Sequence record: OZ346212.1
Length of the DNA stretch: 64,000 bases
Strand: one strand, 5' to 3'
From: a phage
The notes under the pieces: generated by a model
What the model saw: the letters and a program-made list of their open reading frames with translations, nothing else
The model's database searches: none
Told to the model about the DNA's origin: nothing
Shown here: positions 1 through 64,000 of the stretch, in pieces
How the letters are laid out: each line of letters opens with the position of its first letter
Numbering within the stretch: position 1 is the stretch's first letter
Made by a program: the position numbers and the translations under genes

Positions 1-351
1 ACATCTGACGGTCAAACTGAAAGAATTTATTACTCCAAGGCAAACACCTACCGCCTAGATGTAAGAATTACCTACTCCGGTGCTGCGCTTTCTACAACCG
101 AAAAAGATGCCATTATAGAGGCTCTTTTGCAGGTTGTTAACGGACTGGATGTTGCAGATACGTTGTATAATATCCAATTGGTAGGTGCTGCATCTGCTGC
201 TGTGTCAATAGGCAGATTTAATAGGCTGGTAATTCAAGTTAAATCCGTAGGAGCTTCTGATGAAGCTTACACTACAAACGATATTGTTGCGAACATGACC
301 GAGGTGTTTGACCTCGACGAAAGTAATATAACTTTCCAACAAACTATTTAA
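1..351 (+). CDS. structural (baseplate-region) protein, C-terminal fragment; 5' end lies outside window
   Basis: Frame 1 is open from nt 1 with no stop and is in frame with track ORF 127..351; sits directly upstream of baseplate/tail fiber genes. Confidence 0.5.
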   Translation, partial: TSDGQTERIYYSKANTYRLDVRITYSGAALSTTEKDAIIEALLQVVNGLDVADTLYNIQLVGAASAAVSIGRFNRLVIQVKSVGASDEAYTTNDIVANMTEVFDLDESNITFQQTI

Positions 352-362
352 GGCGGCGAGAT

Positions 363-1049
363 ATGGCAGAGATTAAGTCGGATGTTAACCACATCCACAC
401 TCTGCCAGATTTTGTTCAGGGAGGTCTTGACTACCTGCCTGGAGATTTTCTGGCTGAGAAGGTTAATTTAGTCACATTCTTAACCGTATACCTTAAAAGG
501 TTGGAGGATGTTGATAAGATGCTGGTAGGTTTGGCTGAAGGAAGATTGCTTAACAATGCCAGCGGAAGATACCTTGACGAAGTTGGTAATCAACTTGGTA
601 TTCTTAGGAATGGACTTTCAGATGCTGATTTTCGTGCCACACTAATTATTCAGCAGGCCGCAGCATCAAGGGGCGGGACTCGCGAAGATGTCATCTCCAC
701 CTTGCGACAATTGTTCGGAAGAGACAATTTCGATACGTGGAAAGGAGACAACTTCAGGTTTGACATAAATATTAGAAAAACTTGCTTTGACATATTGCAG
801 TCTATCGATCAGATCTTAGATATGCTACCATTGCCTTGTCATTTGCGTCTTACAGAATCGCAAGGGCAAGCTTTTGGTTTTGAAGGGGACTCTACAGCTC
901 TTGGCTTCGGATCAGTATGGGAAGAAAACCAGTTTGGAGTTGGTGGACTGGCTACTTTGCTGTATGTTCCTGACGTAAGACCTGATTGGGACACCACAAC
1001 CATTTATTGTGAAAGTATTACAGTAAACGCAACTAGACAGGAGGGTTAA
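363..1049 (+). CDS. putative baseplate/tail structural protein (228 aa)
   Basis: ORF in structural operon, start 11 nt after previous stop, stop overlaps next start (TAATG). Confidence 0.6.
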   Translation: MAEIKSDVNHIHTLPDFVQGGLDYLPGDFLAEKVNLVTFLTVYLKRLEDVDKMLVGLAEGRLLNNASGRYLDEVGNQLGILRNGLSDADFRATLIIQQAAASRGGTREDVISTLRQLFGRDNFDTWKGDNFRFDINIRKTCFDILQSIDQILDMLPLPCHLRLTESQGQAFGFEGDSTALGFGSVWEENQFGVGGLATLLYVPDVRPDWDTTTIYCESITVNATRQEG

Positions 1050-2767
1050 TGGCAACAGCTGTTTTTAAACCTTACCGTGATTACTCTACAATGGCTGCAC
1101 GGTTTCATTACCGAACAGTTCAGGATACTGCCGTTCCTGGTAGGGATTATGATCATGTTGAGGGCGATGTAACTATCCCAGTTGGGGCAACCAGTATTGA
1201 GATCCCCGTGGAAATTGTTGACAAATTACCCAACAGGTTGCCAAGAAGCTTCTTTATGGAGTTTTCATCAAAATCTCAAGGGGTGATGATTGGAACACAA
1301 AGGGCGAAATGTACAATAGTTTCAGATGAGAATCTTGACAGGATATCTTGGGATACTGTTGAGGAGAGAATGTTTCACCCAAGATATTGGGTTACAACCA
1401 CTCAGCAGACTGAAAGTACCTGTATTGTTGCAGATAACAACTGTTGTATTAACCGTTTAGTGTCAAGAACATATGGAGGTATGGCTGGGTGCATTTGGGA
1501 AACAGTTGACAAGTATGACCATTTCGGTATTGGGTTTGATGATCACTATGAGATGAGAAACACCAAGCTTTGGTTCAGAATGTCAATAACCAACGCCAGC
1601 AACTTCTCCACTCCTGAAAAGATGATTATGACTGTAGACCTTGTTGATGGCACAATCATCTATGTTCCTTTAGCTCAATATGCTGTCAGCATCTCAGAGG
1701 ATAAGAATGTTGCAGAAATTCATATTGATTTTGAGGACTGCGTCGGGATGGACCAGAACAACAACATGATGGGTGTTGATCCTCGGCAGGTGAGAAGGAT
1801 TTTAATACCGCTTATGCCTAAAGACTGGGTAAGTAATAGCACAGACCCGAGAACGGAAAATGTAAAGTGTGAGTTGCGCCTAGATCTGCTTCAGCCAGAC
1901 ACAGGCTGGAAAATGATGCAACTTAACAATATCCAGGTGAGAGAGCACGATGTTGGGATCTGCACCGCATATGACGATATGTGGAACGTGTCTCCTTTAA
2001 GGGTGTTGAACAATATCAAGCGTCTGGGCTATACCGGAACCATAAACCATTATGTTGGTATGAGTCATTATTATGACTACACATGGTCAGGAACCCAATG
2101 GTCTATAAACAGAACAGGAGCGCTAAACGCTGCAGCTTATAAATGGCATGATGATTTTATGTACAATGCCAAACGACATAACTTCGACGTTATGCAATCT
2201 GTAAGTTTTGAGCTTTTCAGCGATGCCTGCCCGTTGGAATGGACCCAAAGAGACTGGAACGATAACTACGCTAAAACAGGGTATACACCTTGTAGCTACC
2301 TCCTGTCTCCAACCATTGAAGAGGGTATGAATTTCCTTACTGCAGTATTTAAGAATTTTGCATCAGCCGCTATGAGAAACAACCTGCCAGTGATTATGCA
2401 GGTTGGTGAACCGTGGTGGTGGTACAATACCGATACTCGTAGACCTTGTATTTATGATTACCCTACAAAACAGGCGTTTTATGATGAGACAGGCGAGTAT
2501 GCATTAGATATTGGGACTATTGACGATCCTAAAACTGGCGGTGTTTACGATAAGTATGTAGCATTTTGTCGTGGTAAGCTTGGCGCTCGTATTGCGGCTA
2601 TTTCAAAGGCAATAAAGGCACACGCTGCATCAGCTCAGATGACAGCTCTGCTGTTTTCCCAACCATTATGGAAACCGAGCTTACGCAAAAGCTTAACCTT
2701 GCTGACCAATATAAAAAGGAAGCAGGTGCTCTTGATTTCTTCTGCACCGAGTGCTACGATTGGGTGA
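1049..2767 (+). CDS. putative tail fiber / baseplate-attached protein (572 aa)
   Basis: Large ORF translationally coupled to upstream gene; N-terminal stretch DYDHVEGDVTIPVGATSIEIPVEIVD resembles a Calx-beta-like beta-sandwich motif; position equivalent to fiber gene after baseplate genes. Confidence 0.65.
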   Translation: MATAVFKPYRDYSTMAARFHYRTVQDTAVPGRDYDHVEGDVTIPVGATSIEIPVEIVDKLPNRLPRSFFMEFSSKSQGVMIGTQRAKCTIVSDENLDRISWDTVEERMFHPRYWVTTTQQTESTCIVADNNCCINRLVSRTYGGMAGCIWETVDKYDHFGIGFDDHYEMRNTKLWFRMSITNASNFSTPEKMIMTVDLVDGTIIYVPLAQYAVSISEDKNVAEIHIDFEDCVGMDQNNNMMGVDPRQVRRILIPLMPKDWVSNSTDPRTENVKCELRLDLLQPDTGWKMMQLNNIQVREHDVGICTAYDDMWNVSPLRVLNNIKRLGYTGTINHYVGMSHYYDYTWSGTQWSINRTGALNAAAYKWHDDFMYNAKRHNFDVMQSVSFELFSDACPLEWTQRDWNDNYAKTGYTPCSYLLSPTIEEGMNFLTAVFKNFASAAMRNNLPVIMQVGEPWWWYNTDTRRPCIYDYPTKQAFYDETGEYALDIGTIDDPKTGGVYDKYVAFCRGKLGARIAAISKAIKAHAASAQMTALLFSQPLWKPSLRKSLTLLTNIKRKQVLLISSAPSATIG

Positions 2768-3120
2768 TGCAGGGAGGTATTGAAAAGGCAAAAGAGTCTG
2801 TAAACATACCTATCGTTAAGTTAGGTTGGCAACCGTCTGAAATACAATACCTTGCAGGGTTCGTTCCTAGTAAAGAGCTTGCTCCGGTATATGGCTACGA
2901 CCCAACCAGGAATTACCAAGAATTTTTATGGAGATGTATCTGCGGAAACATGGCAACCATAGAGTATAGATACCCTGAGGTAAAACAGTATGTGTGGGCA
3001 TACCCGCAAGTAATGTCTGACAGCATCACTGTTACAGCCAGAGATTCTACCGTGCTTCATATGGGGCAGGTTGCTCTGAAAGGGTATGTAGAAGATGTTG
3101 TCCCTCCAGACTTCTCATAA
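2767..3120 (+). CDS. hypothetical structural-module protein (118 aa; alternative start 2668 gives 150 aa)
   Basis: ATG at 2767 overlaps the TGA of upstream gene (TGATG); track ORF 2668..3120 would overlap upstream gene by 100 nt. Confidence 0.5.
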   Translation: MQGGIEKAKESVNIPIVKLGWQPSEIQYLAGFVPSKELAPVYGYDPTRNYQEFLWRCICGNMATIEYRYPEVKQYVWAYPQVMSDSITVTARDSTVLHMGQVALKGYVEDVVPPDFS

Positions 3121-3132
3121 TCAGGAGATAAA

Positions 3133-4173
3133 ATGTCAAAACCTAGTTTTCCATTAGAGATTTGGGCAGAGGAGGATCAGGTTCTGCCTAACACCCACAG
3201 ACAGAACAGGCTACGCCCGATCGATGATTTGTGGAGAAAAGGTTGGGATCTTGGTCAAAAGCCATCCTGTGAAGAACTTAACTATATTTTCAATATGCTC
3301 GGAACTTGGGCAAAATACATTGCTGACGAGCAGATCCCCGCTCAAGAAGGCCGTTATCTGGTACGTGATAATAACTTGAGCGATCTTTTGAACATCCCTG
3401 TTGCCCGTAGAAACCTTGGGATTATCACTAAGGAAGAGGCAGACGCCAGGTATGTAAAAGTTACAGGTGATACAATGACAGGCCCCTTGGGGTTGCAACG
3501 TATCAACTTTAAAGCTGCCGAGACAGATAAGGCTTGGATAGAGACAACTATTGGCCCAGATAAGACAACTCTCGACTTTGGGTTAAGTGATAATACCGGG
3601 TCGTTTGATGATGGTGGTACATCTACAGTGGATGCGTTTCGTTGGAGATTCCAGCCAACTCAGCCGGATATTAATCCAGAGTTCACTTTGATGTACCTTA
3701 ACGCGATCACGGCTAATCGTGCGCTGTTGAAAGTGGTAGGCAATGTTGAAGTTGTCGATAACATGAGGTGCAATAACCTTACTATCAGCAATACAGCAAC
3801 ATTCACCAACTGTAATGTGGCTAGTCAGTTGACGGCTGGGTCAGTATATGTTAATGGTGGTGCAAGTTGTGACAGTATGGTTGTAAGAAGCCAGCACTGT
3901 GTTGTCGGTAACAGAAATGTGGTGCGCTCCGTGAATGGAGTGACGGCTAACGGTAACGGTGATGTAACGATCACTATCCCGCAGACAGGTGTGCAAGACA
4001 TCAGAATCGGTGCAAGACTTGTGGACGGCGTTTCTGAATCTCCAATCCGCAACGGCTACGTTGTCACAGGCTGGCATTTCGGTGACAAAAAAGAGATGCG
4101 TGGTTCAACCTACTGGGCAGGACCCTTACAAAAACTTGTAAATGGTCAATGGATCACTGTTAATTATGCATAG
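3133..4173 (+). CDS. tail fiber / receptor-binding protein, paralog A (346 aa)
   Basis: SD AGGAGA upstream; N-terminus PLEIWAEEDQVL and C-terminus YWAGPLQKLVNGQWITVNYA shared with ORF 5186..6229, central region divergent; GDTMTGPL fiber-like motif. Confidence 0.8.
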   Translation: MSKPSFPLEIWAEEDQVLPNTHRQNRLRPIDDLWRKGWDLGQKPSCEELNYIFNMLGTWAKYIADEQIPAQEGRYLVRDNNLSDLLNIPVARRNLGIITKEEADARYVKVTGDTMTGPLGLQRINFKAAETDKAWIETTIGPDKTTLDFGLSDNTGSFDDGGTSTVDAFRWRFQPTQPDINPEFTLMYLNAITANRALLKVVGNVEVVDNMRCNNLTISNTATFTNCNVASQLTAGSVYVNGGASCDSMVVRSQHCVVGNRNVVRSVNGVTANGNGDVTITIPQTGVQDIRIGARLVDGVSESPIRNGYVVTGWHFGDKKEMRGSTYWAGPLQKLVNGQWITVNYA

Positions 4174-4187
4174 ATCGGAGGGCTAGC

Positions 4188-4772
4188 ATGAAAATACTTC
4201 AAGAGTTTAAACTTTACCAACCAGGATCTGGCGAATACCACTCCAACAAGGAAACCAAGGAGCTGACCCCTCAAGAGGTAGAGGATTACACCGCATACAC
4301 TGGGTATTTTTTACGTAATGATGATGGTGATTGGTATGTGCAGTCACGAACATTACGACAAGAAAATCCAGGGTGTATCTTCCTACTTGTTGACGAGAAG
4401 GGAATTCTTAAGACATCTACAGAAGAACCTGATGCCTTATGGCCTGCTCCAGGTCTTCGTGTGGTTATCGCCAAAAAAGAAGAGGTACCAGAAAACATTA
4501 TGCTTCACCACGACGCTTTGCGTTTAGTTGGTGATGAATTTGTCACAGACAATGAATTCTTTGTTCAACAGGCAGAGGGTGTCATAGAGACAGAACTTGC
4601 TTGGGCTACTGCTAGAATTGGTGCCTATCAAGACATGATTGACCTTGAATATGATCTTACTGATGACCAGAAACGTAACATCAGAGATTTGAAAATGTAC
4701 AGGGTAAAACTTCTTGAAATAGATACATCTAAAGCCCCTGACATTTTCTTCCCAGAGCGACCTACCCTCTAA
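4188..4772 (+). CDS. tail fiber assembly chaperone (Tfa-like, 194 aa)
   Basis: C-terminal segment ...DLTDDQKRNIRDLKMYRVKLLEIDTSKAPDIFFPERP matches the conserved C-terminus of caudoviral tail fiber assembly proteins; lies immediately downstream of a fiber gene. Confidence 0.75.
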   Translation: MKILQEFKLYQPGSGEYHSNKETKELTPQEVEDYTAYTGYFLRNDDGDWYVQSRTLRQENPGCIFLLVDEKGILKTSTEEPDALWPAPGLRVVIAKKEEVPENIMLHHDALRLVGDEFVTDNEFFVQQAEGVIETELAWATARIGAYQDMIDLEYDLTDDQKRNIRDLKMYRVKLLEIDTSKAPDIFFPERPTL

Positions 4773-4783
4773 GAGGAGGTGTT

Positions 4784-5098
4784 GTGGAGTTGGATTTGGC
4801 GGCATTGTACGGTATCTGCATGGGTACCGTTGTCCCGATCTGTGTATGGGCTTTCAACCAGTGGCACACCAAATGGAAAGACATTTCCAAGAGGTTGGAT
4901 GAGCTGGAGAAAGACCTCATCTTAGTGAAAAACAGTATGGTTACAAAAGATAAACTTGATTCCGTTATAGAGACCCGGTTAAGCAAGCTAGAGGCCGATA
5001 TTAACGACCTTAAGCAGGATGTCAGGACAGATGTCTCCGGCATCAGAGCCGATGTACAAAAGATTTTGCACATGCTCGTAGAGCATAGTAAAAGGTAA
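4784..5098 (+). CDS. hypothetical protein with N-terminal hydrophobic segment and coiled-coil (104 aa, GTG start)
   Basis: ORF preceded by GAGGAGG; start codon uncertain (GTG 4784 or TTG 4790). Confidence 0.5.
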   Translation: MELDLAALYGICMGTVVPICVWAFNQWHTKWKDISKRLDELEKDLILVKNSMVTKDKLDSVIETRLSKLEADINDLKQDVRTDVSGIRADVQKILHMLVEHSKR

Positions 5099-5125
5099 AC
5101 AAAGGTCAGAACGGAAAGGACTCCT

Positions 5126-5154
5126 CTTGCATTTTGTTCCCTAAAGTGTTAAAA
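5126..5154 (+). promoter_or_regulatory. sigma70-like promoter (TTGCAT-N17-TAAAAT)
   Basis: -35 TTGCAT at 5126, 17-nt spacer, -10 TAAAAT at 5149, followed by SD and ATG 5186. Confidence 0.5.
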
Positions 5155-5185
5155 TAGTCCTAAGGAATTTTCTCAGGAGAACGTG

Positions 5186-6229
5186 ATGACTAAACCAGTT
5201 ATCCCTCTTGATATTTGGGCCAATCAGGATGTTGTGCTTGAAAATACGGGAGAGTTGAATAAGTCTCAACCAAAAAAAGAAGAGAGATTGAAAGGTTGGG
5301 ATATGACACAAAGAGTGGCATGTGAAGTTGTTAACTTTGAACTTCACATGCTTTCTGCGTGGTTAAAGCATTTAACAGAAGATGTTGTCCCAGGATGGGA
5401 TAATAGATTCTTAAGGGTCACTAATAATCTAGCAGACGTTCCAGACAAAGCTGCTGCACGTCAAGTTCTCAATGTATACTCGCCTGAAGAAATGGACGAT
5501 CTGTATGTTGACAAGTCTGGAGACATAATGACTCAGACTCAAACTTTAGGCCTTCAAAGAATCGAGTTTGCATCTGCGTCAACAGACAATGCGGCAATAT
5601 ATACCACCATAACTCCAGACAAGACGACGATGGACTTCTGGATTATGGACAACATCGGTGGTGCTGACGGCACAGACCTTGATGATCCTTCTCACCAAAT
5701 AGACGGGTTCCGTTGGAGATTTCAACCTTCTGGTGGGCAGCCTGTGTTTTCGGCTATGAAGCTCAATGCTATAACTGCCAACCGTGCAAGACTGGCTATC
5801 CAAGGAAATCTTGAATGCAACGATGCAAAAAGTTCCTCTGCAAATGCCAATGCGGTCACGATACCAAGAGCCACTGTTAACGGACAACAATCCTGCGGAA
5901 GCGCTCAAATAGGTGGAAGAGTTGATTGTAACGATGAAACCGTTAGAGGCCAATATGCAACCGTTGGTGGAAGAAACGTGGTCCGCAGGGTAAACGGTAA
6001 CAGCGCAGACGGTAGTGGTAACCTTACTGTCCCTATGCCCAGTAGAGGGGTTGACGATGTAAGGATAGCGAACCGTTTCAAAACCACCTACAGAGAGTCA
6101 AGGGTCTACCCTGGACATGTGATGTGCTCTGGTAACTACGCTTATAAACACCCTTATCAAGGTGATTACTGGACAGGTGCTATCCAAAAACTTGTAAACG
6201 GTCAATGGATCACTATATCTTATGCTTAA
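5186..6229 (+). CDS. tail fiber / receptor-binding protein, paralog B (347 aa)
   Basis: ATG 5186 preferred over GTG 5183 by alignment with paralog A (MTKPVIPLDIW vs MSKPSFPLEIW); conserved C-terminus YWTGAIQKLVNGQWITISYA. Confidence 0.8.
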   Translation: MTKPVIPLDIWANQDVVLENTGELNKSQPKKEERLKGWDMTQRVACEVVNFELHMLSAWLKHLTEDVVPGWDNRFLRVTNNLADVPDKAAARQVLNVYSPEEMDDLYVDKSGDIMTQTQTLGLQRIEFASASTDNAAIYTTITPDKTTMDFWIMDNIGGADGTDLDDPSHQIDGFRWRFQPSGGQPVFSAMKLNAITANRARLAIQGNLECNDAKSSSANANAVTIPRATVNGQQSCGSAQIGGRVDCNDETVRGQYATVGGRNVVRRVNGNSADGSGNLTVPMPSRGVDDVRIANRFKTTYRESRVYPGHVMCSGNYAYKHPYQGDYWTGAIQKLVNGQWITISYA

Positions 6230-6240
6230 AAAGAGGGTAA

Positions 6241-6507
6241 ATGAAACTAACTCAGTTTTTATGGGGACTGGTTGCGGAATCTGATGACCCTACGAAAGTA
6301 TCCCAATCTAAGCTATGGTCGAACATAGGCATGGTGGTGATGACTGGGGTGTTTATTCATATGGGGTATAATGATACGCTTCCTGAATGGTATGCGTGGA
6401 TATATGCACCTTCAGTAGCCTGCCCCCAGCTTATTAGCAAATTCATCTCGCTCCGGTGGGGTTGCCAGCACCCTGACCACGTTAAAAACGAAGAGCAAAA
6501 AGCTTAA
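6241..6507 (+). CDS. hypothetical small protein with hydrophobic segments (88 aa), accessory gene downstream of fiber paralog B
   Basis: ORF with SD AAGAGGG upstream, 11 nt after fiber gene stop. Confidence 0.55.
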   Translation: MKLTQFLWGLVAESDDPTKVSQSKLWSNIGMVVMTGVFIHMGYNDTLPEWYAWIYAPSVACPQLISKFISLRWGCQHPDHVKNEEQKA

Positions 6508-6516
6508 GGAGAAATC

Positions 6517-8262
6517 ATGGCGCAAGACATGACAAGCTTCGAGCAGGCGGTAGATCAAGTAATTGTTGATTCTGAACGTTTGCACTTGATTGTCAACGGT
6601 AACGCTGTGGATGAAGTTGTCGTAGAGGATGGGACCACTATCCCTACGGTACGAAAAGCCATGCTTGACACCCTTTATTTTAAAACGCCACCAATCCCTT
6701 GGGCGTATGGTGCATCCACAACAGTTTTTAACCAGTTGTATGAGTTTAAAGGGGATACAGGCACTCAGTGGTGGTACGCCCCAGCAGCATCAAAATCTAA
6801 CCCGGTTAGAATGCCAGCAGATCCTTCACAATCTCCAAACTGGAGATTATACACCGACTCTGCAGTAATGGCAAAATACTACGCAAAACTTAACAGCCCA
6901 AGGTTCGAAGGTGACCCGCGAGTACCTACACCTCCAATGGACGATAAGTCAGAGTCCATAGCAAACACAGAGTTTGTTGTTGACTATGTTGATAGCATAT
7001 TTAAAGCCATGGAGGGGATGAAAGTTACTGTAGGATCTTTGGTGGTAAAAGGTCTTACAGAACTCGCTAACACTATAGTTGGTGGCACCCTTACCTTACA
7101 TGGACCTGTTAATGGGGCAGATTCTACTGCACGCTTTAGGAATCTAATCCTCACGGCAAATACTTCTACACTTACTTTTGCGTGGAGCGATCCTAAGCAT
7201 GCAGACTGGAGAAGTACAGAGCTGCAACCTCATGAAGTGTCCACCCACAGGGTTATAGCTGACACTATAACTTCTGGGAAACCAGTGGCTAATAATAACG
7301 ATGTGCATTTTGATGGTCTGGGTAATAACTTTTTTGACTACGTGTACATTCGTGGTAATGCCATGAAGGCAGCAACCGAACCGACATTGCAGGTAGATGG
7401 GACCACCAGGGTTAAGAACCTTGAGGTGACAGGTACCGTTACAGGGATAACATACTCTGTCGATGGCACCATGATCTACCCTAGCTATATTGAAAGCACT
7501 GGTGATGCATTGATAAATGGCGATTTGGAGGTTGGCGGGTCTGTAGTTATTCGAGGTACGGCCTCTATCCAAAACATAGCTCTGAATACCTTAAGAGTCA
7601 ATGAGCGTGCAACTTTTGAAGGAGAAGGGCTTACAGCCAACAAAGGTGTAATTACCGAGCTGACAACAACCACTTTAACTGCAACAGCTGCAAACTCTGA
7701 AAACTGCAACGTTACCCGCAACTTGCAGGTAAATGGAGATGTCAGTTTAAACGCAGCAGGGCCTGGCACCACCTCTGTTCACAACCTTGAAATATCCGGC
7801 ACGGTGACTGGGTGGTTGCCTGACTTCTCTAATGTCACCTTTGTCTGTAATGGCATTAACTCCAGTGGCAAGATAACCACCTCTCAAGAAATTGAGGCGG
7901 GTAAAACCATTACTGCCCCTACTTTCCACGCAGGAAAGGTAGATTTTGATTTAGAGGAGGTTGACGCGTCCAGTGGGACATGGACACCTAACGGGCAGGC
8001 CAGTATGTATGTTGTTCACGCGAAAGGGGATTTTACAATAGGACAGTGGCCTGGGACATCAGCGGAAGATAAACCTTATCCATTCACTGCGGTTATCTAT
8101 GTAATTCAGGATGCTGTAGGTCACAACGTGACTTTGCACGATAAGTATGCTATCCTGTCGGCAACACCTGTTATTAACAACAAGGCTAACAGTGTTACCT
8201 TGCTGCAATTAACGTATTGTGGTGTTGGTGATATCGTAGACGTAGTAATTGCACAACGTTAA
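6517..8262 (+). CDS. putative tail fiber protein (581 aa)
   Basis: SD AAGGAGA upstream; large ORF in structural operon, Thr/Gly/Asn/Val-rich composition typical of fiber shafts. Confidence 0.7.
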   Translation: MAQDMTSFEQAVDQVIVDSERLHLIVNGNAVDEVVVEDGTTIPTVRKAMLDTLYFKTPPIPWAYGASTTVFNQLYEFKGDTGTQWWYAPAASKSNPVRMPADPSQSPNWRLYTDSAVMAKYYAKLNSPRFEGDPRVPTPPMDDKSESIANTEFVVDYVDSIFKAMEGMKVTVGSLVVKGLTELANTIVGGTLTLHGPVNGADSTARFRNLILTANTSTLTFAWSDPKHADWRSTELQPHEVSTHRVIADTITSGKPVANNNDVHFDGLGNNFFDYVYIRGNAMKAATEPTLQVDGTTRVKNLEVTGTVTGITYSVDGTMIYPSYIESTGDALINGDLEVGGSVVIRGTASIQNIALNTLRVNERATFEGEGLTANKGVITELTTTTLTATAANSENCNVTRNLQVNGDVSLNAAGPGTTSVHNLEISGTVTGWLPDFSNVTFVCNGINSSGKITTSQEIEAGKTITAPTFHAGKVDFDLEEVDASSGTWTPNGQASMYVVHAKGDFTIGQWPGTSAEDKPYPFTAVIYVIQDAVGHNVTLHDKYAILSATPVINNKANSVTLLQLTYCGVGDIVDVVIAQR

Positions 8263-8271
8263 TATATCTAA

Positions 8272-8298
8272 CCGCTCCTGACGGGGCGGTTTTCTTAT
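8272..8298 (+). terminator. rho-independent terminator
   Basis: Hairpin CCGCTCC-tgac-GGGGCGG followed by TTTTCTTAT. Confidence 0.6.
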
Positions 8299-8310
8299 CT
8301 GGAGAACACA

Positions 8311-11300
8311 ATGCTTCCAATCCCTTTGCTAAAACTTGGTCGTCATTTCCTCGATAAGAGGGGTGGAATTAAGGAACTTGCTGTTCTGTCATACCCAATA
8401 GACAACAGTGATGGTACAAGCAACACAGTATCCTATGTAAATAGCTTAGCTATACTTTTTGATGATGGTCAGCTTAATATTACTGGCTATAACAAGTTCG
8501 GAGAGTGCCGCACTGGGGATCGTAGCCCTATAAACTATCCGAGCGAAACAGCCTGGAATGTTGATCATGTGTGGAGAGCAGACCGCGCGTTTGTGATCCG
8601 GACTTTTGATAACCAGTTTTTCTACATCGGCTGCACTGCAGGTCTTATCGGATCCACTGCGGCAGGCGGTAATGATGTTTGCGTAAACGAGTGGACACCA
8701 CTCCCAGAGCAGATTGTTAAAGGATTGCACCTTGACACCCACCCAGAACGCCTTATTGAGGTGATGGGCGGTATTAACAACACTGTCTGGGTTATTGCAG
8801 AGGCAGAAGGTACTGGCATACTTAACCTGTATGGATCTGGTAACAACACCTACGGATCTTTGCATGTAGATAAAAATCAGCATGCAACCCCTGTAAAGAT
8901 TGGTGAGACATCGGAAAATCCTGAAACAGGCCCTTGGAAAAACCCAAGCATCAACTGTGAGGTGCATGACAACTCTGTTATTTTCGGTGGTCCTAGGGGT
9001 TTCTGGATTGCTGGATACGACTTTCTGAGAAATAACAGTAGAAACGACCTTGTTTGGCCTCCTGTGCAGATTACTCGTAACGATTTGAGGGGCATTCCTG
9101 CAGATGAGGAGTGGAAAGGGTTTATGTGTGGTCCTAACGGGGCAGTAATTGCTACACAGAGGATGCATAGACCCGATGACCAGCAGCTTGTTAACGTATT
9201 TTATGGTCAAAACATTTGGGGAGATGATACATGGCGGGAACTGAATATCACCTACACCCATGAGGTAATGATGGCTCGTGGGTACGGCACAAGTGGCATT
9301 TTCTTCAATAATGGCACTAAGCAGTATCGTGGGTTCTCTCGCAACTTATGTAATGATATTGGTGCACAATCTGCAAACAATAGTCCTAGGGCCGATTTTA
9401 TCCACTATCAAGCTCTTGCTACAGCTAAATATGTTGAGCAACGCCTGCCAGTCAGCTGGACAGAGAGTGTTTATTTCCAAGGCATCCACAGAGAAGGTTT
9501 CTTAGGGACCTTTACTGTTGTTAATGGTAAACTTTGGTGGTCAGGTATCCCAAGGGGAAGTTTTACAGGCTCTAATAACCTGTTTGGCGGCAGACTTAAT
9601 AGTCAGGGGTTCACAGAGGTTCCTGAGAATTGGTATAAAAATGTCCCAGTAGACAGTTGGGGCGTTGATGATATTTTCGACGTTAATGGTGTTAGCAGTG
9701 TTAGCAATATCTACATTGGTGACACGGTCAAGATGAAATTGAAGCCTCAGCCAGAGGGAGCTACGTTCATCATTGACAAGATTGAACTGGTGAATGCTGC
9801 AGGTACGGTTGTTACAGATGCAAATTACCAATTCTCCACCAACTGGAACCACGGCGGGGCCAACGAAGTTGTTGTTACCCAGTATAACAGAAATGTTAAC
9901 AGACGTGGCCTGTACTCTGTAAAAATAACCTATCATGACAAGCATGGCACAGGCAGAACTCACACGACAAGGACTTTGAACTGGAACACCATAGTTCCTG
10001 CGTATCCGTCCAACGGCAAGTGGCATACCGTTGGTAGAAACAAGCAGTTCCATGTTAACGATACTGTATACTTTGGGCTGAATGGGACCCAGCCTGCAGT
10101 AGAAGGGGATACATCGTATATGGTCAGACTCCACAGAATGGATGCTGGATCAGTCACTTATGATGTGACCCAAGAGATCTACGATCAAAGACGCGCCACG
10201 TATGACAATATTGTGAAAACACAAGCCTTGTGGGAGTTCAATCCTAATGGCAAGGGTGGTAAAATGTTGCAGGTTAATGAGCAGAACGGAACGTCGTTGA
10301 CTGTTCACGAACACCCAGACCCTTGGCCTGATCCTGGAAAACCTCACCCGGGAGCTCGTACACTGAAAATTGTCAGCCATGATGCAGGATATTTCGGAAT
10401 ACGCTGGGAAGCTACAGTAAGATATGTCGACGGGACAACAAACAACATAGGGATTACACTTGGCGGCACTAGTGAAGATAGCTCGCTGAAAATTGCCTAC
10501 ACGCCCAGAGGTATCTCTATTGATAATATGGATGTTGTTCGCAATGGTTACGGCGATGTGAATGTCAAAGTTACTCTTGGCGAACATCTTGGTGGGGAAA
10601 GGATCATCATGTATGCCTTTGATCATGATCCACGCACCAATGGAACTTATGCAAATCAGGCATGGAGTTACCTGATAAATGCACCTGAGCCGAATACTAA
10701 AGAGTTCTACTATGGCATGAAGCGAGATGTGTGCAAGAAAACAGGAACACATGACTGGATTGCTATCTGCGTTAAAGATGAGCGCACAGCTTGGGATGAG
10801 CCTGTTAACAGATGGTTCATAGGTATTCCTACCAGAAGTGATAAGTATGTCGCAGAATATATTGTATGCATGGGCGGTACCAACCTAAACATGTGTTGGA
10901 ACGAAGATGTAAACAAATACTCTGATTATGACTATATGAGGGATTACTCTTGTAATTTGTGGTTTAACCAAACTACAGGTTACCCTCCAAGACAGGCGAG
11001 AGTAAACCCTGCAATCTTCACAGACACGCAGGTTTTCTTGACAAAACAGGCCAACGAGGTTCAGACCTTCAAGAATAAATACGATCCTAACAAGTGGTTC
11101 TACAACTGTTACGGCGCATTTTTCTGGGGACCTGGTGAGTTACCTGGTGGTGGATCTTGCTTGAATGAGGCAACTTACGCAAGTGACTACATCATGGGGC
11201 AGGTCAAGAAGTATAAGATAATCCCCGGTCCTGAGACTTTGGGCAATGCCGTTGACCCTTATATCATCATGACTGCACTGAGATCAAACATGGATGGGAC

Positions 11301-13947
11301 ATCCATGTCCATGCAAATTCCGGTAACAAACGGATACAAACGTGTTGTGATGATCATTAAGTGCGACCTGATAGGTAAACAAGTTCTTGCAGAAAACGGG
11401 ACATCCACACATCCTTTTGAGATCGCTCTGCACTATCAGTTTGCTGACTCACCTTTTGCAGGGGATAAGAGAATATCTGATACAGACGCACAGCGTTGTA
11501 AGAAAGTATTGTTGGGTGCAGGTTGGTGGTGGTATGAGTTTGATTTAACAGACAAATTCACCGACACGTCTAAAGTTGTAACAGGACTTCGTCTAGACCT
11601 TGGCGAGAACATGCACAAAGCTGTTTGTGATGGCACCTATGGTGACCCTACAATATACCTAAAATATGTTTCTTTTGAGCATCCGGAAGATGTTGTCTAC
11701 GGTCCAAAACTGAGATTGTTTGGCAGCTGGATTGCAAAAGATAGGGTAGGCATGGGTAAGAAGGTAAGAGGGTTCTTGGTTGATGCAGGAACAGAAGACA
11801 TGCTGGTTAATGCAGTATGGCCTGAATTACCTGGGACTCAGTGGGACAACTCAGCCAAATCTATAAACTGGTTTAACATTCATAGGGCCATGTGGACCAC
11901 TAACTGCTACTTGTGGAGAGAGCTTAACGATCAGGCCTTTGGATTCAGCGAGGGTAGAAGGATGGCGATCATTTGCTGGACAACACTGCAAAGATGTTAT
12001 GACCATGACTATGAGATTGGAGGCAGGGCATGGAAAAATATCAGGGATAGAATCATAACCAATTTTGCAGACGACAACGGTGGTGGAGCACATAACTTTG
12101 GCACAAGCCGACTCATCCATTTGAACGGATCCTCAGCCTACAAGAAAGAAGGTTACTCTGGGTCTATGATCGAGCGGGGTCTGGTGAAAGATGCTCGCGT
12201 ATTGATGGGCCAGCAACTTGCTGCCGCAGTAGGTCCCAGCGCAGTGCAGTCGGTTAAACCAGCGTGGTTCGATATTCCATTGTGGTCACCCGGAACACCG
12301 GGAACTGCTGCAATCAACCCTACCACTGGGGATCTGGAAATCTCCTGGGAAGACCTGAAGCAGGTCGGTGGTTGGGACAAAACAGGGTATCAGGTTCAAT
12401 GGTGGAGGGCTGACGGATCTTTAGCCGCTGATGAGTTTGTTAAGGACAATTTCTACACTATGTCCTCTGCAAAAGCACAGCAATTATTTGGTCAGGCAAC
12501 TCCGTCAACGATCACCATGTCTATGTGCTGTAAAGACAACAGGACTGGAGCTTTGGGGCCAAGGGTTGCTAAAGTTTTCTCAGGTATTAAATGGAATCTA
12601 CCTGTCCAAAGTATTTCATGGAAGCAAATAGGTGATAACAAGCTGCTGGTTACCCCTGCCTGTCAGTTCAACGCAACTCTTAACGTTGATCCTGCTGTTG
12701 CGGCAAACTCAGCTAAAGCTTCTGACTTCTCTGTGTCTAACACTGCTATGGCAGATGTGAGGAAGATTGACACGCTGAACGCCAGAATTACCTGTAAAAA
12801 CACTTATGGCACATTCCAAATCATCAACAACTTCACAGATGCTGATTCTAAGGTAGTGAGGACAGCAAGCCAGACTCTGAGTTTAGGAACTCTGGCCTAT
12901 GCGGCCCTGATCACCGAACAGTCGGCAACACTCCAAGGAGGTGGTGTAGGCAAGTCCATTACAACACCTGTGTGGAAGCCAAATGAGTGGGTTGTGTTTG
13001 ATTTGACTGTGGACTTCTCCAGCGATAATAACTGGACATGGGTAAGGAATTGTTTGTCACAGTTGATGGGCGGTCCAAGCTCCGTTAGTGATAGTCACGA
13101 CTCTACTGACCCGAGTGTGTTCCAGGTAGGTAAAACTCACCCAGAGACTGGAGAAACGTTGCCTGACAGGAAGTATGCTTTGGTTTGCATCTCTTACGGG
13201 AAGGCAGATGTCGCCTTCTCAGGGACACACACTTATAACGGAACCTACAACTTCTCAAGGAAGTATAGTCTCAAAGCAGGGAACATTATAGACGAGGTTG
13301 GTGCGCTGTATAATCCGGGCAACGGCATAGGGATTGTTGGTGGTAAACTGCAGATGCAGGAACCTTCTATTACCCCTTCCAACGTATCCGGGATTAGAAA
13401 GACTTGGGAAAGTAGTAATACCAACATTGCAACAGTGGATGCCACCACAGGACTGGTAACATTTAAAGCTACTGGGAATGTCACCATAAAGTTTGTAGTT
13501 ACTGATGATGTAGGGCGCAAAACGTCTTCAACATCTTTTACTGTCAAACAGATGGCACCACAGTGGAGAATGTGGATAGGTACAGCAACAAACGGGGCAT
13601 ACCCTAATCCGTCAGGTACTTCTGGTATGAAGACTTTCTCTACAAGCAAACCGATGGAGTACGGCAGCGGTCCTAAGGTAGGGCAGATGGTGTACTTTGG
13701 TGCGTATATTCCTGAAATTATAGGGCTTCCTAGAAGTCAGCTTCAGTTGCTGTTTGGGGCTGGTGTTGACGATCTTGCCACTTTCGGGTATAGCGACAAC
13801 ATCGAGGCTGCAAGGAGTTCAGGATGGGTAGGGTTCAGAATGGAGTCTGGAAAGGAAGGCAGGATTCTAGGGACAGCCTCTATAGGTGTTATGTTCCCTG
13901 GTGACCAGCAGTATCGTCTAGAAGCCTACGCAACCTTTTCTCGTTAA
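8311..13947 (+). CDS. giant multi-domain structural protein (1878 aa), putative tail fiber/adhesin with RCC1-like, FN3-like and Big_2-like segments
   Basis: Single uninterrupted ORF; N-terminal repeats (GYNKFGECRTGD, YGSGNNTYGSLHVD) resemble RCC1 propeller blades; near C-terminus ...IRKTWESSNTNIATVDATTGLVTFKATGNVTIKFVVTD matches the bacterial Ig-like group 2 pattern. Confidence 0.8.
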   Translation: MLPIPLLKLGRHFLDKRGGIKELAVLSYPIDNSDGTSNTVSYVNSLAILFDDGQLNITGYNKFGECRTGDRSPINYPSETAWNVDHVWRADRAFVIRTFDNQFFYIGCTAGLIGSTAAGGNDVCVNEWTPLPEQIVKGLHLDTHPERLIEVMGGINNTVWVIAEAEGTGILNLYGSGNNTYGSLHVDKNQHATPVKIGETSENPETGPWKNPSINCEVHDNSVIFGGPRGFWIAGYDFLRNNSRNDLVWPPVQITRNDLRGIPADEEWKGFMCGPNGAVIATQRMHRPDDQQLVNVFYGQNIWGDDTWRELNITYTHEVMMARGYGTSGIFFNNGTKQYRGFSRNLCNDIGAQSANNSPRADFIHYQALATAKYVEQRLPVSWTESVYFQGIHREGFLGTFTVVNGKLWWSGIPRGSFTGSNNLFGGRLNSQGFTEVPENWYKNVPVDSWGVDDIFDVNGVSSVSNIYIGDTVKMKLKPQPEGATFIIDKIELVNAAGTVVTDANYQFSTNWNHGGANEVVVTQYNRNVNRRGLYSVKITYHDKHGTGRTHTTRTLNWNTIVPAYPSNGKWHTVGRNKQFHVNDTVYFGLNGTQPAVEGDTSYMVRLHRMDAGSVTYDVTQEIYDQRRATYDNIVKTQALWEFNPNGKGGKMLQVNEQNGTSLTVHEHPDPWPDPGKPHPGARTLKIVSHDAGYFGIRWEATVRYVDGTTNNIGITLGGTSEDSSLKIAYTPRGISIDNMDVVRNGYGDVNVKVTLGEHLGGERIIMYAFDHDPRTNGTYANQAWSYLINAPEPNTKEFYYGMKRDVCKKTGTHDWIAICVKDERTAWDEPVNRWFIGIPTRSDKYVAEYIVCMGGTNLNMCWNEDVNKYSDYDYMRDYSCNLWFNQTTGYPPRQARVNPAIFTDTQVFLTKQANEVQTFKNKYDPNKWFYNCYGAFFWGPGELPGGGSCLNEATYASDYIMGQVKKYKIIPGPETLGNAVDPYIIMTALRSNMDGTSMSMQIPVTNGYKRVVMIIKCDLIGKQVLAENGTSTHPFEIALHYQFADSPFAGDKRISDTDAQRCKKVLLGAGWWWYEFDLTDKFTDTSKVVTGLRLDLGENMHKAVCDGTYGDPTIYLKYVSFEHPEDVVYGPKLRLFGSWIAKDRVGMGKKVRGFLVDAGTEDMLVNAVWPELPGTQWDNSAKSINWFNIHRAMWTTNCYLWRELNDQAFGFSEGRRMAIICWTTLQRCYDHDYEIGGRAWKNIRDRIITNFADDNGGGAHNFGTSRLIHLNGSSAYKKEGYSGSMIERGLVKDARVLMGQQLAAAVGPSAVQSVKPAWFDIPLWSPGTPGTAAINPTTGDLEISWEDLKQVGGWDKTGYQVQWWRADGSLAADEFVKDNFYTMSSAKAQQLFGQATPSTITMSMCCKDNRTGALGPRVAKVFSGIKWNLPVQSISWKQIGDNKLLVTPACQFNATLNVDPAVAANSAKASDFSVSNTAMADVRKIDTLNARITCKNTYGTFQIINNFTDADSKVVRTASQTLSLGTLAYAALITEQSATLQGGGVGKSITTPVWKPNEWVVFDLTVDFSSDNNWTWVRNCLSQLMGGPSSVSDSHDSTDPSVFQVGKTHPETGETLPDRKYALVCISYGKADVAFSGTHTYNGTYNFSRKYSLKAGNIIDEVGALYNPGNGIGIVGGKLQMQEPSITPSNVSGIRKTWESSNTNIATVDATTGLVTFKATGNVTIKFVVTDDVGRKTSSTSFTVKQMAPQWRMWIGTATNGAYPNPSGTSGMKTFSTSKPMEYGSGPKVGQMVYFGAYIPEIIGLPRSQLQLLFGAGVDDLATFGYSDNIEAARSSGWVGFRMESGKEGRILGTASIGVMFPGDQQYRLEAYATFSR

Positions 13948-13960
13948 CAAGGGGATAAAT

Positions 13961-13990
13961 AAAAAGGGGCCAAACGGCCCCTTTCTTTTT
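13961..13990. terminator. bidirectional rho-independent terminator between convergent operons
   Basis: AAAAA-GGGGCC-aaac-GGCCCC-TTTCTTTTT; A-tract upstream and T-tract downstream. Confidence 0.75.
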
Positions 13991-13994
13991 ATAG

Positions 13995-14195
13995 TTAGTA
14001 ATACTCCCAACATGCCCCATCTTCAGACGGCTTGACGCGCTTACCTTTATGGTCAACATAGGTATAGCCACAACCTTCACAAATAACAGGTGCTGCATAG
14101 CCTTCCTTCCACTGATCCTCAGTGATCAGACCTTCCAAATCTTTGCAGTCAAAGCCAAACAACTCTTCAGAGCAATCTTTACAAAAATCAGCCAT
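13995..14195 (-). CDS. small Cys-rich zinc-ribbon-like protein (66 aa)
   Basis: ORF with two CxxC pairs (CKDC...CEGC), SD GAGGA upstream. Confidence 0.55.
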   Translation of the reverse strand: MADFCKDCSEELFGFDCKDLEGLITEDQWKEGYAAPVICEGCGYTYVDHKGKRVKPSEDGACWEYY

Positions 14196-14198
14196 TTC

Positions 14199-14606
14199 TC
14201 AGTCCTCGCATTTAACAAATTTTTCTATAGATCCACCAAGCACAGCTTGTTGTTTGATGGCACTTTCTTCATCATAGTGGATAGACTTATGTTCCGTACC
14301 TCCAAACTTACCTGTGTGGAAGGTGTGCACCCAAATCTCTTTAGGAAGGGATTTATTCTCTTCCTCCACCAACTCCCACATACCCCACAAGTGATCTGTG
14401 ATATCTCTGATGAAATATCCCTCGCCGAGGTTTGTATTCACACTGTAAGCTGATTCGTGATCTCCGCAAATATAACGGAAGGCAGTGTACTCTTTACCTG
14501 GTGTGAAGTGAGTATCCATTAGTATGGCTGTTAAAGAATAAGGGTCTCGAAAGCCCAAGAACTTTAGTTTAACAATTTCGACATTTACATCTGCAAGATT
14601 ATCCAT
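14199..14606 (-). CDS. hypothetical protein (135 aa)
   Basis: Start moved to ATG 14606 (MDNLADV...) because SD GAGGAG and a - strand promoter lie inside the longer track ORF 14199..14663. Confidence 0.6.
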   Translation of the reverse strand: MDNLADVNVEIVKLKFLGFRDPYSLTAILMDTHFTPGKEYTAFRYICGDHESAYSVNTNLGEGYFIRDITDHLWGMWELVEEENKSLPKEIWVHTFHTGKFGGTEHKSIHYDEESAIKQQAVLGGSIEKFVKCED

Positions 14607-14634
14607 GACGATCTCCTCTGTTTGGTTGGTGAGA

Positions 14635-14664
14635 ATTATATATAGATCTGGTGGTGGCGTCAAG
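14635..14664 (-). promoter_or_regulatory. sigma70-like promoter on - strand (TTGACG-N18-TATAAT)
   Basis: Reverse complement of 14659..14664 is TTGACG and of 14635..14640 is TATAAT. Confidence 0.55.
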
Positions 14665-14767
14665 CTTAATTTTAAGAGATCTGAGAGGGTATTTTATTCA
14701 GGAAGGCAATCGCACAGGGTGGAGAAATTTATGAAGGCACAGGCCTCGTTTGAGGCCTTAAATTCTA

Positions 14768-15148
14768 TTATGACACTTTGACATAGCGCTCTGACAAAGC
14801 TGGGAAGCCAAAAGTAGTGCCTATACTACCATAGGCTATCCACCATTGGAGTTCATCGTGACACCATTTTCCGATCAGGAAGGTGCTGGGATAGCGGGTC
14901 AGTATTTTGGCATAAGCTTTAGGATCTGCATCTTCTGGGATAATGATGCTTGGAATATCTTTGTTATGACCACAGCAGCAGTTTAGCGTTTTCAAACCTG
15001 CTGCCCACAAACTCATGATAGGCTTAGCCATACACTTATCAAGGCACACACGTTTTTTGCCGTCACGAAGATTTTTAGGCACATCAACGATAACATTTGG
15101 ATGCTTGGCACCTTTTACTTTCCAATTATAGGATTTACACTTGCACAT
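14768..15148 (-). CDS. hypothetical Cys-rich protein (126 aa)
   Basis: ORF with SD GGAGAC upstream; multiple Cys clusters (CKCK, CLDKC, CCCGH) suggest metal binding. Confidence 0.6.
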   Translation of the reverse strand: MCKCKSYNWKVKGAKHPNVIVDVPKNLRDGKKRVCLDKCMAKPIMSLWAAGLKTLNCCCGHNKDIPSIIIPEDADPKAYAKILTRYPSTFLIGKWCHDELQWWIAYGSIGTTFGFPALSERYVKVS

Positions 15149-15198
15149 TTAATCAGTCTCCGTCTAGAAAGCCGCACTATACGTTTTTGAGGTATACT

Positions 15199-15369
15199 TT
15201 ACTTAAAGTCTTTATCACCTGCCACGATTGCATGAATCCACTCATTGTGATGCTCAATAGCGGTGAGATGTAACATGATGTAGTGATCGTCATTGCCAAA
15301 CATGATATGATAGGCTTTGGCAGCATTTTGATATAACTTCCACATCAGGTAATGATATCTTCGCCTCAT
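15199..15369 (-). CDS. hypothetical small protein (56 aa), not in ORF track
   Basis: ATG preceded by GGAGTAAGAG; fills the gap between flanking - strand genes. Confidence 0.4.
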   Translation of the reverse strand: MRRRYHYLMWKLYQNAAKAYHIMFGNDDHYIMLHLTAIEHHNEWIHAIVAGDKDFK

Positions 15370-15374
15370 GGCTC

Positions 15375-15845
15375 TTACTCCGGTTCAGGATCTGGGTAAT
15401 CTTCAATAATAAAGGGCCATCCGTTCCGCTTAGCCTCAGACTTATACTCAATCTCCTTCATTGCAAACTCTAACTGATTCTTAGCCGGAATACATGCCGG
15501 AGAATCATCAATCCAGATATCTGGGTAGATATCAAACTGCGCCAGGTAGGCTGCCTTCTGAACACCACCTGTGTAGAACACACCAACATCGAGCTCCTTG
15601 CGCCAATACTCAATGTCTACATTGTCTTGAGTAATGAATCGGAAAGTCACAAGGTAGACTGTCCACCCCTCCTTCTTCAGATCCCTGATCAGGCGGGAGA
15701 AGATGAAAGGGCTCGCATTAAACGTTCCATCAAAGTCGATGGCAATGATGTGCGTGCCGTGGCGAGTCTCATATGGATTGCTCGTGGTAAGATTGCTGTA
15801 ATTAAAAGGGACTTCTTCCCCGCAGTAGCTGTAGTCCATATTCAC
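15375..15845 (-). CDS. HAD-superfamily hydrolase, putative nucleotidase/phosphatase (156 aa)
   Basis: Motif I IIAIDFDGT (DxDxT) of HAD-like phosphatases; SD AAGGTG upstream. Confidence 0.65.
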   Translation of the reverse strand: MNMDYSYCGEEVPFNYSNLTTSNPYETRHGTHIIAIDFDGTFNASPFIFSRLIRDLKKEGWTVYLVTFRFITQDNVDIEYWRKELDVGVFYTGGVQKAAYLAQFDIYPDIWIDDSPACIPAKNQLEFAMKEIEYKSEAKRNGWPFIIEDYPDPEPE

Positions 15846-16117
15846 ACCTTCTCGTTGATAAATTTACGGGCGGTTTGGTGAGTTGTTTCTGCTGTCTTCA
15901 GAATGATATTAATTTTATCGTCAAGATCATTCATCTCGGCAGTTAATTCAGGAATCTCTCCGGCATGCATGGTGAAATCATACATAGACATGCCCAAGAT
16001 CTCATTGATGCGGCGGTTGCATTCTGCAGCACGCTGGTTCATTTTCCAAGCTAACACCAAAGCCTCCTGCGTAGCCTCTAGTGCAAAATCTAATACGTCG
16101 GCCTCTTCTTTCGTCAT
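15842..16117 (-). CDS. hypothetical protein (91 aa)
   Basis: ORF with SD GGAGAG, start overlaps downstream gene. Confidence 0.6.
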   Translation of the reverse strand: MTKEEADVLDFALEATQEALVLAWKMNQRAAECNRRINEILGMSMYDFTMHAGEIPELTAEMNDLDDKINIILKTAETTHQTARKFINEKV

Positions 16118-16174
16118 CTTAGTCTCTCCTGTTGTATTGTTGGTAGGTGTATGAATACCTTATAACTCACCTTT

Positions 16175-16741
16175 TTATTCAAACTGCAATAGTAAGTCCA
16201 CCACCGCGCTAGGTCTGTCAACAAATTCCCCAGGTCCACATGCCCACAGAGGGTATCCGTCTACATACCGCCAAATCCAACCTGCAGTGTGGAGTTCGAG
16301 CAGGGCAGTACCGTCCTTACTGTCAACCACTCTTTCCCACAGTGTCGGGCAGCGAAGCTTGAGGATCGGATCCCCTCCCTTATACCCATCCATGTAGATA
16401 CCCATTGCAAAGTTCAGCATCATCTTTTTGTGCACTGATCTTTTACTGAGGGTACTCATCACTTCCTCTTTGTGAATGTTTGTAAGCTTCTCCTTGGCTA
16501 CCCGCAGATCGTTGCAACCATTGTTCAGCAGATCTTCCAGACACTTGATCCGAAGGTCGTGAATGTCTTTGTCGTGTACCGTTGGCACAGGGTCGTAGCG
16601 GTATAGCACTGTTGATACAAGGTTGCTCGGGTGTGGGTCTGACAGCAACCCATAACCCCAATACTCTTCTGTATCTGAAAGGACAAGACACCCAATGTCT
16701 CTGTCAAGCTTTCCTGTGTTGTAAGCCACATTGACCGCCAT
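16175..16741 (-). CDS. hypothetical protein (188 aa)
   Basis: ORF in - strand operon with SD-like GGAGC upstream. Confidence 0.6.
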   Translation of the reverse strand: MAVNVAYNTGKLDRDIGCLVLSDTEEYWGYGLLSDPHPSNLVSTVLYRYDPVPTVHDKDIHDLRIKCLEDLLNNGCNDLRVAKEKLTNIHKEEVMSTLSKRSVHKKMMLNFAMGIYMDGYKGGDPILKLRCPTLWERVVDSKDGTALLELHTAGWIWRYVDGYPLWACGPGEFVDRPSAVVDLLLQFE

Positions 16742-16743
16742 GA

Positions 16744-16989
16744 CTATAGCTCCACTAGCAAAGTGCTTTCAAAGTGACGTTCATGCAGACCGTTGTAAGG
16801 GACCACTTCCACAACGCCATCACGGACATATGGGGCCATCATGGTGGTATAATCTCCAAACGGGTTGGTATTGTCACTAACCACAACCACCTTCTGCCCT
16901 TCCTTGGCAGAGTGCCAAATAGATCTGCACTTCATCAGGTGTTCGAGAGCCCCAGGTAAAATTTTGTTACGTTCTTTACGGGTCTTCAT
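16744..16989 (-). CDS. hypothetical protein (81 aa)
   Basis: ORF with SD AAGGAG upstream. Confidence 0.6.
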   Translation of the reverse strand: MKTRKERNKILPGALEHLMKCRSIWHSAKEGQKVVVVSDNTNPFGDYTTMMAPYVRDGVVEVVPYNGLHERHFESTLLVEL

Positions 16990-17435
16990 AACAGGTATAG
17001 CTCCTTATGAAAGTGATCTTTTAATTTCTCACTGAGAAACTTCTTGATACCTTCCTCTAAAGTGTTTTCGATGTAGTCCAGCTTAACTGCTTCGATGGAC
17101 ATATCATAGATCGCCAGCTCTAAGCTGTCAAGTCCCATCATAGCATGAACCATAAGATTTTCATCTTCAGATACATTCAGGGGACTTCCTATAACATCTG
17201 GAGGCAGAATAGTTTCCCAATTATTCTGGGTGGTAGTTCTCCCTCCCTCTACTTTACGGCGCAGTTCGAATGTGTTCTTAGTGTAGAACACTTCATAAGA
17301 AACGATACGACTGTCGCTCTCGTAATAAACGAAGTTCAGGTAGGAGCCTAGCCGCAGTCGGCAAACTTCTACCCCAAACCATTGTTTCTTATAAGAATTC
17401 AGGCTAATGCTGTCGCATTCACGTTTGCTCAACAC
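16986..17435 (-). CDS. hypothetical protein (149 aa; start GTG 17435 or TTG 17432)
   Basis: ORF preceded by AAGGAGAGAG; non-ATG start. Confidence 0.55.
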   Translation of the reverse strand: MLSKRECDSISLNSYKKQWFGVEVCRLRLGSYLNFVYYESDSRIVSYEVFYTKNTFELRRKVEGGRTTTQNNWETILPPDVIGSPLNVSEDENLMVHAMMGLDSLELAIYDMSIEAVKLDYIENTLEEGIKKFLSEKLKDHFHKELYLL

Positions 17436-17451
17436 GGCTCTCTCCTTTTTG

Positions 17452-17688
17452 TTAATCTTCGTAAATCAGGATTTCTGCTTTAGGTTTTCGTGCTTTCATG
17501 TCCAGCTCTATCCAGTGCACCATAGCTGTTTCAAGAAAAACAGCCTGGATGCATCCGTCCTCAGCAGCGTGTCCTAGCAGCATAACAAGATCTTCTCCTT
17601 CGTCATCTGCACCACGAACATACAGAATCTCCCCGGGTTCAAAATCTTTAACAACCTGATTGTTGGATAATTTACGAATTTTCGCCAT
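17452..17688 (-). CDS. small protein, member 4 of tandem paralog array (78 aa)
   Basis: Shares the PGE..V....DDEG...V..L...WIELDMK pattern with the three upstream 87-aa genes. Confidence 0.6.
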   Translation of the reverse strand: MAKIRKLSNNQVVKDFEPGEILYVRGADDEGEDLVMLLGHAAEDGCIQAVFLETAMVHWIELDMKARKPKAEILIYED

Positions 17689-17689
17689 A

Positions 17690-17953
17690 TTAGAAACCCT
17701 CTAAAAAGCTCTTGTAGAAAATAATTTCAGTATCTACACCAGTCACGATCTTATCGTTCCTGATTTCATCTGTAAGGTAGGTGTCAAAACGCAGAACCTG
17801 TGTGGTGTTGTCACACATCCACTCAGCTGTGACCATTGCGAAAATCTTAGCATCTTCATTATCTGGTGTGAATGTTACCACCTCACCGCACTTAAACTTT
17901 TCGATAGGCTGAGTGTTAGCTTTCGGTTCTGCGATAGTGATTTTTGTGGTCAT
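17690..17953 (-). CDS. small protein, member 3 of tandem paralog array (87 aa)
   Basis: SD GGAGGAG; motif F.CGEVV...IVTGVDTEIIFY parallels the neighbours. Confidence 0.65.
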   Translation of the reverse strand: MTTKITIAEPKANTQPIEKFKCGEVVTFTPDNEDAKIFAMVTAEWMCDNTTQVLRFDTYLTDEIRNDKIVTGVDTEIIFYKSFLEGF

Positions 17954-18216
17954 TATTCTCCTCCTTCTTTTGAATAGCTTGTCTCTCCAAGGATGGTAAT
18001 TTTGGTGTCAAGCTCTGTAACTTTCATGTTTGGCGGCAGATCGTACAACTCATTATTTTCTAAATCGAACCCCCACACACAATGTTCTCCTGTTTTGACA
18101 ATCATAACTATGTTTTGAATGCCGTCTCCGTCGCAACTTACCACAGTCCCACACGGAAAGCTGTCTGCACGCTTTTTGTTCTTCACCTTAGAATTGAATA
18201 CAATGCTGGTAGCCAT
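17953..18216 (-). CDS. small protein, member 2 of tandem paralog array (87 aa)
   Basis: SD GGAGGA; CGTVVSCDGDG...VTELDTKITILGE aligns with 18216..18479 product. Confidence 0.65.
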   Translation of the reverse strand: MATSIVFNSKVKNKKRADSFPCGTVVSCDGDGIQNIVMIVKTGEHCVWGFDLENNELYDLPPNMKVTELDTKITILGETSYSKEGGE

Positions 18217-18479
18217 TATTGTTCCTCCACCATAACTTCGCCAATAATTTCTATGCAGGCATCCATTTCTGTAACAACCAAACTGTGAGGTAGTTCTACA
18301 AACACCTTTCTGAACAGGTCAAATACCCCAACATATATGTTTGCAGGATGTGATTTTACAACAAGTGCTGTATTCACATCCCCAAGTTCATCAACAAACA
18401 TCACCACAGTGCCTGGAGCTACTGAGGACAGATACTTCTTAGTTTTACGGTTTGATGCAAATTTTAACTCTGTTGCCAT
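18216..18479 (-). CDS. small protein, member 1 of tandem paralog array (87 aa)
   Basis: SD GAGGAGG; PGTVVMFVDELGD...VTEMDACIEIIGE. Confidence 0.65.
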   Translation of the reverse strand: MATELKFASNRKTKKYLSSVAPGTVVMFVDELGDVNTALVVKSHPANIYVGVFDLFRKVFVELPHSLVVTEMDACIEIIGEVMVEEQ

Positions 18480-18494
18480 AAATAACCTCCTCTC

Positions 18495-19955
18495 TTACTT
18501 AGCGTACTCGATTAATTCCACAGTTTTACCAAAGCTCGGGATATAATTTTTATTATACCCCTCAGTGAGGACCCATAGAGTATCGTACTTTTTCCACTTG
18601 TTGTCAACAACCTTTTGTTCAAAGTTATGCTCAAAGTATAGGTCGGTCAGGACGATGACATCTTTTGCATTAGGTATGTTGGCATCCAGATACTCGAACA
18701 CGCAAGCAGCTGTTGTGCCCCATGTTGAGTGGACCTCATAGTTGATCATCTCGTCTATGTTGCCGCGAGTGTATACTTTAACCTCTCCAACCTCAGTTGA
18801 CCAACAGAACATTGTAACCTTAAACTCTTTATACAGATTGCACAATCCGGTGATTTCATTGAACATTTTCTTTAAAGTTCTTTGAGAGATCGAGCCAGAA
18901 ACGTCTAAAGCCACCACAATATCTATAGTGTTTTCCGGATTACGACCAGGAACAATAACGTGCTGGTTCTTGTTTATAGCCCCAACTTTTCGCATTGTGC
19001 TGGTCAAAGACCCAGATCGGCGACCAGGTTTTCTGTAGGTCAGTTCGGCCTTTCTTTTAGACAACATACGTTGCTTAATGATGTCTATATAGTTGATTAC
19101 AGGCTTACCTCTGTTCTTGACAAACTCACGCACCGCCTCAGGGCAACGGCCTCCGGACGCTTGCATTGCTGCCTCCAGCATATCACCAGAGTCCTGCATG
19201 GCCTGATCTTTATCAGATTGGCTGATTACAGGTTGTGGCTGATCATACCCCATAGCCTTTCCAAGATTATCACTGGTGCCACCGTTCCCACTCATGTGAT
19301 CATCGGTTTGTCGCTTATCACTTTGAGAGTTCTCACCTTTACCGTTCTTACTTTTACCGTTATTCTGATCTCTTTGCTTATCAAGAACTGCATAAACGTT
19401 CTCAGCAATCCATCCATGAAACTTCATGTCGCAGTAGCAGCTGGCTAAGAAGCCAAAAGGCTTACCTTTCATGAACGTAGTGCTTTTCCCCTTCGGGAAG
19501 AAAACACAAGGGGGTTTGCTAAAGTCAACCACAAGGCCTGTGTTGATAACGTGATCACAAGCAATATTGAACAGTTCCGGCTCAAAGCTTTTACCACGGA
19601 CTAGGTGATCACAGATAATATGCCCCACCTCATGTGACAGAAGGAAGGCCACCTCTTTCACAGATTTTGGGGAATAGAAAACTTCAGCCATCTCAAACTG
19701 CTCGTCAGTTAGAGAAGCCTTAAGAATAGCCTTGCGCTCATCAGCCAATCCCATAATGAACTCAGGACTGTAATAGATGCGTTTATGGTCGGTTGCCATG
19801 GTGGAGCACCATGTGTGGTTTTCTACGAACTGCAACCCTGACAGTAGTGTGCCATAAAACGGCAGCTTTTCAAGGAGATACATACGTGCAGCCTGCAACA
19901 TTCTCAGGGCATCATCTTTCTGCGAGGCAATGATTTCTGAACTTCTGCTATCCAT
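18495..19955 (-). CDS. metallopeptidase-like / von Willebrand factor A domain protein (about 486 aa)
   Basis: HExxH zinc-metallopeptidase-like motif (HEVGHIICDH) in N-terminal half; MIDAS-type VWA motif (VVALDVSGS) in C-terminal half; start set to ATG 19955 (SD GGAG) because ATG 19976 lies in the loop of a hairpin. Confidence 0.7.
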   Translation of the reverse strand: MDSRSSEIIASQKDDALRMLQAARMYLLEKLPFYGTLLSGLQFVENHTWCSTMATDHKRIYYSPEFIMGLADERKAILKASLTDEQFEMAEVFYSPKSVKEVAFLLSHEVGHIICDHLVRGKSFEPELFNIACDHVINTGLVVDFSKPPCVFFPKGKSTTFMKGKPFGFLASCYCDMKFHGWIAENVYAVLDKQRDQNNGKSKNGKGENSQSDKRQTDDHMSGNGGTSDNLGKAMGYDQPQPVISQSDKDQAMQDSGDMLEAAMQASGGRCPEAVREFVKNRGKPVINYIDIIKQRMLSKRKAELTYRKPGRRSGSLTSTMRKVGAINKNQHVIVPGRNPENTIDIVVALDVSGSISQRTLKKMFNEITGLCNLYKEFKVTMFCWSTEVGEVKVYTRGNIDEMINYEVHSTWGTTAACVFEYLDANIPNAKDVIVLTDLYFEHNFEQKVVDNKWKKYDTLWVLTEGYNKNYIPSFGKTVELIEYAK

Positions 19956-19968
19956 TAAAACTCCAGAA

Positions 19969-19983
19969 GGGGCCATCGGCCCC
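19969..19983 (-). terminator. hairpin between - strand genes, possible terminator/attenuator
   Basis: GGGGCC-atc-GGCCCC, followed on the - strand by U-rich ttctggagtttta. Confidence 0.35.
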
Positions 19984-19988
19984 TGTCA

Positions 19989-21029
19989 TTATTTAACGTG
20001 TTTGAAAATACCTGCCAACTCGGTCATTGTCATGCGGGTGGTCTTCATAAGATCTGTCATAGCTTTCTCCATAATTGGAGATACTACCATAAAGTTTCCT
20101 TTAGTGAAACCTTTATTCCAGTCGGTCACCAACAGGGGTTTAAGTCCAGCTCCAAGACGTTCACCAGTTAAAGCACAGCATTTGCGAATATACGAACTCT
20201 TAAATTGGCTGAACGACAGATCAACTTTCATACCTACATCGTAGAACGTTTGACAATAGAAAGTGTAAGCTTTGGCAATCTCAACATCATCAGGTAGTGC
20301 AGGAACCTCTTCTGTAAGCTCCTCTTCGACCTCCTGAGTCTCTTTTTCCTCTTCATGCACCTGTTGCGTCATTTCTTCAATCTCTTCTGTGATAGGCTCG
20401 TTTACAATGTCGGAAATGTGCTTCTTGGGTGCACGATAAGTAACTTTAGACATCGGTAGCATATCTTCCTCCTCTTCTTCGTCAAAGAGTGCTAGTTTAT
20501 CCTCTTCCGTTCCATATTGCAAGATGAAATCTTCAAAAGTATAATCACCTTTCAATTTCTCCATACGCTCTTCGCTCAGGTGGAGCATCATCTGCTGGAC
20601 AATTTTTCGATCAGTTTCGTCTTTAATCAAGACTGCAGTCTTTTTATCTACCAGACAGTCCTTTAGAGAGTTGCATCTCAATCCCACCACACAACAGTTA
20701 TCAACCGCATAAGGACCTTCATCATCTATCCGCTCCAGAGATGGGTAGAAAGGATTCCCCAGCCCGTTTTCATCTGTGTGCATGTCAAAAGGTATAAGGG
20801 TATAGTCGCATACTCCATCTCCTAAAAGTTTTTTACCAAATAGGAGGTATTCTTCCCATGACAGGTCGAACTCTATATCTCGTTTCCGTGCGTTATTCTG
20901 TTTGCGTCTATATTTTTTGAGCAAGCGCTCTAACTCTTCTGGTGTATAATATTTTTCAAGATTCATGAGTCGTCTCTCGTGCTCTGTAAGTGAAGAAATC
21001 GTATCAATTGTCTCAACAGATGTCAACAT
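19989..21029 (-). CDS. hypothetical protein with two related Cys-containing domains and an acidic linker (346 aa)
   Basis: ATG 21029 preferred over TTG 21032; internal duplication (...PSLERIDDEGPYAVDNCCVVGLRCN... and ...CCALTGERL...NFMVVSP...); internal ATG sits in a 29-bp repeat shared with 22292..22320. Confidence 0.6.
   Translation of the reverse strand: MLTSVETIDTISSLTEHERRLMNLEKYYTPEELERLLKKYRRKQNNARKRDIEFDLSWEEYLLFGKKLLGDGVCDYTLIPFDMHTDENGLGNPFYPSLERIDDEGPYAVDNCCVVGLRCNSLKDCLVDKKTAVLIKDETDRKIVQQMMLHLSEERMEKLKGDYTFEDFILQYGTEEDKLALFDEEEEEDMLPMSKVTYRAPKKHISDIVNEPITEEIEEMTQQVHEEEKETQEVEEELTEEVPALPDDVEIAKAYTFYCQTFYDVGMKVDLSFSQFKSSYIRKCCALTGERLGAGLKPLLVTDWNKGFTKGNFMVVSPIMEKAMTDLMKTTRMTMTELAGIFKHVK
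20431..20459. repeat. 29-bp sequence identical (inverted) to 22292..22320, includes an ATG
   Basis: Reverse complement of 20431..20459 = TACCGATGTCTAAAGTTACTTATCGTGCA = 22292..22320. Confidence 0.8.
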
Positions 21030-21039
21030 CAAAAACGTG

Positions 21040-21068
21040 TTGACTTTACTCTAACTCCACAATATAGT
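21040..21068 (+). promoter_or_regulatory. sigma70-like promoter (TTGACT-N17-TATAGT)
   Basis: Hexamers at 21040 and 21063 in the divergent intergenic region upstream of 21109. Confidence 0.55.
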
Positions 21069-21108
21069 GCACCCATTCGAAAGAAAACTAACATAGGAGC
21101 ACTTACTT

Positions 21109-22008
21109 ATGGCAAATCTTAACAGTTTTAGTACGCGGTGGAAACAGGACATAACAACCAATCTTTCAGCTGGGGACATCCTTTCTGCAATTTACGAGGC
21201 TTTAGATGATAAAGCTACTTCAAAAGCGGTTTGTACCAACCCATTAATTCCTATAGTGATGAAGGTTATTGAGCGTAGATTGGTATCTGGGTCTGATAAG
21301 TGGACATATTTAGATAATGAAGGACACACCTATTCCAATGGGTATGTCGATATAAAAGTAGAATACGCGGTATCATACCGCCGGAGCGGTTCTGTAACTT
21401 TCAACTTCTCTGGAGGTTTTCGATCTCTGGCTACCTCACCTTTTGTTTCCTCAGAGGAGAAGTATGAGCTGCCATTTCTTTGGATGATGGCTAACGCGAC
21501 AGGAAAAACCCCCGTTAGCATCCGAGTAAAATACAACTACAACGGATCTAGTAAGATCTATGCCGAAAGTGTCTCAGCAAGTTTTTATTTTGTGATGGGG
21601 GATGGAATCCTCAAACATATAAAGATGTGCGATATGCATGATGTTATAAATGAAGTGACTGATAAGAATGTTCTAGTGAAAGACCTCAACAATTTTTATA
21701 CACCTGGAGACTATTACGTCAGCCGTCCACTGTGCATCTTTAATGCCGCACACCCTCTAGGTGAGTATTTGATCGCCAATAGCGATATTGCCAATAACCG
21801 CTTCGAGGTAGCAAGAGTTCAGAATGAGGTATTGACATCTTGCAAGAGCGGTGATAAGTTTACCGAAGAAGAGATGGGTGTTTTAGAAATGATGGGATAT
21901 AAGTGTAGCCTTTGGGTAGATGAGGTGTTTAATGATTGCATCTATGGACAGGATATTTACCCATTAAAGAAGTATACTGATACAAGTTTAATTTATGCGA
22001 GGGTTTGA
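21109..22008 (+). CDS. hypothetical protein (299 aa)
   Basis: ORF with SD AGGAG 9 nt upstream. Confidence 0.65.
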   Translation: MANLNSFSTRWKQDITTNLSAGDILSAIYEALDDKATSKAVCTNPLIPIVMKVIERRLVSGSDKWTYLDNEGHTYSNGYVDIKVEYAVSYRRSGSVTFNFSGGFRSLATSPFVSSEEKYELPFLWMMANATGKTPVSIRVKYNYNGSSKIYAESVSASFYFVMGDGILKHIKMCDMHDVINEVTDKNVLVKDLNNFYTPGDYYVSRPLCIFNAAHPLGEYLIANSDIANNRFEVARVQNEVLTSCKSGDKFTEEEMGVLEMMGYKCSLWVDEVFNDCIYGQDIYPLKKYTDTSLIYARV

Positions 22009-22283
22009 CTATGATGAAGGCATGTGGTAATGTATATTACGTCGGTGAACATGTTCAGGCAGACAGTGTGTGGAAATCTATTAAGTCCACCACTGACGAT
22101 GCCCTTCTGAGTGGACTATGTTTCCCCAATCCGGGAGACATCCTCCCTCATCCTGGAGATTTTGTTGTCAACAAGATGGACGGTTATACCGTGTGCCTGA
22201 TGGTTGAAAAAATCTTTTTAGACACTAGACACAATCACCGTCTTGTGTTAAAATTTCAAGAATGTAAAATGACAATTGCCTAA
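22005..22283 (+). CDS. hypothetical protein (92 aa)
   Basis: ORF overlapping upstream stop (ATGA), SD GAGGG. Confidence 0.6.
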   Translation: MTMMKACGNVYYVGEHVQADSVWKSIKSTTDDALLSGLCFPNPGDILPHPGDFVVNKMDGYTVCLMVEKIFLDTRHNHRLVLKFQECKMTIA

Positions 22284-22291
22284 GGAGACCT

Positions 22292-22320
22292 TACCGATGT
22301 CTAAAGTTACTTATCGTGCA
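22292..22320. repeat. 29-bp repeat copy spanning the start codon of gene 22297..22653
   Basis: Identical to the reverse complement of 20431..20459. Confidence 0.8.
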
Positions 22321-22653
22321 GCTATTTACTGCAATGAACACCCAATCAATAATGATGGTCACTGCCTTTTTAAAGAAAATCAATTGGGCTGTATTGTCCT
22401 CCCTGATGAAGGGGAAGGTTATCTGATTGCATTGACAGGGTTTGAACCTGAGGCTCTGGAAGCCAATCTGGACTACCTGGTAGAAGAGGGTGCTGCAGAC
22501 CTGGTTGCCAATGGCCTCTCCATAAGCCTTGACGAAGTAGAGCGCTTCATGGGCAATTACCGTGTAGTGCGTGAGTTTACTATCGAGGTGGAAACTCCCG
22601 AGTGGAGTAGCCATGAAACTAATGCCGAAGAAAAAGAAGAGGAGGTAGAATAA
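22297..22653 (+). CDS. hypothetical acidic protein (118 aa)
   Basis: ATG 22297 with SD AAGGAG at 22282 preferred over track start 22276; N-terminus MSKVTYRA. Confidence 0.6.
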   Translation: MSKVTYRAAIYCNEHPINNDGHCLFKENQLGCIVLPDEGEGYLIALTGFEPEALEANLDYLVEEGAADLVANGLSISLDEVERFMGNYRVVREFTIEVETPEWSSHETNAEEKEEEVE

Positions 22654-22910
22654 TGAAAGTGCAGATCTTGACTAATGCCGAGAAGATGTTTATTGAAGAT
22701 ACACCTTTTGAAGCTGGTGAGCTACAGTTCGTTTATTTTGTTGACTTAGATAAGGTGTTTCCTGCACTGAATCTAGGTTTGGATGAAGTTCCTCATAAGG
22801 TTTTGTGCCAAGTTGTTCGTGCCTTAGCGGCAGAGGGGGAGTTCCACACCCTTCAAGATGTCCAGACCTACGGGTATCTTGAACTACAACGAGAAGAAGA
22901 GGTGGACTGA
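22653..22910 (+). CDS. hypothetical protein (85 aa)
   Basis: SD GAGGAGG upstream, start overlaps previous stop. Confidence 0.6.
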   Translation: MKVQILTNAEKMFIEDTPFEAGELQFVYFVDLDKVFPALNLGLDEVPHKVLCQVVRALAAEGEFHTLQDVQTYGYLELQREEEVD

Positions 22911-22912
22911 TA

Positions 22913-23293
22913 ATGGCTCAGTGGAAGACGACAGTTGACCTTCATGATCAGTGGTTAGGACGCATCACTGAAGACGGGAAGCTAGTGGAGTGGGACAATA
23001 AGCATGTTAGCGAGTTGGCAAGTATTGTGGCTGGCAAGTTACGCTCCAAGTTCCCTGAACAACTGGATCCTGATAGTTCAAAGTTCGATCCTGAGTTGGA
23101 GGATGTTGTATACTACTTCGATACCGTGGATGACTACGATGCGTGGTTTGCAGCACGGGAGCTTTACCCACAAGGCTCTGCTATGCGCCAGATGGAAGAA
23201 GATTATCCTCCGTGTGAGCAATTCAATAGTGCAATGACTTGCCTCTATGATTGGGCAGATAAGAACCTTGTCTGGATTCGGACTGCATTTTAG
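22913..23293 (+). CDS. hypothetical protein (126 aa)
   Basis: ORF with SD GAGGTGG upstream. Confidence 0.6.
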   Translation: MAQWKTTVDLHDQWLGRITEDGKLVEWDNKHVSELASIVAGKLRSKFPEQLDPDSSKFDPELEDVVYYFDTVDDYDAWFAARELYPQGSAMRQMEEDYPPCEQFNSAMTCLYDWADKNLVWIRTAF

Positions 23294-23337
23294 TGGGCAG
23301 GAATGGCGGCAAGGATGCCGCTTAAGGAGTAGTAGAG

Positions 23338-23607
23338 ATGTTATACCAGCAATATGAACTTCGTGCAGAAAAAGAGTTAAATTTTGACAAAGATATTCAC
23401 AGATATTATTATGGGAAAGTTAGAGGGCAAGCAAGAAAGTGTACTCCAACACTCTTTTATGCCAGCAGACGACTAGCGCCAGAAGAGGCAACAGCAGAAA
23501 GGGTTGCGTACAACTGGAGAGTCACGTATGATATTGACAGATTCGATGTGATATCTGTTTTGGAAAACTTTGAAAACACTTACACACAAGTAGAGGACTT
23601 TTACTAA
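23338..23607 (+). CDS. hypothetical protein (89 aa)
   Basis: ORF with SD AAGGAG upstream. Confidence 0.6.
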   Translation: MLYQQYELRAEKELNFDKDIHRYYYGKVRGQARKCTPTLFYASRRLAPEEATAERVAYNWRVTYDIDRFDVISVLENFENTYTQVEDFY

Positions 23608-24791
23608 TGTCAAGAAACGTATTCGAAAGTGGTCAAATCACTGTCCGTGAGTTGCCAGCTATTATTCAGTTTGCCCAACGTCATAGCCGATCTGTCCTAA
23701 TTTTGGGACCAATGGGTGTGGGTAAAAGCCAGGTGATGAAGCAGATCGCTGATAATATGTTCGGTGAGCGAGATGACAACCTTGTTGACGTGCGACTGTC
23801 AGATAAAGATCCTGCCGACTTATCTGGGCTACCTATCCCTGTAGAAGCGGATGGAACTACACGTACAGTGTTTGCAATTCCAGAATTTTGGCCTGCGGAT
23901 CCTGACTGGAGCGGAATTATCTTTCTGGATGAGCTCACTCATGCAGATAACTACCTGCAAAAGGTTGCAATGCAAATTATGCTTGACCACAAGTGCGGCA
24001 CCTATGCATTCCCTAAGGGTTCTGTTTTTGTGGCTGCGGGTAACCGTTCTACAGATGGTGCGGTTCTTTCGGCGCTCGAAGCCCCTCTGGCTAACCGTTT
24101 TATCATTGTAGAGGTTACAAGCAATGCAGAGGTGTTTATTGAGGACTACGCATTCCTCAACGGGGTTCACTCCTCTGTAATTGGGTATCTGAAAAGAGTT
24201 CCATCAGCTATTGATAATTATGAGGCTATGGCTGAGATTAATTGTCCATCTTTTGCCACACCACGATCTTGGGTTGCTGCATCTGACATCTTGCACGATT
24301 TTGACAGCGGTATTATTTCTGACGCTATGGCCCGTGTTCTTCTGCAAGGTGCTATTGGTCACACTGCAGCGGTAGAGATCTGGACATACCACACCAAGAA
24401 ACGCAATTTACCGGAAATCGGTCGGATTATGGCAGGTGGCTGCAAAGAATACGTAGGCCCTAAGCAGCCAGACATTTTGTGGATTCTTGGATCTGAAGGT
24501 TGTATCGCTATTCGTAATATGATGGAAAATGCAAGTATCTCAGACGAAGATCTTGTCAGCTGTGTGGCAAACTTCCTCGATTTCCTTTGGGAAAACTTCA
24601 AGGACGAGAACCGAGATTTTGTATTCTCAGTCTTTATGGCGATGATGAAACCTAATGCCTTAGGAAATGCCTTGCTTATCGGTAAAGGGCGTGACAAGAT
24701 TGTTGCTCAGCTGATCAAAGCATACCCAAACCTGATGAAGATTGTAAAAGAGTTTGGTGAAGAGTTTAGCGCCATTTTGGCTAAAGCTTAA
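23607..24791 (+). CDS. MoxR-like AAA+ ATPase (394 aa)
   Basis: Walker A GPMGVGKS and Walker B IIFLDELTHA; size and layout typical of MoxR/AAA_5 ATPases. Confidence 0.75.
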   Translation: MSRNVFESGQITVRELPAIIQFAQRHSRSVLILGPMGVGKSQVMKQIADNMFGERDDNLVDVRLSDKDPADLSGLPIPVEADGTTRTVFAIPEFWPADPDWSGIIFLDELTHADNYLQKVAMQIMLDHKCGTYAFPKGSVFVAAGNRSTDGAVLSALEAPLANRFIIVEVTSNAEVFIEDYAFLNGVHSSVIGYLKRVPSAIDNYEAMAEINCPSFATPRSWVAASDILHDFDSGIISDAMARVLLQGAIGHTAAVEIWTYHTKKRNLPEIGRIMAGGCKEYVGPKQPDILWILGSEGCIAIRNMMENASISDEDLVSCVANFLDFLWENFKDENRDFVFSVFMAMMKPNALGNALLIGKGRDKIVAQLIKAYPNLMKIVKEFGEEFSAILAKA

Positions 24792-24801
24792 GGGGGGTTG
24801 T

Positions 24802-25182
24802 ATGGCTAAAGTAGGTAAGCGGGGAAACTACCTGGTGGTATTGACCGAGGAGCCGGAGAAGGAGTACGAATGCAGCTCCACTTGCGTGATCGATATCCGA
24901 GAAAAAGATGTAGATGAAATCTGGTTTAAAATATTGGACGCTTGCGATAGCAGTGATTATTTCTTCATTTATGTCAACGATAAGGCTGGATTCTTCCATG
25001 ACGACGGAGAGTTGCCGTATGAAATCTATGAACTTGTAGAGGCTTGCCATCGTGGAGATGCGGAGTTGTTTGGCCTACGGCTGAAAAGCGGTAAATTCTT
25101 CTATCAAGATGAGTGCATGAATCTTCATAACTTTGTAGAGGGAACTTGCAACGATGGAGAGATTTTGGCACACTACGATTAA
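24802..25182 (+). CDS. hypothetical protein (126 aa)
   Basis: ATG 24802 with SD GGGGGG preferred over track start 24754, which overlaps the upstream gene. Confidence 0.6.
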   Translation: MAKVGKRGNYLVVLTEEPEKEYECSSTCVIDIREKDVDEIWFKILDACDSSDYFFIYVNDKAGFFHDDGELPYEIYELVEACHRGDAELFGLRLKSGKFFYQDECMNLHNFVEGTCNDGEILAHYD

Positions 25183-25194
25183 TTTCTAAGACCT

Positions 25195-25222
25195 CCCCCG
25201 CTTCGGCGGGGATTTTCTATTT
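25195..25222 (+). terminator. rho-independent terminator
   Basis: CCCCGC-ttcg-GCGGGG followed by ATTTTCTATTT. Confidence 0.65.
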
Positions 25223-25231
25223 GGAGTCATT

Positions 25232-25732
25232 GTGAAAATTAAGATCTTTGCTATTATTTTGAGCGCACTTTTATCGCTGCCTGTTGTTGCAGCACCAAAA
25301 CAAAAAGTATATCATACTTGCAAGCCCTCAGATACTAAGGAAAACATTCTGGCATGCAATATCTACAGGGAGGCTAGAGGGGATGGCACGATGGGTATGC
25401 TGGCATCAGGGTTTGCCACACTAAACAGGAAATCTCACCCCAAATACCCAGACACTATAAGAAAGATTGTCTACCAACCTAACCAGTTTTCGTGGACAAA
25501 CCACGGCAAAACTTTTAAGGTGACAGAAAAAGATTCATGGGATCACGCTAAAAGTCTTGCAAAGATGCTTCTAAAGGTCTATAATAACAACCATGTTGCA
25601 TACATGGCTATGGACATAACAGGTGGAGCAACACACTACCATACAACCAAAGTACGACCGAAATGGGCAAAAAAGATGCAGAGGACAGCTCAATTCGGGA
25701 GTCATATCTACTACAAGGAGCGCAATAAATGA
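25232..25732 (+). CDS. secreted SleB-like cell wall hydrolase (166 aa, GTG start)
   Basis: N-terminal signal-peptide-like segment (KIFAIILSALLSLPVVAAP); core NIYREARGDG...LNR...YPDTIRKIVYQPNQFSW matches the SleB-type lytic hydrolase pattern. Confidence 0.7.
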   Translation: MKIKIFAIILSALLSLPVVAAPKQKVYHTCKPSDTKENILACNIYREARGDGTMGMLASGFATLNRKSHPKYPDTIRKIVYQPNQFSWTNHGKTFKVTEKDSWDHAKSLAKMLLKVYNNNHVAYMAMDITGGATHYHTTKVRPKWAKKMQRTAQFGSHIYYKERNK

Positions 25733-26274
25733 TTGTAAACAGTAATGAAACTAAAGCAGTACTAACCGGAAATATGGAGGTCACCAGGGGCTCAATTTCT
25801 CTGAACAAAGAGACTTTTGGGCTAATCATTAAAGGGATTTACGAAGATAAGGTGCTGGCAAGCTGCCGTGAACCAATCTTCAATGCTGTGGACTCCCATG
25901 TTGAGTCTGGACGGGGTGATGTACCGATCATCATTCACTCTCCTACAGACCTTGAACCATACTTCTTTGTGCAGGACGTTGGATTGGGCATGTCGGAAGA
26001 GATGGTCCGCAACACTTTCATGAACCTCGGGGAGTCAACCAAGCGCAACAGCAACGCTCTGGTAGGTAATAAAGGTGTAGGTTCAAAGGCCCCGTTCAGC
26101 ATGGTGGACACTTTCGATGTGATCAGTGTGCCATACCAACACAACAGTGCTAAGTGCCGTGCATGCCGCTACGAAATAGTAGCAGCACCGGAATCACGCA
26201 AAGATGGCGATCCGATTGAATACGTAGTTGACCGTGATGGTAACATCATCGACATTATCTACGAGGAGGCGTAA
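25729..26274 (+). CDS. small GHKL-fold (HATPase_c-like) ATP-binding protein (181 aa)
   Basis: Bergerat-fold motifs in canonical order: N-box EPIFNAVDSH, G1 VQDVGLGM, G2 GNKGVGSKA; SD AAGGAG. Confidence 0.55.
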   Translation: MIVNSNETKAVLTGNMEVTRGSISLNKETFGLIIKGIYEDKVLASCREPIFNAVDSHVESGRGDVPIIIHSPTDLEPYFFVQDVGLGMSEEMVRNTFMNLGESTKRNSNALVGNKGVGSKAPFSMVDTFDVISVPYQHNSAKCRACRYEIVAAPESRKDGDPIEYVVDRDGNIIDIIYEEA

Positions 26275-27644
26275 TGGAAAAAGGGCAGTATGACGTAGGC
26301 ACAGATGCTGCCCTCATTGCAATCATGAGTGGTGAGAATGTCTTCGTTTCAGGACCTGCAGGTTGTGGGAAGACGTATCTCATCAACATGATCCAGTCAA
26401 TGTATGGAGACTCTTGCATAACGGTTGCCCCGACAGGGGTAGCCGCTTTAAACGTTAATGGAGCAACAGCACACCGAACATTCGATCTTGCAGCAGGTGT
26501 GAGCATGGAGTCGGACTGGACCGCAATAAGGGCAAAAACAGCAAAGCCTTTGAAAAGCAAGGCATTTACCATCCTAATTATCGATGAAATCTCTATGATC
26601 CGTGCTGATAAGTTTATAGAGATGGATAGGAAACTCCGCTTCCTTCGAAAAAATGACAAACCTTTCGGAGGCATACAGGTCATATTGTTTGGCGATTTTT
26701 ACCAGGCACCTCCTGTTGTCTCTTCTATGGAGAAGGAAGCCTACTTCAACTTCTACCATACGGACCTGTGTTGCTACACCGAATCTTGGAAAGAGCTTGA
26801 CCTCCACAACATAGCCCTAATAGATCAGTTCCGACAGGAGTCTATTCGATTTGCCACAATGCTTAACTGTGTTCGTGAGGGTCGTCGCATAAAAGAGGTT
26901 GTAGCAGAACTTAATGCTCGCTGTTACAAAGGTGGTGTACCAACAGATGCTCTCACAATTTGCGCCACCAACAAACAAGCAGAGGAAGTAAACAGAAGGT
27001 TCTATGATGCCATCAACGCCCCAGAGAAGGTATACACTGGTGAAATGAAGGGTAAGTTTCCCTCCACCCTGCCAGTTGAGCAGGAGATGAAGTTGAAAAT
27101 TGGCATGAAAGTTATGATAACCGCCAACGATGTTGACCCGACGCACAAAGTACCTTATTATGTTAACGGAACACGTGCCACAATTGTTAAATTTAAGAAC
27201 AAGGCGGTGGTGGTAGAGCTTGAAGATGGAACACAGGTTGACATAGAGCAGAGGTTGTGGGAGAATAACGAGTATAAGCCCTCTCAGAGATACAACATTG
27301 CAGAAAGGAAGATGGAGAAGTTTATAGAGAGGGTAGTGATTGGGTCATACAAGCAACTTCCTCTGAAATCTGGGTACGCCGTAACATCTCATAAAAGTCA
27401 AGGACTTACGCTAGATTGTTACAACCTAGACCTTGGAAAGAACGGAGCTTTCTCTCCTGGGATGACGTATGTCGCTTTGAGTAGAGTTAAGACAATACAA
27501 GGAATAAACTTGTTGCGTCCCCTAAGAGAAGTTGACATTATTGTTGACCCGCGAGTAGTAGAGTTTTACAATACAACATTCCCTGACTTAGACAAAATTG
27601 TCAGGAAAGATTTTGAAACCAGAGCAGAAGAGGGGGACGTATGA
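26274..27644 (+). CDS. Dda/Pif1/RecD-like SF1 DNA helicase (456 aa)
   Basis: Walker A GPAGCGKT, motif II IIDEISM, ...ILFGDFYQAPPV..., C-terminal ...SHKSQGLT... Confidence 0.85.
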   Translation: MEKGQYDVGTDAALIAIMSGENVFVSGPAGCGKTYLINMIQSMYGDSCITVAPTGVAALNVNGATAHRTFDLAAGVSMESDWTAIRAKTAKPLKSKAFTILIIDEISMIRADKFIEMDRKLRFLRKNDKPFGGIQVILFGDFYQAPPVVSSMEKEAYFNFYHTDLCCYTESWKELDLHNIALIDQFRQESIRFATMLNCVREGRRIKEVVAELNARCYKGGVPTDALTICATNKQAEEVNRRFYDAINAPEKVYTGEMKGKFPSTLPVEQEMKLKIGMKVMITANDVDPTHKVPYYVNGTRATIVKFKNKAVVVELEDGTQVDIEQRLWENNEYKPSQRYNIAERKMEKFIERVVIGSYKQLPLKSGYAVTSHKSQGLTLDCYNLDLGKNGAFSPGMTYVALSRVKTIQGINLLRPLREVDIIVDPRVVEFYNTTFPDLDKIVRKDFETRAEEGDV

Positions 27645-27982
27645 GTTTGTGGAGAAATATCGTTAACTACGTGTGTGGCAATCCGACTCCTGAAGAGAAG
27701 GATGTTGTGATTCACGATTTTACTAAAAGATCTCGTGAAAAAGATCTACTGCTAACAAAGGTGACTGATAAAGATCCTGCAGTAGGGGACTGGGCAGGTT
27801 TTGCGTTTACATCGGACAAATACACCTTTAACAAAGGTGACTACCTTGTTGTGGATTTTAACGAAGACATTGAGGGTGCTGAACCTTACTATCAAACCCT
27901 TATTGTTGCAGGGTGTGTTAATCTCTCTGCAGGTATGCACAGTTTGATTCTTTTTGAGCTTGACTCTGAAGACCTTGAGTAG
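27641..27982 (+). CDS. hypothetical protein (113 aa)
   Basis: ORF overlapping upstream stop, SD GAGGGGG. Confidence 0.6.
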   Translation: MSLWRNIVNYVCGNPTPEEKDVVIHDFTKRSREKDLLLTKVTDKDPAVGDWAGFAFTSDKYTFNKGDYLVVDFNEDIEGAEPYYQTLIVAGCVNLSAGMHSLILFELDSEDLE

Positions 27983-28043
27983 TAAGATGTGAGTATAAAG
28001 GGGAGGCACTCCTCCCCACAAAAACTAAGGAGAGCACCAAACG

Positions 28044-29369
28044 ATGAGTAAAACCAAATTAGAACTAACCTGGATAGGTAAAAACGAGCGCAAAAAGTTA
28101 GAGCCGCACATTTTGTTAGAAGATTCTAGCAAGTCTTACCACAGCCAGAAAGTGACCGAAAACGATATTTTTGATAATAAACTGATTTTTGGAGATAACT
28201 TATTAGCATTGAAGGCGCTAGAGCAAGAGTATGCAGGCAAAGTGAAGTGTGTTTACATAGACCCGCCATTCAATACCGGGAGGGCTTTTGAGCACTACGA
28301 TGATAGCCTGGAGCATTCCATTTGGCTGGGCTTAATGAGGGATAGGTTAGAAATAATTCGTAATCTTCTAAGTGATGATGGGGTAATATTCGTTCACTTA
28401 GATGATTGCGAAATGGCGTATTTAAAAGTTTTGATGGACGAGATTTTTGGTCGTGCAAATCAGTTAAATACCATATCGATGACCACAAATTCCCCTTCGG
28501 GATTTAAGGCAACAGGAGCCACAGTTTTCTCCACAGCAAACTTTTTGCTTGTATATGCAAAAGATCGCACCCAGAAACCGCTTAATAAAATCTATATACC
28601 TAAAGGGTACGATACAGGATATAACAAATACCTATTAAACCCGGATGACCATTATAAAAATTGGACGTGGTGCAGTATTGCCGATGCGTTTGCAAAGGCC
28701 AATGGCTATAAGGATGCAAAAGAAGCCAAGAAAAAACTGCCTGACACATTCGATGATGAATTAGCACAATTCGCAATTGATAATGCAGAACGTGTATTTC
28801 AATCTGTTGCAATTGGTGGTGGTGCTAAAATAAAGAGAAAAGAAACTATCGAGAAGTCAAAGAAAGATAGGGATAAGGTTTATGTACATCCAAATGAGGA
28901 TGTTGAAGGATTTTATATCGCAAATGGTAGGCAAATGGTCTTTTACTCCAATAGGCTTTTGGAAATTGACGGTGAGATGCAACCTGCGGAACTAATAACT
29001 GATGTTTGGACAGACATTAGTTGGAATGGAATAGCAAATGAAGGCGGCGTTAGTTTCAAAAATGGGAAAAAACCAGAAGCGCTTTTGAAGCGGATTTTCG
29101 AAATGTGTACGCGAGAAGGCGATTTGGTATTGGATTCATTCGGTGGTTCGGGAACTACTGCTGCTGTAGCTCACAAGATGAAAAGACGTTGGATCTCAAT
29201 CGAGCTAGGTGATCATTGTCATACCCATATTATTCCGCGCTTAGAAAAAGTGATCGATGGCGAAGATCAAGGTGGTATTTCTAAGTCTGTAAGCTGGCAA
29301 GGTGGTGGTGGCTTCCGTTATTACAAACTCACCCCGGCCTTAGTTGCGAAAGATAAGTCTGATCAATAA
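28044..29369 (+). CDS. DNA methyltransferase, N6-adenine/N4-cytosine class, beta-type motif order (441 aa)
   Basis: Catalytic motif IV IDPPFNTG precedes AdoMet motif I LDSFGGSGTT; SD AAGGAGAG. Confidence 0.8.
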   Translation: MSKTKLELTWIGKNERKKLEPHILLEDSSKSYHSQKVTENDIFDNKLIFGDNLLALKALEQEYAGKVKCVYIDPPFNTGRAFEHYDDSLEHSIWLGLMRDRLEIIRNLLSDDGVIFVHLDDCEMAYLKVLMDEIFGRANQLNTISMTTNSPSGFKATGATVFSTANFLLVYAKDRTQKPLNKIYIPKGYDTGYNKYLLNPDDHYKNWTWCSIADAFAKANGYKDAKEAKKKLPDTFDDELAQFAIDNAERVFQSVAIGGGAKIKRKETIEKSKKDRDKVYVHPNEDVEGFYIANGRQMVFYSNRLLEIDGEMQPAELITDVWTDISWNGIANEGGVSFKNGKKPEALLKRIFEMCTREGDLVLDSFGGSGTTAAVAHKMKRRWISIELGDHCHTHIIPRLEKVIDGEDQGGISKSVSWQGGGGFRYYKLTPALVAKDKSDQ

Positions 29370-29382
29370 AGAGTACAATCAA

Positions 29383-29688
29383 ATGATGAAACGTTATAAA
29401 CCATACACTTTTGAAATCGATTTCGAACTTGACGATATGTTCACTGTGGAAGCTCAGGCAGTTGTCCAGTTGCCAGACCCAGAGTGTCGTGATTCTGATG
29501 TTGACTATTATGGATTTAGACAGATCACTGATGTGCATGTTTACCACAACGGTGAAGAGGTGGACTTCCACCAATTGCCAAACGATATGCGCCACTCAAT
29601 TTACAAACGTGCAGCCCGTGAACTAGAGTCCTATCTGGATGCAGCGACGACAGCAGCTGCATTTGCTGAAGAAGTGGGAGGTTTCTGA
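29383..29688 (+). CDS. hypothetical protein (101 aa; track start 29344 is TTG overlapping MTase gene)
   Basis: First in-frame ATG after the MTase stop. Confidence 0.5.
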   Translation: MMKRYKPYTFEIDFELDDMFTVEAQAVVQLPDPECRDSDVDYYGFRQITDVHVYHNGEEVDFHQLPNDMRHSIYKRAARELESYLDAATTAAAFAEEVGGF

Positions 29689-30083
29689 TGATTACAGGTG
29701 TGAAGATTATCCAATACCACTTAACCAAATTGGAAGATGCTGAAAAAGAGCTTGCAGAAGTTCTAAATAGTGGATATACTTTGCTATCATGCGCCTGCTC
29801 AGACACCTACGCTGTGTGGACACTTATCCGGAAGGAGGAGCCTGCAGGGATCTTGGTGCCAAACCCTAAGATTATCAGTGAAGTGGATGACTGCTCTCAG
29901 GACGGCCTGTCAGAAGACTGGGAAGCATGGGAAGGTGGTGAAAACCCTGCACCAGGTAAGTGGGTAAAATACAAACTACGTAGCGGTGCACAGCACGCTG
30001 GATACTCTGATAACCTGGACTGGAGTCATTCTTCACCGGAATCATTGGTAAGTGCATATGATATCGTTGCTTTTCAGGAATAA
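29688..30083 (+). CDS. hypothetical protein (131 aa)
   Basis: SD GGGAGG, start overlaps upstream stop. Confidence 0.6.
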   Translation: MITGVKIIQYHLTKLEDAEKELAEVLNSGYTLLSCACSDTYAVWTLIRKEEPAGILVPNPKIISEVDDCSQDGLSEDWEAWEGGENPAPGKWVKYKLRSGAQHAGYSDNLDWSHSSPESLVSAYDIVAFQE

Positions 30084-30095
30084 GGAGAGAGTGTT

Positions 30096-30578
30096 ATGTC
30101 AGATTTTATGTGGAAAGTAGGTTATGCCTCTCCTGAAATGTGCGAGGCTTGCTTTGTAAAAATAGGCCGCGAGGATATTGACAAAGTGATCTTTAAGTTT
30201 CGTGATGTATCTGTGATCGGCAACCGAGTGCTTAAGCACTTAAAGAATCTGAAGCTCACCAAAAAGAAGTTCTTCGGACTTTTCGAAGAGAAAGTTGATG
30301 CTTGGACCCATTGCATTCAGGAAGCTAAATCTCACTACAGTGCTATCGTTACCCCAGAACGGGTAGCCAAGATGGAAGGATTCATCAACAGCACAGAGTT
30401 TGAGTGCCTAAAGGCTGCCCTTAATAGTTATCCAAAGTGCCTCAAACACCTTGACAAGTATGTAGAAAAGGATGGGGAAATGTATCTCACCCTGGACGCA
30501 TATTATGAGATGCAAGAAATTTTAAATTTAGATTTGACATTGGTATCCACCGAGTATACAATAGGTATCCGGGTTTAA
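30096..30578 (+). CDS. hypothetical protein (160 aa)
   Basis: SD AAGGAGAGAG upstream. Confidence 0.65.
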   Translation: MSDFMWKVGYASPEMCEACFVKIGREDIDKVIFKFRDVSVIGNRVLKHLKNLKLTKKKFFGLFEEKVDAWTHCIQEAKSHYSAIVTPERVAKMEGFINSTEFECLKAALNSYPKCLKHLDKYVEKDGEMYLTLDAYYEMQEILNLDLTLVSTEYTIGIRV

Positions 30579-30584
30579 CACTAG

Positions 30585-30611
30585 GCCCTGCCCGAAAGGG
30601 TGGGGCTTTTT
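30585..30611 (+). terminator. rho-independent terminator with GAAA tetraloop
   Basis: GCCCTGCCC-gaaa-GGGTGGGGC followed by TTTTT; near-identical hairpin recurs at 41573. Confidence 0.7.
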
Positions 30612-30629
30612 GCATTAGGAGACAGCAAA

Positions 30630-31394
30630 TTGAAATTTATCTACAAAGAACACTACCACAAAGGTGTTGTGTGGAGTCTATTTGACGGGTCTGGTGGTGC
30701 AGTCATTGACTGGGCAAAAGCTGGGTACCTGTGCCTGTGCTTTAATGCAGAAGGCGCTGATCACGGCAGTTATGCAGAGGTTATAACCGATCATCCCAAC
30801 ATTCACTATGTGGATTATTGGATTGACCCATGGTTCCCTCAGGAAACTTTTTGCATGTACCCAGCTCCAGACTTTATTCTTGCATTTCCTCCGTGCACGC
30901 ATTTAGCGGTATCAGGTGCTGCACATTTTAAGAAAAAGCTGGCTAAGGACCCTCTGATCCAAATTAATGCCGTAAAGGATGCTCGGGTTGCGGAAGAGCT
31001 GGGAGAGATTTACGATTGCCCGTGGCATGTAGAGAATCCTGTGGGTGTTATGTCCACACTGTGGCGCAAACCTGATTACCGTTTTCATCCTTCTGACTAT
31101 GGTGGGTATTTACCGGAGGATGATGTAAACCCTTGGTTTCCTGAATTTATAGCTCCACGTGATGCCTATCCAAAAATAACTTGCGGCTGGATAGGTAATG
31201 GATTTATAATCCCGCCCACAAAACCTGTCCCGCAAATAGTTGACGCGGTTAGCGGGTATTCTATGCAACACGCCAAGCTGGGTGGAAAGAGTGCAAGAAC
31301 GAAGATGATTCGAAGTCTCACACCACGTGGCTGGGCAAAAGCCGTATTCTTAGCAAACGAGCCTGTAGTAAGGAGCAGAATTAATGGGAAGTAA
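30630..31394 (+). CDS. DNA (cytosine-5)-methyltransferase-like protein (254 aa, TTG start)
   Basis: Motif I LFDGSGG, motif IV FPPCTH (PC dipeptide, Q replaced by T), motif VI VENPVG; TTG start at 30630 with SD AGGAGA because track ATG 30600 lies in the terminator hairpin. Confidence 0.5.
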   Translation: MKFIYKEHYHKGVVWSLFDGSGGAVIDWAKAGYLCLCFNAEGADHGSYAEVITDHPNIHYVDYWIDPWFPQETFCMYPAPDFILAFPPCTHLAVSGAAHFKKKLAKDPLIQINAVKDARVAEELGEIYDCPWHVENPVGVMSTLWRKPDYRFHPSDYGGYLPEDDVNPWFPEFIAPRDAYPKITCGWIGNGFIIPPTKPVPQIVDAVSGYSMQHAKLGGKSARTKMIRSLTPRGWAKAVFLANEPVVRSRINGK

Positions 31395-33462
31395 ATTTAT
31401 GGCATCTGCATACAACCGTTTCGGTGAGCCAAACCCGAAAGCAACTAAGTATAAAAGTGGGGGGAGTGTGAAACGAGACTATCGTGATGAAAAAGAAGTT
31501 GAAACTGTAGAGACTGTTTTAGAAAATACTAAAATTGTCCCTGTCCCACAACAAAATATCGGTCTGATGGCTGCACAATATTTTGGTGTGCGATCAGCAT
31601 TGTCCCAAGAAGACGGTGTGACAGTCACTGCAACATATTTCCCATATTACGACCGCTACGGAAATCTGTCTGGTTTCAAAAAGCGTGACTGGACTATTCC
31701 TAAAGAGCAAAGGGGCCATTTCTCCGTTGTTGGCATCGTAAAGGCCAACTCCCAGATGTTTGGTCAAAAGCTGTGTGCATCTTCCAACAACCGTAAGCAG
31801 ATTAATGTTTGTGAGGGAGAAGGTGATGTTATTGCAGCATGGCAGGCTGCATATCAAATACAAGTAAAAGGGATTCTCACCAACGCTAAAGCCCCGGCAA
31901 AGGTGAAACAGTGGGCTAAAGAGGTCCAGGACGGGATCGATGCAGTTATCAACGGGGGTGATTTGGCAGGAAAACCCTGCCTGCCTTTTGTTGGAATTAA
32001 CTGTGGATGTGCAAACGCAGTAGATACTTTTGCAAACAATGAGAAATTTATCCGTAGCTACGGAACAGTGGTCCTTGCAATGGACAACGATGCGGCTAAC
32101 GAGGTAGAGAAGCAAAAACACGTTATCAAAGGTGTTGAAGCCACACATAATATTGCAGCATTTTTGATGGCTGACAACGTTTACCACGTGGAATATCCTG
32201 GCGAGGTAAACGACCCTGATGGTGTAAAAGATATCCGTGACATGCTGAAGGCTAAAAAGCTGGAAGATATTGTAAACATGTTCCGGCATCCTGTTAAGTA
32301 TGTGCCTGATGCTGTGTCGGATTTAGAAGACTTCTCTATCGAATCTTTGCGGAAAAAGACTTCCAACGGGGTAGATATCAGCGCAGAGTTTCCAAAACTG
32401 CAAAAAATGCTAAAAGGCTTGCACAAAGGGACACTCGTAATGCTTACAGGTCCATCAGGAGGTGGTAAAACAACTGTAGCCAAAAAACTGGAACACTGTA
32501 TTGCAAGATACCTAATGGACCCGACATGTCCAAAGGCCGATGACTACGAAGAGGATGATCGTCTATGCATGATTCATCTTGAGGAGGACCCAGAGGAAGC
32601 AATTAACTCCTTGTATGCAAACCAGTTAGGGTTTGATGTTAAAGAGTTTGTTGAAGATCCTAGCCAGTTTTTAACTGATCAAGAACATGCAGAGATTCAC
32701 CAATCATGGGCAAAAGCTGGAAAAATCAAAGTGTTCAAACATTTCGGGTCTATTCCAGTGGACGAGTTGATTACCAAGCTTAAGCAAATGGTCTGCCTGT
32801 ACCATTGTCGCTATATTGTGCTGGATCACCTGTCTATGGTAATTTCAGGGCTTAATGTTAAAGATGAGCGAAAAGAACTGGACATGGCTATGACTCAGCT
32901 GGCTGCGTTTTGTAAGCAGTTTAACGTGTTTATCTTGGTGATCGCTCACCTCAAACGTACAGAGATTGTGCCTCCTAAGGACAAGGATGGTAACCCATTA
33001 CCTTTCTGGTATCCTGTGCGAAAAGAGAATTTGCGAGGATCGGCTGGGCTTGAACAGTTGAGTTGGGTAGTCATAGGTGTCGAGGCCGAAGAAATGGTGG
33101 ATCGTTCTCGTGGGCGTGTCCGTCTGGTAGGTCTTAAAAACCGTCCAGCAAAAACTTTAGGTATTGCTGACACTTTAGTTATGGACCCACATACAGGTAA
33201 GTTCCATGATGCCAGTAATTGGTACTGGGACAAAGAAATGCAGATGTTTACAGACGGAGAAGGTGGGGAGGTTGTTTGGAGACCTCAGGCCATGTTTGAG
33301 GACCAAGAGCATGCAGTTGTAGAAACACCTATGGGCAAGGTTGTAGCCGATAAGGTTGTAACTCCTACTATTAAGCCTGTTGACACGCAGGAAGACCTTC
33401 AGTACGATGATCCATCCTCTGATCCGGTCCCCGGTTTTGAGGATGATGAAACACCTTTTTAA
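31384..33462 (+). CDS. T7 gp4-type primase-helicase (692 aa)
   Basis: N-terminal TOPRIM-like acidic motifs (CEGEGD, AMDNDAAN); C-terminal DnaB-like helicase Walker A GPSGGGKT and Walker B IVLDHL. Confidence 0.8.
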   Translation: MGSKFMASAYNRFGEPNPKATKYKSGGSVKRDYRDEKEVETVETVLENTKIVPVPQQNIGLMAAQYFGVRSALSQEDGVTVTATYFPYYDRYGNLSGFKKRDWTIPKEQRGHFSVVGIVKANSQMFGQKLCASSNNRKQINVCEGEGDVIAAWQAAYQIQVKGILTNAKAPAKVKQWAKEVQDGIDAVINGGDLAGKPCLPFVGINCGCANAVDTFANNEKFIRSYGTVVLAMDNDAANEVEKQKHVIKGVEATHNIAAFLMADNVYHVEYPGEVNDPDGVKDIRDMLKAKKLEDIVNMFRHPVKYVPDAVSDLEDFSIESLRKKTSNGVDISAEFPKLQKMLKGLHKGTLVMLTGPSGGGKTTVAKKLEHCIARYLMDPTCPKADDYEEDDRLCMIHLEEDPEEAINSLYANQLGFDVKEFVEDPSQFLTDQEHAEIHQSWAKAGKIKVFKHFGSIPVDELITKLKQMVCLYHCRYIVLDHLSMVISGLNVKDERKELDMAMTQLAAFCKQFNVFILVIAHLKRTEIVPPKDKDGNPLPFWYPVRKENLRGSAGLEQLSWVVIGVEAEEMVDRSRGRVRLVGLKNRPAKTLGIADTLVMDPHTGKFHDASNWYWDKEMQMFTDGEGGEVVWRPQAMFEDQEHAVVETPMGKVVADKVVTPTIKPVDTQEDLQYDDPSSDPVPGFEDDETPF

Positions 33463-33520
33463 TGTTTAACAAAGAGTGGGAGGGGTAGTACAACCGCCTC
33501 CCCTTTAAGGAGAACTGTAT

Positions 33521-35944
33521 ATGAGCATGTGGTCGTTCGACTTTGAGTCATCCGGTTTGCTGGAAGACCCAGATCTTTATTATCACTGCGGCCTGTTTAA
33601 AGAGCTGAATAAGAACCGTTTTATGCTGTTCCTTCCTCTAAATGACCGCACACACTACTCCGAGGAGGATATAGAAAAGGCTAAGAACTTCATTCTGGCA
33701 AAGAAAACTCTTTATAAAGATTTTGAAGTTCGCATAGCAGATTTTTCAGAGTTGGAAGGTTGGCTTACAGGAAATTCTGACTGGTCACCAACAGCTTTGA
33801 ACTGCCATAACTGCTACAGTTATGACTTTATGCTGATGGAAAGATTATCTGGTATTCATTTTGATATGTTCCGTGATCCTAAGTGTATGGGGACTATCAA
33901 CGATCACCAGGTTAACCTGTTTGATACGTTGGCGATGAGCCGAATCTTGTGGCCTGATCGCCCTTTACCAAAAGGTTGTCCGGACTCTGTATTCAACCCG
34001 GTTACTAAGAAAATGCAGCCTGTTGGTCCTCACGGCCTTATGGCATGGGGCTACGCCCTTGGTAACCAGAAAGTTCAAATTGATGACTGGCGCGATCTTC
34101 CGTTATGGAAGTATGTGGATCGTGTATTTGAGGACGTTATCATCCAGGAGCTGCTCTGGAAAGAGCTGGTAGCGGAATCAAAAGGTGTATTCTACGGCAA
34201 ATCTGACATGCAGAACTTTATGTACGATCCTGCCAAAGAGAAGCCGAAAGGGTTCAAGAAGATCACCTGGAAGAACGCATTACGTCGAGGCATGTTGCAG
34301 CACTTCCTGATGGAGCTGCAGGCCCGTCAGGGTGTATACTTCGACATAGATGGGGCTATTGCTTTACGTGACCGCTGCGATGCGTGGATGAAAGAGATCG
34401 CTGATCGTGTTGAACCACAACTGCCTTTAAAAGAGCTGTCAATGTCTCAGCGGCCCAAGTTCCCTGAAAAGCCGTTTAACCAAGATGGGACAATCTCTAA
34501 TAATGGTTGGAAATGGTTAAAAGATAAGCTTGGCTATCCTGTGGACATGAGTGCTTTAGAGTTCAAAGCCCCACCTAAGCGAGCATTTACCTCTACAGGA
34601 GATGTCAGTAAGATGGGGATAAAATGGTGTGAAGAGATGGGCTGCAAAGACCACGATAAGATGGCTGATTTCTTGAGAGGTTATATTAAGGGCACCTCCA
34701 CACCACAACCTTTACCTAAAGAGCTGATGGATCAGGCAATAAGCGATCTGCAACAGAAGCGAATGCCTGACTGCAAGATACCTATGAAAATCAGCAATCA
34801 GGACGACATTAAGCGATACCTGATCAGTGCTGGTTGGCTTCCGACAATGTGGAGAACTAAGGATGTAACTAAGGACAGCAAGAAGAAAGCTCTACCTGAT
34901 GCAGATGTTGATGCACGAGTATATGCATACATGGACGAGCTTTTAGAGTCAGAGTATTGTGACCTAATTATCAACTTCTGGAACAAAACTGATGCTAAGT
35001 TTCAGACAACAGTGCACAAGTTCCGAAGCTTTCCTAACTCCGAAAGGATTAAAAAGGAAGTGTTCGGGAAAATACGCAGAAAAGCCAGGGCACTTATTAC
35101 TTCTCCGCAACTGAAAGATACGTTTGGACACCTATGTCCGAATCTTGAAAAATTGAACGGAGAGATGGCTAAAGATATCGTCTTGTGGTTATCATTGCGA
35201 AACCGCAGATCGGTCCTTGATCCAATCAAGGAGGATAAGGTTGATACTGGTCTTCTTAATCACCCACGTTTGAAGATTGACCATAAGCTTCCTGCTAAAA
35301 GCTCTGGATTAACAAACACTTCCCGACAGAAACACAGTATTTGTGCAAACATGCCTAAACCATCTCCTAAAGTGGTTATGGGTAAAGAGATGCGTAGCTT
35401 GTGGGGTGTTCCTCCTGGATACTTTGAGATCGGTATTGACGGGTCCAACTTAGAGCAGCTTATCGGGGCTTGGGGTGCCTTTGAGTTCGACAACGGCTTG
35501 TACTATGATGTTGTAAGTAACGGGGACGCACACCAAAACAATGCTGAGGCATATACAAAAGTAGCAGGCAGAGAGGTGTCTCGTAACGACGGTAAACCTA
35601 TCACGTATGGGGTTATGTACGGGGCACAAAAAGATAAAGTTGCAGATATGCTGGATATCTCCCCAGAGTTGGGGCAAAGGGTGATCGATGCACTTTGGGA
35701 TGCCAACCCAGGTCTTAAGGGGCGCAAAGAGGATCTGGAGAAATTCTGGGAAGCAACAGGTAAGAAGTTTATCTACTCTTTTGATGGTCATGCTATCTGG
35801 ACCCGATCTAAACACTCTTTACTTAATGCATACCAACAAAATGGCGGCGCATCGTTGTGTGACTTAGTTGGGATACTCATGCACCATCAAATGGTGAAGC
35901 GTGGGTGGTACGATGAAGGTGTTCGTCGTATTATCTATTACCAT
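33521..35944 (+). CDS. DNA polymerase, family A, exon 1 (exo domain through motif B)
   Basis: Exo I SFDFES; motif A ...EIGIDGSNLEQL...; motif B ...RNDGKPITYGVMYGA...; the ORF reaches a stop 2 codons after the proposed 5' splice site and lacks motif C. Confidence 0.8.
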
Positions 35945-36786
35945 AAATAACATTGTGGCTTCGTGCAGTGATGCACGTCGAAAACCTCTTTAATTGACGG
36001 GAAGGCTAAGTTGACTTTTACACCTAAACATGGTAAAAGCTCAATATGCTAATCCGCAGCGAAGACTAAAGGGGTGTAGTTAAAATGGCTAGATCAGTTG
36101 AGTATCACGGATATACCGTGTTTGATGATGGAACAATACCTTTATCGAAACGTGATCATACAACAATGTTTTGTTTTGATAATGGTCGAGGTTACCTTTG
36201 CGTAACCATGTTCATCGAGGGGAAGCAGTGCACAAAAGGTGTCCACCACTTGGTTGCTGAATGCTTTGTATCAAACCCTGATCCTGAAAGGCTCACATGG
36301 GTGAACCATAAGGACGGAAACAAATACAACAATGCATACTGGAACCTTGAATGGACCACCCCTGGTGGAAATATCAAACACGCTTATGATAATGACCTCA
36401 GAGTAAGGCCAGTCGGTGAGTATAATGCCAACGCTGTACTGACCGAGGATGAGGTAACGGAGATTTGCGAACTGTTACAAAGTGGTTTACGACAATGCGA
36501 GATTAGGGATCTTGGGTATCCTTATGAGACGGTCAGAGCCATAAAGCAAAGAAGACAGTGGAAACATATCTCTAAAAACTACACCTGGTAGTAACGTTCA
36601 GAGACTATCGAAAGCATAGCGCCAACATAAATTGGTGCGAAGAAGCGAGTAGAGTAGACCAGCAAGTGCGGTCGAAATGGGAGGTGCCTTGGTAACAAGG
36701 TAGTGAGATAGTCCGATCCATACAGGAAACTGTATGGCTGTGCACGTAATGGTGCGGGGTAGCTTAACGACCTACCTGAACTATTG
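35945..36786 (+). ncRNA. group I self-splicing intron (842 nt) interrupting the DNA polymerase gene
   Basis: Core elements P aattgacgggaagg (35992), Q aatccgcagcgaag (36051), R gttcagagactatcg (36596), S gagatagtccgatcc (36705); exon ends in U pairing with intron GUGG; intron ends in G; removal restores RIIYYH-DEYQLQV (motif C). Confidence 0.75.
36085..36591 (+). CDS. HNH homing endonuclease encoded within the intron (168 aa)
   Basis: HNH_3-like motif VHHLVAECF...VNHKDGNKYNNAYWNLEWTT; lies between Q and R elements (P6-loop position). Confidence 0.8.
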   Translation: MARSVEYHGYTVFDDGTIPLSKRDHTTMFCFDNGRGYLCVTMFIEGKQCTKGVHHLVAECFVSNPDPERLTWVNHKDGNKYNNAYWNLEWTTPGGNIKHAYDNDLRVRPVGEYNANAVLTEDEVTEICELLQSGLRQCEIRDLGYPYETVRAIKQRRQWKHISKNYTW

Positions 36787-37140
36787 GATGAGTACCAACT
36801 TCAAGTCCCTGACACACCGAAGTATAAGACTGTGTACACCTTCGACACAATCGAAGAACTGGAAGCATTTAAGGCAGAGCAGGAGGCCAAACTTCATGTG
36901 TTCGACGGTCATAAGTACAAAAAGGCACGCAAGGATGAGGACGGAAACGAAGTGGTTGACAGAGACGGAAACACGGTGTACGATCCTATCCTGAACGATG
37001 ACGGAAAGCTTGAACTTATCTGGAGCCCTGTGGGTGAAATGGTGGTGCATTGCTTCTGGCAAGCTTCTAAAATGATGGGCGTCCCGTTCCAGATCACGGG
37101 TGAATACCTGTGTGGTCGTAATTGGGGTGATTGTCACTAA
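36787..37140 (+). CDS. DNA polymerase, family A, exon 2 (motif C to C-terminus)
   Basis: Begins DEYQLQV in frame with exon 1; no plausible independent start or RBS. Confidence 0.7.
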   Translation, partial: DEYQLQVPDTPKYKTVYTFDTIEELEAFKAEQEAKLHVFDGHKYKKARKDEDGNEVVDRDGNTVYDPILNDDGKLELIWSPVGEMVVHCFWQASKMMGVPFQITGEYLCGRNWGDCH

Positions 37141-37189
37141 TGTAAACTATCAACACATGGAAGTGTTGTTGAGCAAAGAGGAGACTTTT

Positions 37190-37474
37190 ATGGTAGTAGA
37201 ACCAACAAAAACATTTACATCCATGACTATCCCTGTTATTATGCAGGTGGAGTGTGTTCAGGTATCTCAAGTGTGGCCTGGCACCAAAATCCCGACAGGG
37301 CCTGATTTCTTTCAGGTTGGCAAAGTGTACAATGTCTGGAAGGCACCAGATTGTTACCCTTTCATCAAAGATGACCGTGGGATGCTGTGGTATCTTGGAA
37401 ATGATTTGACACTGCACCTTGGGAATGCTATTATTGCAGTATTCAGACTTAACAAGAAGGAGACTGATCAATGA
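37190..37474 (+). CDS. small protein of the KDDxGxxW family (94 aa)
   Basis: ATG 37190 with SD AAAGAGGAGA; motif FIKDDRGMLWYL shared with the next two genes. Confidence 0.55.
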   Translation: MVVEPTKTFTSMTIPVIMQVECVQVSQVWPGTKIPTGPDFFQVGKVYNVWKAPDCYPFIKDDRGMLWYLGNDLTLHLGNAIIAVFRLNKKETDQ

Positions 37475-37698
37475 CGACTTTGGTTAAAGCTACCTTTGTA
37501 GAAGAAAAGATGACAGACCTGTCATTCTTTAAAGAAGGAAAGACCTACGAGGTTTATTACGATAAAGCTCGTGCAAATAAAATGATTAAAGACGAGGAAG
37601 GGGTTGCCTGGTTTATCTCCCATCTGGCAAACGGTGAGTATCATATCTACGGAACCACCCTGCTTGCCAAGTTTGTAGCTGTTGAAGAGGACCTATGA
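37471..37698 (+). CDS. small protein of the KDDxGxxW family (75 aa)
   Basis: SD AAGGAGA; motif MIKDEEGVAWFI. Confidence 0.6.
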   Translation: MTTLVKATFVEEKMTDLSFFKEGKTYEVYYDKARANKMIKDEEGVAWFISHLANGEYHIYGTTLLAKFVAVEEDL

Positions 37699-37889
37699 AA
37701 GTAAAGTATCTGGCTGAGGGTATGAGTAGGTATTTCACCCTTGGTGAAGAATATTGGCCATTTACAAGCAACGGCGATGTCTACGTGAAAGATAATTTCG
37801 GCACGCCATGGTTTTTGCACCCTAACGGGTTAGGGTATTCTATTTATCGCAGTGCAATGAGCGACACAACCCTTGCAGAGTTTGTATAG
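37695..37889 (+). CDS. small protein of the KDDxGxxW family (64 aa)
   Basis: SD-like GAAGAGG; motif YVKDNFGTPWFL. Confidence 0.6.
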   Translation: MKVKYLAEGMSRYFTLGEEYWPFTSNGDVYVKDNFGTPWFLHPNGLGYSIYRSAMSDTTLAEFV

Positions 37890-37899
37890 AGGAGGTAGA

Positions 37900-38271
37900 A
37901 TGTTAGTAAAAGGTACTCACACAGTCAAACAACGTATCGAAGTTGAGATCGATGACTGCGAGCTGAAGCATATTTTACGGTCATGTTCCAACGTTTTGCT
38001 CCTTAGTATTCTCCAGGAGCGAGCGGAGAACGAGTTCTTAAATGCACTGGCAGGCCGCCCTGGTGATTTCTGTGTGCGTAAGCGTGGTGACAACAAGTCA
38101 TGGCTGTGGGAGATAGACGCAGAATGGGATTACCATAAAAATGAGGGTATAGATGAACCTATTCGTGAATTGACGGACAACGAGGTTCAGATGTACAATG
38201 AAGTTTGTCAGTGGGCAAAAAGTCAACAAACTTATCTTGATCCTTGGTGGATGATCGAAAATAGTCGTTGA
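37900..38271 (+). CDS. hypothetical protein (123 aa)
   Basis: ATG 37900 with SD GAGGAGG preferred over upstream track start 37873. Confidence 0.6.
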   Translation: MLVKGTHTVKQRIEVEIDDCELKHILRSCSNVLLLSILQERAENEFLNALAGRPGDFCVRKRGDNKSWLWEIDAEWDYHKNEGIDEPIRELTDNEVQMYNEVCQWAKSQQTYLDPWWMIENSR

Positions 38272-38347
38272 CAGGAAGTAAGATTAGATATAAGATGCTT
38301 CACACAAACAGAGCGTTGATTGTTTAACACTTAAGGAGACCGCTAAG

Positions 38348-38602
38348 ATGAAAATTACTCTGAAGCCAGAATGCGTTGAAAATGACCGAGCTTTTAAAGA
38401 TTGCACAATCGGTGCAATTTATGAAGCAGAGTTTTGTGAGAACCCTTTGGTAAAAGCCCTTCTGGAAGAAGGAGCTCCTCTATCACAGGAAGAGCTTGAT
38501 GAGTTGGAAAACTCAGCACAGTGCCTTACCTTTAAAGATGATGAAGGAGACTCTGTCTGGTGCACTGTTAATGAAGTAGTTTTTGTAAAACCTGAACATT
38601 AA
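38348..38602 (+). CDS. small protein, paralog pair member (84 aa)
   Basis: SD AAGGAGA; KPECVENDRAFKDCT...TFKDDEGDSVWCT aligns with 38666..38938. Confidence 0.6.
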   Translation: MKITLKPECVENDRAFKDCTIGAIYEAEFCENPLVKALLEEGAPLSQEELDELENSAQCLTFKDDEGDSVWCTVNEVVFVKPEH

Positions 38603-38605
38603 TGC

Positions 38606-38634
38606 TTGACAACAGTCATAGGGCCTACTATAAT
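38606..38634 (+). promoter_or_regulatory. consensus sigma70 promoter (TTGACA-N17-TATAAT) with inverted repeat AGGGCC/GGCCCT flanking the -10
   Basis: Perfect hexamers at 38606 and 38629. Confidence 0.7.
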
Positions 38635-38665
38635 GGCCCTATCAAAACGAAAGGGGACCACAGCA

Positions 38666-38938
38666 ATGACCAAACAATATCAACGAATTAAAGCCAAGGT
38701 TAAGCCAGACTATCTGGAGAAGGACTCTGCTTTTCGGGACTGCACAGCTGACAAAGTTTACACAGGGGCCGTCCTGTTGAACGATGAACTTGAAGTAGAT
38801 ATTCTGGGTAAAGAGGCCACTATTAAGGACGACCAAGGCGATTATGTTTGCTGCACCACACGTGAGCTAGAAATCTTAGAATACTTCGGTGAAATCTTCA
38901 CCTCTCTTGATGATTACTTAGATGATGAGGAAGCGTGA
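38666..38938 (+). CDS. small protein, paralog pair member (90 aa)
   Basis: Start moved to ATG 38666 because track start 38606 lies inside the promoter; KPDYLEKDSAFRDCT...TIKDDQGDYVCCT. Confidence 0.6.
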   Translation: MTKQYQRIKAKVKPDYLEKDSAFRDCTADKVYTGAVLLNDELEVDILGKEATIKDDQGDYVCCTTRELEILEYFGEIFTSLDDYLDDEEA

Positions 38939-39327
38939 TGAAAAATATTTGGGATATCGATATCTTTGAAGCCTCTAAGCTTGATGGTGCTGATGGAGTG
39001 ATTATGGTGTCTGATGGCAAAGCAACACTAACTTCCGGAGATATCATCTATGCCTTGGACGAGCTGGCGCTTCTGAAATCTACCGGTAACACTTTAGAGG
39101 AGCGTCTTCAAGGCTTCGCCTTCAAAGAAGGCACAAATACCGCCATGATGTGCACCACACGGACAGTTCAAGTTGGTAACGGTGTCTATATGATCATTGC
39201 TGTGTGTCCTAAATTCAGCAACGTCAACAAAGATGATGCTGACGCTGTCAACGATGTGGTTGTTCTCTTCGTGGGTGACGCTATGGCAGATCTGATGAAT
39301 GCAGGAGAAGCAGCAAATGAAGACTGA
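38935..39327 (+). CDS. hypothetical protein (130 aa)
   Basis: SD GAGGAAG, start overlaps upstream stop. Confidence 0.6.
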   Translation: MMKNIWDIDIFEASKLDGADGVIMVSDGKATLTSGDIIYALDELALLKSTGNTLEERLQGFAFKEGTNTAMMCTTRTVQVGNGVYMIIAVCPKFSNVNKDDADAVNDVVVLFVGDAMADLMNAGEAANED

Positions 39328-39619
39328 AAACATCACCCCCGCAGGGTTCTTAAAAGTATACCGTGAACTGCTATATACTACAGAGGACAGTGTTCTAGAG
39401 TATCCAGAATATCTTTTGCTGTATAAGTATCTGCAGGAGGCTGGTGAAAATCTGCCAGTTAGTGCAGAAGGTGGTCCGAACTGGATATACAGCGCATGGA
39501 GAAAGGTTGACATTCTCCCAGATCCGGGTAAAGATATGGTAGTTTGGCAGCTTATCAACAACATCGGGATTCCAATCTTTGATGAAGCTGTTAAAATCTA
39601 TTTTGAACTTGACGATTAA
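39317..39619 (+). CDS. hypothetical protein (100 aa)
   Basis: ATG 39317 with SD AGGAGAAG; overlaps end of upstream gene. Confidence 0.5.
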   Translation: MKTENITPAGFLKVYRELLYTTEDSVLEYPEYLLLYKYLQEAGENLPVSAEGGPNWIYSAWRKVDILPDPGKDMVVWQLINNIGIPIFDEAVKIYFELDD

Positions 39620-39636
39620 TATCAGGAGACCTTAAG

Positions 39637-39882
39637 ATGGCTGAAGTAGTTGCTCGCGCAGGACAGAAAGTACGTTGTGTGGAAGTAGGTTTTGGTGGCA
39701 AAGGGTGTCAAAACTTGACTCAAGGTAAGGAATACGCTGTTATTTCTGGTGGTGGCGACGAGAGTATTGTGTTCGAGGGCCACATCCTGGATGCTGAAAA
39801 CTTTGAAATCTTTGACGACGATGGAGATCCGATCACCTGCCTGCTGGACGGGAATTGGGGAACTTTCGAAGTGATTGGCTAA
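39637..39882 (+). CDS. hypothetical Gly-rich small protein (81 aa)
   Basis: SD AGGAGAC upstream. Confidence 0.6.
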   Translation: MAEVVARAGQKVRCVEVGFGGKGCQNLTQGKEYAVISGGGDESIVFEGHILDAENFEIFDDDGDPITCLLDGNWGTFEVIG

Positions 39883-39965
39883 CAAATACCTATTGTAATT
39901 TACAGAAGGGGATGCTAAAATAGTGTCTCCTTCTATGTTGTTCAAATAAAATCGGAGATTCCATA

Positions 39966-40331
39966 ATGGAACAAATGAACGATCAAGCGTCGGTTGCGAT
40001 GAACGAGCAAGAACAACCTCAAGAATTTTTCTTAGGGTTAAGTAAAGATCAAGTGTCTCTTCTGCTAGTGCTTTCTTCTTTCATGGGAAGACTTCAGGAG
40101 CTCACACAACAGCCAGAGGCTGAACAATTATTCCAAGCTTTGCGTGAAGAAGAAAAATATCGTCGTTTGGACTATGCCTTAGGTTGGGTAGCTCAACAAC
40201 GAGATATGCTGATGGCCCTCTCTGGGACCACAAGTTTTGCAATGGGGCTGTTGGCTCAAGTTCAGGACAAATTAATTCAAGCAGGGTTTGCACACACGGC
40301 AAACACTAACGAAGAACAAGGAGACAAATAA
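39966..40331 (+). CDS. hypothetical protein (121 aa)
   Basis: SD GGAGA upstream; start of next gene overlaps stop. Confidence 0.6.
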   Translation: MEQMNDQASVAMNEQEQPQEFFLGLSKDQVSLLLVLSSFMGRLQELTQQPEAEQLFQALREEEKYRRLDYALGWVAQQRDMLMALSGTTSFAMGLLAQVQDKLIQAGFAHTANTNEEQGDK

Positions 40332-41557
40332 TGAGCGTTATTCAACAATTCGCTAACCCGATGAATCCGCGTGAAACTGTTTTACTGGCTCACGGCATGA
40401 TTAAACGTGTCAGCATCAAGCCTATCAAAGGTGCTGATCCTACAACAGGTATTAAAACCACTGTGTGGCAAGGTAAGAAAATTGAATCCAGCCACACCAT
40501 CTCTTTACTGATTTCTGAACTGGATTCCTCTGATAACCTGCTTCAAGGTGGTGAAGAAGTTTGGATCAGCATGGGTGATAAGCTGCTTAAACCTGGTCAT
40601 CAAGACTCTGTCTCTGTTAAAATTGATGACAAGTGGGAAACCGTAACGCCGGGATGGATCGTAAATATTCCTTTGAAGGCAAACGAGCATAACGGTAAGA
40701 CCTATTACAAAGGCTCACTGGCTAAGATGGTCAAGCTGGGTGCAGGAGAGGCTCCAGCAGCGACTCAGCAGCAAAAACAGCAACAAGGTGCACAATCACA
40801 AGGCCAGAAGCAGAAACCTCAGCAGAATGCCAATCAGGACGTTTTACGCATCTATGGTGATGTGACTCAGATTGTTGGCAACGTGGTTACTGTTAATGAC
40901 CACAAGATTGGCGAAGGTGCTATGGTTGTAACTGATGAGCAGCTTAAAGACCTGGTGGTAGGTGGTCGTGTTGCAGCCATTGTTGACAAAGACACCGGAA
41001 ACATTATCAGTGGTTTCAAGGCCTATCCTCCTAAGGCAGAGAACGGCACTCAAGGCTCTGGTGGCAAGCGTAAATCCTCTTACGACCCTATCGGTGTGGA
41101 AACGGGGCATAGCATCAATGCGTTGCAGATCATCCTGGATCGCGGGTTTAAGGTAGACGACCCACTGGGCGTGGCTAAAACACTGCACGTAGTCACCATT
41201 GAGCTTAAGAAAGAGTATGCTCAAGCCACCAACCGAGCTGAAGATGAAGTAGGTGCCAGTGTCGGTAATGCGGTGTTGAACGCTTGTCGCCGTATTGACA
41301 AGAAAACGAAAGTTGATGATTTTGCAGTGGCAATTACTGCAGAAGCAAAAGATGTCTTGACTAATCTAGCTGAGCCGTTGTACGATTGGATCAAGAACGG
41401 TGCTGAGTCCACTGACCATCAAGAACCTCAGGCTGCCAAACAGGAAGCAGCTCCACAGCAAAACACTGTAGACGCTCCTCCTGTAAATGATGCGGAAGAT
41501 GACCCAATGGATCAGAATCCAGCACAGTACGTCTTTGATGATGACATCCCATTTTAA
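40331..41557 (+). CDS. ssb: single-stranded DNA-binding protein with host-like acidic C-terminal tip (408 aa)
   Basis: C-terminus ...VFDDDIPF ends in the hexapeptide DDDIPF of E. coli SSB; Gln/Gly-rich linker precedes it; located in replication module. Confidence 0.65.
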   Translation: MSVIQQFANPMNPRETVLLAHGMIKRVSIKPIKGADPTTGIKTTVWQGKKIESSHTISLLISELDSSDNLLQGGEEVWISMGDKLLKPGHQDSVSVKIDDKWETVTPGWIVNIPLKANEHNGKTYYKGSLAKMVKLGAGEAPAATQQQKQQQGAQSQGQKQKPQQNANQDVLRIYGDVTQIVGNVVTVNDHKIGEGAMVVTDEQLKDLVVGGRVAAIVDKDTGNIISGFKAYPPKAENGTQGSGGKRKSSYDPIGVETGHSINALQIILDRGFKVDDPLGVAKTLHVVTIELKKEYAQATNRAEDEVGASVGNAVLNACRRIDKKTKVDDFAVAITAEAKDVLTNLAEPLYDWIKNGAESTDHQEPQAAKQEAAPQQNTVDAPPVNDAEDDPMDQNPAQYVFDDDIPF

Positions 41558-41572
41558 CATTTAGTTAACATA

Positions 41573-41600
41573 GCCCTGCCAGAAAGGGTGGGGTATTTTT
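41573..41600 (+). terminator. rho-independent terminator
   Basis: GCCCTGCC-agaaa-GGGTGGGG followed by TATTTTTGT. Confidence 0.65.
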
Positions 41601-41619
41601 GTATAAGGAGATCTAAAAA

Positions 41620-42036
41620 ATGACATTAGAAGATATCATTGTTAAACCTGAGAACTATGACCAATACAACCTGTCAACTCAATCTGTAGACCTTGGATGC
41701 GCCACGGTCAGTGCGTGGCTGGTTAACGGAAAAGAGCTGGATAAATGCTTAGAAGCTCACATGTCTATTAACAAGTTTCTGGATGAAAATACTCACTGGC
41801 TTGAGGGTGCAGGAGTATATGCTTCATGGTTGGAAAGTATGGGATTCGACTACCAATCTGAAGAAGGGTGGTGGAGCTATTTAGCTATCTGCCCAGAGAC
41901 GCTGCAATGCTTCATGAAATATTCTGAAGATTTGGAGTACCGGGCGGTGGTTGATAGTGCTATTGCCCGTTATAGCCGTAAACCTTTTTCCCACGACATT
42001 AAAACTGTGGAAGAGTTTGTTGAAGTTTTCTGTTGA
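41620..42036 (+). CDS. hypothetical protein (138 aa)
   Basis: SD AAGGAGA upstream. Confidence 0.6.
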   Translation: MTLEDIIVKPENYDQYNLSTQSVDLGCATVSAWLVNGKELDKCLEAHMSINKFLDENTHWLEGAGVYASWLESMGFDYQSEEGWWSYLAICPETLQCFMKYSEDLEYRAVVDSAIARYSRKPFSHDIKTVEEFVEVFC

Positions 42037-42132
42037 CACAGGTGGAAAGGTGTGCAATTATAACTTCATAGAACGGGAGGACGTGATGAACGAAGAAAAC
42101 TGGGATGTATAACTAACAGGAGGCCACTGCCC

Positions 42133-42330
42133 ATGATTTATCGAATCCGTGTAAGAGAAGATGCACCAGGCTGTTACTTTGACTGGCGTGGGTGGTGGTT
42201 TCTCCACCCAATGGATGGACTCACAGATAGAATGCTGGATGCTGCCCTTTATACAGATACCGACATAGAATATAATCTCTATCTGAAGGACGGTATAGAT
42301 AACGGCCTGTTTGAAGCAATTCCTGTGTAA
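42133..42330 (+). CDS. hypothetical small protein (65 aa)
   Basis: SD AGGAGG upstream. Confidence 0.55.
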   Translation: MIYRIRVREDAPGCYFDWRGWWFLHPMDGLTDRMLDAALYTDTDIEYNLYLKDGIDNGLFEAIPV

Positions 42331-42398
42331 GAGACTGTAATAGCTATGTTTTATGATCTTCCTGTAGCACCACCACCTGTTGAACCCGGAGAACTAAG

Positions 42399-42824
42399 AT
42401 GATCTATGAAATGCCAAAACTGATTCGTGACGATGCCCAAAACGCCCACACCTTTATCATGGGCAAGCGCATGGATATTATTTGTCATAAAGATTTCTGG
42501 GAAGGTAGTTACTTCACAGAATATTTTGGTAAACTGGATAATGGTCTGCTGATCCAGTTCTACACCGATGCGGAAAACAATATCTGCTGGGAGTTCGAAA
42601 CTGAAGATATCCATAAACTTTTCACCTTCCTAGGTATTAAGGTTGAGGCCAAGTTTGAAGAAGGCGAGTGCGACGATTGTGGATTCTACGAGGTAACAGA
42701 TTTCTATCTCCCAAGTGGTGAGAACCTTTACTATGAAAGCCACTTCGGCAACTCAAATATGCCACAAGGTTGGGATGAGTTTTTTGAAATTGCGGAAGAG
42801 GAGCTGACATACCGTGATTATTGA
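42399..42824 (+). CDS. hypothetical protein (141 aa)
   Basis: SD GGAGAA upstream. Confidence 0.6.
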   Translation: MIYEMPKLIRDDAQNAHTFIMGKRMDIICHKDFWEGSYFTEYFGKLDNGLLIQFYTDAENNICWEFETEDIHKLFTFLGIKVEAKFEEGECDDCGFYEVTDFYLPSGENLYYESHFGNSNMPQGWDEFFEIAEEELTYRDY

Positions 42825-43272
42825 TACTGTAGCGGGAGATTTAATCTCCCTTTTTAAGAGCGGTGCTGGTCACCTGATCCACGGTTGTAACTGCTTTCAT
42901 ACAATGGGTGCAGGCATAGCGAAAGATATTGCCCGTGAGTTCCCTCAAGCACTGGCAGCCGACAAAGAGACTGCCTATGGTAATCTGGACAAGCTGGGTA
43001 TGTTTTCTTGTTGGGAGCATTTTGCCAAGAACAGGGTCGTATATGGAATCAACCTGTATACCCAGTTCTACCCAGGGCCCAATGCTGAATACTTCTCAAT
43101 AATGAAAGGTTTTGAGCGAGTCAACGAGGTATTCAAAGGTGTGTCATTGCCGTTCTACATTCCTAAAATTGGATGCGGTATTGGCGGTCTAAAGTGGGAA
43201 CATGTAGAAGATGTAATTAATCTTGCAACCACAGATATTGATGTGGTTGTAGTAGAGTACAAAAAGTGTTGA
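42814..43272 (+). CDS. macro-domain (ADP-ribose-binding/processing) protein (152 aa, GTG start)
   Basis: Macro-domain pattern: ...GDLISLF...AGHLIHGCNCFHTMGAGIAKDI (matches VNAAN...GGGV..AI region) and ...LPFYIPKIGCGIGGL (matches the FP.I.TG..G region). Confidence 0.65.
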   Translation: MIIDTVAGDLISLFKSGAGHLIHGCNCFHTMGAGIAKDIAREFPQALAADKETAYGNLDKLGMFSCWEHFAKNRVVYGINLYTQFYPGPNAEYFSIMKGFERVNEVFKGVSLPFYIPKIGCGIGGLKWEHVEDVINLATTDIDVVVVEYKKC

Positions 43273-43297
43273 CGACCATCTTCTGAGGTGATATAGT
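43269..43297 (+). promoter_or_regulatory. sigma70-like promoter (TTGACG-N17-TATAGT)
   Basis: Hexamers at 43269 and 43292. Confidence 0.6.
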
Positions 43298-43523
43298 TTC
43301 CACAACAACTAAGAGAGGAGAGCACTGTGGAGACTAAAATCTTAATTCTTGCTGTGGTAGATACAACCGAAGGAGCTATATTCGAATCTGCAGGGGGGTA
43401 TTTCTACCTACCATACGGAAAAAGAACTTCCGAGCCAAGTAAAGATTCAATCCTCAAGGTGTTCCCGTGTGCTTTCTGGCTGGAGATTTTGGTATAAGAT
43501 TGCAGAGGATTTGGGAGAGAATT

Positions 43524-43718
43524 ATGAGAAACAAGAAAGAGCTTTACTCTGGTGAGTGGATCAACGATCAACAGGTGGGAGAGGTAACCTGCTTCCGATG
43601 TTTTACCAGGTACAATCTTAAAACTGCACCAAAAAGTGTTCCAAAGACTGACGGTTATTACATAAAAGAACCTCATTGCCCAAAATGTAAATGCCGATTA
43701 TACTGGAGTAACCTGTAA
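43524..43718 (+). CDS. small zinc-ribbon protein (64 aa)
   Basis: ATG 43524 with SD GGGAGAGA; CFRCF...CPKCKC cysteine pairs. Confidence 0.55.
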   Translation: MRNKKELYSGEWINDQQVGEVTCFRCFTRYNLKTAPKSVPKTDGYYIKEPHCPKCKCRLYWSNL

Positions 43719-43722
43719 AAGA

Positions 43723-43750
43723 TTGACATCTGAAAACTGCAGTGTATAAT
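43723..43750 (+). promoter_or_regulatory. consensus sigma70 promoter (TTGACA-N16-TATAAT)
   Basis: Hexamers at 43723 and 43745. Confidence 0.7.
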
Positions 43751-43781
43751 ATATGCATAAACTAACAGAGAGTGATGTATT

Positions 43782-43973
43782 ATGGTAATTTTTAACCGGG
43801 ATGGTATCATAGTTAGACAGCACCCGTTCCTTGAATACTATCAAATTGAGCAATGGTGCTACGGGGATTGCAGTCACTCCTATGGGCAAAGTTGGGGATA
43901 TCGTACAGTTTTTGAATCCACAGACCTTGACAAAGTAAAACAGAAAGTTTTAGAACTTCTTAACAACAAGTGA
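43782..43973 (+). CDS. hypothetical small protein (63 aa)
   Basis: ORF downstream of promoter 43723. Confidence 0.55.
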   Translation: MVIFNRDGIIVRQHPFLEYYQIEQWCYGDCSHSYGQSWGYRTVFESTDLDKVKQKVLELLNNK

Positions 43974-43983
43974 GTATCGTGCC

Positions 43984-44316
43984 ATGGTAACATTGGAAAG
44001 ACGTAAAGCTATTGCCGCCACACTGGCAGACATCTTTTGGGATTGTAATTTAAAATCTACCCGAAATTGTGGTGCATCTGTAGATGTATTATTCCCACGG
44101 CCTACTATTGTTGCAATGGGCAACCTGCTCGATGTGGTATATGGAGCATGGGACAAGGAAGGTGGATTCTATATCTGGCAACCTGACTACGGGACTTGGA
44201 AAGAGGTTAGTGGTTCTTCGGACTTCACTCCTGCAGTGGCTAAAATGGATGGCTGGAAAATCTATGTCGGTAACGACATGGAACTGAAAGGCGAAATTGT
44301 TTACTGGTTACCTTAA
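43984..44316 (+). CDS. hypothetical protein (110 aa)
   Basis: ORF in + strand early operon. Confidence 0.55.
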   Translation: MVTLERRKAIAATLADIFWDCNLKSTRNCGASVDVLFPRPTIVAMGNLLDVVYGAWDKEGGFYIWQPDYGTWKEVSGSSDFTPAVAKMDGWKIYVGNDMELKGEIVYWLP

Positions 44317-44337
44317 GAAAGTCCAGGAGATAAAGTT

Positions 44338-44583
44338 ATGAACAAAGGGTGGACATTTGTAGACGGCGTTAAAAACATGCCTCTAGGAAAGTATATTGTA
44401 GCCATGGCAGATGAGAATGGCAAGGTTGATTTCGGAGTTTGCGAGGTTGTTCTTGCAGGATCTGGTGACTATGCTCACAAAACTGGGATAATTAACGGTC
44501 ATTTCTACTTTGATTACAACCCTGTTGTGGCGTATATGGCTATGCCAGAGTTCGAGCTCCCAAAGGAAGGTGCAGATGTTTAA
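44338..44583 (+). CDS. hypothetical protein (81 aa)
   Basis: SD AGGAGA upstream. Confidence 0.6.
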   Translation: MNKGWTFVDGVKNMPLGKYIVAMADENGKVDFGVCEVVLAGSGDYAHKTGIINGHFYFDYNPVVAYMAMPEFELPKEGADV

Positions 44584-44773
44584 GCTTAAATCTGCATGGA
44601 ACATCGCTGTGGGGGACGAGATCCGTATCCCAGGTGGAAAGACCATTATGAAAATATCTCGTATCGAGTACGAAGGTGATCGTGTATTTCATATCTTTGC
44701 AGAAGATGGTCGAGAGATTTATATACAGGTAGGATCTCACATCTATATTCGTAAGAAAGGGGAGGACAAATGA
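44576..44773 (+). CDS. hypothetical small protein (65 aa)
   Basis: ATG 44576 with SD AAGGAAGG; track start 44510 lies deep inside upstream gene. Confidence 0.5.
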   Translation: MFKLKSAWNIAVGDEIRIPGGKTIMKISRIEYEGDRVFHIFAEDGREIYIQVGSHIYIRKKGEDK

Positions 44774-45099
44774 CAGAGATCATCATTTCAACTGCAGGGT
44801 ATGTATTCCTGACAATCATTGCACTGGCTATTTTGGTGACAGTGTATGGGTTTGTTATCCTTCCTATCCTTGAGACATTTAGTTTGTGTCGGTGTTGGAG
44901 AAAAGCTTACGGTCCACAACCATGGAAGGACTGGCCCCACCTGGTGCGCTTAGCGTTCTCTTATGCTTACGATCACTCCAGTAGTGCATGCATAACCGGA
45001 TACCACGCCCACAACTGGAGCTGGGAAGGGTTGAGGAAATGGAATGTTACAAAGACCATACCTCTGCGCATGTACAAACCTAAAAACAAAGACAACTGA
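44770..45099 (+). CDS. hypothetical membrane protein (109 aa)
   Basis: SD GGGGAGG; N-terminal hydrophobic helix IISTAGYVFLTIIALAILVTVYGFVILPIL. Confidence 0.6.
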   Translation: MTEIIISTAGYVFLTIIALAILVTVYGFVILPILETFSLCRCWRKAYGPQPWKDWPHLVRLAFSYAYDHSSSACITGYHAHNWSWEGLRKWNVTKTIPLRMYKPKNKDN

Positions 45100-45129
45100 T
45101 ACTTGAAAATTCCTGGCATATCAAGTATA

Positions 45130-45600
45130 AGGGGGATTTCTAAAATGGATTTCCTCCTTTTGATATTTCACCGGGCTGGATATTTTAAAATTCTTAGAAA
45201 ATCAGAAAATGGATCGAAAACTAAAATGGATTTTTCAGAGTAGGCGCGACAAGCTGAATAACTCATCCTATCGTTTGCACCATATTCCAGGCCACCATTA
45301 TAGATTTCCCACACATGCTAACCTCTCCCTACTAGAACTTCCTCCACTTACCCTTGACCTTCTATGGTAACAATCTAACCGCTATCTTGAAGTTGCGGTG
45401 CAGCTTTCCAGGTACTCGATCTACTTTTCATTTCAGGGCTTGGATTTTCTGAAAATTTTTCTCGATAAATTTCTCAGTACTCGATCTGTTTTTCGTTTTC
45501 TGAATCGGATTTTCTGGAAATCGTTCCGGCTCTCAACCTGAAATTTTTGGGGACGAAATCGATTTTTCGTTTTCAGAAATGGATTTTTAAAATTTCTATA
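45130..45600. repeat. AT-rich noncoding region with iteron-like short direct repeats
   Basis: AAATGGAT(T/C) x4, GTACTCGATCT x2, GGATTTTCTG x2, TTTCGTTTTC x2; no credible ORF. Confidence 0.6.
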
Positions 45601-45648
45601 TGGGAATATTTTAGTGGATACTGTTTTATAGGAAATTGTTACGGAGGG

Positions 45649-45666
45649 TAATTAGCATGCTAATTA
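45649..45666. promoter_or_regulatory. 18-bp perfect palindrome TAATTAGCATGCTAATTA (candidate protein-binding site)
   Basis: Perfectly self-complementary 18-mer in noncoding DNA. Confidence 0.5.
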
Positions 45667-45689
45667 AATTTATTAAATGCGAGGAGTTC

Positions 45690-45960
45690 TCATTTAGAAT
45701 TTTGAATGATAATCATTCTCGTTTGCAGAATAACGGGCAGGCCCGGTGATTGTCTCCCGGCCCCTGTTGCCCCGGCTTGTTATTATAGTATCACACAGGA
45801 CAAAGAAAGCAAGGACTTTTTGCATAAATTTTTAAATGATAATGATAACCGTTCTCATTTTATGCAGCGCCCATCCCCGGTGGTTGTCTCCCCCGTCACC
45901 GGTGCCTGCCGTCCTTTCGATATGTATATTGTGCCACCTGGCGGGGCCGCTGTCAACACT
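45690..45960. repeat. two tandem structured noncoding repeats with Fur-box-like head (ATGATAAT...) and conserved core CCCGGTG(A/G)TTGTCTCCC
   Basis: Copy 1 about 45692..45790, copy 2 about 45838..45960; track ORF 45706..46062 spans them but looks noncoding. Confidence 0.5.
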
Positions 45961-46120
45961 TTTCAAAAAATTTTTCTAACCTGGTGCGCTAACCGTTGCA
46001 ACCTGGCGGGGCCAGCCTGGCAGGACCTAACTGACCAGGTAGGGGAGAATGAAGGCTTGTAAACCTGGTGGGCCTATGCTACAGGATAGGTAACAATTGA
46101 AGAGGAGGTACAAAAATGAT

Positions 46121-46231
46121 ATGATCCCCCTGGAAAATGTAGCTATTAATGACTCTGAGGCTATCGCCCTGGTTGAAAAGGCTATGGCGGGAGCGTTGGA
46201 ACATAAAGAAGAGTACGAAAATGGTGGTTAA
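46121..46231 (+). CDS. hypothetical small protein (36 aa), not in ORF track
   Basis: ATG preceded by strong SD GAGGAGG at 46102; ends in TAA inside motif GGTTAACCTGGCGGGG. Confidence 0.4.
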   Translation: MIPLENVAINDSEAIALVEKAMAGALEHKEEYENGG

Positions 46232-46283
46232 CCTGGCGGGGGCGGCAGGTGGATTCTATCATAAAAATAATTTAAAATAGTAG

Positions 46284-46311
46284 TTGACAACAAGGTTAAT
46301 CATGGTATTAT
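46284..46311 (+). promoter_or_regulatory. sigma70-like promoter (TTGACA-N16-TATTAT)
   Basis: Hexamers at 46284 and 46306. Confidence 0.6.
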
Positions 46312-46361
46312 TACCCTACAAGGTGAACAACACCGCACTAACCAGTAAAGAGGATAAATTT

Positions 46362-46559
46362 ATGAACGCATACGGGATCAAAGTACGTCGCAACACTCGC
46401 CAGGTGGTCACCAATCAAGTGATTTGCCGGGTGGATGTAACCATCAACAACGGGCAAGGCCTTTATAAATTTCGTCGCGGTCATAGCTATACCCTGCAAC
46501 AGCTTAATCGTTGCGCCCTGACAAAAGGTCAGATCAACCACTGGTTTAATAAAAAATAA
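46362..46559 (+). CDS. hypothetical small basic protein (65 aa)
   Basis: ATG 46362 with SD AAAGAGGA; track start 46284 lies in the promoter. Confidence 0.55.
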   Translation: MNAYGIKVRRNTRQVVTNQVICRVDVTINNGQGLYKFRRGHSYTLQQLNRCALTKGQINHWFNKK

Positions 46560-46562
46560 GTA

Positions 46563-46591
46563 TTGACATACAGTCAGACACCAAATACACT
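46563..46591 (+). promoter_or_regulatory. sigma70-like promoter (TTGACA-N17-TACACT)
   Basis: Consensus -35 with weaker -10. Confidence 0.5.
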
Positions 46592-46623
46592 AAAAGCACA
46601 AAAGACACTAAGAGGATAAAATC

Positions 46624-46809
46624 ATGAAAACCACTACCTTTAATTTTGATAATGCAGACTTTTCTTTTTCTGATGTCAAGAACTGCCGCCGTGATCGTGG
46701 ATTTTACAAGGCTTATAATCTGGTGGGCCTGGACGATGACAATAATTTGCACGAAGTAGCTGAGATCCAGCTTGACAGATTGGACGGGAAAGTACTAAAA
46801 ACTTATTGA
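46624..46809 (+). CDS. hypothetical small protein (61 aa)
   Basis: SD AAGAGGA upstream. Confidence 0.6.
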   Translation: MKTTTFNFDNADFSFSDVKNCRRDRGFYKAYNLVGLDDDNNLHEVAEIQLDRLDGKVLKTY

Positions 46810-46810
46810 G

Positions 46811-46857
46811 TTTATTTTTAGATGGCCTTGACACCAGGGCCATCAATAAAGTAAACT
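46811..46857 (+). promoter_or_regulatory. promoter-stem-loop cassette, copy 1
   Basis: TTTATTTTTAG-ATGGCC-ttgacaccag-GGCCAT-CAATAAAGTAAAC; -35 TTGACA sits in the hairpin loop, -10-like TAAACT 18 nt downstream. Confidence 0.6.
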
Positions 46858-46889
46858 AACCACAGTTGAGCGGAAAAGGAGGCTTAAAG

Positions 46890-47009
46890 ATGAGCACTAC
46901 ACGCCAGCACACAAAGGTAACCATCATCGTTTGCATCATTGGGTACATCCTGGCGCAAATGTTGATGGGTAGCGCCAACGGTGTCGCAAAATTTTTCTTA
47001 AACTTTTAA
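46890..47009 (+). CDS. hypothetical small hydrophobic peptide (39 aa), not in ORF track
   Basis: ATG with SD AAAGGAGG directly downstream of cassette copy 1. Confidence 0.4.
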   Translation: MSTTRQHTKVTIIVCIIGYILAQMLMGSANGVAKFFLNF

Positions 47010-47037
47010 TTGACAAGCTAACTTAAATCGATATAAT
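47010..47037 (+). promoter_or_regulatory. consensus sigma70 promoter (TTGACA-N16-TATAAT)
   Basis: Hexamers at 47010 and 47032. Confidence 0.7.
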
Positions 47038-47088
47038 AAGCACATAAACGGGAAAACTTCCCAGAACACACAAAAGGAGAAAAACACC

Positions 47089-47430
47089 ATGACTACTATG
47101 ACCGCCTCAGAAAAAGCTATGCAGATCGCTGAACTGAAAAAACAGATCGCAGACCTTGAGAATAAGATCGATAACTTTGAAATCGACGAGGACAAGTACG
47201 ACGAAAACTATGATGAATGGTTAGACGAGATCTACGGCGAAATTATGATCGGAAACATTTCTTTTCTTCCGTCGCGTATCCTCAAGGAGCTAGATCCTAT
47301 CGCTTACCGCTGCGGATTTAGCGACTACATCGACAGCCTGGATATTGAGGACGATGAAGAATACCAGGAATTACAGACAGAGTTAGAAGAAGCAAAAGAA
47401 GAGCTTGCGGAGCTGGAAGAAAACGAGTAA
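47089..47430 (+). CDS. hypothetical acidic coiled-coil protein (113 aa)
   Basis: SD AAAGGAGA; leader hairpin GGGAA-aac-TTCCC at 47050. Confidence 0.65.
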   Translation: MTTMTASEKAMQIAELKKQIADLENKIDNFEIDEDKYDENYDEWLDEIYGEIMIGNISFLPSRILKELDPIAYRCGFSDYIDSLDIEDDEEYQELQTELEEAKEELAELEENE

Positions 47431-47433
47431 GCT

Positions 47434-47478
47434 TATTTTTAGATGGCCTTGACACCAGGGCCATCAATAAAGTAAACT
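47434..47478 (+). promoter_or_regulatory. promoter-stem-loop cassette, copy 2 (identical to copy 1 over 45 nt)
   Basis: TTATTTTTAGATGGCCTTGACACCAGGGCCATCAATAAAGTAAAC. Confidence 0.6.
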
Positions 47479-47519
47479 TTATACTGTTAACACTGAACTA
47501 ATGCATAGGAGTTAAAACC

Positions 47520-47765
47520 ATGGCAGCACTAATCACCAAATATTATGCCCCTACCAACACCAAAAGCGCCCGTATCATGGTAAAAGGCTTCGGACGTAAA
47601 AAGGTGTACACCTGGGATTATGCCTTAGACACGGAAGACAACTACACCAACGCAATGACCGATTTTATTAATGAACTAAATAAGCAGATCTTGACAAGTT
47701 ATAAAGTGACCGATATTGCTTATATAGGTGAAGGCGGGATCTGTTTTGTAGGCATTGTGAAATAG
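47520..47765 (+). CDS. hypothetical small protein (81 aa)
   Basis: RBS context ATAGGAGTTAAAACCATGGC shared with gene 51771. Confidence 0.6.
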   Translation: MAALITKYYAPTNTKSARIMVKGFGRKKVYTWDYALDTEDNYTNAMTDFINELNKQILTSYKVTDIAYIGEGGICFVGIVK

Positions 47766-47815
47766 TTATTTTTTCGGTGGTCCTGGTTGCAGGGCCATCT
47801 ATAAAGATAATTTAT
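47766..47815 (+). promoter_or_regulatory. degenerate copy of the promoter-stem-loop cassette
   Basis: TTATTTTTTCGGTGGTCCTGGTTGCAGGGCCATCTATAAAGATAA aligns with the cassette but -35 and stem are degraded. Confidence 0.35.
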
Positions 47816-47839
47816 TAACACCATGAAAGGAGAAAGTAC

Positions 47840-48193
47840 ATGATCAGCGGGGCAAGTTTTATTATTGGCGCTATTGCTACGGCTTTAATTGTAAATAAGA
47901 TCCAGGATAAAAAGGAAAGAGGAAGTACCGCCCTTGCAGAATATCCATTTTGGGCATTCAACGATAACGAAGATTATATTATAAAGTATAAAAATAAAGA
48001 AGGTGACCAAGTAACACCGCGACCGATCCCGGCTTACAAAATGCAGGAAACACTATACCGCCTGGAGGCGGGTGGCGCAAAAATTGTAGACTTTTGGGGA
48101 TACGACCACACAGATCAGGAAGTTATAAAGCGCCGTATCCGGGCTATTCAGGCCAATATTGAAGTTAGCAAGGGGGGAATATATGAAAATTAA
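47840..48193 (+). CDS. hypothetical protein with N-terminal transmembrane helix (117 aa)
   Basis: SD AAAGGAGA; N-terminus ISGASFIIGAIATALIV. Confidence 0.6.
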   Translation: MISGASFIIGAIATALIVNKIQDKKERGSTALAEYPFWAFNDNEDYIIKYKNKEGDQVTPRPIPAYKMQETLYRLEAGGAKIVDFWGYDHTDQEVIKRRIRAIQANIEVSKGGIYEN

Positions 48194-48380
48194 TTTCGAG
48201 AAAATTGTAAAGCGCCCTCATGATTCCGAAGAGCTGCCAGAACGCCGCCAGCGTAACAATAAACTGAATAAGCCAAAAAGGTTTGGGAAGATCTGGCGTA
48301 ATCATTATGATCGTAAATTGCCCGGCCTACTTTTGGAACGTGAACGACAGGCAGAACGATACCGCCATAAAGACAAATAA
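48183..48380 (+). CDS. hypothetical small basic protein (65 aa)
   Basis: ATG 48183 with SD AAGGGGGG; overlaps end of upstream gene. Confidence 0.5.
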   Translation: MKINFEKIVKRPHDSEELPERRQRNNKLNKPKRFGKIWRNHYDRKLPGLLLERERQAERYRHKDK

Positions 48381-48388
48381 CAACCAAC

Positions 48389-48417
48389 GCCCCGCCATTG
48401 TGCGGGGCTTTTTATTT
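48389..48417 (+). terminator. rho-independent terminator
   Basis: GCCCCGC-cattgt-GCGGGGC followed by TTTTTATTT. Confidence 0.75.
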
Positions 48418-48537
48418 CTATCCTACGAATAGCGCCCCTGGTTGGCCCTGTAAGCGCCAAAAAGGCCCCCACCTATGCAATCGCCCCTTTAACCTGAAAA
48501 CATCGCCCAGGGCCGTTTCATGGCGTTAAAAATATCA

Positions 48538-48565
48538 TTGACATCGTCAACAGGTTAGCTATACT
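48538..48565 (+). promoter_or_regulatory. sigma70-like promoter (TTGACA-N16-TATACT)
   Basis: Hexamers at 48538 and 48560. Confidence 0.6.
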
Positions 48566-48597
48566 AACCACATCAAAGAGAGAAAGGAGTAAACGCC

Positions 48598-48858
48598 ATG
48601 CGTAAATTAAAAAATTTTGATAAAGTTGATGTTATCCTGAATAATTTTTACTACTGCAACAACAAGGCTATTTGGTGGCGTGATAGTTCCACCGATAAAG
48701 TCAGGGCGCGCTTTCTTCAGGGGCACTGGCAAGGCCGCCCAGTGATTAAAATCATGGGGCAATCGGTAGCGTTTAAAAATTGCCGCCGTGTTGATGACGT
48801 TGAGGAGATTTTAAACATTTTGCGCCACAATAATTTAAAAAATAGTGTTGACAAGTAA
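48598..48858 (+). CDS. hypothetical basic protein (86 aa)
   Basis: SD AAAGGAG upstream. Confidence 0.6.
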   Translation: MRKLKNFDKVDVILNNFYYCNNKAIWWRDSSTDKVRARFLQGHWQGRPVIKIMGQSVAFKNCRRVDDVEEILNILRHNNLKNSVDK

Positions 48859-48875
48859 GCCTCAATAAGTATACT
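48848..48875 (+). promoter_or_regulatory. sigma70-like promoter (TTGACA-N16-TATACT) overlapping the 3' end of the upstream gene
   Basis: Hexamers at 48848 and 48870. Confidence 0.55.
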
Positions 48876-48932
48876 TAAACACACAGGCGGGAAAACTTCC
48901 CGCCACTAACAAAGAAAATAGGAGAAAATATC

Positions 48933-49556
48933 ATGACCACCGTTAACATTACCGCAGGTTACAATTTATCTTTCGACGTGCTGACCGACGAACAAAAAGA
49001 AAAAGCCGTTGAAATGGTCCGCGAAAGAGAAGAACACAGCGGGGATAACTTTTTTGCAGAAAGTGTAATTGAATACTATAAAGAATATGTTTTTCCAGAG
49101 TATGGCCTTGAAGATACCGAAGTACATTGGTCAGGCTTTTGGTGCCAGGGTGACGGCGCGTCAATCAGTGCTGAAAACGTGGATTTAGAAAAATTTTTAC
49201 GTAAAGTAAAGGCCCTGACCAAGTTCCGATCAATTCGTCACTTGTTCGGCACAATGCACGATGGCGAGTTATCAGCCAGTGTTGAACGCGACAAGTACAG
49301 CCATTACAGCCATGAAAACACTGTAAGCGGGTACATTGATACCACTTGGCTAGATCTGACCGCCAAACAAGAAAACAAAGTGGAAGACCTGGAAGAACTG
49401 ATCACCGAGACGGTACGGGAGCTATCCCGCAAGGTTTACGTAGACCTGGAGGAGGCCTATCTAGAACAGTTCACCGCAGAAAACCTGATCGGCCTTATCG
49501 AGGCCAATGATTGGCGGTTTGATGTCGATGAATATGGTGAGATGACTTTTTCATAA
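48933..49556 (+). CDS. hypothetical acidic protein (207 aa)
   Basis: SD AGGAGAA; leader hairpin GGCGGGAA-aac-TTCCCGCC at 48886. Confidence 0.65.
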   Translation: MTTVNITAGYNLSFDVLTDEQKEKAVEMVREREEHSGDNFFAESVIEYYKEYVFPEYGLEDTEVHWSGFWCQGDGASISAENVDLEKFLRKVKALTKFRSIRHLFGTMHDGELSASVERDKYSHYSHENTVSGYIDTTWLDLTAKQENKVEDLEELITETVRELSRKVYVDLEEAYLEQFTAENLIGLIEANDWRFDVDEYGEMTFS

Positions 49557-49564
49557 ATAAAGTG

Positions 49565-49592
49565 TTGCAATAACCTAAAAACCTGCTATATT
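49565..49592 (+). promoter_or_regulatory. sigma70-like promoter (TTGCAA-N16-TATATT)
   Basis: Hexamers at 49565 and 49587. Confidence 0.5.
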
Positions 49593-49646
49593 AAAACTCA
49601 AGGGGGCAAGACGTTTGCCCCAACACAAAACAAAGAGGATAACATC

Positions 49647-50027
49647 ATGAAAAACACTACCAAGGCTATTGACACCGTTATGTTTAACCTGGTTACATTC
49701 CGTGAAGATATGAAAGATCTTCCTCGTGAAACAGTGTGCGACCATATCGAAAACTATCGCAAACTAATCAAAGAGTTGCCTTTAAAACGTGATCAATATG
49801 CGGCTAACGCCATGCTTAATGCCATGATCAAAAAGATGATCCAGTGTGATTTAACCCTGGCCTATGATTATGCAGGCGGTCGTTTTGCAGTATACAATCA
49901 GCCCGTGCCCGGTATGAGCACCACCGAAGAATTGCACGCGCTCAATCTAAAACAAGACGTGTGGGATAGTATGCCTCGCGTGGTGGTATGGGTAGAAAGC
50001 GGAAAGATTTACGGCGATAATTTTTAA
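49647..50027 (+). CDS. hypothetical protein (126 aa)
   Basis: SD AAAGAGGA; leader hairpin GGGGCAA-gacgt-TTGCCCC at 49603. Confidence 0.6.
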   Translation: MKNTTKAIDTVMFNLVTFREDMKDLPRETVCDHIENYRKLIKELPLKRDQYAANAMLNAMIKKMIQCDLTLAYDYAGGRFAVYNQPVPGMSTTEELHALNLKQDVWDSMPRVVVWVESGKIYGDNF

Positions 50028-50036
50028 TCAGGTAGC

Positions 50037-50063
50037 AGGCGGCATATTTGCCGCCTTATTGTT
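50037..50063 (+). terminator. terminator-like hairpin with weak U-tract
   Basis: AGGCGGCA-tatt-TGCCGCCT followed by TATTGTT. Confidence 0.5.
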
Positions 50064-50091
50064 AATCAGAACTGTAAAAGAGGTACATAGA

Positions 50092-50463
50092 ATGGAATTT
50101 ATTATTTTGGCTGTATTGGTTGCCTTGTTTAACGCCTGGATCGCTGGCAAGATGGGAAGATCCGCCTTTTTATGGTTTATTATATCTATTTTCCTGGGGG
50201 TGGTTGCAACTATTGTATTGGTTATCCTTGCAATTGTTGACAAGGGGAATAATAGAAAGGGTAAAGTATTTTCAGACCTGTACGACGCTCAAACGTTTGT
50301 CAACGCCTATTATAGTGATCTTCCAGTCTCCCTACGTTGCAGCCTTGCACAACAGGTTTTCGATGAAGCTAAAACCAGAGATCACGCCCATGAGATTTGT
50401 TTAACTGAGGCGGATCGCCTATTTGAGAGGAATAGAAAATATGTGGACCAGCCGTTTAAATAA
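50092..50463 (+). CDS. hypothetical membrane protein (123 aa)
   Basis: ATG 50092 with SD AAAGAGG; two hydrophobic helices near N-terminus. Confidence 0.55.
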   Translation: MEFIILAVLVALFNAWIAGKMGRSAFLWFIISIFLGVVATIVLVILAIVDKGNNRKGKVFSDLYDAQTFVNAYYSDLPVSLRCSLAQQVFDEAKTRDHAHEICLTEADRLFERNRKYVDQPFK

Positions 50464-50573
50464 TGCCACGTTAATTAACCCCTTTAGTAAAGATTTGAAG
50501 CCAGCCGCCTGGCGGGATGGATTCAATAACGAACGCTTTATTTTCAGGCCTGATCTTGAGGAATTTTATAACA

Positions 50574-50699
50574 ATGGATCGAACAACAGCGGAGATAATT
50601 TTTCTTGTGGTGTGTGTCGTGATAGGACTCCTGGGGGCCATTGTAGATCGCGTCACTACTACCAGAAGGAAAGGGGGAGACGATGACAACCAAGGATAA
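50574..50699 (+). CDS. hypothetical small membrane peptide (41 aa)
   Basis: Internal ATG of track ORF 50517..50699; hydrophobic helix IIFLVVCVVIGLLGAIV; start uncertain. Confidence 0.35.
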   Translation: MDRTTAEIIFLVVCVVIGLLGAIVDRVTTTRRKGGDDDNQG

Positions 50700-50802
50700 G
50701 CCCCGCACCGATAAGGTGCGCCGTGTTATGGTATGGCTTGAGATCATCGCCCTTGAAATATTGTTAGGCGTAGGGATGTATTTTATCTCTGTAAGTAACT
50801 GA
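50683..50802 (+). CDS. hypothetical small membrane peptide (39 aa), not in ORF track
   Basis: ATG preceded by AAGGGGGAGA; hydrophobic helix; followed by terminator. Confidence 0.4.
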   Translation: MTTKDKPRTDKVRRVMVWLEIIALEILLGVGMYFISVSN

Positions 50803-50806
50803 TAAC

Positions 50807-50838
50807 GGCCCCCGATCCCTGGGGGGCCTAACTTTTTT
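50807..50838 (+). terminator. rho-independent terminator
   Basis: GGCCCCC-gatccct-GGGGGCC followed by TAACTTTTTT. Confidence 0.7.
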
Positions 50839-50861
50839 CAAAAAATTTTTCTTCCGGGGTG

Positions 50862-50890
50862 TTGCAATCCGGTCCTGAATATGGATAATA
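50862..50890 (+). promoter_or_regulatory. sigma70-like promoter (TTGCAA-N17-ATAATA)
   Basis: Shares AATATGGATAATA with promoter 51679. Confidence 0.5.
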
Positions 50891-50945
50891 ACAATCAACG
50901 GGGAAACATCCCCACCAACACAAAAACCAGAAAGGAGAAACAAAA

Positions 50946-51146
50946 ATGAGCAACAATATCCGCGTTATTAACTTCAAAAAAGAAGAAAAAATTGCCGTGC
51001 TGATTGACGGTCAAGAAATCTTCAAGGGCGACTATGAAGATCATCAAACGGCGATTAGTATCACTCGCGTGATTGGTTACCATAATTTTTACCCCCAAGG
51101 CGCTGAGGCGGCGGTTAAACGAATCAAAGAGATTGTAGGCCTGTAA
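50946..51146 (+). CDS. hypothetical small protein (66 aa)
   Basis: SD AAAGGAGA; leader hairpin GGGGA-aaca-TCCCC at 50900. Confidence 0.6.
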   Translation: MSNNIRVINFKKEEKIAVLIDGQEIFKGDYEDHQTAISITRVIGYHNFYPQGAEAAVKRIKEIVGL

Positions 51147-51148
51147 AA

Positions 51149-51194
51149 TTTATTTTTAGATGGCCTTGACTCTAGGGCCATCAATAAAGTAAAT
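51149..51194 (+). promoter_or_regulatory. promoter-stem-loop cassette, copy 3
   Basis: TTTATTTTTAGATGGCCTTGACTCTAGGGCCATCAATAAAGTAAAT; differs from copies 1-2 at 3 positions. Confidence 0.6.
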
Positions 51195-51239
51195 TTAAAC
51201 CCTGTTAAAATACCACGCAGTTAACAAGGAGTAATGATC

Positions 51240-51539
51240 ATGTTTATCCAGGCTAATAATCTTTATTTCTTTGATGGTCAGATCGTAGATGGTGTGGAAG
51301 TGGAGATCACTGGGTGCCCTGGTGGTCAGGCTATGACTTTTCGGAATAATGCCTTTGATGATTCTCATATCGTTATGAGAATGGAAGTTACAAAGCTGGA
51401 CGACAAGAAAACGCTCATTGACTATTCCGTGAAAGATCATCCAGACTACCACATGATCTATGGTGATTTGTGCATTGTTGACCGTGACAAGGTGGGCGGC
51501 ATTGTGATCGCTATTGTGAACGATGTTTTCTCTGTATAG
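51240..51539 (+). CDS. hypothetical protein (99 aa)
   Basis: ATG 51240 with SD AAGGAG. Confidence 0.55.
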   Translation: MFIQANNLYFFDGQIVDGVEVEITGCPGGQAMTFRNNAFDDSHIVMRMEVTKLDDKKTLIDYSVKDHPDYHMIYGDLCIVDRDKVGGIVIAIVNDVFSV

Positions 51540-51597
51540 TTCCGGCAAATGATGCAAAATAAGGCCCCTAGCAGGGCCTACAGCGATATAATCACAT

Positions 51598-51632
51598 AAA
51601 GGCCATGCAACCGCATGGCCTTTATTATTTTG
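51598..51632 (+). terminator. rho-independent terminator
   Basis: AAAGGCCATGC-aacc-GCATGGCCTTT followed by ATTATTTTGG. Confidence 0.8.
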
Positions 51633-51678
51633 GCGTTACAGCGGCCCCAAGGCGCTTAAAAATTTTTTAAAGAAGTAC

Positions 51679-51707
51679 TTGCATCAAGCCCTACAATATG
51701 GATAATA
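51679..51707 (+). promoter_or_regulatory. sigma70-like promoter (TTGCAT-N17-ATAATA)
   Basis: Hexamers at 51679 and 51702. Confidence 0.5.
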
Positions 51708-51717
51708 GGACGTGTCA

Positions 51718-51731
51718 GGGGGGGGGGGGGG
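51718..51731 (+). repeat. homopolymeric G14 tract between promoter and RBS of gene 51771
   Basis: 14 consecutive G, then a, gg, cccc. Confidence 0.9.
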
Positions 51732-51770
51732 AGGCCCCAATCATTAACCGGATAGATAGGAGTTAAAACC

Positions 51771-52055
51771 ATGGCTATTGTTACCGCTGGCGATGTAGTA
51801 GAAATGGAAGCAAAATACTTAAAAGCGGGTATGCATATCCTACGCAACGATCTTGAACTGGTCCTGACAATGGTTGACTATAACCCAGGGCAAGATTATC
51901 CAAGTGTTGACTACTTTTTTGAGTATGTTGATGAAGAGTTGAAAGAGGATGAGGCCTATTGCGGTGAGTTCTGCAACTTCTTTTGTCCTGATGAGGTTGT
52001 AAAGGTTATCTATCAACCTGGCGTAGCTTTCCCGCTGCACGCTATCAATAAATAA
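51771..52055 (+). CDS. hypothetical acidic protein (94 aa)
   Basis: RBS context ATAGGAGTTAAAACCATGGC. Confidence 0.6.
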   Translation: MAIVTAGDVVEMEAKYLKAGMHILRNDLELVLTMVDYNPGQDYPSVDYFFEYVDEELKEDEAYCGEFCNFFCPDEVVKVIYQPGVAFPLHAINK

Positions 52056-52060
52056 ACCTG

Positions 52061-52084
52061 GCGGGGCCGAAAAGGCCCCCGCCT
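52061..52084 (+). terminator. GC-rich hairpin (terminator-like, weak U-tract)
   Basis: GGCGGGGCC-gaaaa-GGCCCCCGCC directly after the stop codon. Confidence 0.45.
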
Positions 52085-52117
52085 GAAATTATGAAAAATA
52101 AAAAGAGGCAAACTATC

Positions 52118-52351
52118 ATGATGGAACAAATTAAACGCGCTGAGGCTATTAATGGCAATGTAATCTATTTTGTCAGCAAAAACGAAAAAGGCGTACCCTA
52201 TGCGGCGGTAATAGTACAGCCTGACGGCGATTATTGGTGCACTGTGTACGGCGCTTATTCTTTTGGGCGTCCAGTGCATGATAAAATTTTGAAAGTAGCG
52301 AACCCTACCGGGAAAAATATTACAGCAGAAAAATTTTTTGAAAAAAGTTGA
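52118..52351 (+). CDS. hypothetical small protein (77 aa)
   Basis: ATG 52118 with SD AAAGAGG. Confidence 0.55.
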   Translation: MMEQIKRAEAINGNVIYFVSKNEKGVPYAAVIVQPDGDYWCTVYGAYSFGRPVHDKILKVANPTGKNITAEKFFEKS

Positions 52352-52378
52352 CATGACCATATAAAACTGTAGTATATA
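52348..52378 (+). promoter_or_regulatory. sigma70-like promoter (TTGACA then AGTATA/TATATA)
   Basis: Consensus -35 at 52348; -10 register ambiguous (17 or 19 nt spacer). Confidence 0.45.
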
Positions 52379-52427
52379 AATCAAAGGGGGCAACAAGCCC
52401 CACCAACCACAAAGAGGATAAAAAATC

Positions 52428-52607
52428 ATGGCTATTATTGCAAAGACCGAGATCGTAGGCTTAGATTCTATTCTCCTCGCATATGAGGAAGCTATAGAAA
52501 TGTATGTGGTTTCCTATGGTGAGTATATCCGTGAATATGAATCTATTGATCTAGCTTTTGAATGTTATATTCGCCAGGTTAATAAAGCGTACGATGATTA
52601 TCGTTAA
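52428..52607 (+). CDS. hypothetical small protein (59 aa), not in ORF track
   Basis: ATG with SD AAAGAGGA downstream of leader hairpin GGGGC-aacaa-GCCCC at 52386. Confidence 0.5.
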   Translation: MAIIAKTEIVGLDSILLAYEEAIEMYVVSYGEYIREYESIDLAFECYIRQVNKAYDDYR

Positions 52608-52698
52608 AATAGTTTGACAACAAACAACCATCTAACAAAGCATAATACATAAGGTGGTAGAATGATCCGCCACCCGGAACAAAGAAGAGGTAAACACC

Positions 52699-52944
52699 AT
52701 GAAAAGCAATAAAGGTTATAACGGTTACAAAAACAAAACTCATTGGAATGTAAGCCTTTGGATTAATAACGATGAGTCATTGTACCGGTTGGCCCAAGGA
52801 TTTATTAACGCTAATGCTAATCGTAATGATGCGGCGCGGGATATGATGCTTTTTCTGGAGCTAACCGGACAAGATAAGACCCCGGACGGCTTCAAGTACA
52901 GCACTACGGCGATCCGTGCCGCGATGGTTGGAATGAAACACTAA
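52699..52944 (+). CDS. hypothetical small protein (81 aa)
   Basis: SD AAGAAGAGG upstream; last + strand gene before convergent intergenic region. Confidence 0.6.
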   Translation: MKSNKGYNGYKNKTHWNVSLWINNDESLYRLAQGFINANANRNDAARDMMLFLELTGQDKTPDGFKYSTTAIRAAMVGMKH

Positions 52945-53259
52945 AAGCACATAGCCGCCAGATCTCAGAATTTACGTACGCTCACCAGTCTATAGCCTGC
53001 TAAGTATTTATTCCAACCATAGAATAACGGAATAGTCAATACCTGCATAAAATAATTATTCGTGTAAACTGCATAACATAAATCGGCTAGGATGTCAACA
53101 TTTTTCGTAAACAGCTCGAAATTATAACGGTGAGTTATAATAAACAGAGAAATCTTTAGTCGTCTAATGTTTACTGTACATTACTATACTGACTGGAATC
53201 ATTAGATGACTAAGAGAAAGATAAGAAATCATTAACAATGCAATTGTTTTATTCGTAAC

Positions 53260-53560
53260 AATAAGGCAACTATGCAAACGGATGGCATGGCGCGACGGAG
53301 TCGCGACATAATATAAAAGCAGTAACCATCACCCCCGTGATAGTTTGTCTGCAAACTATTAATCAGATCATAGTTGCCTTGTATTTAGTTAATCATGACA
53401 TAACAAGCAAGGCAACTATAGATCTGCTAATAGTTGCCCTGCTTTTATATTATGTCATAGATTATTAGCCTGTTAATTGTTAGTCAGTCAAATCAACAAC
53501 GTTATCATTTCAGTCTTTATTGTTGTTGATCGTTATTGTTATCATGCAAACGAATGGCAT
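53260..53560. repeat. repeat cluster in convergent intergenic region
   Basis: AAGGCAACTAT in forward (53262, 53411) and inverted (53372, 53432) orientation; hairpin TAGTTTG-tctg-CAAACTA; direct repeat TGCAAACG(G/A)ATGGCATGGC at 53273 and 53541. Confidence 0.6.
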
Positions 53561-53936
53561 GGCTTATCATTTTTGAGTAAACAATCTATACGTGAACAGT
53601 GAGGCAAGTTAGCAGCCGATAGATTAGATATTAACCTGCAGACTTCTGACCGTCTAGACGTCTAAACGCCCACACAACAAGGATTATACATACAATACTG
53701 AATGTAAACAGGGCCGCAAAAATGCTACCATACCACAGATTGTAAATTTTTCATGCAGCACTTGACAAAGAGGAGAACTTAATTTTATCAGGATAGGCAA
53801 GAATGTCAAGGCATGACTGCTCACTAAACAAGCAAACAGTCATGTGTGGGAGGTAAGTGATTGTGGTGGTAGGAAATTTAGTTGAAAGATGTGTTATAGG
53901 TGCTTCCAGCACTTTAGCCGGGCAGCTAATTGTGTG

Positions 53937-54152
53937 TCAGTCCAGCGGTTCATCCTCTACTTCACTGAAATCAATGTTCATGGTCTCTTCCCAACCATCG
54001 ATCTCAGCACAAGAGTGGAGTTCTTTAGGGTTTACTCCTAAAGCCTCAGCAACAGAGTCTATATTTAACACCTCTGGCAGGTATGATTCATCAAATTCAA
54101 GGTAAATCAGGCCACGAGTGTTGTCAGCTCCACCAAATATTTCTATCTTCAT
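53937..54152 (-). CDS. hypothetical acidic small protein (71 aa)
   Basis: SD GAGGAG upstream on - strand. Confidence 0.6.
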   Translation of the reverse strand: MKIEIFGGADNTRGLIYLEFDESYLPEVLNIDSVAEALGVNPKELHSCAEIDGWEETMNIDFSEVEDEPLD

Positions 54153-54273
54153 AAAATCTCCTCTGGAAATGAGAGTGTGAACAGGGTTTTATACGTCCCA
54201 ATGCACAGGAATTATGCACGTTTTCCTCTTCAGGCCATGCTTTAGCATGAGGAACCTGTGTGGGCTCGGTGCT

Positions 54274-54486
54274 TCATAGTCTACCACCTCTGAACTCTTC
54301 GTGCTCAGGCATAATAGAGAACCAGATATCTACGATGTCCTCCCACGTCAGGTCATCAGCCTCAGGATCTGTCTGGGACGAAGATGAAGAGTCCTCAGAA
54401 TCTAAGTTTTCCTCTTTAACTGGCTCATCCAAGGGACATATGGTCACTCCTTCGGATGTCTCTTCAGATGCATGTGTGTTGATCAT
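54274..54486 (-). CDS. hypothetical highly acidic small protein (70 aa)
   Basis: ORF in - strand block; weak SD. Confidence 0.5.
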   Translation of the reverse strand: MINTHASEETSEGVTICPLDEPVKEENLDSEDSSSSSQTDPEADDLTWEDIVDIWFSIMPEHEEFRGGRL

Positions 54487-54791
54487 GTTCCACCCGTGAG
54501 TATTCCGGCAACAGCTGCTATGGACGTAATGATCATCAGGATCACCACTAAAACTTCGGACAATGTTCTCATTGTGTACTCCATATTCTACAAACTATGT
54601 GTGGATACTATCACTGGATCGGTAATGTGTCAACAGAAACGCCGCGAGGGTTTGGTTAAAATCCGAGCGTATGGTGATTTGGGTCAAAACGGACGTGCGT
54701 TCTCGCTACGCTCGAAAGAGAGATTTGTTTGTAGGAAGCTCTTAAACGCTCTGTAATGAGATTATCTGTCCAAGGTATGCAATCGTGCACC

Positions 54792-54821
54792 AGATAAAGA
54801 AAAGGACGCCACAGAGCGTCC
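54792..54821 (-). terminator. rho-independent terminator on - strand
   Basis: GGACGC-cacaga-GCGTCC with U-tract on the - strand side. Confidence 0.6.
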
Positions 54822-54846
54822 TAGGTGTCTTAAATTTGATATTTTG

Positions 54847-55146
54847 CTATACCCATGAGGGCTTATCAAGGTTGGAGTAGCTGAAAGGTGTCAAAAGGTG
54901 ACTGTCAAAATCTCTCAAACTATCTAAATCTTTTTCCTCGTCCTGACACCATCTGTGCCTACATTTATTGTTGTAGTGCATAGAATGCATAGCGTTCTGC
55001 AACTTAACAGGTACAAGTGATTCAGGAGTAGATAGTATTGTTGGGTATGCCAGAATCACCTCAAACAGTGGAAACACATCGAAACTAAAGTCTACCTCTG
55101 CAGAGGTTGATGGCATATAGGAGTATTTAGCCGCCTTTGTAGACAT
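54847..55146 (-). CDS. hypothetical protein (99 aa)
   Basis: ATG 55146 with SD GAGGTGG preferred over the first Met of the track ORF. Confidence 0.55.
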   Translation of the reverse strand: MSTKAAKYSYMPSTSAEVDFSFDVFPLFEVILAYPTILSTPESLVPVKLQNAMHSMHYNNKCRHRWCQDEEKDLDSLRDFDSHLLTPFSYSNLDKPSWV

Positions 55147-55154
55147 AATCCACC

Positions 55155-55481
55155 TCACACAGGTTTGATAATACCTTTACCGAATAATTCTTCGTATCTA
55201 ATCTTATCCGGATCCCACTCTTGGATAATTTCGAAGACAATATCCAACCCAGGGATAATCACTTCTCCAGTGTCAAGTTTGGCAAGAACAAAACCAGAAG
55301 GCTGAATGGTTTCCCAGTTGCGCCGATTGGAATAGAAGACCTCGAAAATATCGCCGACCTTTATCTGTTGATCAAGATGTTCAAGATTCTCTTTCATATA
55401 GACGCAGCGGATTTTTCGTGCAGGCCATAGACCACCTGCATCACGTTCATTTAGCTCTTTTACAGTAATCGGTATACCCAT
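55155..55481 (-). CDS. hypothetical protein (108 aa)
   Basis: SD AAGGAG upstream. Confidence 0.65.
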   Translation of the reverse strand: MGIPITVKELNERDAGGLWPARKIRCVYMKENLEHLDQQIKVGDIFEVFYSNRRNWETIQPSGFVLAKLDTGEVIIPGLDIVFEIIQEWDPDKIRYEELFGKGIIKPV

Positions 55482-55504
55482 CTCAAATCTCCTTCATAGA
55501 TAGT

Positions 55505-55530
55505 AAAGAGGGGCCCAAGCCCCCCTCTTT
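55505..55530 (-). terminator. GC-rich terminator hairpin after gene 55535..55840
   Basis: AGAGGGGC-ccaa-GCCCCCCTCT, U-rich on the - strand side. Confidence 0.55.
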
Positions 55531-55534
55531 GTCA

Positions 55535-55840
55535 TCATTCTACAGAGCGTTTGAACAGAATGTCTGCCTCAGACATGTGCTCAACCTCTTCTTCGATTTT
55601 AGCGCGACGTTTTTCAGCCTCATAGCGAATATCGAACTCGGTAGCCACCAGAGATTTGATGAATTTAGGAGAATACAGGTGATCCTGCTTCTCAACGAGA
55701 ATGATATCCTTAATGGCATCTTTCAGATCTTTAATCTGAAGTTGGAGTTCTACCAGTTCTTCGATTGTTTTGCGAAGGCGATCACGCTCTGCAGTGTCAG
55801 AAGGAAGAGAGGTGAACAGTTCAACTTTAGATTTAGCCAT
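55535..55840 (-). CDS. hypothetical coiled-coil protein (101 aa)
   Basis: SD AAGGAGAC upstream. Confidence 0.65.
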   Translation of the reverse strand: MAKSKVELFTSLPSDTAERDRLRKTIEELVELQLQIKDLKDAIKDIILVEKQDHLYSPKFIKSLVATEFDIRYEAEKRRAKIEEEVEHMSEADILFKRSVE

Positions 55841-55868
55841 AGTAAGAGTCTCCTTATGTTGTTTTAAA

Positions 55869-56120
55869 TTAACGTTCTACAAAAATACCGTTCAGTTCAA
55901 TAACCAGGAATTTCTGGTCTTCACTATCGTCTCGTGCCAGCACCTCACAGACGTATCGGTCATCCCCATCATCATCGCAGTCAAATACAAGACTGAGGAC
56001 TTTATCATGGTAAACCTTCGCCACTACCGCCTCGTAAGTATTGCCGATTGTGAATCCAAGATAATCTCCGATGCATTTGACAACAACATGGTCTCCAGCA
56101 TTTAAGTCAATCTTCGTCAT
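55869..56120 (-). CDS. hypothetical acidic small protein (83 aa)
   Basis: ATG 56120 with SD AAGGAG preferred over track start 56186. Confidence 0.55.
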   Translation of the reverse strand: MTKIDLNAGDHVVVKCIGDYLGFTIGNTYEAVVAKVYHDKVLSLVFDCDDDGDDRYVCEVLARDDSEDQKFLVIELNGIFVER

Positions 56121-56275
56121 TACTGCGCTCCTTGGGTAATAATACTGTATGTAAAACTTTAACCAGAGATGTGAATAACGCCCCAAAACACACCGATAGC
56201 GCTAAAACAGACAAGGCCATCATTAAAGCTTCAGTAAAATCAGTCATTCCTCACCTCTTGTTAGCCACTATACTA

Positions 56276-56539
56276 TCATTTATCCTTTTCGTCAAGAACT
56301 TTTTTAAATCTTTCAGGGATATCTCCCGTTCTTAGATAGTTCATGACCTCGCAAGGTTCCCACTTGAATTTCTTACAGAGCAGGGCGGCTGAGATTGTTT
56401 CATTGCGAAAAGAAAGGATATTAATATCCCACTCTGAGAACCCCAACTTCCGAAGGGTAGCTACAGAAATCCTCACCGCAACCCAGCAGCAAAAACATGC
56501 AACAAACGCCACTGCTACAACCCACATCAGGATGTTCAT
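56276..56539 (-). CDS. hypothetical membrane-anchored small protein (87 aa)
   Basis: SD AAGGTG; N-terminal hydrophobic helix ILMWVVAVAFVACFCCWVAV. Confidence 0.6.
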   Translation of the reverse strand: MNILMWVVAVAFVACFCCWVAVRISVATLRKLGFSEWDINILSFRNETISAALLCKKFKWEPCEVMNYLRTGDIPERFKKVLDEKDK

Positions 56540-56628
56540 ATAAGCACCTTACTGAAATACAAGACACAGTGTTAAGGTTACTGACCAGCAAATAATTAGC
56601 AGGACCATTGCAACCTTGGCAAGATTTA

Positions 56629-56916
56629 TCATAGTGCCTCTAAGATTTCATATCCTTCAGGTCGAAATACAAGCCACTCCGTGGCTCCGTTTGGTCGATA
56701 CGCTTTATACAGAACAACCTGATCTCGGCACATGCACATGGCTACATAGTTTTCATCCACACCTGCAGCCTGCATTGCATCTTCTTCTCCGGCAACTGCT
56801 TTGCTTACAACTTCCTTGGTAGGTAGGTGTGCGATCAGCTCGTCACCATCATTAATTCCAAAATGACTGAGTTCTCCATTGGTATCTTTAATCTTAATCT
56901 TAACCAGATCTTTCAT
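56629..56916 (-). CDS. hypothetical small protein (95 aa)
   Basis: SD GGAGAAAG; start overlaps the stop of gene 56916..57245. Confidence 0.6.
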   Translation of the reverse strand: MKDLVKIKIKDTNGELSHFGINDGDELIAHLPTKEVVSKAVAGEEDAMQAAGVDENYVAMCMCRDQVVLYKAYRPNGATEWLVFRPEGYEILEAL

Positions 56917-57245
56917 TAGTCTTTCTCCAGGTTCAAAGGTCCTAAGATTTCATATGCCAGATTAGAAGTTACCAGAGGGTCTTCTGCATCTTTAGTATTG
57001 TACCACCCGTGAATAACCAGAGTCCCACTTTGTTTCATATCCAACTGGAACTGTTCTGCAGTTTCCTCATCCAGCTCCAAGATTTCCATAAGGTATTTGA
57101 TGTTAGGAAGGTATGCAGCTGTTACAGTTCCCTCCACCAAACCTTCGGGCCAACCTACATCCGGATGACAAGTAGGAACCAGGTTGGTCAACTTAATGGT
57201 GTACGCTTTTTCTGCACGAGCCTTCAGTAACGGGTCAATCTTCAT
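56916..57245 (-). CDS. hypothetical protein (109 aa)
   Basis: SD GAGGAGG; translationally coupled. Confidence 0.6.
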   Translation of the reverse strand: MKIDPLLKARAEKAYTIKLTNLVPTCHPDVGWPEGLVEGTVTAAYLPNIKYLMEILELDEETAEQFQLDMKQSGTLVIHGWYNTKDAEDPLVTSNLAYEILGPLNLEKD

Positions 57246-57595
57246 TATTCGTCCTCCTCTTCGGTGCCTGCTTCCAGTAATAAGTTAAGAATATCTTCTG
57301 CACAAGGCTCATAGAACTCTTGGCCTTCATTATCGATGATTTTGTAGTCATCTCCACGAATAATCAGGGGATCACTCTCAAAATTATCGAGACCTTTAAC
57401 AACGACAACACGATCGATTGCCATCATTGTAAGAACTTTATCGACATCTTCCTCTGCTACACCATACTGCAGCAGAATGTCTTTGGTAGGAGGAACAGCA
57501 TCCACCACAACGCCGTTACCAAAACCTTCTGGAAGTTTAGCTAAAATATCTTCCGGAACCACATTCACATCAAAACCGGTAATTTCTACTTTCAT
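57245..57595 (-). CDS. small acidic protein, MK(I/V)K family A (116 aa)
   Basis: MKVEITGFDV...LPEGFGNGVV resembles products of 57596..57856 and 59020..59289. Confidence 0.6.
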   Translation of the reverse strand: MKVEITGFDVNVVPEDILAKLPEGFGNGVVVDAVPPTKDILLQYGVAEEDVDKVLTMMAIDRVVVVKGLDNFESDPLIIRGDDYKIIDNEGQEFYEPCAEDILNLLLEAGTEEEDE

Positions 57596-57856
57596 TTACA
57601 GCACCTCTTCGTCAACTACTTCATAAAAATGGCCTGGGATTGCAATAGCGTTCTCACCTTCACCTGCAAACACAGTTCCGTCAAGAATCAACATCATAAG
57701 AATTTCTGTAATATCCTCTTCCGGAACGTTGCCAAAACCTTTAATCAGCTCGTAGGTTGGAATATTTACATCTAAGATGTCACCATCTTTAGAACGGAAA
57801 TCAACACCGTCCTGAATCTCTGCCGTTTCAAGGTTTTTCAATTTAATCTTCATCAA
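57596..57856 (-). CDS. small acidic protein, family A paralog (86 aa)
   Basis: SD AGGAGAC; MMKIKLKNLE...IKGFGNVPEED. Confidence 0.6.
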   Translation of the reverse strand: MMKIKLKNLETAEIQDGVDFRSKDGDILDVNIPTYELIKGFGNVPEEDITEILMMLILDGTVFAGEGENAIAIPGHFYEVVDEEVL

Positions 57857-57932
57857 TCGGTCTCCTGTCTTGTTAAGATGAAGGTATTATTTCACACAGG
57901 GTTGGCGTTGTCAACACCTGTGTGCAAGAAAA

Positions 57933-58328
57933 TTACTGAAACAGTGCGGATAAATTACCTTCTGGTGGGAACTTATCTGCCAAAAACGGTGTTAGCACAG
58001 TAGCCTTCTGAAGATCTGGGGTCCACTCGTTGTTCAGAACATCCCAGTAGTACGCAATGTTGCTGTGTGGGTGCCGCATTACGAACTTTTTCCCTTCGTA
58101 GTCGTCTGAAACCTCTACAGAAGAAATAACAACAGAATCTTCAAGGGTTTCTTCATAGAAAGATCCCCCTTCAAATTTCCAACGAGATGCAAGAGCCCCT
58201 GCCTTGAACGCTGCAGATAACGGACTGTCGGCAAGAACATACATTTCTTGCACTCTGTCGCTGCGATCTTTGCTTCTTACGTTGTATACAGTATCTGAGC
58301 TATACTCAACACGGTATAGGCTTACCAT
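57933..58328 (-). CDS. small protein, family B paralog (131 aa)
   Basis: SD GAGGAGG; ...RHPHSNIAYYWDVLNNEWTP... aligns with ...HPDSRVKHYWNSRTKTWTP... of 60140..60538. Confidence 0.65.
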   Translation of the reverse strand: MVSLYRVEYSSDTVYNVRSKDRSDRVQEMYVLADSPLSAAFKAGALASRWKFEGGSFYEETLEDSVVISSVEVSDDYEGKKFVMRHPHSNIAYYWDVLNNEWTPDLQKATVLTPFLADKFPPEGNLSALFQ

Positions 58329-58660
58329 TACCGCACCTCCTCAATAACTTCCACATCTGAACCTACCACAAATGCAAAAGGACAGGTTTCATGAAAGACA
58401 TCTGGATCGCCGCCAAGCTTGCTAACAATCTCTCCACCACTAATAAACACAAGCTCACCGATATTCATCAGATTGCTGAAATAGTAACCATAATGATTAA
58501 AGAATGCAGCAGGGTCAGGTAGACTGGTAGCCTCAAGCACTACATCGGTTGAGGTTACTTTCTTATCATAACCTCTCGCCTTTTGAGATGCAAGATCTGC
58601 AGAATCCTCAGGAGACCGGAGATGCACAGGAATTGTTTCACCAATAAAGCGTACTTTCAT
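58328..58660 (-). CDS. small protein, family C-like (110 aa)
   Basis: ATG 58660 preferred; C-terminus ...VGSDVEVIEEVR resembles family C endings. Confidence 0.55.
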   Translation of the reverse strand: MKVRFIGETIPVHLRSPEDSADLASQKARGYDKKVTSTDVVLEATSLPDPAAFFNHYGYYFSNLMNIGELVFISGGEIVSKLGGDPDVFHETCPFAFVVGSDVEVIEEVR

Positions 58661-58664
58661 ATTA

Positions 58665-58928
58665 TCACCCAACAACCATAGCTTCAAAAGGAGTCATGAA
58701 CGAATAAACGGCATCATCATCTGCTTCAGGGAATGCTCCCAAAGACTTCATATCTGAACCCTTGACAAATACAAGGTTTTGATCAAAGGCTTCTTGGGGG
58801 TCAATCCGATACATATTTCGTAGAATATCGCTTACCTCCTCATCAAGAGGTGAGTATGCTGTGCACGTTTTTCCGATCAAGCTTTGAGAATCAGGGTATC
58901 CACCTGAAGTTTTAAAATAAACAATCAT
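58665..58928 (-). CDS. hypothetical small protein (87 aa)
   Basis: SD GAGGTGA upstream. Confidence 0.6.
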   Translation of the reverse strand: MIVYFKTSGGYPDSQSLIGKTCTAYSPLDEEVSDILRNMYRIDPQEAFDQNLVFVKGSDMKSLGAFPEADDDAVYSFMTPFEAMVVG

Positions 58929-59019
58929 ATAGTATCACCTCTGGTAAGAGATTGGGATTCCTTTCCCACAAATAATTACAAATCTTCCTTATCGAGGAAG
59001 TATGCTAATCCAAGCAGGA

Positions 59020-59289
59020 TTATTCCTCTACAATCTCATACACATCAGGAGTTACAATCAACTCTTCTCCGTTACCCGGTGCAACAAACACCACCAAACC
59101 TTCAGGTGTGTGCTTTTTAGCCATCTCGATAACATCTTCTCGCAGAGCTGGCTCCATCAGATCAAAACCTTCACCCAGGGCATCACGAACCACCTTCATA
59201 TAGTCAACTGGTTGTGCTTCAACAATCATGCCTTCAACCAGTCCACAGTTTTTGTCTGCCAGCTCAGTTTTGAATAATTTAATTTTCAT
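59020..59289 (-). CDS. small acidic protein, family A paralog (89 aa)
   Basis: SD GAGGAGAC; MKIKLFKTELA...ALGEGFDL. Confidence 0.6.
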   Translation of the reverse strand: MKIKLFKTELADKNCGLVEGMIVEAQPVDYMKVVRDALGEGFDLMEPALREDVIEMAKKHTPEGLVVFVAPGNGEELIVTPDVYEIVEE

Positions 59290-59426
59290 TTAGAGGTCTC
59301 CTCAATTATTTGATATTAATAGCCGTAACCTAACACATTAACTACAACTGCGATTGCAAACATAATTTCAAAGCATGCAATCTCTACATTTGGGACTAAT
59401 TTCTTAATCACACCCATTGTAGCACC

Positions 59427-59747
59427 TCATTCTCCAAAGTCAATCTTTACTTTGCCTTTCCCCTTACCTTTCTTTCCACCGCATTTAGCCAGCTGACGTG
59501 CTGCAACATCTACCATACGGTCAGTTGCCTCGTAAGCATCACTGCCTTTAGCCTTGGCAATAACTTCTTTTCCAGAATTGTCAAAAATGAACGCCATAAC
59601 TTCCTGGTGATCATTTTCAACTTTTACACTTACACGTGCATAGTTAACAGAGGGATGTAAACGCTCCAGCTTGGACATTTTGCGGGAAATAAAAGATACC
59701 ATACCTTCTGTGATTTCTACATTGTTGCCAGTGATTTCAATTTGCAT
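59427..59747 (-). CDS. ribosome hibernation promoting factor / RaiA (S30AE family) homolog (106 aa)
   Basis: MQIEITGNNVEITEGMVSFISRKMSKLERL...VKVEND...GSDAYEATDRMVDVAARQLAK parallels bacterial HPF/YfiA along the whole length; Lys/Gly-rich C-terminal tail. Confidence 0.75.
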   Translation of the reverse strand: MQIEITGNNVEITEGMVSFISRKMSKLERLHPSVNYARVSVKVENDHQEVMAFIFDNSGKEVIAKAKGSDAYEATDRMVDVAARQLAKCGGKKGKGKGKVKIDFGE

Positions 59748-59830
59748 AACGTGTTCCTTTTAAGGAAGAGGGAATAACTATCTCTCTTTGAAAACAATGA
59801 TACTAAATCTGAAGCGTTGTGTCAACAGTT

Positions 59831-60122
59831 TTTACAGCTTGTTGTCGATAGTTTTTAAAATATCCACAGCAAGATCTGCCATTTTTCGAACATACTCTGC
59901 AAACTCAACAGGATCCTTGATCAAAGAATTCACAGGGTCGTACCCTAGAGCGTTTAAAATGGCTGCAGCATCTACAACCTTCTCATCATTTGCGAAGATC
60001 TCTCCGTCAAACTTGTAGGTCTATTTTGAGTCAACCTTAGCAGAGCAGGGTTTGTCCATGCTTGTTACACCATCGTCTTTAAACTCTCCTGCGTTATCAA
60101 TATTTAGAATTAAATCCATCAT
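59831..60122 (-). pseudogene. disrupted small gene: in-frame TAG then a second stop and a frame change
   Basis: ATGATG at 60122 with SD GTGAGGTG; 33 codons to TAG (60021..60023); 26 more codons to TAA; protein-like sequence continues in the +1 frame to the stop at 59831. Confidence 0.4.
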
Positions 60123-60139
60123 GGTGACACCTCACTGTT

Positions 60140-60538
60140 TCAGTTTAGCTTTTCTTCAACAACCCCATAACTTGGGGCAGAGTCAAGAGCTTTCTGGTTT
60201 AAAAGTGGCGTAGCAGAATCTGCAAACGGTGTCCAAGTTTTTGTTCTGGAATTCCAGTAATGCTTCACTCTGGAATCTGGATGCACTATAACAAAAACTT
60301 TTTCACTTGTCAACACATTAATTTCTTCTACACCCTTGCTGATAATTTCTCCGTCATAGCCCCCAGTCTGGTATCCTTCGTACCAGGTTCTTGCATAGGC
60401 ATAGCCAGCCTGCCAGCATGCAGCCTCCTCCGAGGTGGAGACTACGTAGAAGTCTTTCTCAAATTCCGGAATACGCCCTTGCTTTACGCTCCAAGCTCCG
60501 CGAATTTTCATTGTTACTTTGAAAAGCTTGTTCTTCAT
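60140..60538 (-). CDS. small protein, family B paralog (132 aa)
   Basis: Coupled to upstream gene; aligns with 57933..58328 product. Confidence 0.65.
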   Translation of the reverse strand: MKNKLFKVTMKIRGAWSVKQGRIPEFEKDFYVVSTSEEAACWQAGYAYARTWYEGYQTGGYDGEIISKGVEEINVLTSEKVFVIVHPDSRVKHYWNSRTKTWTPFADSATPLLNQKALDSAPSYGVVEEKLN

Positions 60539-60539
60539 A

Positions 60540-60794
60540 CTACCGCTCTACAATCTCTACGTCTGTTCCTACACCGAAGGCATAGTAATGTTCTTCCCCA
60601 AAGTAATACTTGGGGACACCCGCTTTGATCAGATCTAACCCGCGAATAAATACCACACCGTGTGATACAGTGGAATGCTTCTGACGCACAGGATCGTTGT
60701 CAGGCAACCATTCAAAGTACACCGCAGGTACAACCTTTCCCTTCAGGAAGGATTGTCCCAAGTAGACGTTAGAATCAAGAATTTTAACCTTCAT
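60540..60794 (-). CDS. small protein, family C paralog (84 aa)
   Basis: SD GGAGGAC; MKVKILDSNVYLGQSFLKGKVV aligns with MMKVKVLDSSFYIGQEPLVGKVF of 60784..61011. Confidence 0.65.
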   Translation of the reverse strand: MKVKILDSNVYLGQSFLKGKVVPAVYFEWLPDNDPVRQKHSTVSHGVVFIRGLDLIKAGVPKYYFGEEHYYAFGVGTDVEIVER

Positions 60795-61011
60795 TCTCGT
60801 CCTCCACTATCTCTGCATCCTCACCAAGGGCAAAGTTGTAGGTCCACTGGCTGTCAAAGCAGTCCTGAGATGCACCAGCGGCAATAAGATCTGCACCTTT
60901 TATTTTTAAAAGGTCAGGATAATCTTCGTTAGGGATAGCGGTAAACACTTTCCCCACTAAGGGCTCCTGACCAATATAGAAGCTTGAATCTAAAACTTTA
61001 ACTTTCATCAA
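60784..61011 (-). CDS. small protein, family C paralog (75 aa)
   Basis: SD GAGGGAG; overlaps downstream gene start by 11 nt. Confidence 0.65.
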   Translation of the reverse strand: MMKVKVLDSSFYIGQEPLVGKVFTAIPNEDYPDLLKIKGADLIAAGASQDCFDSQWTYNFALGEDAEIVEDENEG

Positions 61012-61295
61012 CGGTCTCCCTCAGGCGGTTGTGGGACGTAAACACTGTTACGAATATCGTCAGCAGTGTAGTAATAAGTGGTTCCAACCCTATCTCGGGC
61101 TGCAATGTACTCTGCTATACCAACAAGTGCCATTGATTTGGTGGCGTATCTTCCCCACTCGTTAGCTCCCCAGTAGAATTTAGACCAGTAGGGAATAAGA
61201 CCGAACAAATATACCTTTTGACGAACTTCCCAGTAAGTGCCTTTTCCGACAAGTTTAAACTCTACTTCACTACTGTTAATCTTTTTCATTATCAA
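61008..61295 (-). CDS. hypothetical Trp/Tyr-rich small protein (95 aa)
   Basis: SD GAGGGAG; start overlaps stop of upstream gene. Confidence 0.6.
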   Translation of the reverse strand: MIMKKINSSEVEFKLVGKGTYWEVRQKVYLFGLIPYWSKFYWGANEWGRYATKSMALVGIAEYIAARDRVGTTYYYTADDIRNSVYVPQPPEGDR

Positions 61296-61588
61296 TCTCC
61301 CTCTACCGTGGTCGGATTGTCAGTAAGAAATTGAGCATTGGCTGGAGGCACGCCTGACATTTTCCACACAACCATAAGTTTATAACCAGGCACTCTATTA
61401 AGTGCAGATCGAGTAGAGTTTGTGCACGTATACTTTCGCTTTCCAAACCCGTTCTCCATCATAATCCAGTACCCAGTATCTTTGTCACCAGGTATCGGTA
61501 GACCACCTTCATCAACCCACTGAATTGACCACGGCACGATGGCTACAGCTTTATATTTAAACTTTTTAAACCACTCAAAAAGTTTCAT
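61292..61588 (-). CDS. hypothetical small protein (98 aa)
   Basis: ORF coupled to downstream gene. Confidence 0.6.
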   Translation of the reverse strand: MKLFEWFKKFKYKAVAIVPWSIQWVDEGGLPIPGDKDTGYWIMMENGFGKRKYTCTNSTRSALNRVPGYKLMVVWKMSGVPPANAQFLTDNPTTVEGD

Positions 61589-61888
61589 AATTCAGCCCCG
61601 CATAGACATAATCACTATAAATAGGCAAACAATGAATCCGAATGCCACGCCACCCATAAACGTTAATATTGATGCAATCATAGTCAATCAGCCTCGCCTG
61701 GCAACTCTTCTACCTTAACATGCCGAAAAGTGTTACCGTAATGGTTGATCCATGACATCAGCTCACTTTCTTGCTCTTCCTCTGGGATGAACTCTCGAAT
61801 ACTGACAAGTTTTAAGAAAACCTAATCACAATCTGCACCCATTCTACCAGACAGACAATAGTGCTTCATAAAAACCCTCCCGCCCGGT

Positions 61889-62083
61889 TTAGAATATTGC
61901 TTCTTCCATTGCGCCTGAGAGCAACAAAGAGGTGATCTGGCTAACATTCATCTCAGACTCTACTTCCTCCCCTTTGAAAGGTTCGCGGCAGAATAGGACT
62001 GTTTCAGGACTTTTACTTCGAACAATATAATACAAATCATTCAATGTGTTGTAGTAATAAGTGTTAAAACGTAAGTTTTTCAT
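61889..62083 (-). CDS. hypothetical small protein (64 aa)
   Basis: SD AAGAGGA; followed by a weak hairpin and about 200 nt with no credible ORF. Confidence 0.55.
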   Translation of the reverse strand: MKNLRFNTYYYNTLNDLYYIVRSKSPETVLFCREPFKGEEVESEMNVSQITSLLLSGAMEEAIF

Positions 62084-62367
62084 TTTCTAGTCCTCTTCTT
62101 AGATTTTTGGGGAGAAACGCTTTCTGCAATACGAGACAGACGTTCTTCTGAAGCCTTACCTACTCCAGGTTTTTTGAGTGGATTATCTTTATGACCACAA
62201 TCCAACTGGATATTGGATACCTCTCCAACTTTGTAAGTCAATTCTAGCAAAAGGTTGTCGTCCTTGTCAAATGTTTTTACGATAAATTTTTTATCGTTCT
62301 CCTGAACTTCATATCTGGTACCTGCAGTATACAGCATGGTGCCATCAGCATAGGATATCCAGATCAT
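62080..62367 (-). CDS. hypothetical basic small protein (95 aa)
   Basis: SD AAGGAGG; coupled. Confidence 0.6.
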   Translation of the reverse strand: MIWISYADGTMLYTAGTRYEVQENDKKFIVKTFDKDDNLLLELTYKVGEVSNIQLDCGHKDNPLKKPGVGKASEERLSRIAESVSPQKSKKRTRK

Positions 62368-62711
62368 TGAGCCTCCTTTTGCTGCAACAGCATTAACTCT
62401 TTGTTAGAGATCTTTACTGCTGTTTTTATTGTTCCATCTTCACGAAACCACGACCAGAACTCTACAGTGTCACCACTATCAAGTAAAGCATGCCCATGGT
62501 AAAAATCTTTGTCCTTAGACAGTTTCTCATCTATATCTGCATCAACACATTCGTGATCCAGAGCATTTTGCCTGAACGCATCGGTTATGCCAATGCACGC
62601 CTTGCTCTCAAGACTGGTATATCCGATATCTTTTAATTCAGTTTCCCAAGTCCAGTACCCTATAAAAGCTAAAACAGCTACCCACAGTAATAACGTTTTA
62701 ATCTTTGGCAT
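62364..62711 (-). CDS. hypothetical exported/membrane-anchored protein (115 aa)
   Basis: SD AAGAGG; N-terminal hydrophobic segment TLLLWVAVLAFIGYWTW. Confidence 0.6.
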   Translation of the reverse strand: MPKIKTLLLWVAVLAFIGYWTWETELKDIGYTSLESKACIGITDAFRQNALDHECVDADIDEKLSKDKDFYHGHALLDSGDTVEFWSWFREDGTIKTAVKISNKELMLLQQKEAQ

Positions 62712-62773
62712 TCTCTCTACCTCTTTCTTAGTTTATTTCACTATGGCACATCCTTTGTGCCATATCTCAACTA

Positions 62774-63238
62774 CTACTTAAATAGTAGTTCAAAATAGTG
62801 CAAAATTAACAGAAGTTGAACTACACCTAGTGCAACGGCGAGTATGTTAATCTTAGAATCGAAAAACTTCTTAACTTTTACTCTAAAAGGTTCCTTAATG
62901 TCCTTTACGATCCTATCTATAGATGACCTCATATCTCTGATTACCATCCTGAACATTAAAGACGGATGCTCCCCCATCTCCGTAACGGAATCGAAAACAT
63001 ACTCTCTTCGGTCATAAGGGCCGCCAGCTCTGCGTATTAACCTCTCCACAGAGACCTCGAACGTCACACCTGTAACGTAATCATCTATAACAAGTCGTGA
63101 CGGGTCTTTACCTTTACTATCAAGAGGTATCAAAGTTATCTTTCCAGATTTTGTTAAAATTTCCCCTTTTTCAAGCAAGGTGTACCAATGCTCTCTGCCA
63201 AGACTGTTGAGGCACGTTTTTACATATTTAACAAACAT
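62774..63238 (-). CDS. hypothetical protein with C-terminal transmembrane helix (154 aa)
   Basis: ATG 63238 with SD GAGGGGTGA preferred over GTG 63244; C-terminus ILAVALGVVQLLLILHYF. Confidence 0.55.
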   Translation of the reverse strand: MFVKYVKTCLNSLGREHWYTLLEKGEILTKSGKITLIPLDSKGKDPSRLVIDDYVTGVTFEVSVERLIRRAGGPYDRREYVFDSVTEMGEHPSLMFRMVIRDMRSSIDRIVKDIKEPFRVKVKKFFDSKINILAVALGVVQLLLILHYFELLFK

Positions 63239-63240
63239 CG

Positions 63241-63426
63241 TCACCCCTCATCGCACGTCTGATATAACCACTCTATAAAATCTTGATACCATTCGCCCTC
63301 TGAGCGCTCCGTAGGCCAATAATCTTCACCCTCTCGTGCATTAAAATCTGAGTATTCAACTTTCCACTCCTTTACCAGCTCGTGGAGAAGGTTTTCAGCC
63401 TGCTCTAAAGATTTATTTTTTACCAT
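63241..63426 (-). CDS. hypothetical acidic small protein (61 aa)
   Basis: ATG 63426 with SD AAGGAG preferred over TTG 63444. Confidence 0.55.
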   Translation of the reverse strand: MVKNKSLEQAENLLHELVKEWKVEYSDFNAREGEDYWPTERSEGEWYQDFIEWLYQTCDEG

Positions 63427-63509
63427 TGCTGTCTCCTTTTTCAAGATAGTTATACATCAGAACTGCACCACCTAAGATGGCTACCAGTAACAATATCCCA
63501 GATAGCATC

Positions 63510-63662
63510 TCAATAAACATGGCTTGAAACACTGGAAGGTCTCCCTAAATTAACGCACCATTTTAAATACATGCTCTTTTCCCATAAAGGTGCCTGGCTA
63601 AGATCTGCGTAGAACGCAATCTCTTTAAGAACAGTATAGATAGTTTTAGGTGCGGTCTCCAT
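63510..63662 (-). CDS. hypothetical small protein (50 aa; start uncertain)
   Basis: Internal ATG of track ORF 63510..63698 with SD AAGGAG; a competing 35-aa hydrophobic ORF overlaps in another frame. Confidence 0.35.
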   Translation of the reverse strand: METAPKTIYTVLKEIAFYADLSQAPLWEKSMYLKWCVNLGRPSSVSSHVY

Positions 63663-63873
63663 CCCTACTCTCCTTCCTGATATTCTTGTAGTAATCAACT
63701 AGGCACATTATTACGATGAAGATAACAACAGGCCAAAAAGGTGCAGCAGTGATGATGGTGATAAAATCATCAAACTTCACCCTTCGTCTGGACACGATGC
63801 ATACACCTGTCAAGAATACCGCTGTTATAACGGACATTACCAGGTAACCTATTAGCACAACATTTATACTCAT
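63646..63873 (-). CDS. hypothetical small membrane protein with two transmembrane helices (75 aa)
   Basis: SD GGGAGG; hydrophobic helices VVLIGYLVMSVITAVFLTGVCIV and PVVIFIVIMCLV. Confidence 0.6.
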   Translation of the reverse strand: MSINVVLIGYLVMSVITAVFLTGVCIVSRRRVKFDDFITIITAAPFWPVVIFIVIMCLVDYYKNIRKESRDGDRT

Positions 63874-63903
63874 TGGTCCTCCCTTTGTAGGTTAAATTGT
63901 ATA

Positions 63904-64000
63904 CTACAAATGGTCGCTGAGGGTGTCAAGAAAATTATCCCGTTCTTTCTCAGAGTTTTCATGTGTGTAGCTGAAAAACATATCGAGAATAACCTTATTG
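63904..64000 (-). CDS. 3' end of a - strand gene whose start lies beyond the window end
   Basis: Frame open from the window edge to TAG at 63904..63906; no RBS before the internal ATG at 63981. Confidence 0.3.
   Translation of the reverse strand, partial: NKVILDMFFSYTHENSEKERDNFLDTLSDHL

Follow-up and report, generated by a model that had tools for sequence, protein, structure and literature searches.

The convergent gap and its flanking genes

The stretch of DNA analysed here (the window; 64,000 nucleotides, OZ346212.1) comes from a Vequintavirus, an rV5-like myophage that shares 94-96% identity over 22 kb with Murica, navn, MaxTheCat and other members of the genus (approximately 96% in the case of Murica). 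The locus lies between two gene blocks that face each other. The last gene of the plus-strand block (52699-52944) encodes an 81-aa protein of unknown function (phrog_871, E 3e-30) homologous to Murica gp159, and the first gene of the minus-strand block (53937-54152, minus strand) encodes a 71-aa protein, also of unknown function (phrog_12108, E 2e-52). The latter gene is present in 118 Vequintavirus records and is restricted to this genus, so that it is no guide to the equivalent gap in other genera. In the relatives that were checked, the two blocks converge on the same non-coding gap, about 2.5 kb long in each, which is mostly devoid of annotation in the respective records.

The original prediction described the space between the two genes as lacking any credible open reading frame, and this description holds: the six small ORFs in the gap (37-53 aa, GTG or TTG starts) match no PHROG family, both flanking genes do, and most of the relatives have nothing annotated there. 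The GC skew turns at the gap (52-54 kb), at the same place as the switch of the coding strand, and is therefore uninformative on an origin or a terminus.

Repeats and the composite palindrome

The nested inverted and direct repeats reported earlier for this gap are real, and all the described elements were recovered, at coordinates that differ by 1-4 nt. The sequence GGCAACTAT occurs exactly four times in the 64-kb window, within 175 bp (53265 and 53411 on the plus strand, 53370 and 53430 on the minus strand), against 0.48 occurrences expected by chance; none of 100 shuffled sequences reached four. The 11-mer AAGGCAACTAT is found at 53263 and 53409 and, as its reverse complement, at 53370, and the copy at 53430 matches it in 9 of 11 positions. 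The palindrome GGCAACTAT-N10-ATAGTTGCC spans 53411-53438, the hairpin ATAGTTTG-tctg-CAAACTAT spans 53341-53360, and the 19-nt direct repeat TGCAAACG(G/A)ATGGCATGGC, with a chance expectation of 0.00, starts at 53273 and 53545 (the second copy had been placed at 53541). As 20-bp units, the direct repeats occupy 53272-53291 (ATGCAAACGGATGGCATGGC) and 53544-53563, both on the plus strand, and bracket the palindrome module described below.

Two further elements were absent from the earlier list, namely an 18-nt perfect inverted repeat (53305-53322 and 53439-53456) and two AACTAT-N10-ATAGTT units located 60 bp apart. The underlying motif (A/C)AACTAT is present six times in the window, within 170 bp and in alternating orientation, as arms of hairpins. 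Neither the 20-bp repeat nor the palindrome arms recur elsewhere in the 64 kb. In IMG/VR, only four loci contain the 19-nt repeat, two of them unrelated, and this database accordingly adds little diversity. A separate imperfect 22-nt inverted repeat forms a hairpin at 53156-53213 (fold z of -3.7 on the plus strand and -3.0 on the minus strand).

Most of these repeats are parts of a single structure, a 152-bp composite palindrome (53305-53456) in which an outer, perfect 18-bp stem encloses two inner hairpins, one with 9 bp at 53323-53345 and a long one that pairs 53352-53381 with 53408-53437. The segment 53276-53475 yields the strongest fold among 2553 sliding 200-nt windows across the 64 kb (GC-corrected z of -5.2, compared to -3.3 for the next unrelated window). 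The palindrome itself has a fold z of -8.3 on both strands as RNA and -8.9 as DNA; given that it folds equally well as DNA, the fold scores cannot separate a role at the RNA level from one at the DNA level.

The palindrome lies within a nearly invariant island (53255-53458) that holds all the originally listed repeats except for the second copy of the direct repeat (53544-53563). Among 18 phages, 16 of the 202 columns of the island are variable, compared to 27 of 43 in the immediate flanks, which amounts to 6-7 variable columns per 100 in the island as opposed to 13-26 in the neighbouring protein-coding gene. At least four unrelated sequence classes are represented among the relatives to the right of 53458, and this position is therefore a mosaic boundary. 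We detected no homologue of the palindrome outside Vequintavirus.

Within the palindrome, variable sites are concentrated in unpaired positions (7 of 28, compared to 8 of 124 paired positions; Fisher p = 0.008, an approximate value that ignores the relatedness of the phages). The changes at paired positions fall in a weak apical helix or at helix ends, or yield a G-U pair, as one A-to-G change does; one change in slur16 mends a mismatch, and the 33-bp insertion in C9 is placed in the apical loop. At 94-99.6% identity within the genus, the sequences are too uniform to reveal true compensatory covariation. The avoidance of paired positions by variable sites suggests that pairing is under selection, and we count this pattern in favour of the terminator interpretation set out below.

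Loss of the module in FV3

In FV3, a phage with a deposited complete genome, the whole palindrome is absent: the 252 bp between the 20-bp repeats are missing, and a single hybrid 20-bp copy replaces both copies together with everything between them. Thus, unless the FV3 sequence lost the palindrome in cloning, the module can be lost by repeat-mediated deletion and appears to be dispensable, a loss more in keeping with an accessory or regulatory element than with an essential one. The possibility of a second replication origin, which had been raised for this gap, finds no evidence. An iteron-type array could be seen in the six (A/C)AACTAT copies within 170 bp, but these alternate in orientation as hairpin arms, and all of them are missing, along with the whole palindrome, from FV3.

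The genome ends of Vequintaviruses

The gap is the place where the genomes of related phages end, and the positions of these ends have been determined experimentally for Gotham and EdH4. In Gotham (MT682716), a direct terminal repeat (DTR) is annotated at 1-459 and 136567-137025, and EdH4 (MK327930) carries an exact 459-bp repeat at both ends, with the same terminal bases as Gotham (the EdH4 record begins with GGCGGACGGAATGGG and finishes with AAAACTTGTC); terminal redundancies of 458 bp have been reported for EdH4 and HdK5 (MK373780) (PMC6563267). KPP-1, which belongs to the same subfamily, has a 514-bp DTR and was assigned T7-type packaging by PhageTerm (PMC9862379), and its DTR likewise lies within a convergent gap. 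The Gotham-type repeat opens with GGCGGACGG (position 1), closes with AAACTTGTC (position 459) and contains the motif AATGAGAAT-N-TATCATT. Several deposited Vequintavirus records begin within the convergent gap because the genome ends, as defined by the Gotham DTR, are located there.

Read in the orientation of the window, the gap of the relatives consists of the last plus-strand gene, 340 bp with a terminator, a conserved segment of about 0.5-0.65 kb (part A), an array of TGTRAAC units (from 2 to approximately 12 copies), the reverse-complemented DTR (459 to 1), a conserved 0.8-kb region (U), a segment with a strong leftward promoter (part D) and, finally, the first minus-strand gene. In the relatives, part A is unique DNA that begins approximately 100 bp inside the left DTR. 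The order of part A, a full-length DTR in the orientation opposite to that of the window fragment described below, and part D was found in all 15 relatives in which the whole gap is spanned; isim and ECP2303 were left out of this count because the DNA stops before part D in the former and before the DTR in the latter. When folded as RNA, the U region is no more structured than shuffled sequences (z of -0.4), and a large non-coding RNA in this region was dropped from consideration on the same grounds.

A rearranged gap in the window

The window follows this layout only in part. Part A (52951-53606) corresponds to positions 1164 down to approximately 567 of the Gotham record and aligns colinearly with the relatives, 17 of which are 85-99.8% identical to it: the identity to pangalan is 99.8% up to 53458, and that to nom is 95% up to exactly 53606. 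Its right end includes two units of the TGTRAAC array (GAGTAAACA and CGTGAACA, 53575-53600, plus strand), a short, nom-like version; neither TGTRAAC nor TTATCATTT is enriched in the window, the enrichment being limited to relatives with longer arrays. Part A is followed by a remnant of the DTR (53607-53777, plus strand) that aligns with Gotham DTR positions 282-450 at 94.7% identity over 171 nt and is inverted with respect to both flanks. Homology to the DTR is confined to these 171 of 459 bp (37% of the repeat); the rest of the DTR (positions 1-281 and 451-459) has no counterpart anywhere in the 64 kb, and the same is true of the spacer and the 0.8-kb U region. From 53767 on, the sequence corresponds to part D.

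The orientation of the remnant sets the window apart. The homologous segment is opposite in all six loci that were mapped with the fragment (nom, NHEP1, Murica, Gotham, pangalan and naswa), 15 further loci have the full-length DTR in that same orientation relative to part A, opposite to that in the window, and in none of 122 phage records is the fragment colinear with its flanks. The left junction of the inverted piece shows an overlap of 1-2 nt after GGCA, whereas at the right junction (53767-53777) 11 nt are common to both partners (CAAAGAGGAGA). Neither junction was found in phage records, in IMG/VR or in JGI metagenome contigs. A third private junction, with a 9-nt overlap, is located at 52951-52959, and approximately 3 kb that follow the last plus-strand gene in relatives (small genes, 151-158 in Murica, plus 340 bp) are missing from the window. 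Judged by its sequence, this is a shortened and rearranged version of the Vequintavirus genome-end (concatemer-junction) gap. A packaging site or physical DNA ends had been proposed for it, and the proposal is borne out for the gap as such, considering that the relatives have their 459-bp DTR there, but not for the copy in the window, which retains 171 bp, inverted and devoid of both boundaries, and hence cannot supply ends of the Gotham type.

Because the junctions are private to the window, they represent either a private deletion-inversion or an assembly error. There is a substantial chance, although short of an even one, that the right third of the gap, with the inverted DTR fragment and the deletions, and perhaps also the left junction at 52951, is an artefact of assembly or amplification. 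The three junctions, all within 1 kb, have no equivalent in 122-273 related records, in IMG/VR or in metagenome contigs; both DTR boundaries are gone, although a phage with fixed-end packaging should need them; and short overlaps around an inverted piece, such as those seen here (1-2 nt on the left and 11 nt on the right), are the usual signature of template-switch chimeras. However, overlaps of this length are too short to mislead a de Bruijn assembler, and template switching during replication also produces natural deletions and inversions with microhomology. Furthermore, the gap is naturally rich in indels, as indicated by the FV3 deletion, the C9 insertion and the variation of the array from 2 to 12 copies, and the flanks of the rearranged piece are otherwise colinear and clean.

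A predicted bidirectional terminator

On each strand, the palindrome contains the sequence features of an intrinsic terminator, that is, a stem-loop followed by a U-rich tract downstream of a gene. The predicted terminator of the plus-strand block (53405-53456) consists of a 15-bp stem formed by GGCAACTAT arms and followed by UUUUAUAUUAU. The hairpin (53405-53444) has a folding energy of -19.5 kcal/mol (z of -4.5), and the short and the long version of the hairpin alike end directly at UUUUAUAUUAU. The equivalent plus-strand site was marked as a terminator by the annotators of Murica (3983-4018 in locus L003). The predicted terminator of minus-strand transcripts (53305-53345) has the form AACUAUCAC-GGGG-GUGAUGGUU followed by ACUGCUUUUAUAUUAU, with a hairpin (53345-53324) of -11.3 kcal/mol (z of -3.4) and a spacer of 2-5 nt between the hairpin and the UUUUAUAUUAU tail. 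The two tails are identical because they are the arms of the 18-nt inverted repeat. The terminator scan reported the minus-strand site only; the plus-strand site escaped it because its 10-nt loop exceeds the limit of the scan. The same scan of the window detected no other plus-strand terminator between the end of the last gene (52944) and the site in the palindrome.

The module is placed exactly at the meeting point of the two gene blocks, and a potential source of leftward transcripts is found nearby, in the form of a strong sigma-70-like promoter on the minus strand (TTGACA-16-TG-TAAAAT, 53782-53809) that fits 11 of 12 consensus positions and has an extended -10 TG. It recurs in pangalan at the corresponding site, within the most conserved part of the gap of the relatives.

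Taken together, these features make it probable that the locus is a rearranged genome-end gap in which the palindrome acts as a back-to-back, bidirectional intrinsic terminator of the converging blocks. Under this scenario, the repeats would be the arms of a 152-bp palindrome that works as RNA, providing two intrinsic terminators. In transcripts of the plus-strand block, formation of the GGCAACTAT hairpin would lead to termination within the UUUUAUAUU tract near 53450. Leftward transcripts, which could arise from the minus-strand block or from the promoter at 53809-53782, would form the 53345-53324 hairpin and terminate within the mirror-image tract near 53315. The 3' ends of the two transcription units would thus overlap by approximately 140 nt, and neither would enter the genes of the other. 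The 20-bp direct repeats would serve as the substrate for the loss of the module, as in FV3. Of the functions that had been suggested for the gap, a transcription terminus is the best supported, by the combination of a hairpin and a U-rich tail on each strand and by the Murica annotation. Our literature search found no Vequintavirus transcriptome.

Several properties of the locus are not those of a plain terminator. The stems are AU-rich and followed by interrupted U tracts. The near-invariant stretch extends over 200 bp and is more tightly conserved than the neighbouring genes, beyond the need of two terminators. U tails are missing from the compound palindromes that KPP-1 and BME3 have at the corresponding position, which hints at another function.

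Alternative roles of the palindrome

A different interpretation, which we consider rather unlikely, is that the palindrome, including the six (A/C)AACTAT motifs, works at the DNA level as a cis element in the formation of genome ends or in the start of replication. It could do so as an extruded hairpin or cruciform, or as a binding site of a phage protein, adjoining the DTR; in one such model, it would be a fold-back primer in the duplication of the DTR. In T7, a hairpin end derived from a palindrome has been proposed as an intermediate in concatemer processing. In Gotham and EdH4, the palindrome is found 200 bp inward of the left DTR, a position compatible with such a function, and comparable structures are found in other genera: in KPP-1 (Mydovirus), the distance from the DTR to a compound palindrome (z of -8.0) on its inner side is 309 bp, and in BME3 (Justusliebigvirus, of another subfamily), which has a 342-bp DTR, the corresponding distance is 283 bp (z of -9.9); both palindromes are without U tails. 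The three share a topology in which a perfect outer stem of 15-21 bp surrounds two or three hairpins, with 21-bp outer arms and several inner hairpins in KPP-1, and 15-bp arms and two inner hairpins in BME3. The motif TAACTAT is clustered at the left end of BME3 (6 copies against 0.9 expected), as (A/C)AACTAT is, with its 6 copies within 170 bp, in the window, and the conservation of the module above that of the neighbouring genes also points in this direction.

This interpretation has to contend with FV3, which does without the entire palindrome, and with the window itself, where the palindrome persists although the repeat boundaries that it would serve have been lost. Moreover, the palindromes of the window, KPP-1 and BME3 share no alignable sequence, so that their resemblance is positional only, and the comparison covers three genera, with a BME3 record that is messy (Ns and an internal duplication). 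In its broadest form, the idea would be that rV5-like and phi92-like myophages share a previously undescribed cis element, a compound palindrome in the shape of a T or Y that carries AACTAT-type motifs and is located 200-310 bp inside the left DTR. Such an element would contribute to DTR duplication, packaging initiation or replication, either by folding back or forming a cruciform or by providing a landing pad for a protein, and the copy in the window would be stranded beside a broken terminal repeat. We regard this generalization as doubtful and put it forward as a speculation.

There is, in our view, little likelihood that the module encodes a structured small RNA or that, within the 3' untranslated region of the converging transcripts, it serves stability or processing by RNase III rather than mainly termination. 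The long imperfect hairpin with its 30-bp arms is typical of RNase III substrates, the fold is very stable (z of -8.3), and a weak promoter-like pair, TTAACA and GTAACAAT separated by a variable spacer, lies upstream, with both hexamers conserved as read from the alignment. A precedent among rV5-like phages is phiTE, which is known to express a non-coding RNA and has a ToxI-like tandem-repeat locus (pseudo-ToxI) (PMC3475682). However, the small RNA loci suggested in the original prediction gained no support, in that no Rfam family matches the module and no conserved promoter precedes the palindrome core: the promoter scan gave a lone minus-strand candidate (53476), the -35 element of which falls in the variable flank. 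Furthermore, the two strands are symmetrical, as is more readily expected of a DNA palindrome than of an RNA gene confined to one strand. With Rfam 15, there was no match at the gathering score in the window, the region 52800-54000, scanned with a permissive E-value, yielding only sub-threshold noise from miRNA models, and no match in the intact gap of pangalan; a scan of the window for tRNA and tmRNA detected none.

No more probable is the notion that the AAGGCAACTAT palindromes are operators for a dimeric regulator, of phage or host origin, that controls read-through or a local promoter. The four exact 9-mers in alternating orientation, the 60-bp distance that puts the two AACTAT-N10-ATAGTT units on one face of the helix, and the invariance of the motif in 17 relatives would all agree with this role, but the complementarity reaches far beyond the motif, into 30-bp arms and an 18-bp outer stem that an operator does not need. 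In addition, the motif is found nowhere else in the 64 kb, and no candidate regulator is linked to it.

Two other candidates were rejected. A ToxI-like array would consist of head-to-tail tandem repeats of about 36 nt, but the only comparable feature is a lone 34-nt repeat, with two copies 60 nt apart that are 76% identical and each palindromic; the Rfam 15 scans, with a library assumed to include the ToxI model, returned no match of this type. A MITE-like insertion is inconsistent with palindrome arms that are internal rather than at the ends of an element, and with repeats and arms that occur at a single locus in 64 kb.

Implications

The locus is the known terminal-repeat region of Vequintaviruses and, as such, mostly ordinary and partly new; loose ends of modest interest are the rearrangement private to the window and the palindrome, with its unusual conservation and its recurrence in position. 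In approximately 120 deposited Vequintavirus genomes, this gap of 1-2.5 kb is blank or filled with spurious small ORFs, and it could be labelled as a terminal-repeat region with a conserved, predicted bidirectional terminator module. The window sequence needs a warning that it is either misassembled or derived from a phage with packaging ends unlike those of its relatives, which is relevant for users of this genome, for example, as the record of a therapeutic phage. If a DNA-level element is indeed shared across genera, it would provide a handle on the formation of genome ends in myophages with short DTRs, a process that is poorly understood outside T7.

Comparison with known systems

The closest counterpart of the locus is the DTR region of Gotham, EdH4 and HdK5, which occupies the same convergent non-coding gap between the same flanking genes. 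The window differs in retaining 37% of the repeat, inverted and without either boundary, and in lacking the 0.8-kb region. The resemblance to T7-type packaging involves a short DTR of a few hundred base pairs, a palindrome within a few hundred base pairs of the repeat and the PhageTerm assignment of a phage from the same subfamily to this type (PMC9862379). However, there is no sequence similarity, the palindrome is on the side of the left end, its role is putative, and it is missing in FV3.

At the RNA level, the predicted nesting of a short terminator hairpin (53405-53444) inside a longer one, the outer arm of which would be completed only upon read-through, recalls the tI/sib element of phage lambda, where a longer RNase III hairpin encloses the terminator and mediates retroregulation. 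The predicted module is most similar to the bidirectional rho-independent terminators located between convergent operons, with which it shares a hairpin and a U-rich tail on each strand and the mirror-image arrangement of the tails. It differs from these in that both terminators are nested in one 152-bp palindrome, with a predicted transcript overlap of approximately 140 nt, and in that it is conserved far more strictly than terminators commonly are.

Variants and boundaries of the non-coding region

In phage FV3, the 20-bp direct repeat that brackets the 152-bp composite palindrome is represented by a single hybrid copy (relatives' DNA as fetched carries L-numbers; L020 2790-2900, compared with window 53272-53563), and the 252 bp that separate the two repeat copies in the window, comprising the entire composite palindrome, are absent. 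The palindrome may have been deleted naturally, through the repeats, or lost during cloning or sequencing. In phage C9 (L019 2781-3060), the palindrome carries a 33-bp insertion whose position coincides precisely with the apical loop of its long inner hairpin, so that none of the stems is disrupted.

Directly to the left of part A (window 52951-53606), approximately 3 kb are missing from the window, as indicated by the comparison of window 52945-52959 with Murica (L003 4476-7487); the missing segment consists of Murica genes 151-158 and a terminator-containing non-coding stretch of 340 bp. The window junction (52945-52959) shows a 9-nt overlap and is covered by no phage record.

Between part A and the inner boundary of the direct terminal repeat (DTR), TGTRAAC units recurring about every 15-16 bp form an iteron-like array (pangalan, L008 4578-4675; typing phage 4, L021 3100-3290; window 53575-53600), in which the copy number ranges from 2 in nom and the window to about 12 in typing phage 4. 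The array is a candidate binding site for a packaging or replication protein.

The best-conserved stretch of the gap in the relatives, with 0-10 variable columns per 100, lies in region U, which follows the DTR, and the start of the adjacent part D (L008 5750-6060); of its equivalent, the window retains only 53767-53855. In this stretch, a near-consensus promoter points leftward, and a small hairpin with a U tract (L008 5965-5943) begins no more than about 20 nt beyond it, an arrangement that could yield a pyrimidine-rich RNA of about 40 nt or act as an attenuator. Considered as a long RNA, the region shows no unusual structure (z -0.4). Everything downstream of the promoter is lost in the window.

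Around 20 records labelled 'Campylobacter phage' (MG0656xx, UNVERIFIED) match the E. coli Vequintavirus region described here at 85-99% identity and are presumably contaminant or mislabelled assemblies.

A motif in or near the terminal repeats of three genera

A motif of the AATGAGAAT-N-TTATCATT(TG) type was detected within or beside the terminal repeats of three genera (Gotham DTR, L006 124-165; BME3, L024 53-87 and 1166-1240; KPP-1, L023 3741-3964), with pairwise E-values of about 2e-4. As a separate observation, the last 872 nt of the BME3 record PP239276 (L027, L024) consist of a copy of start positions 332-788, then Ns, then the 342-bp DTR, and the annotated 'DTR-L' feature differs in position from the true terminal copy; this end structure is probably a scaffolding artefact of the deposited record. 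The window lacks the motif-bearing part of the DTR and contains only two TTATCATTT half-sites (53502 and 53564). On our reading, the motif resembles the E. coli Fur box.

Follow-up and report, generated by a model that had tools for sequence, protein, structure and literature searches.

In T4-like phages, so-called hyperplastic regions are clusters of densely arranged small early genes whose functions are mostly obscure; host RNA polymerase reads them from sigma-70-type promoters, they are dispensable in the laboratory, and they encode several small membrane proteins. The E. coli myovirus rV5 has been described as carrying "88 mainly small ORFs" in a genome of four transcription units with sigma-70 promoters throughout, and its authors detected no homolog of any of the proteins on which T4 late transcription depends, gp33, gp45 and gp55 (PMC3606486). 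In Certrevirus (CB7, CR3), a member of the same subfamily, sigma-70-like promoters concentrate in a putative early region of many short hypothetical ORFs (PMC7344957). The pre-early (first-step-transfer) region of T5 contains small host-takeover genes with toxic products. Daunorubicin sensitivity is common to Vequintavirinae and T5 (PMC13250531).

The window, the 64,000-nucleotide stretch of phage DNA analysed here (OZ346212.1), belongs to a Vequintavirus, an rV5-like E. coli myovirus, and is 98.9% identical to phage magaca. The block of small genes under study is the counterpart of rV5 ORF129-163 and part of its set of small ORFs (Kropinski et al. 2013, PMC3606486). All 35 block genes are present in rV5 in unchanged order, with 84–100% protein identity, and the same region occurs in ~120 Vequintavirus records. 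The block is an already annotated, ordinary region of an rV5-like phage. It forms the promoter-distal 10 kb of a long leftward transcription unit, equivalent to the rV5 unit 'genes 82-163', which serves replication and nucleotide metabolism and carries, further upstream, genes for a ClpP-like protease, a methyltransferase, PhoH and an anaerobic ribonucleotide reductase. The structural module lies far away on the opposite strand. Compared with rV5, the window genome lacks 1.1 kb of non-coding DNA adjoining the block and has two private, in-frame amber codons, in g20 and g27.

Among the other systems, the T4-like clusters resemble the block in gene packing, promoter type, laboratory dispensability and small membrane proteins, whereas gene content and sequence of the block are stable, not variable, within its genus; its genes showed no sequence homology to those of T4. 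Certrevirus has g06 homologs (41–42% identity); the other 34 products gave no match there at E ≤ 1e-3 in a concatenated tblastn search. No homology to the T5 pre-early region was found. The T5 arrangement needs fixed genome ends, whereas rV5 is reported to be circularly permuted, which argues against calling these genes pre-early in the T5 sense.

The block spans positions 53937..63873 on the minus strand and contains 35 genes (g01 to g35; Table 1) rather than the roughly 28 counted in the initial annotation, whose description of them as small, coupled and mostly of unknown function holds. The products are 29–154 aa long (median 87), and 34 of the 35 are shorter than 135 aa, the exception being g31. 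A Shine-Dalgarno core of at least 4 nt lies 4–10 nt 5' of the start codon in 31 genes, in agreement with the strong sites noted earlier. Packing is tight, with 21 of the 34 junctions at ≤9 nt (overlaps included); the claim that nearly every gene overlaps its neighbor's stop was overstated, because overlap occurs at 12 junctions only (−1, −4 and −11 to −23 nt). One junction abuts, and gaps measure 1–9 nt at 8 junctions, 17–28 nt at 5 and 53–274 nt at 8. As had been proposed, many products are acidic or have a single helix: the pI is below 5 for 18 of the 35, and 8 contain a strongly hydrophobic 19-residue segment (Kyte-Doolittle mean ≥2.1), with a weaker segment in g30, so that 8–9 have one hydrophobic helix.

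Table 1. Genes and candidate regulatory elements of the block (positions in the window).
Feature	Position	Strand	Description
g01	53937..54152	-	71 aa, acidic; last gene of the unit
g02	54274..54486	-	70 aa, very acidic, Ser-rich; least constrained, omega 0.36-0.53
g03	54483..54572	-	29 aa, hydrophobic mini-protein
Sigma-70-like promoter	54605..54633	-	TTGACA-17-TAGTAT, with TG; ahead of g03
Non-coding core	54638..54717	-	80 nt, almost invariant; precedes g03 promoter
Intrinsic terminator	54803..54822	-	8-bp stem and T-run; after g04
g04	54847..55146	-	99 aa
g05	55155..55481	-	108 aa
Intrinsic-terminator-like hairpin	55509..55525	-	after g06; annotated in rV5, Murica
g06	55535..55840	-	101 aa, PHROG 639 'transcriptional regulator', E = 1e-21
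g07	55869..56120	-	83 aa, acidic; very conserved, omega ≤0.02
g08	56107..56247	-	46 aa, hydrophobic helix
g09	56276..56539	-	87 aa, N-terminal hydrophobic helix
g10	56629..56916	-	95 aa, family A; read in three frames in rV5 record
g11	56916..57245	-	109 aa, family A
g12	57245..57595	-	116 aa, family A, net charge −21
g13	57596..57853	-	85 aa, family A
Sigma-70-like promoter	57886..57914	-	extended -10, TTGACA-17-TGnAATAAT; = rV5 annotated P150
g14	57933..58328	-	131 aa, family B (PHROG 7379)
g15	58328..58660	-	110 aa, family C
g16	58665..58928	-	87 aa, family C (new member)
g17	59020..59289	-	89 aa, family A, most divergent member
g18	59316..59417	-	33 aa, hydrophobic mini-protein
g19	59427..59747	-	106 aa, short HPF-type ribosome hibernation factor homolog, Lys/Gly-rich tail
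Sigma-70-like promoter	59797..59825	-	TTGACA-17-TATCAT; = rV5 annotated P144; hexamers conserved in 5 genomes
g20	59832..60122	-	96 aa, acidic; private amber codon TGG->TAG at 60021..60023, W34*
g21	60140..60538	-	132 aa, family B (PHROG 7379)
g22	60540..60794	-	84 aa, family C (PHROG 5009); allelic divergence among relatives
g23	60784..61008	-	74 aa, family C (PHROG 5009)
g24	61008..61289	-	93 aa, basic
g25	61292..61588	-	98 aa, basic, PHROG 8932
g26	61592..61681	-	29-aa hydrophobic mini-gene; missing in Murica, Aya
g27	61684..61869	-	61 aa, PHROG 2381; private amber codon TGG->TAG at 61822..61824, W16*
g28	61889..62083	-	64 aa; diverges among relatives
g29	62080..62367	-	95 aa, basic
g30	62364..62711	-	115 aa, N-terminal hydrophobic segment
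Conserved 9-bp hairpin	62742..62764	-	g31->g30 gap, without T-run, z = -4.9
g31	62774..63238	-	154 aa, C-terminal hydrophobic helix; PHROG 7821; rV5 gp133 ortholog
g32	63241..63426	-	61 aa, acidic; rV5 ORF132
g33	63413..63532	-	39 aa, GTG start, single hydrophobic helix; rV5 ORF131
g34	63510..63662	-	50 aa; rV5 ORF130
g35	63646..63873	-	75 aa, membrane protein, 2 hydrophobic segments; rV5 ORF129

Eleven genes, about a third of the block, form three paralog families within 4.4 kb around the HPF gene: family A (g10, g11, g12, g13 and, more weakly, g17), family B (g14, g21) and family C (g15, g16, g22, g23), with the gene order C-C-B found twice. This paralogy is far above chance, the best BLASTP E value in 30 protein shuffles being ~1e-3, against 2e-15 for g22–g23, 1e-9 for g14–g21 and 2e-4 for g12–g13. 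A profile of the family C core reaches g15 at 1.6e-7 and g16 at 7.8e-5 (best background ORF 0.7). Leave-one-out profiles join g10, g11, g12 and g13, with g17 at a weaker E ~3e-3; in the one family A run that reached a background ORF, this stood at 0.31. Every family assignment made by eye is borne out, and g10, g11 and g16 are additional members. The AF2 model of g12 (pLDDT 81) predicts a small beta-barrel with helices. Families B and C are already grouped in PHROGs and family A is not; the word 'paralog' is absent from the rV5 paper (PMC3606486). Searches of 5.8 billion and 1.84 billion proteins returned no relatives of the three families outside rV5-like genomes. In some records, g17 is wrongly labelled 'sigma 54 modulation factor'.

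The product of g19 is a putative short HPF-type ribosome-binding factor, scoring above the cutoffs of both Pfam PF02482 (4e-15) and TIGR00741 (56.8 bits, cutoff 40.9). Its residues 1–90 align with E. coli HPF (YhbH; PDB 2rql, 6h4n; E = 4e-15), and it has short-HPF length. Unlike E. coli HPF, it is phage-encoded and ends in a Lys/Gly-rich C-terminal tail (KCGGKKGKGKGKVKIDFGE), and its 65 bits fall short of the 125 bits required by the equivalog model for E. coli HPF. By Pfam, the earlier statement that this homolog alone is recognisable stands; partial exceptions are g06 and g31. The g06 product is a small helical protein of a subfamily-wide PHROG family, and its gene alone among the block genes gave tblastn matches (concatenated query) in phages of other genera, at 41–59% identity. 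PHROG 7821, which contains g31, is named 'virion structural protein', and the rV5 ortholog of g31, gp133, ranked with the predominant virion proteins detected by mass spectrometry (PMC3606486).

The block genes are real and under purifying selection (omega ~0.12): dN/dS is 0.11–0.14 block-wide against two divergent relatives, and ≤0.15 for most genes. The block is found at ≥80% coverage and 90–99% identity in 116 of 122 genus records and is intact in ~97% of genomes; the g22–g35 segment reaches ≥80% coverage in 117 of the 118 records matching it. With such stability, the block is not the fast-changing region implied by the term 'hyperplastic'. With g06 as the tblastn exception, its genes are confined to the genus, also when searched for at the scale of metagenomes. 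Many of them can be lost in the laboratory, as indicated by the natural deletion mutant Bas59, which lacks window positions ~60226–64033 (g22–g35), by partial deletions in MaxBurger and V18, and by the two amber codons.

Nine sites in the block match at least 10 of 12 sigma-70 consensus positions; the coding strand has all nine and the opposite strand has none, although over the whole 14-kb scan the enrichment is modest (45 matches versus 33 ± 7 in shuffles). The rV5 promoters P144 and P150 and a terminator lie at sites found in the window; the hexamers of both promoters are invariant in 5 genomes despite synonymous divergence (dS 0.2–0.35), and both terminators match deposited annotation. Since no transcriptome or transcription-start-site data for any rV5-like phage were found in the searched literature, expression timing and promoter use are deduced from consensus matches.

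We consider it fairly probable that the block holds accessory host-interaction genes, forming the distal part of the leftward unit and transcribed from sigma-70 promoters early or in the middle of infection. Host sigma-70 RNA polymerase would read it as several sub-operons, with starts at the conserved sigma-70-like promoters that precede g35, g19, g13, g08 and g03 and ends at the two intrinsic terminators that follow g06 and g04; these terminators enclose g05 and g04, for which no separate promoter is obvious. Within sub-operons, stop codons that overlap or nearly abut the next start codon, together with Shine-Dalgarno sites, may couple the translation of adjacent genes. Besides g19, g06 and the paralog families, the block encodes 8–9 very small single-helix membrane proteins and roughly twelve further small proteins that are confined to the genus and have no known relatives. 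These accessory products may adjust host physiology (translation, envelope, other targets) under natural conditions, where selection would retain them, while many would be dispensable in laboratory E. coli K-12. The host-takeover reading of the initial annotation accordingly survives as a plausible early or middle host-interaction role, given the unit position and conserved promoters, without its anti-defence and hyperplastic parts.

That the block is an anti-defence island, whose small acidic proteins and expanded families inhibit restriction, abortive-infection, CRISPR or signalling-based defences, seems unlikely to us. Acidity is common to known DNA mimics and defence inhibitors, and many block products are small and very acidic (g12 carries its net charge of −21 in 116 aa); the lineage-specific paralog expansion is real, and genus restriction fits fast-evolving host-interaction genes. 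Nevertheless, no block product matched a known anti-defence family in Pfam, PHROG or PADLOC. Known anti-defence loci tend to differ between close relatives, whereas block content is stable and 90–99% identical over ~120 genomes. In the BASEL study, moreover, Vequintavirinae proved 'exceptionally susceptible' to restriction-modification (RM) and were often affected by abortive-infection (Abi) systems (PMC8594841), and Bas59 plates on RM and Abi hosts like its sister phages Bas57 and Bas58, although the BASEL panel covered 11 defence systems only (PMC8594841), a small share of those known.

We regard as very improbable that the block, or the part containing g31, encodes late, virion-associated particle components or morphogenetic factors. 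The PHROG name of g31 points this way, and the predominance of rV5 gp133 in virions would fit late expression, at least for g31. Yet Bas59 lacks g31 entirely and plaques at normal titres, and since g31 has a C-terminal hydrophobic helix, co-purifying membrane material could explain the virion detection. The rV5 mass spectrometry account names no other block product (PMC3606486), no T4-late-like motif was found 5' of block genes, and the structural module is distant and on the other strand. Decaying or spurious ORFs, that is, non-functional filler and chance gene calls, are scarcely credible: the two amber codons, the natural deletions, the three-frame reading of g10 in the rV5 record and the 32 of 35 products without known domains are outweighed by the low dN/dS, the Shine-Dalgarno sites in 31 genes, retention of the block in ~97% of genomes, paralog families conserved at the protein level and the confident family A structure model.

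The block of small minus-strand genes is already known: in rV5-like phages it ends the replication-side transcription unit. It corresponds to ORF129–163 of rV5, and all 35 of its products were found in the rV5 sequence. The published description of rV5 recognizes four transcription units with sigma-70-type promoters throughout, the block forming the end of unit 82–163, and a non-coding gap that adjoins the small ORFs (PMC3606486). The genes located 5′ of the block on the minus strand encode a ClpP-like protease, a methyltransferase, PhoH, and anaerobic ribonucleotide reductase. The deposited annotations of the related phages magaca, Murica, Bas59, and rV5 each show this series of small genes in the same orientation. 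For a large lytic phage such a region is ordinary, and it was already annotated.

Combining stop-to-stop ORFs with Shine-Dalgarno motifs and the annotation of relatives, we derived a new gene model. It contains 35 minus-strand genes, numbered g01 to g35 from the low coordinate upward, so that g35 lies furthest upstream. Their products range from 29 to 154 aa (median 87); a Shine-Dalgarno core of at least 4 nt precedes 31 of the 35 genes. The pI is below 5 for 18 products, and eight carry a strongly hydrophobic 19-residue segment, with a weaker one in g30. The initial annotation had described this array correctly in substance, while its count of about 28 genes was too low. Its statement that nearly every gene overlaps its neighbor's stop was overstated: 12 of the 34 junctions overlap and one abuts, and the others are gaps of 1–9 nt (8 junctions), 17–28 nt (5), and 53–274 nt (8).

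On sequence evidence, the block genes are real. The whole-block dN/dS was 0.11 against the relative Aya (dS 0.35) and 0.14 against EI-SP-GF (dS 0.20), and for most genes it did not exceed 0.15 in comparison with these two divergent relatives. Constraint within the block is strongest for g06 and g07 and weakest for g02, g20, g35, and the very short g03 and g08. One of the smallest genes, g26, has a Shine-Dalgarno site and encodes a hydrophobic product of 29 aa. Neither magaca nor rV5 has it annotated, though both contain the sequence. In Murica and Aya, the 86 bp holding g26 are absent, with a ~10-nt overlap at the junction.

Within the genus, the block is stable, and the description of it as hyperplastic was not borne out. 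A search with the 10-kb region returned 122 matching phage records, 116 of which cover at least 80% of it at 90–99% identity, all of them Vequintavirus; the closest is phage magaca (98.9%). Of the 118 records matching the g22–g35 segment, 117 cover at least 80% of it. Deletions are rare, those seen being in Bas59, MaxBurger, and V18, and the g26 indel. Bas59 (EduardKellenberger, from the BASEL collection) carries a natural 3.8-kb deletion that removes g22–g35 and parts of the two flanking genes. At the junction, which shows ~15 bp of microhomology, the upstream gene is joined to the last 29 codons of g21. Smaller losses in the same segment affect about half of it in MaxBurger (Bas54) and ~18% in V18. 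Two traits of hyperplastic regions were seen. The small genes are absent from related genera, g06 alone being matched there in a concatenated tblastn and the paralog families A, B, and C described below being restricted to rV5-like genomes, and laboratory non-essentiality applies to g22–g35 (Bas59 reaches normal titres) and to g20 and g27, which carry amber codons. Among the records examined, 18 “Campylobacter phage” entries (MG0656xx) are 94–98% identical to E. coli rV5-like phages, with Campylobacter jejuni given as host in 16; this host assignment looks doubtful.

The ambers in g20 and g27 are both private TGG-to-TAG changes, occurring in 0 of 57 and 0 of 98 matching phage records, respectively; the best matches all differ at that base. 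They account for two of the 30 private substitutions in the block. Such codons would be expected if the genes are dispensable or if the phage grew on a suppressor host; sequencing error is another possibility. Hypermutation was rejected as their source, as the 10 G>A changes among the 30 private substitutions do not amount to a mutagenesis signature. In the rV5 record, g10 is read in three frames; these breaks could be sequencing errors, given the 3.6-fold Sanger coverage of that genome.

The block holds nine sigma-70-like sites in which 10 or more of the 12 consensus positions match, every one on the coding strand. Five of them lie immediately 5′ of a gene start; two of these five coincide with promoters annotated in rV5, and the terminators after g06 and g04 coincide with annotated ones. 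The intergenic gaps, promoter hexamers included, are more conserved than synonymous sites. Certrevirus shows a similar concentration of sigma-70-like promoters in its short-ORF region (PMC7344957). No T4-late-like promoter was found upstream of g31 or other block genes; both matches on the minus strand fall within coding regions. From these sequences, we infer that the block would be expressed early or in the middle of infection. The literature yielded no transcriptome of any rV5-like phage. By chance, 0.22 perfect TTGAC-N17-19-TATAAT matches would be expected in the window; four occur. The gene array converging on the block from the other side has three of these, all on the plus strand, which suggests that it, too, is read from strong sigma-70-type promoters.

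Coordinates of features in and around the small-gene block; promoter coordinates run from the start of the first hexamer to the end of the second on the minus strand
Feature	Position	Strand	Remark
Small-gene block (g01–g35)	53937..63873	-	
g01	53937..54152	-	
g17	59020..59289	-	
g26	61592..61681	-	
g31	62774..63238	-	
g35	63646..63873	-	
Sigma-70-like promoter (g35)	63929..63901	-	just 5′ of gene start
Sigma-70-like promoter (g19)	59825..59797	-	coincides with rV5 annotated P144
Sigma-70-like promoter (g13)	57914..57886	-	coincides with rV5 annotated P150
Sigma-70-like promoter (g08)	56295..56267	-	just 5′ of gene start
Sigma-70-like promoter (g03)	54633..54605	-	just 5′ of gene start
Sigma-70-like sites in non-coding region	53809..53782; 53768..53739	-	no ORF downstream
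Perfect promoter matches	38606; 43723; 47010	+	
Perfect promoter match	14635	-	
Hairpin with T-rich tail	after g06	-	coincides with annotated terminator
Stronger terminator	after g04	-	coincides with annotated terminator
Nearly invariant 80-nt core	54638..54717		between g04 terminator and g03 promoter
Hairpin in g31–g30 gap	62742..62764	-	
Amber codon in g20	60021..60023	-	
Amber codon in g27	61822..61824	-	
Segment absent from Murica and Aya	61602..61687		
Bas59 deletion	~60226-64033		extends past the window end; site in Bas59 (locus L005) 8017..8031
Non-coding region	52944..53937		between two converging units
Inverted segment	53607..53777		171 bp
Missing 1.1-kb stretch			magaca (locus L001) 1176..2278

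Two intergenic gaps contain further conserved elements. The 274-nt gap between g04 and g03 holds an 80-nt non-coding core with a single variable site in five genomes, whereas synonymous sites of the same genomes differ by 20–35%. A hidden gene in this gap was rejected, since variable sites fell 14/13/8 with no 3-periodicity and a relative has both candidate ORFs interrupted. A structured RNA in the core was likewise rejected (z = -1.1 and -0.5), and no Rfam family was detected anywhere in the window. The gap between g31 and g30 contains a conserved 9-bp hairpin without a T-run (z = -4.9 against shuffles), which may be an RNA processing, stabilizing, or attenuating element.

Few of the products are recognizable. 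Only g19 passes a Pfam cutoff among the 35, as Ribosomal_S30AE, with 56.7 bits against PF02482 (cutoff 23.7). It also passes TIGR00741 with 56.8 bits (cutoff 40.9). Its closest solved relative is E. coli short HPF (PDB: 2rql; E = 4e-15), and it has a Lys/Gly-rich tail. It scores below the E. coli equivalog cutoffs, at 65 bits versus 125 for NF007780 (HPF) and 23 versus 158 for NF007654 (RaiA). By sequence, the g19 product is a member of the HPF/YfiA family, not an equivalog, and is nearer HPF than RaiA.

The g06 product matches PHROG 639, labeled “transcriptional regulator” (E = 1e-21, residues 1–100 of 101), and this label gives it a candidate regulatory function. In a concatenated tblastn of the 35 products, it was the only one with matches in other genera: homologs with 41–59% identity occur in ~110 phages of Seunavirus, Certrevirus, Mydovirus, and others. 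Within the genus it is ~100% conserved. The searches gave no passing Pfam family and no NCBIfam or PDB relative for it, and a GapR-like hit (0.04) was below cutoff.

The ortholog of g31 (PHROG 7821, named “virion structural protein”) in rV5, gp133, was among the predominant proteins in virion mass spectrometry. The g31 product has a C-terminal hydrophobic helix and its gene is missing from the viable phage Bas59, which speaks against a required, stoichiometric particle component. The protein would then either associate with the particle without being needed for it or be a membrane protein that co-purifies. In g01, residues 29–51 (VLNIDSVAEALGVNPKELHSCAE) weakly match a PADLOC “control protein” over 23 residues (E = 0.0035). 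This segment looks like a helix-turn-helix motif, and the rest of the 71-aa protein is very acidic.

The three families of local paralogs seen in the initial annotation proved real and larger than listed. We compared all products against each other by BLASTP and phmmer, with 30 shuffled controls whose best chance E-value was ~1e-3. The pairs obtained were g22–g23 (E = 2e-15), g14–g21 (1e-9), g12–g13 (2e-4), g15 with g22 and g23 (~3e-4 each), g10–g12 (0.004), and g11–g12 (0.011). Leave-one-out profile searches against a background of all 724 ORFs of the window extended these links. A family-C core profile retrieved g15 at 1.6e-7 and g16 at 7.8e-5, the top background ORF scoring 0.7. A family-A profile built without g12 retrieved g12 at 2.6e-8, and a profile of g10, g12, and g13 retrieved g17 at 0.003 and g11 at 0.007. 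Together, these matches define family A as g10–g13 with the weaker member g17, family B as g14 and g21, and family C as g15, g16, g22, and g23. PHROGs groups B as phrog_7379 and C as phrog_5009 (g16 weakly), and leaves A ungrouped. Several GenBank records label g17 “sigma 54 modulation factor”, as a second copy beside the true HPF gene. We rejected this label, which is probably a propagated annotation error; g17 is a family A member for which neither Pfam nor NCBIfam gave an S30AE match.

The families comprise 11 of the 35 genes, all inside 4.4 kb, in the order C-C-B ... HPF ... A-C-C-B-A-A-A-A. The repetition of C-C-B (g23-g22-g21 and g16-g15-g14) hints at a duplicated cassette; as the C members show no one-to-one pairing between the two copies, the duplication is best read as conjectural. 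A single A+C superfamily was not supported (profile-profile probability 38%, over 25 N-terminal columns only). Links between any of the three families and the remaining 24 genes, HPF included, were rejected (every probability at most 7%). No relatives of the three families outside rV5-like genomes were found in the phage collection or in sets of 5.8 billion and 1.84 billion proteins. An AF2 model of g12, from an alignment of five paralog groups, reached a pLDDT of 81 and weakly resembles the SH3/KOW small beta-barrel fold. Its one significant match in a viral structure library was an uncharacterized 86-aa protein of Vibrio phage Vc1. The family B model (pLDDT 48) was unusable.

The most plausible reading of the block as a whole, which we infer, is host takeover in the general sense of the initial annotation; the accompanying hyperplastic and anti-defence labels found no support. 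A more specific version, for which the clustering and the weak likeness of family A to the SH3/KOW fold speak, is a long shot: the 11 paralogs would be small acidic beta-barrel proteins, encoded in a duplicated cassette specific to the genus, that work jointly with the HPF of the phage, either on the host's translation apparatus or on some other single host machine. If so, the block would be a coherent takeover module and not a miscellany. A T5-like pre-early arrangement is unlikely, since rV5 is described as circularly permuted, as are Certrevirus genomes by BAL-31 digestion; the T5 arrangement needs a fixed genome end, with the region in or beside a terminal repeat.

An anti-defence role was not supported. 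Pfam, PHROGs, and PADLOC gave no meaningful match to known defence or anti-defence families beyond the weak g01 match, and PADLOC likewise returned nothing meaningful for phage-borne defence genes. Vequintavirinae are exceptionally RM-sensitive (BASEL study, PMC8594841). In the raw table of that study, Bas59, which lacks g22–g35, plates like Bas57 and Bas58 on 10 RM/Abi systems, a literature comparison of non-isogenic phages that informs on g22–g35 and those 10 systems only. For all three phages, plating was ~0.1–0.8 with EcoKI, ~0.5–1 with EcoCFT_I, ~1e-4 to 1e-3 with EcoRI, and ~1 with RexAB, PifA, Old, and Tin, and no plaques formed with EcoRV or EcoCFT_II. Host range is likewise equal among these non-isogenic phages.

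The block carries little weight beyond its own phage group, and is another case of small phage genes that are lineage-restricted, kept by selection, and dispensable in the laboratory. Collections of E. coli phages, and cocktails made from them, commonly include rV5-like phages. As g22–g35 (~4 kb) can be lost without visible cost on K-12, this segment may offer a site that tolerates engineering or a payload. Screens for toxicity or interactions could reasonably start with the three paralog families and the phage HPF.

Next to the block, the non-coding region between the two converging units lacks a 1.1-kb stretch relative to five relatives, and the adjoining 171 bp are inverted relative to the same five. 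The region is full of short repeats, in direct and inverted orientation, that share the core ATAGTTGCC; it has no Rfam match and contains two sigma-70-like sites. Its counterpart in rV5 is a 2.6-kb “non-coding” region.

What the first reader, a model, noticed from the sequence alone, without database searches (positions are those of the whole stretch)
59427..59747. Phage-encoded ribosome hibernation factor (HPF/RaiA) homolog among small takeover genes
The 106-aa product parallels bacterial HPF/YfiA along its whole length and has a short Lys/Gly-rich tail. It is embedded in a - strand array of small, translationally coupled genes. A phage copy could stabilise or inactivate host ribosomes during infection, for example to protect 70S ribosomes from defence nucleases, or bias translation.
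Basis: partly seen in the sequence, partly recalled or inferred. Interest (0 to 1): 0.7.

Follow-up and report, generated by a model that had tools for sequence, protein, structure and literature searches.

The report
Phage rV5-type ribosome hibernation factor homolog
This gene is a real phage copy of the bacterial ribosome hibernation factor HPF, but it has been annotated since the rV5 genome was deposited and was studied in a 2019 paper, so only its role in infection is still open.

Summary
The 106-aa ORF at 59427..59747 (- strand) is real. It belongs to the HPF/YfiA (Ribosomal_S30AE) family. It scores 56.7 bits on Pfam PF02482 (cutoff 23.7) and passes TIGR00741. It is 43% identical to E. 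coli HPF, and its predicted fold overlays solved HPF structures at 1.1-1.6 A.

The window is an rV5-like Vequintavirus, 99.3% identical to phage nomo. The gene occurs in 119 phage records and is already annotated as sigma-54 modulation factor, HPF or RaiA. Mizuno et al. 2019 (PMC6375957) described it and expressed it in E. coli. They did not find it on salt-washed ribosomes.

- That negative result is uninformative. Host HPF and RMF were also missing from the ribosome fractions, although both were in the extract.
- The gene is under strong purifying selection (dN/dS 0.03-0.13).
- It has its own conserved sigma-70 promoter, so it is not coupled to the upstream gene.
- It keeps only 9 of 15 ribosome-contact signature positions, against a cellular median of 13.
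- It carries a 16-residue tail with a net charge of +4.

Best reading: an early-expressed, diverged factor that occupies the HPF/RaiA site on idle host ribosomes. Already known; function unresolved.

The parts
59797..59825 (-). Sigma-70-type promoter (TTGACA, 17-nt spacer, TATCAT) about 50 nt upstream of the HPF start codon
   Evidence: It matches 11 of 12 consensus positions. The same site is annotated as 'Sigma70-type promoter; P144' in the rV5 record. The -35 block AAACTGTTGACAC is invariant in five Vequintavirus genomes and in the divergent L002 lineage. That lineage has TTGACA-17-AATTAT at the same place. No transcript data were available, so activity is inferred.
59755..59759 (-). Shine-Dalgarno-like AAGGA, 7 nt upstream of the ATG
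   Evidence: Read directly from the sequence. The AAAAGGA stretch is conserved in five Vequintavirus genomes.
59427..59747 (-). Coding sequence of the phage HPF homolog (106 aa plus stop codon), equivalent to rV5 ORF144
   Evidence: The protein is 97% identical to rV5 ABI79209 (P0001). dN/dS is 0.03-0.13 across the genus.
59478..59747 (-). S30AE/HPF core domain, residues 1-90, with beta-alpha-beta-beta-beta-alpha topology
   Evidence: The AlphaFold2 model has mean pLDDT 85 and more than 90 over most of the core, with elements E2-8, H14-30, E34-44, E47-56, E61-68 and H71-90. Foldseek top hits are V. cholerae HPF 4hei (rmsd 1.1 A) and E. coli HPF 2rql and 6h4n_x.
59430..59477 (-). Disordered Lys/Gly-rich C-terminal tail, residues 91-106 (GKKGKGKGKVKIDFGE), net charge +4
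   Evidence: Model pLDDT is about 46-52 here and the net charge is +4. Tail length varies through indels in the purine-rich run: YN3 is 2 aa shorter, and Murica and APCEc02 are truncated by 1-nt indels. The divergent lineage has a different basic tail, SKGIDKRTAKWDY.
59316..59417 (-). 33-codon ORF starting 9 nt after the HPF stop codon. Its C-terminal half is hydrophobic, suggesting a small membrane peptide. It probably lies on the same transcript.
   Evidence: It matches phrog_15151, of unknown function. It is annotated as ORF145 in rV5. No gene is called at this position in the L002 lineage.
59020..59289 (-). 89-aa acidic protein of unknown function, the last gene of the putative HPF transcription unit. 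It follows HPF in both lineages.
   Evidence: It matches phrog_11868 of unknown function and has no Pfam hit. It is 58% identical to the gene directly after HPF in L002. It shows no similarity to HPF, although several records label it 'sigma 54 modulation factor'.
58984..59000 (-). Terminator-like hairpin in the 91-nt gap after the 89-aa gene
   Evidence: This is a consensus-scan match only, and the count of such sites in the region is no higher than in shuffled sequence. Its role as the end of the unit is inferred.

Best explanation
This is the Vequintavirus (rV5-type) homolog of the bacterial short ribosome hibernation promoting factor. A gammaproteobacterial-type hpf gene was captured before the known rV5-like lineages split, and has been kept under strong selection since. 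It heads a small transcription unit (promoter P144, then HPF, a 33-aa peptide and an 89-aa protein). The promoter is read by host sigma-70 RNA polymerase, so the gene is expected to be expressed early. The protein keeps the HPF fold and the central basic residues of helix alpha-2 (R84, K88, K92), plus K23, K26 and D76. I therefore infer that it docks where HPF and RaiA dock, in the decoding channel of the 30S subunit of ribosomes carrying no mRNA or tRNA. Several other contact positions have changed (Y30 to L, T53 to F, H55 to F, K80 to V, K89 to G). The tail is 16 residues long and lysine-rich, against about 5 residues in E. coli HPF. I infer binding that is more electrostatic and salt-sensitive. 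A tail of roughly RaiA length may reach toward the RMF site. The likely result is idle ribosomes held as protected 70S monomers, with host RaiA/HPF excluded and no 100S dimers formed. Shown here: family membership, fold, promoter conservation and purifying selection. Inferred: ribosome binding, the site of binding, and the consequence for infection.
For: Family and fold:
- Pfam PF02482 scores 56.7 bits against a cutoff of 23.7.
- TIGR00741 scores 56.8 bits against a cutoff of 40.9.
- The best PDB sequence hits are E. coli HPF entries, at E about 4e-15.
- Identity to E. coli HPF is 43%.
- The AF2 model has pLDDT 85, and Foldseek places it on HPF structures at rmsd 1.1-1.6 A.

The gene is kept for a function:
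- dN/dS is 0.03-0.13 while dS reaches 0.78.
- It is present in 119 of the 121 phage records that carry this region.
- A syntenic lineage has it at 64% identity, where neighbouring genes are 28-82% identical.

Expression signal: the near-consensus promoter is conserved across both lineages and is annotated in rV5.

Contact residues: the phage protein keeps 15 of the 19 columns that are at least 70% conserved in 141 homologs. It keeps K26, E61, D76, R84, K88 and K92 of the contact set described for E. coli and E. hormaechei HPF in preprint 10.1101/2025.10.07.680626.

Published expression data: in E. coli the rV5 protein was expressed continuously from overnight pre-culture to OD 1, left 70S profiles unchanged and did not raise 100S. 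That fits a non-dimerising, non-toxic binder. Host RaiA was detected on ribosomes from the two other expression strains but not from the strain expressing viral HPF. This is a weak single-replicate hint of competition for the shared site.
Against: The only published binding test did not find the protein on 70S or 100S ribosomes. The ribosome-contact signature is eroded: 9 of 15 positions against a median of 13, with only 11 of 141 homologs scoring as low, and 5 of 8 basic positions retained. The score against the HPF equivalog model NF007780 is 65 bits, well below its 125-bit cutoff. Two of the changed positions (51, 53) and position 61 (E. coli E60) also differ between the two phage lineages, so that face may not be constrained for the ancestral contacts. 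No data from infected cells exist in the library searched. The RaiA observation rests on a few spectra from one preparation each.
Confidence: 0.5

Rival explanations
1. Anti-hibernation factor. The phage protein binds weakly and reversibly to the HPF/RaiA site, and its tail blocks the RMF site. It would displace the host's tight-binding hibernation factors, dissolve or prevent 100S dimers, and return stored ribosomes to translation. This would let the phage grow in starved or stationary-phase cells. Mizuno et al. suggested essentially this idea.
For: The eroded contact set and salt-labile behaviour are what a low-affinity competitor would show. Its expression caused no increase in 100S. Host RaiA was absent from ribosomes only in the strain expressing viral HPF. 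The tail is much longer than that of E. coli HPF, and the RaiA tail is reported to run toward the RMF site. The authors' own suggestion is in PMC6375957.
Against: There is no direct evidence of binding or displacement. A weak binder should not outcompete RaiA unless it is made in large excess. The 100S fraction was small in all samples at OD 1, so any loss of 100S could not have been seen. The tail has no sequence similarity to the RaiA tail.
Confidence: 0.2
2. Neofunctionalised fold. The protein no longer binds ribosomes and uses the HPF scaffold and basic tail for another target. That target could be a phage or host RNA, bound through the aromatic patch on the beta-sheet, or a host protein.
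For: The protein was absent from ribosome fractions. Y30, T53, H55, K80 and K89 are lost, and M51, F53 and F55 appear on strand beta-3. The clade is isolated: in an exhaustive search of 1.8 billion representatives, nothing outside its own cluster exceeds 44% identity. The score is below both equivalog cutoffs. There is a faint RRM_9 match at E=0.1.
Against: The most conserved rRNA-contacting residues are retained (K23, K26, D76, R84, Q85, K88, K92) along with the D-x-Y-x-A-x-D motif. Aromatic or arginine residues on the sheet face could still stack on 16S bases. The negative binding test is uninformative because host HPF and RMF were also lost.
Confidence: 0.2
3. Host shut-off. The protein inactivates host ribosomes globally by blocking the A and P sites, as RaiA does, to stop host protein synthesis early in infection.
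For: It is an HPF/RaiA-family member, and the family's bound factors occupy the 30S A and P sites and stop translation. It has an early-type promoter.
Against: It would block phage translation equally, because there is no known way for it to tell phage mRNA from host mRNA. E. coli carrying the gene grew under continuous arabinose induction from overnight pre-culture to OD 1, with normal ribosome profiles. That argues against a potent inhibitor.
Confidence: 0.07
4. Neutral passenger. The gene is a recently captured host gene with no role in the phage.
For: Phages do pick up host genes at random, and this gene sits among many small genes of unknown function.
Against: dN/dS is 0.03-0.13 with dS up to 0.78. 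The gene is retained in essentially every genome of the genus and in a lineage that is 36% diverged at the protein level. It has a conserved dedicated promoter. It is only 43% identical to E. coli HPF, so the capture is old.
Confidence: 0.03

Closest known systems
rV5 ORF144 protein (ABI79209), the viral HPF of Mizuno et al. 2019 (Nat Commun 10:752, PMC6375957)
   Same: It is the same gene: 97% identical, in the same position, with the same promoter P144 and the same tail.
   Different: The window's allele has one extra Asn (GNNVEITE, as in E. coli HPF, against GNVEITE in rV5) and carries R22 and V34 in place of H22 and A34.
E. coli short HPF (YhbH; PDB 2rql, 4v8h, 6h4n, 6y69)
   Same: It is the best sequence match among solved structures and the second-best fold match after V. 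cholerae HPF. Identity is 43% and the topology is the same. The N-terminus MQ-x-x-ITGNNVEITE is nearly identical, and K23, K26, D-x-Y-x-A-x-D, R83, Q84 and K87 are shared.
   Different: Contact residues Y30, D51, T53, H55, K80 and K89 are replaced by L, M, F, F, V and G. There is a one-residue insertion in the beta3-beta4 loop. The tail is 16 residues instead of about 5. The pI is 9.0 instead of 6.5. It scores below the NF007780 equivalog cutoff. No 100S promotion was seen on expression.
E. coli RaiA (YfiA, protein Y)
   Same: It has the same fold and the same expected binding site. It also has a C-terminal extension of more than 10 residues beyond helix alpha-2. In RaiA that extension heads toward the RMF site, and RaiA-bound ribosomes stay as 70S.
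   Different: Sequence similarity is much weaker than to HPF (NF007654 22.8 bits against a 158-bit cutoff; PDB E about 0.02). The RaiA tail has a net charge of -4 and the phage tail +4.
Other phage-encoded S30AE proteins (phrog_8990; Cronobacter phage GAP32, Xanthomonas phage XaC1 and others)
   Same: They are phage-borne members of the same family, so capture of hibernation factors by large phages recurs.
   Different: They are separate acquisitions. The rV5-type proteins form their own PHROG (12469, labelled unknown function) and match phrog_8990 only weakly, at 33 bits. Mizuno et al. place GAP32 elsewhere in the tree.

Membership tests
HPF/YfiA (Ribosomal_S30AE, PF02482 / TIGR00741) superfamily | Profile match above the curated cutoff over the full domain | tested here: met
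   PF02482 scores 56.7 bits against 23.7, covering profile positions 1-83 of 88. TIGR00741 scores 56.8 bits against 40.9.
HPF/YfiA (Ribosomal_S30AE, PF02482 / TIGR00741) superfamily | Beta-alpha-beta-beta-beta-alpha fold | tested here: met
   The AF2 model has pLDDT 85 with the expected element order. The top 38 Foldseek PDB hits are all HPF, RaiA or protein Y chains, and the best rmsd is 1.1 A. This is a predicted structure, not a solved one.
HPF/YfiA (Ribosomal_S30AE, PF02482 / TIGR00741) superfamily | Conserved rRNA-contacting residues (basic face of helix alpha-2, K23/K26, aromatic residue at position 30, sheet-centre motif T53 and H/V62, D75) | tested here: inconclusive
   9 of 15 signature positions are kept (cellular median 13; 11 of 141 homologs score as low), and 5 of 8 basic positions are kept. 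R84, K88, K92, K23, K26 and D76 are retained. Y30, T53, K80 and K89 are not, and nor is H55, which was read off the alignment rather than scored.
HPF/YfiA (Ribosomal_S30AE, PF02482 / TIGR00741) superfamily | Binds the 30S decoding channel of vacant ribosomes | not testable with these tools
   The published test on the rV5 protein was negative in ribosomes washed in 500 mM NH4Cl. Host HPF and RMF were also absent from those preparations while present in crude extract. The test therefore does not discriminate.
Short HPF equivalog (NCBIfam NF007780; acts with RMF to form 100S) | Score above the equivalog cutoff | tested here: not met
   65.2 bits against a cutoff of 125.
Short HPF equivalog (NCBIfam NF007780; acts with RMF to form 100S) | Promotes or stabilises 100S dimers | not testable with these tools
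   Mizuno et al. saw no discernible effect on 100S when the rV5 protein was expressed. The cells were at OD 1, where there is little 100S in any sample.
RaiA/YfiA equivalog (NCBIfam NF007654) | Score above the equivalog cutoff | tested here: not met
   22.8 bits against a cutoff of 158. NCBI's naming of the phage protein as 'RaiA' is therefore not supported at equivalog level.
RaiA/YfiA equivalog (NCBIfam NF007654) | Extended C-terminal tail beyond helix alpha-2 that is incompatible with RMF binding | tested here: inconclusive
   A 16-residue tail is present, against 23 in RaiA and about 5 in HPF. Its composition is unrelated (net +4 against -4). Its path on the ribosome is unknown.
Long HPF (with C-terminal dimerisation domain) | Second, C-terminal dimerisation domain; total length about 180-190 aa | tested here: not met
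   The protein is 106 aa and the Pfam scan found no second domain. The tail is disordered in the model.

The most novel reading that the evidence does not exclude
The phage protein is not a hibernation factor in the usual sense. It would be a counter-hibernation or ribosome-custody factor: a deliberately weak, lysine-tailed occupant of the HPF/RaiA site. It would evict host RaiA/HPF and block RMF, so the phage can wake or keep ribosomes in starved cells. It might also shield the decoding centre from nucleases during infection. The remodelled contact face (L30, M51, F53, F55, V81, G90) would then be an adaptation and not decay.
Probability: 0.2. Interest if true: 0.65.

Novelty: already known. 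Interest (0 to 1): 0.3.

Why it matters
Phage-encoded translation factors are a small and poorly understood class, and this is one of the few found in cultivated, easily handled E. coli phages. The gene's existence, family assignment and a first functional test are already published, so the finding itself is not new. The open question is what a strictly lytic phage gains from an early-expressed hibernation-factor homolog. The gene has been under strong selection across the whole genus, so the answer would say something about how phages manage the host ribosome pool, especially in non-growing cells. It also gives specific residues and a tail to mutate.

Tried and rejected
1. A second HPF gene. 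Several records label the 89-aa gene at 59020..59289 'sigma 54 modulation factor'. It has no Pfam hit and no similarity to HPF. The label traces to an off-by-one annotation in phage APCEc02. Rejected.

2. Tight translational coupling of HPF to the upstream gene. Rejected: there is an 84-nt gap holding a promoter and a ribosome-binding site.

3. The neutral passenger idea. Rejected by dN/dS.

4. A functional partner among the neighbours, for example an RMF analogue. All neighbours fall in PHROGs of unknown function and have no Pfam domains. Nothing can be said.

5. A structured 5' UTR element. A hairpin AGAGGG/CCCTCT exists in rV5 and Aya but is weakened in the window. It is significant against shuffles in only one of four sequences. 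Not pursued.

6. Literature after 2019 on phage HPF. Six searches found nothing beyond Mizuno et al.. Polikanov 2012 and the V. cholerae HPF paper were not held, so contact residues were taken from a 2025 preprint.

7. The search for homologous proteins returned only the phage clade. The exhaustive representative search was needed to reach cellular homologs.

8. I did not identify the organisms of the closest cellular homologs. Mizuno et al. already place the E. coli phage proteins among gammaproteobacterial HPFs.

Full report
**Observation**

The ORF at 59427..59747 on the - strand is real. It starts with ATG and encodes 106 aa. Every profile method assigns it to the HPF/YfiA family:
- Pfam Ribosomal_S30AE (PF02482) scores 56.7 bits against a gathering cutoff of 23.7, covering profile positions 1-83 of 88.
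- NCBIfam TIGR00741 (HPF/YfiA family) scores 56.8 bits against 40.9.
- The best matches among solved structures are E. coli HPF entries 2rql, 4v8h and 6h4n, at E about 4e-15.
- BLASTP against E. coli HPF gives 43% identity over 92 residues.

A single-sequence AlphaFold2 model is confident (mean pLDDT 85). It shows the beta-alpha-beta-beta-beta-alpha topology, with residues 91-106 disordered. Foldseek places the model on V. cholerae and E. coli HPF at 1.1-1.6 A rmsd, and the top 38 hits are all hibernation-factor chains.

**What genome this is, and whether the gene is known**

The window is an rV5-like Escherichia phage of the genus Vequintavirus. It is 99.3% identical to phage nomo over the 2.5 kb tested.

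The protein is encoded in 119 phage records. There it is variously annotated as 'sigma 54 modulation factor', 'ribosome hibernation factor', 'hpf' or 'RaiA'. In the original rV5 record it is ORF144, and the promoter in front of it is annotated as P144.

Mizuno et al. 2019 (PMC6375957) listed it among virus-encoded ribosomal proteins and placed it among gammaproteobacterial HPFs. They expressed the rV5 protein in E. coli. They detected it in crude extract but not in purified 70S/100S ribosomes, and saw no effect on 100S. I found no later work on it in the library. The finding is therefore already known.

**Re-reading the published negative result**

The ribosomes in that study came from cells at OD600 = 1 and were pelleted through a 500 mM NH4Cl cushion. 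The supplementary protein lists give three relevant facts:
- The crude extract of the strain expressing viral HPF contained host HPF, RMF and RaiA (Supplementary Data 5).
- The ribosome preparation from that strain contained none of them (Supplementary Data 4).
- Host HPF and RMF were absent from the ribosome lists of the two other strains as well.

A preparation that does not retain the genuine E. coli HPF cannot show that the phage homolog has lost binding. The authors themselves list salt stripping and growth phase as possible reasons.

One further detail is worth noting. Host RaiA was detected on ribosomes of the bS21 and bL12 strains but not on those of the viral-HPF strain. That is what competition for the shared site would produce. 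It rests on a handful of spectra from single preparations, so I treat it only as a lead.

**Anatomy around the gene**

The gene lies in a long run of small same-strand genes; phage nomo has 33 consecutive CDS there. It is not coupled to its upstream neighbour. An 84-nt gap holds a promoter, TTGACA-17-TATCAT (11 of 12 consensus positions, 59825..59797), and an AAGGA ribosome-binding site.

The -35 block AAACTGTTGACAC is invariant across five Vequintavirus genomes. It is also invariant in a divergent lineage (L002), where a TTGACA-17-AATTAT promoter sits in the same place.

Downstream there is a 33-codon ORF starting 9 nt after the HPF stop codon, then an 89-aa acidic protein, then a terminator-like hairpin in a 91-nt gap. 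The pairing of HPF with the 89-aa gene is kept in the divergent lineage. All neighbours are of unknown function. Early expression by host RNA polymerase is inferred from the promoter and was not shown.

**Is the gene functional in the phage?**

Yes, as far as sequence evidence can tell. Across ten Vequintavirus alleles, dN/dS against the window is 0.03-0.13, while dS reaches 0.78.

A second rV5-like lineage, known only from metagenome and run assemblies (L002-L004) and absent from the phage collection, carries a syntenic copy at 64% identity. Its neighbouring genes are 28-82% identical. The gene was therefore captured before these lineages split and has been maintained since.

An exhaustive search of 1.8 billion cluster representatives finds nothing outside the phage cluster above 44% identity. 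The phage clade is old and isolated.

**How far has it drifted from a working HPF?**

I aligned the phage protein with 141 homologs from the exhaustive search. It keeps 15 of the 19 columns that are at least 70% conserved, including G7, T13, K23, L27, E44, G59, D70, Y72, D76, R84, Q85 and K92.

It departs at several positions that a 2025 cryo-EM preprint (10.1101/2025.10.07.680626) identifies as ribosome contacts in E. coli or E. hormaechei HPF. Numbering below follows E. coli HPF.

| E. coli HPF residue | Contact described | Phage residue |
|---|---|---|
| Y30 | stacks on A790 | L |
| T53 | m2G966 | F |
| H55 | uS9 C-terminus | F |
| K80 | alpha-2 basic face | V |
| K89 | alpha-2 basic face | G |

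On a 15-position signature the phage protein scores 9. The median for the homologs is 13, and only 11 of 141 score as low. It keeps 5 of 8 basic positions. It falls well below the equivalog cutoffs for both HPF (65 bits against 125) and RaiA (23 bits against 158).

The protein is nevertheless more basic overall, with pI 9.0 against 6.5 for E. coli HPF, helped by a tail of net charge +4. Aromatic or arginine residues on the sheet face could still stack on rRNA bases. The changes are therefore not necessarily losses.

The tail is conserved in sequence within the genus. It is prone to indels in its purine-rich run: YN3 is two residues shorter, and Murica and APCEc02 are truncated by 1-nt indels that may be sequencing errors. 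The divergent lineage has a different but also basic tail, which ends K-W-D-Y where this one has K-I-D-F.

**Mechanism**

I commit to the following, at about 0.5 overall. The protein is made early. It docks in the 30S decoding channel of ribosomes that carry no mRNA or tRNA, as HPF and RaiA do. Its binding relies more on electrostatics and is more salt-labile. It holds those ribosomes as 70S monomers, excludes host RaiA/HPF, and does not form 100S dimers.

Steps shown here are family membership, fold, selection and promoter conservation. Steps inferred are binding, the binding site, and the benefit to the phage.

The rivals are:
- **Anti-hibernation competitor (0.2).** This overlaps with the best reading but stresses reactivation.
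- **Neofunctionalised fold that no longer touches ribosomes (0.2).**
- **Global host shut-off (0.07).** This is disfavoured because the gene is tolerated under continuous induction with normal ribosome profiles.
- **Neutral passenger (0.03).** This is refuted by dN/dS.

**Verdict**

The finding is already in the databases and the literature. Interest is modest. It is not a discovery.

Noticed in passing
window 59832..60122 (- strand); stop codon at 60021..60023: The gene just upstream of HPF (96 aa in phage nomo, nomo_105, phrog_12029) carries an in-frame stop at codon 34 in this window, where nomo has Trp. It is a natural nonsense allele, a sequencing error or a pseudogene. The rest of the reading frame is identical.
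   Followed up: partly
window 59020..59289 (- strand): This 89-aa gene is labelled 'sigma 54 modulation factor' in nomo, naswa, magaca, nom and other records. It has no S30AE match and no similarity to HPF. The error starts in phage APCEc02, where the label sits one gene off (APCEc02_082) while the true HPF (APCEc02_083) is 'hypothetical'.
   Followed up: yes
phage records OR062525, OR062530, MT884009, MT884011 (matches to window 59430..59747): In these records the HPF homolog is annotated 'ATP-dependent protease La type I'. Nothing in the sequence supports that label.
   Followed up: no
18 GenBank records named 'Campylobacter phage' (MG0656xx), matching window 58500..61000 at about 96%: Records with Campylobacter jejuni given as host are about 96% identical in DNA to E. 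coli rV5-like phages. This suggests mislabelled hosts or contaminating phages in that data set.
   Followed up: no
window 60140..60538 and 57933..58328 (- strand): These two 131-132-aa proteins are paralogs (both phrog_7379) and both match a single gene in the L002 lineage. Many of the small neighbours also share an MK(I/V)K start and an acidic (E/V)(I/V)VE-type end, suggesting families of duplicated small acidic proteins.
   Followed up: partly
window 59721..59726 (codons 8-9 of the HPF gene): The window's allele reads GNNVEITE, as in E. coli HPF. rV5-type alleles and the divergent lineage lack one Asn (GNVEITE). This loop contacts 16S rRNA near A964 in some species, so a one-codon indel is tolerated there.
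   Followed up: partly
window 60285..60313 and 62241..62270 (- strand): Two further near-consensus sigma-70 promoter matches (11 of 12) lie inside ORFs rather than in gaps. A fourth, at 57886..57914, lies in an intergenic gap. The total promoter-like count in the region is no higher than in shuffles, so only the strongest sites stand out.
   Followed up: no
window 59763..59787 (- strand, 5' UTR of HPF); L007 1462-1482: rV5 and Aya have a 6-7-bp hairpin (AGAGGG...CCCTCT) between the promoter and the ribosome-binding site. In the window it is weakened by a substitution and a 2-nt insertion. It is significant against shuffles only in Aya.
   Followed up: partly
protein P0007: A 1160-aa protein in the representative library matches the phage HPF in 8 separate stretches. 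It appears to be a tandem array of S30AE-like domains. Its origin is unknown.
   Followed up: no
Mizuno et al. 2019, Supplementary Data 2-5: Host RaiA appears in the ribosome protein lists of the bS21 and bL12 expression strains. It does not appear in the list for the viral-HPF strain, although it is in that strain's crude extract. This may hint that the viral protein displaces RaiA, but it comes from single preparations with few spectra.
   Followed up: partly
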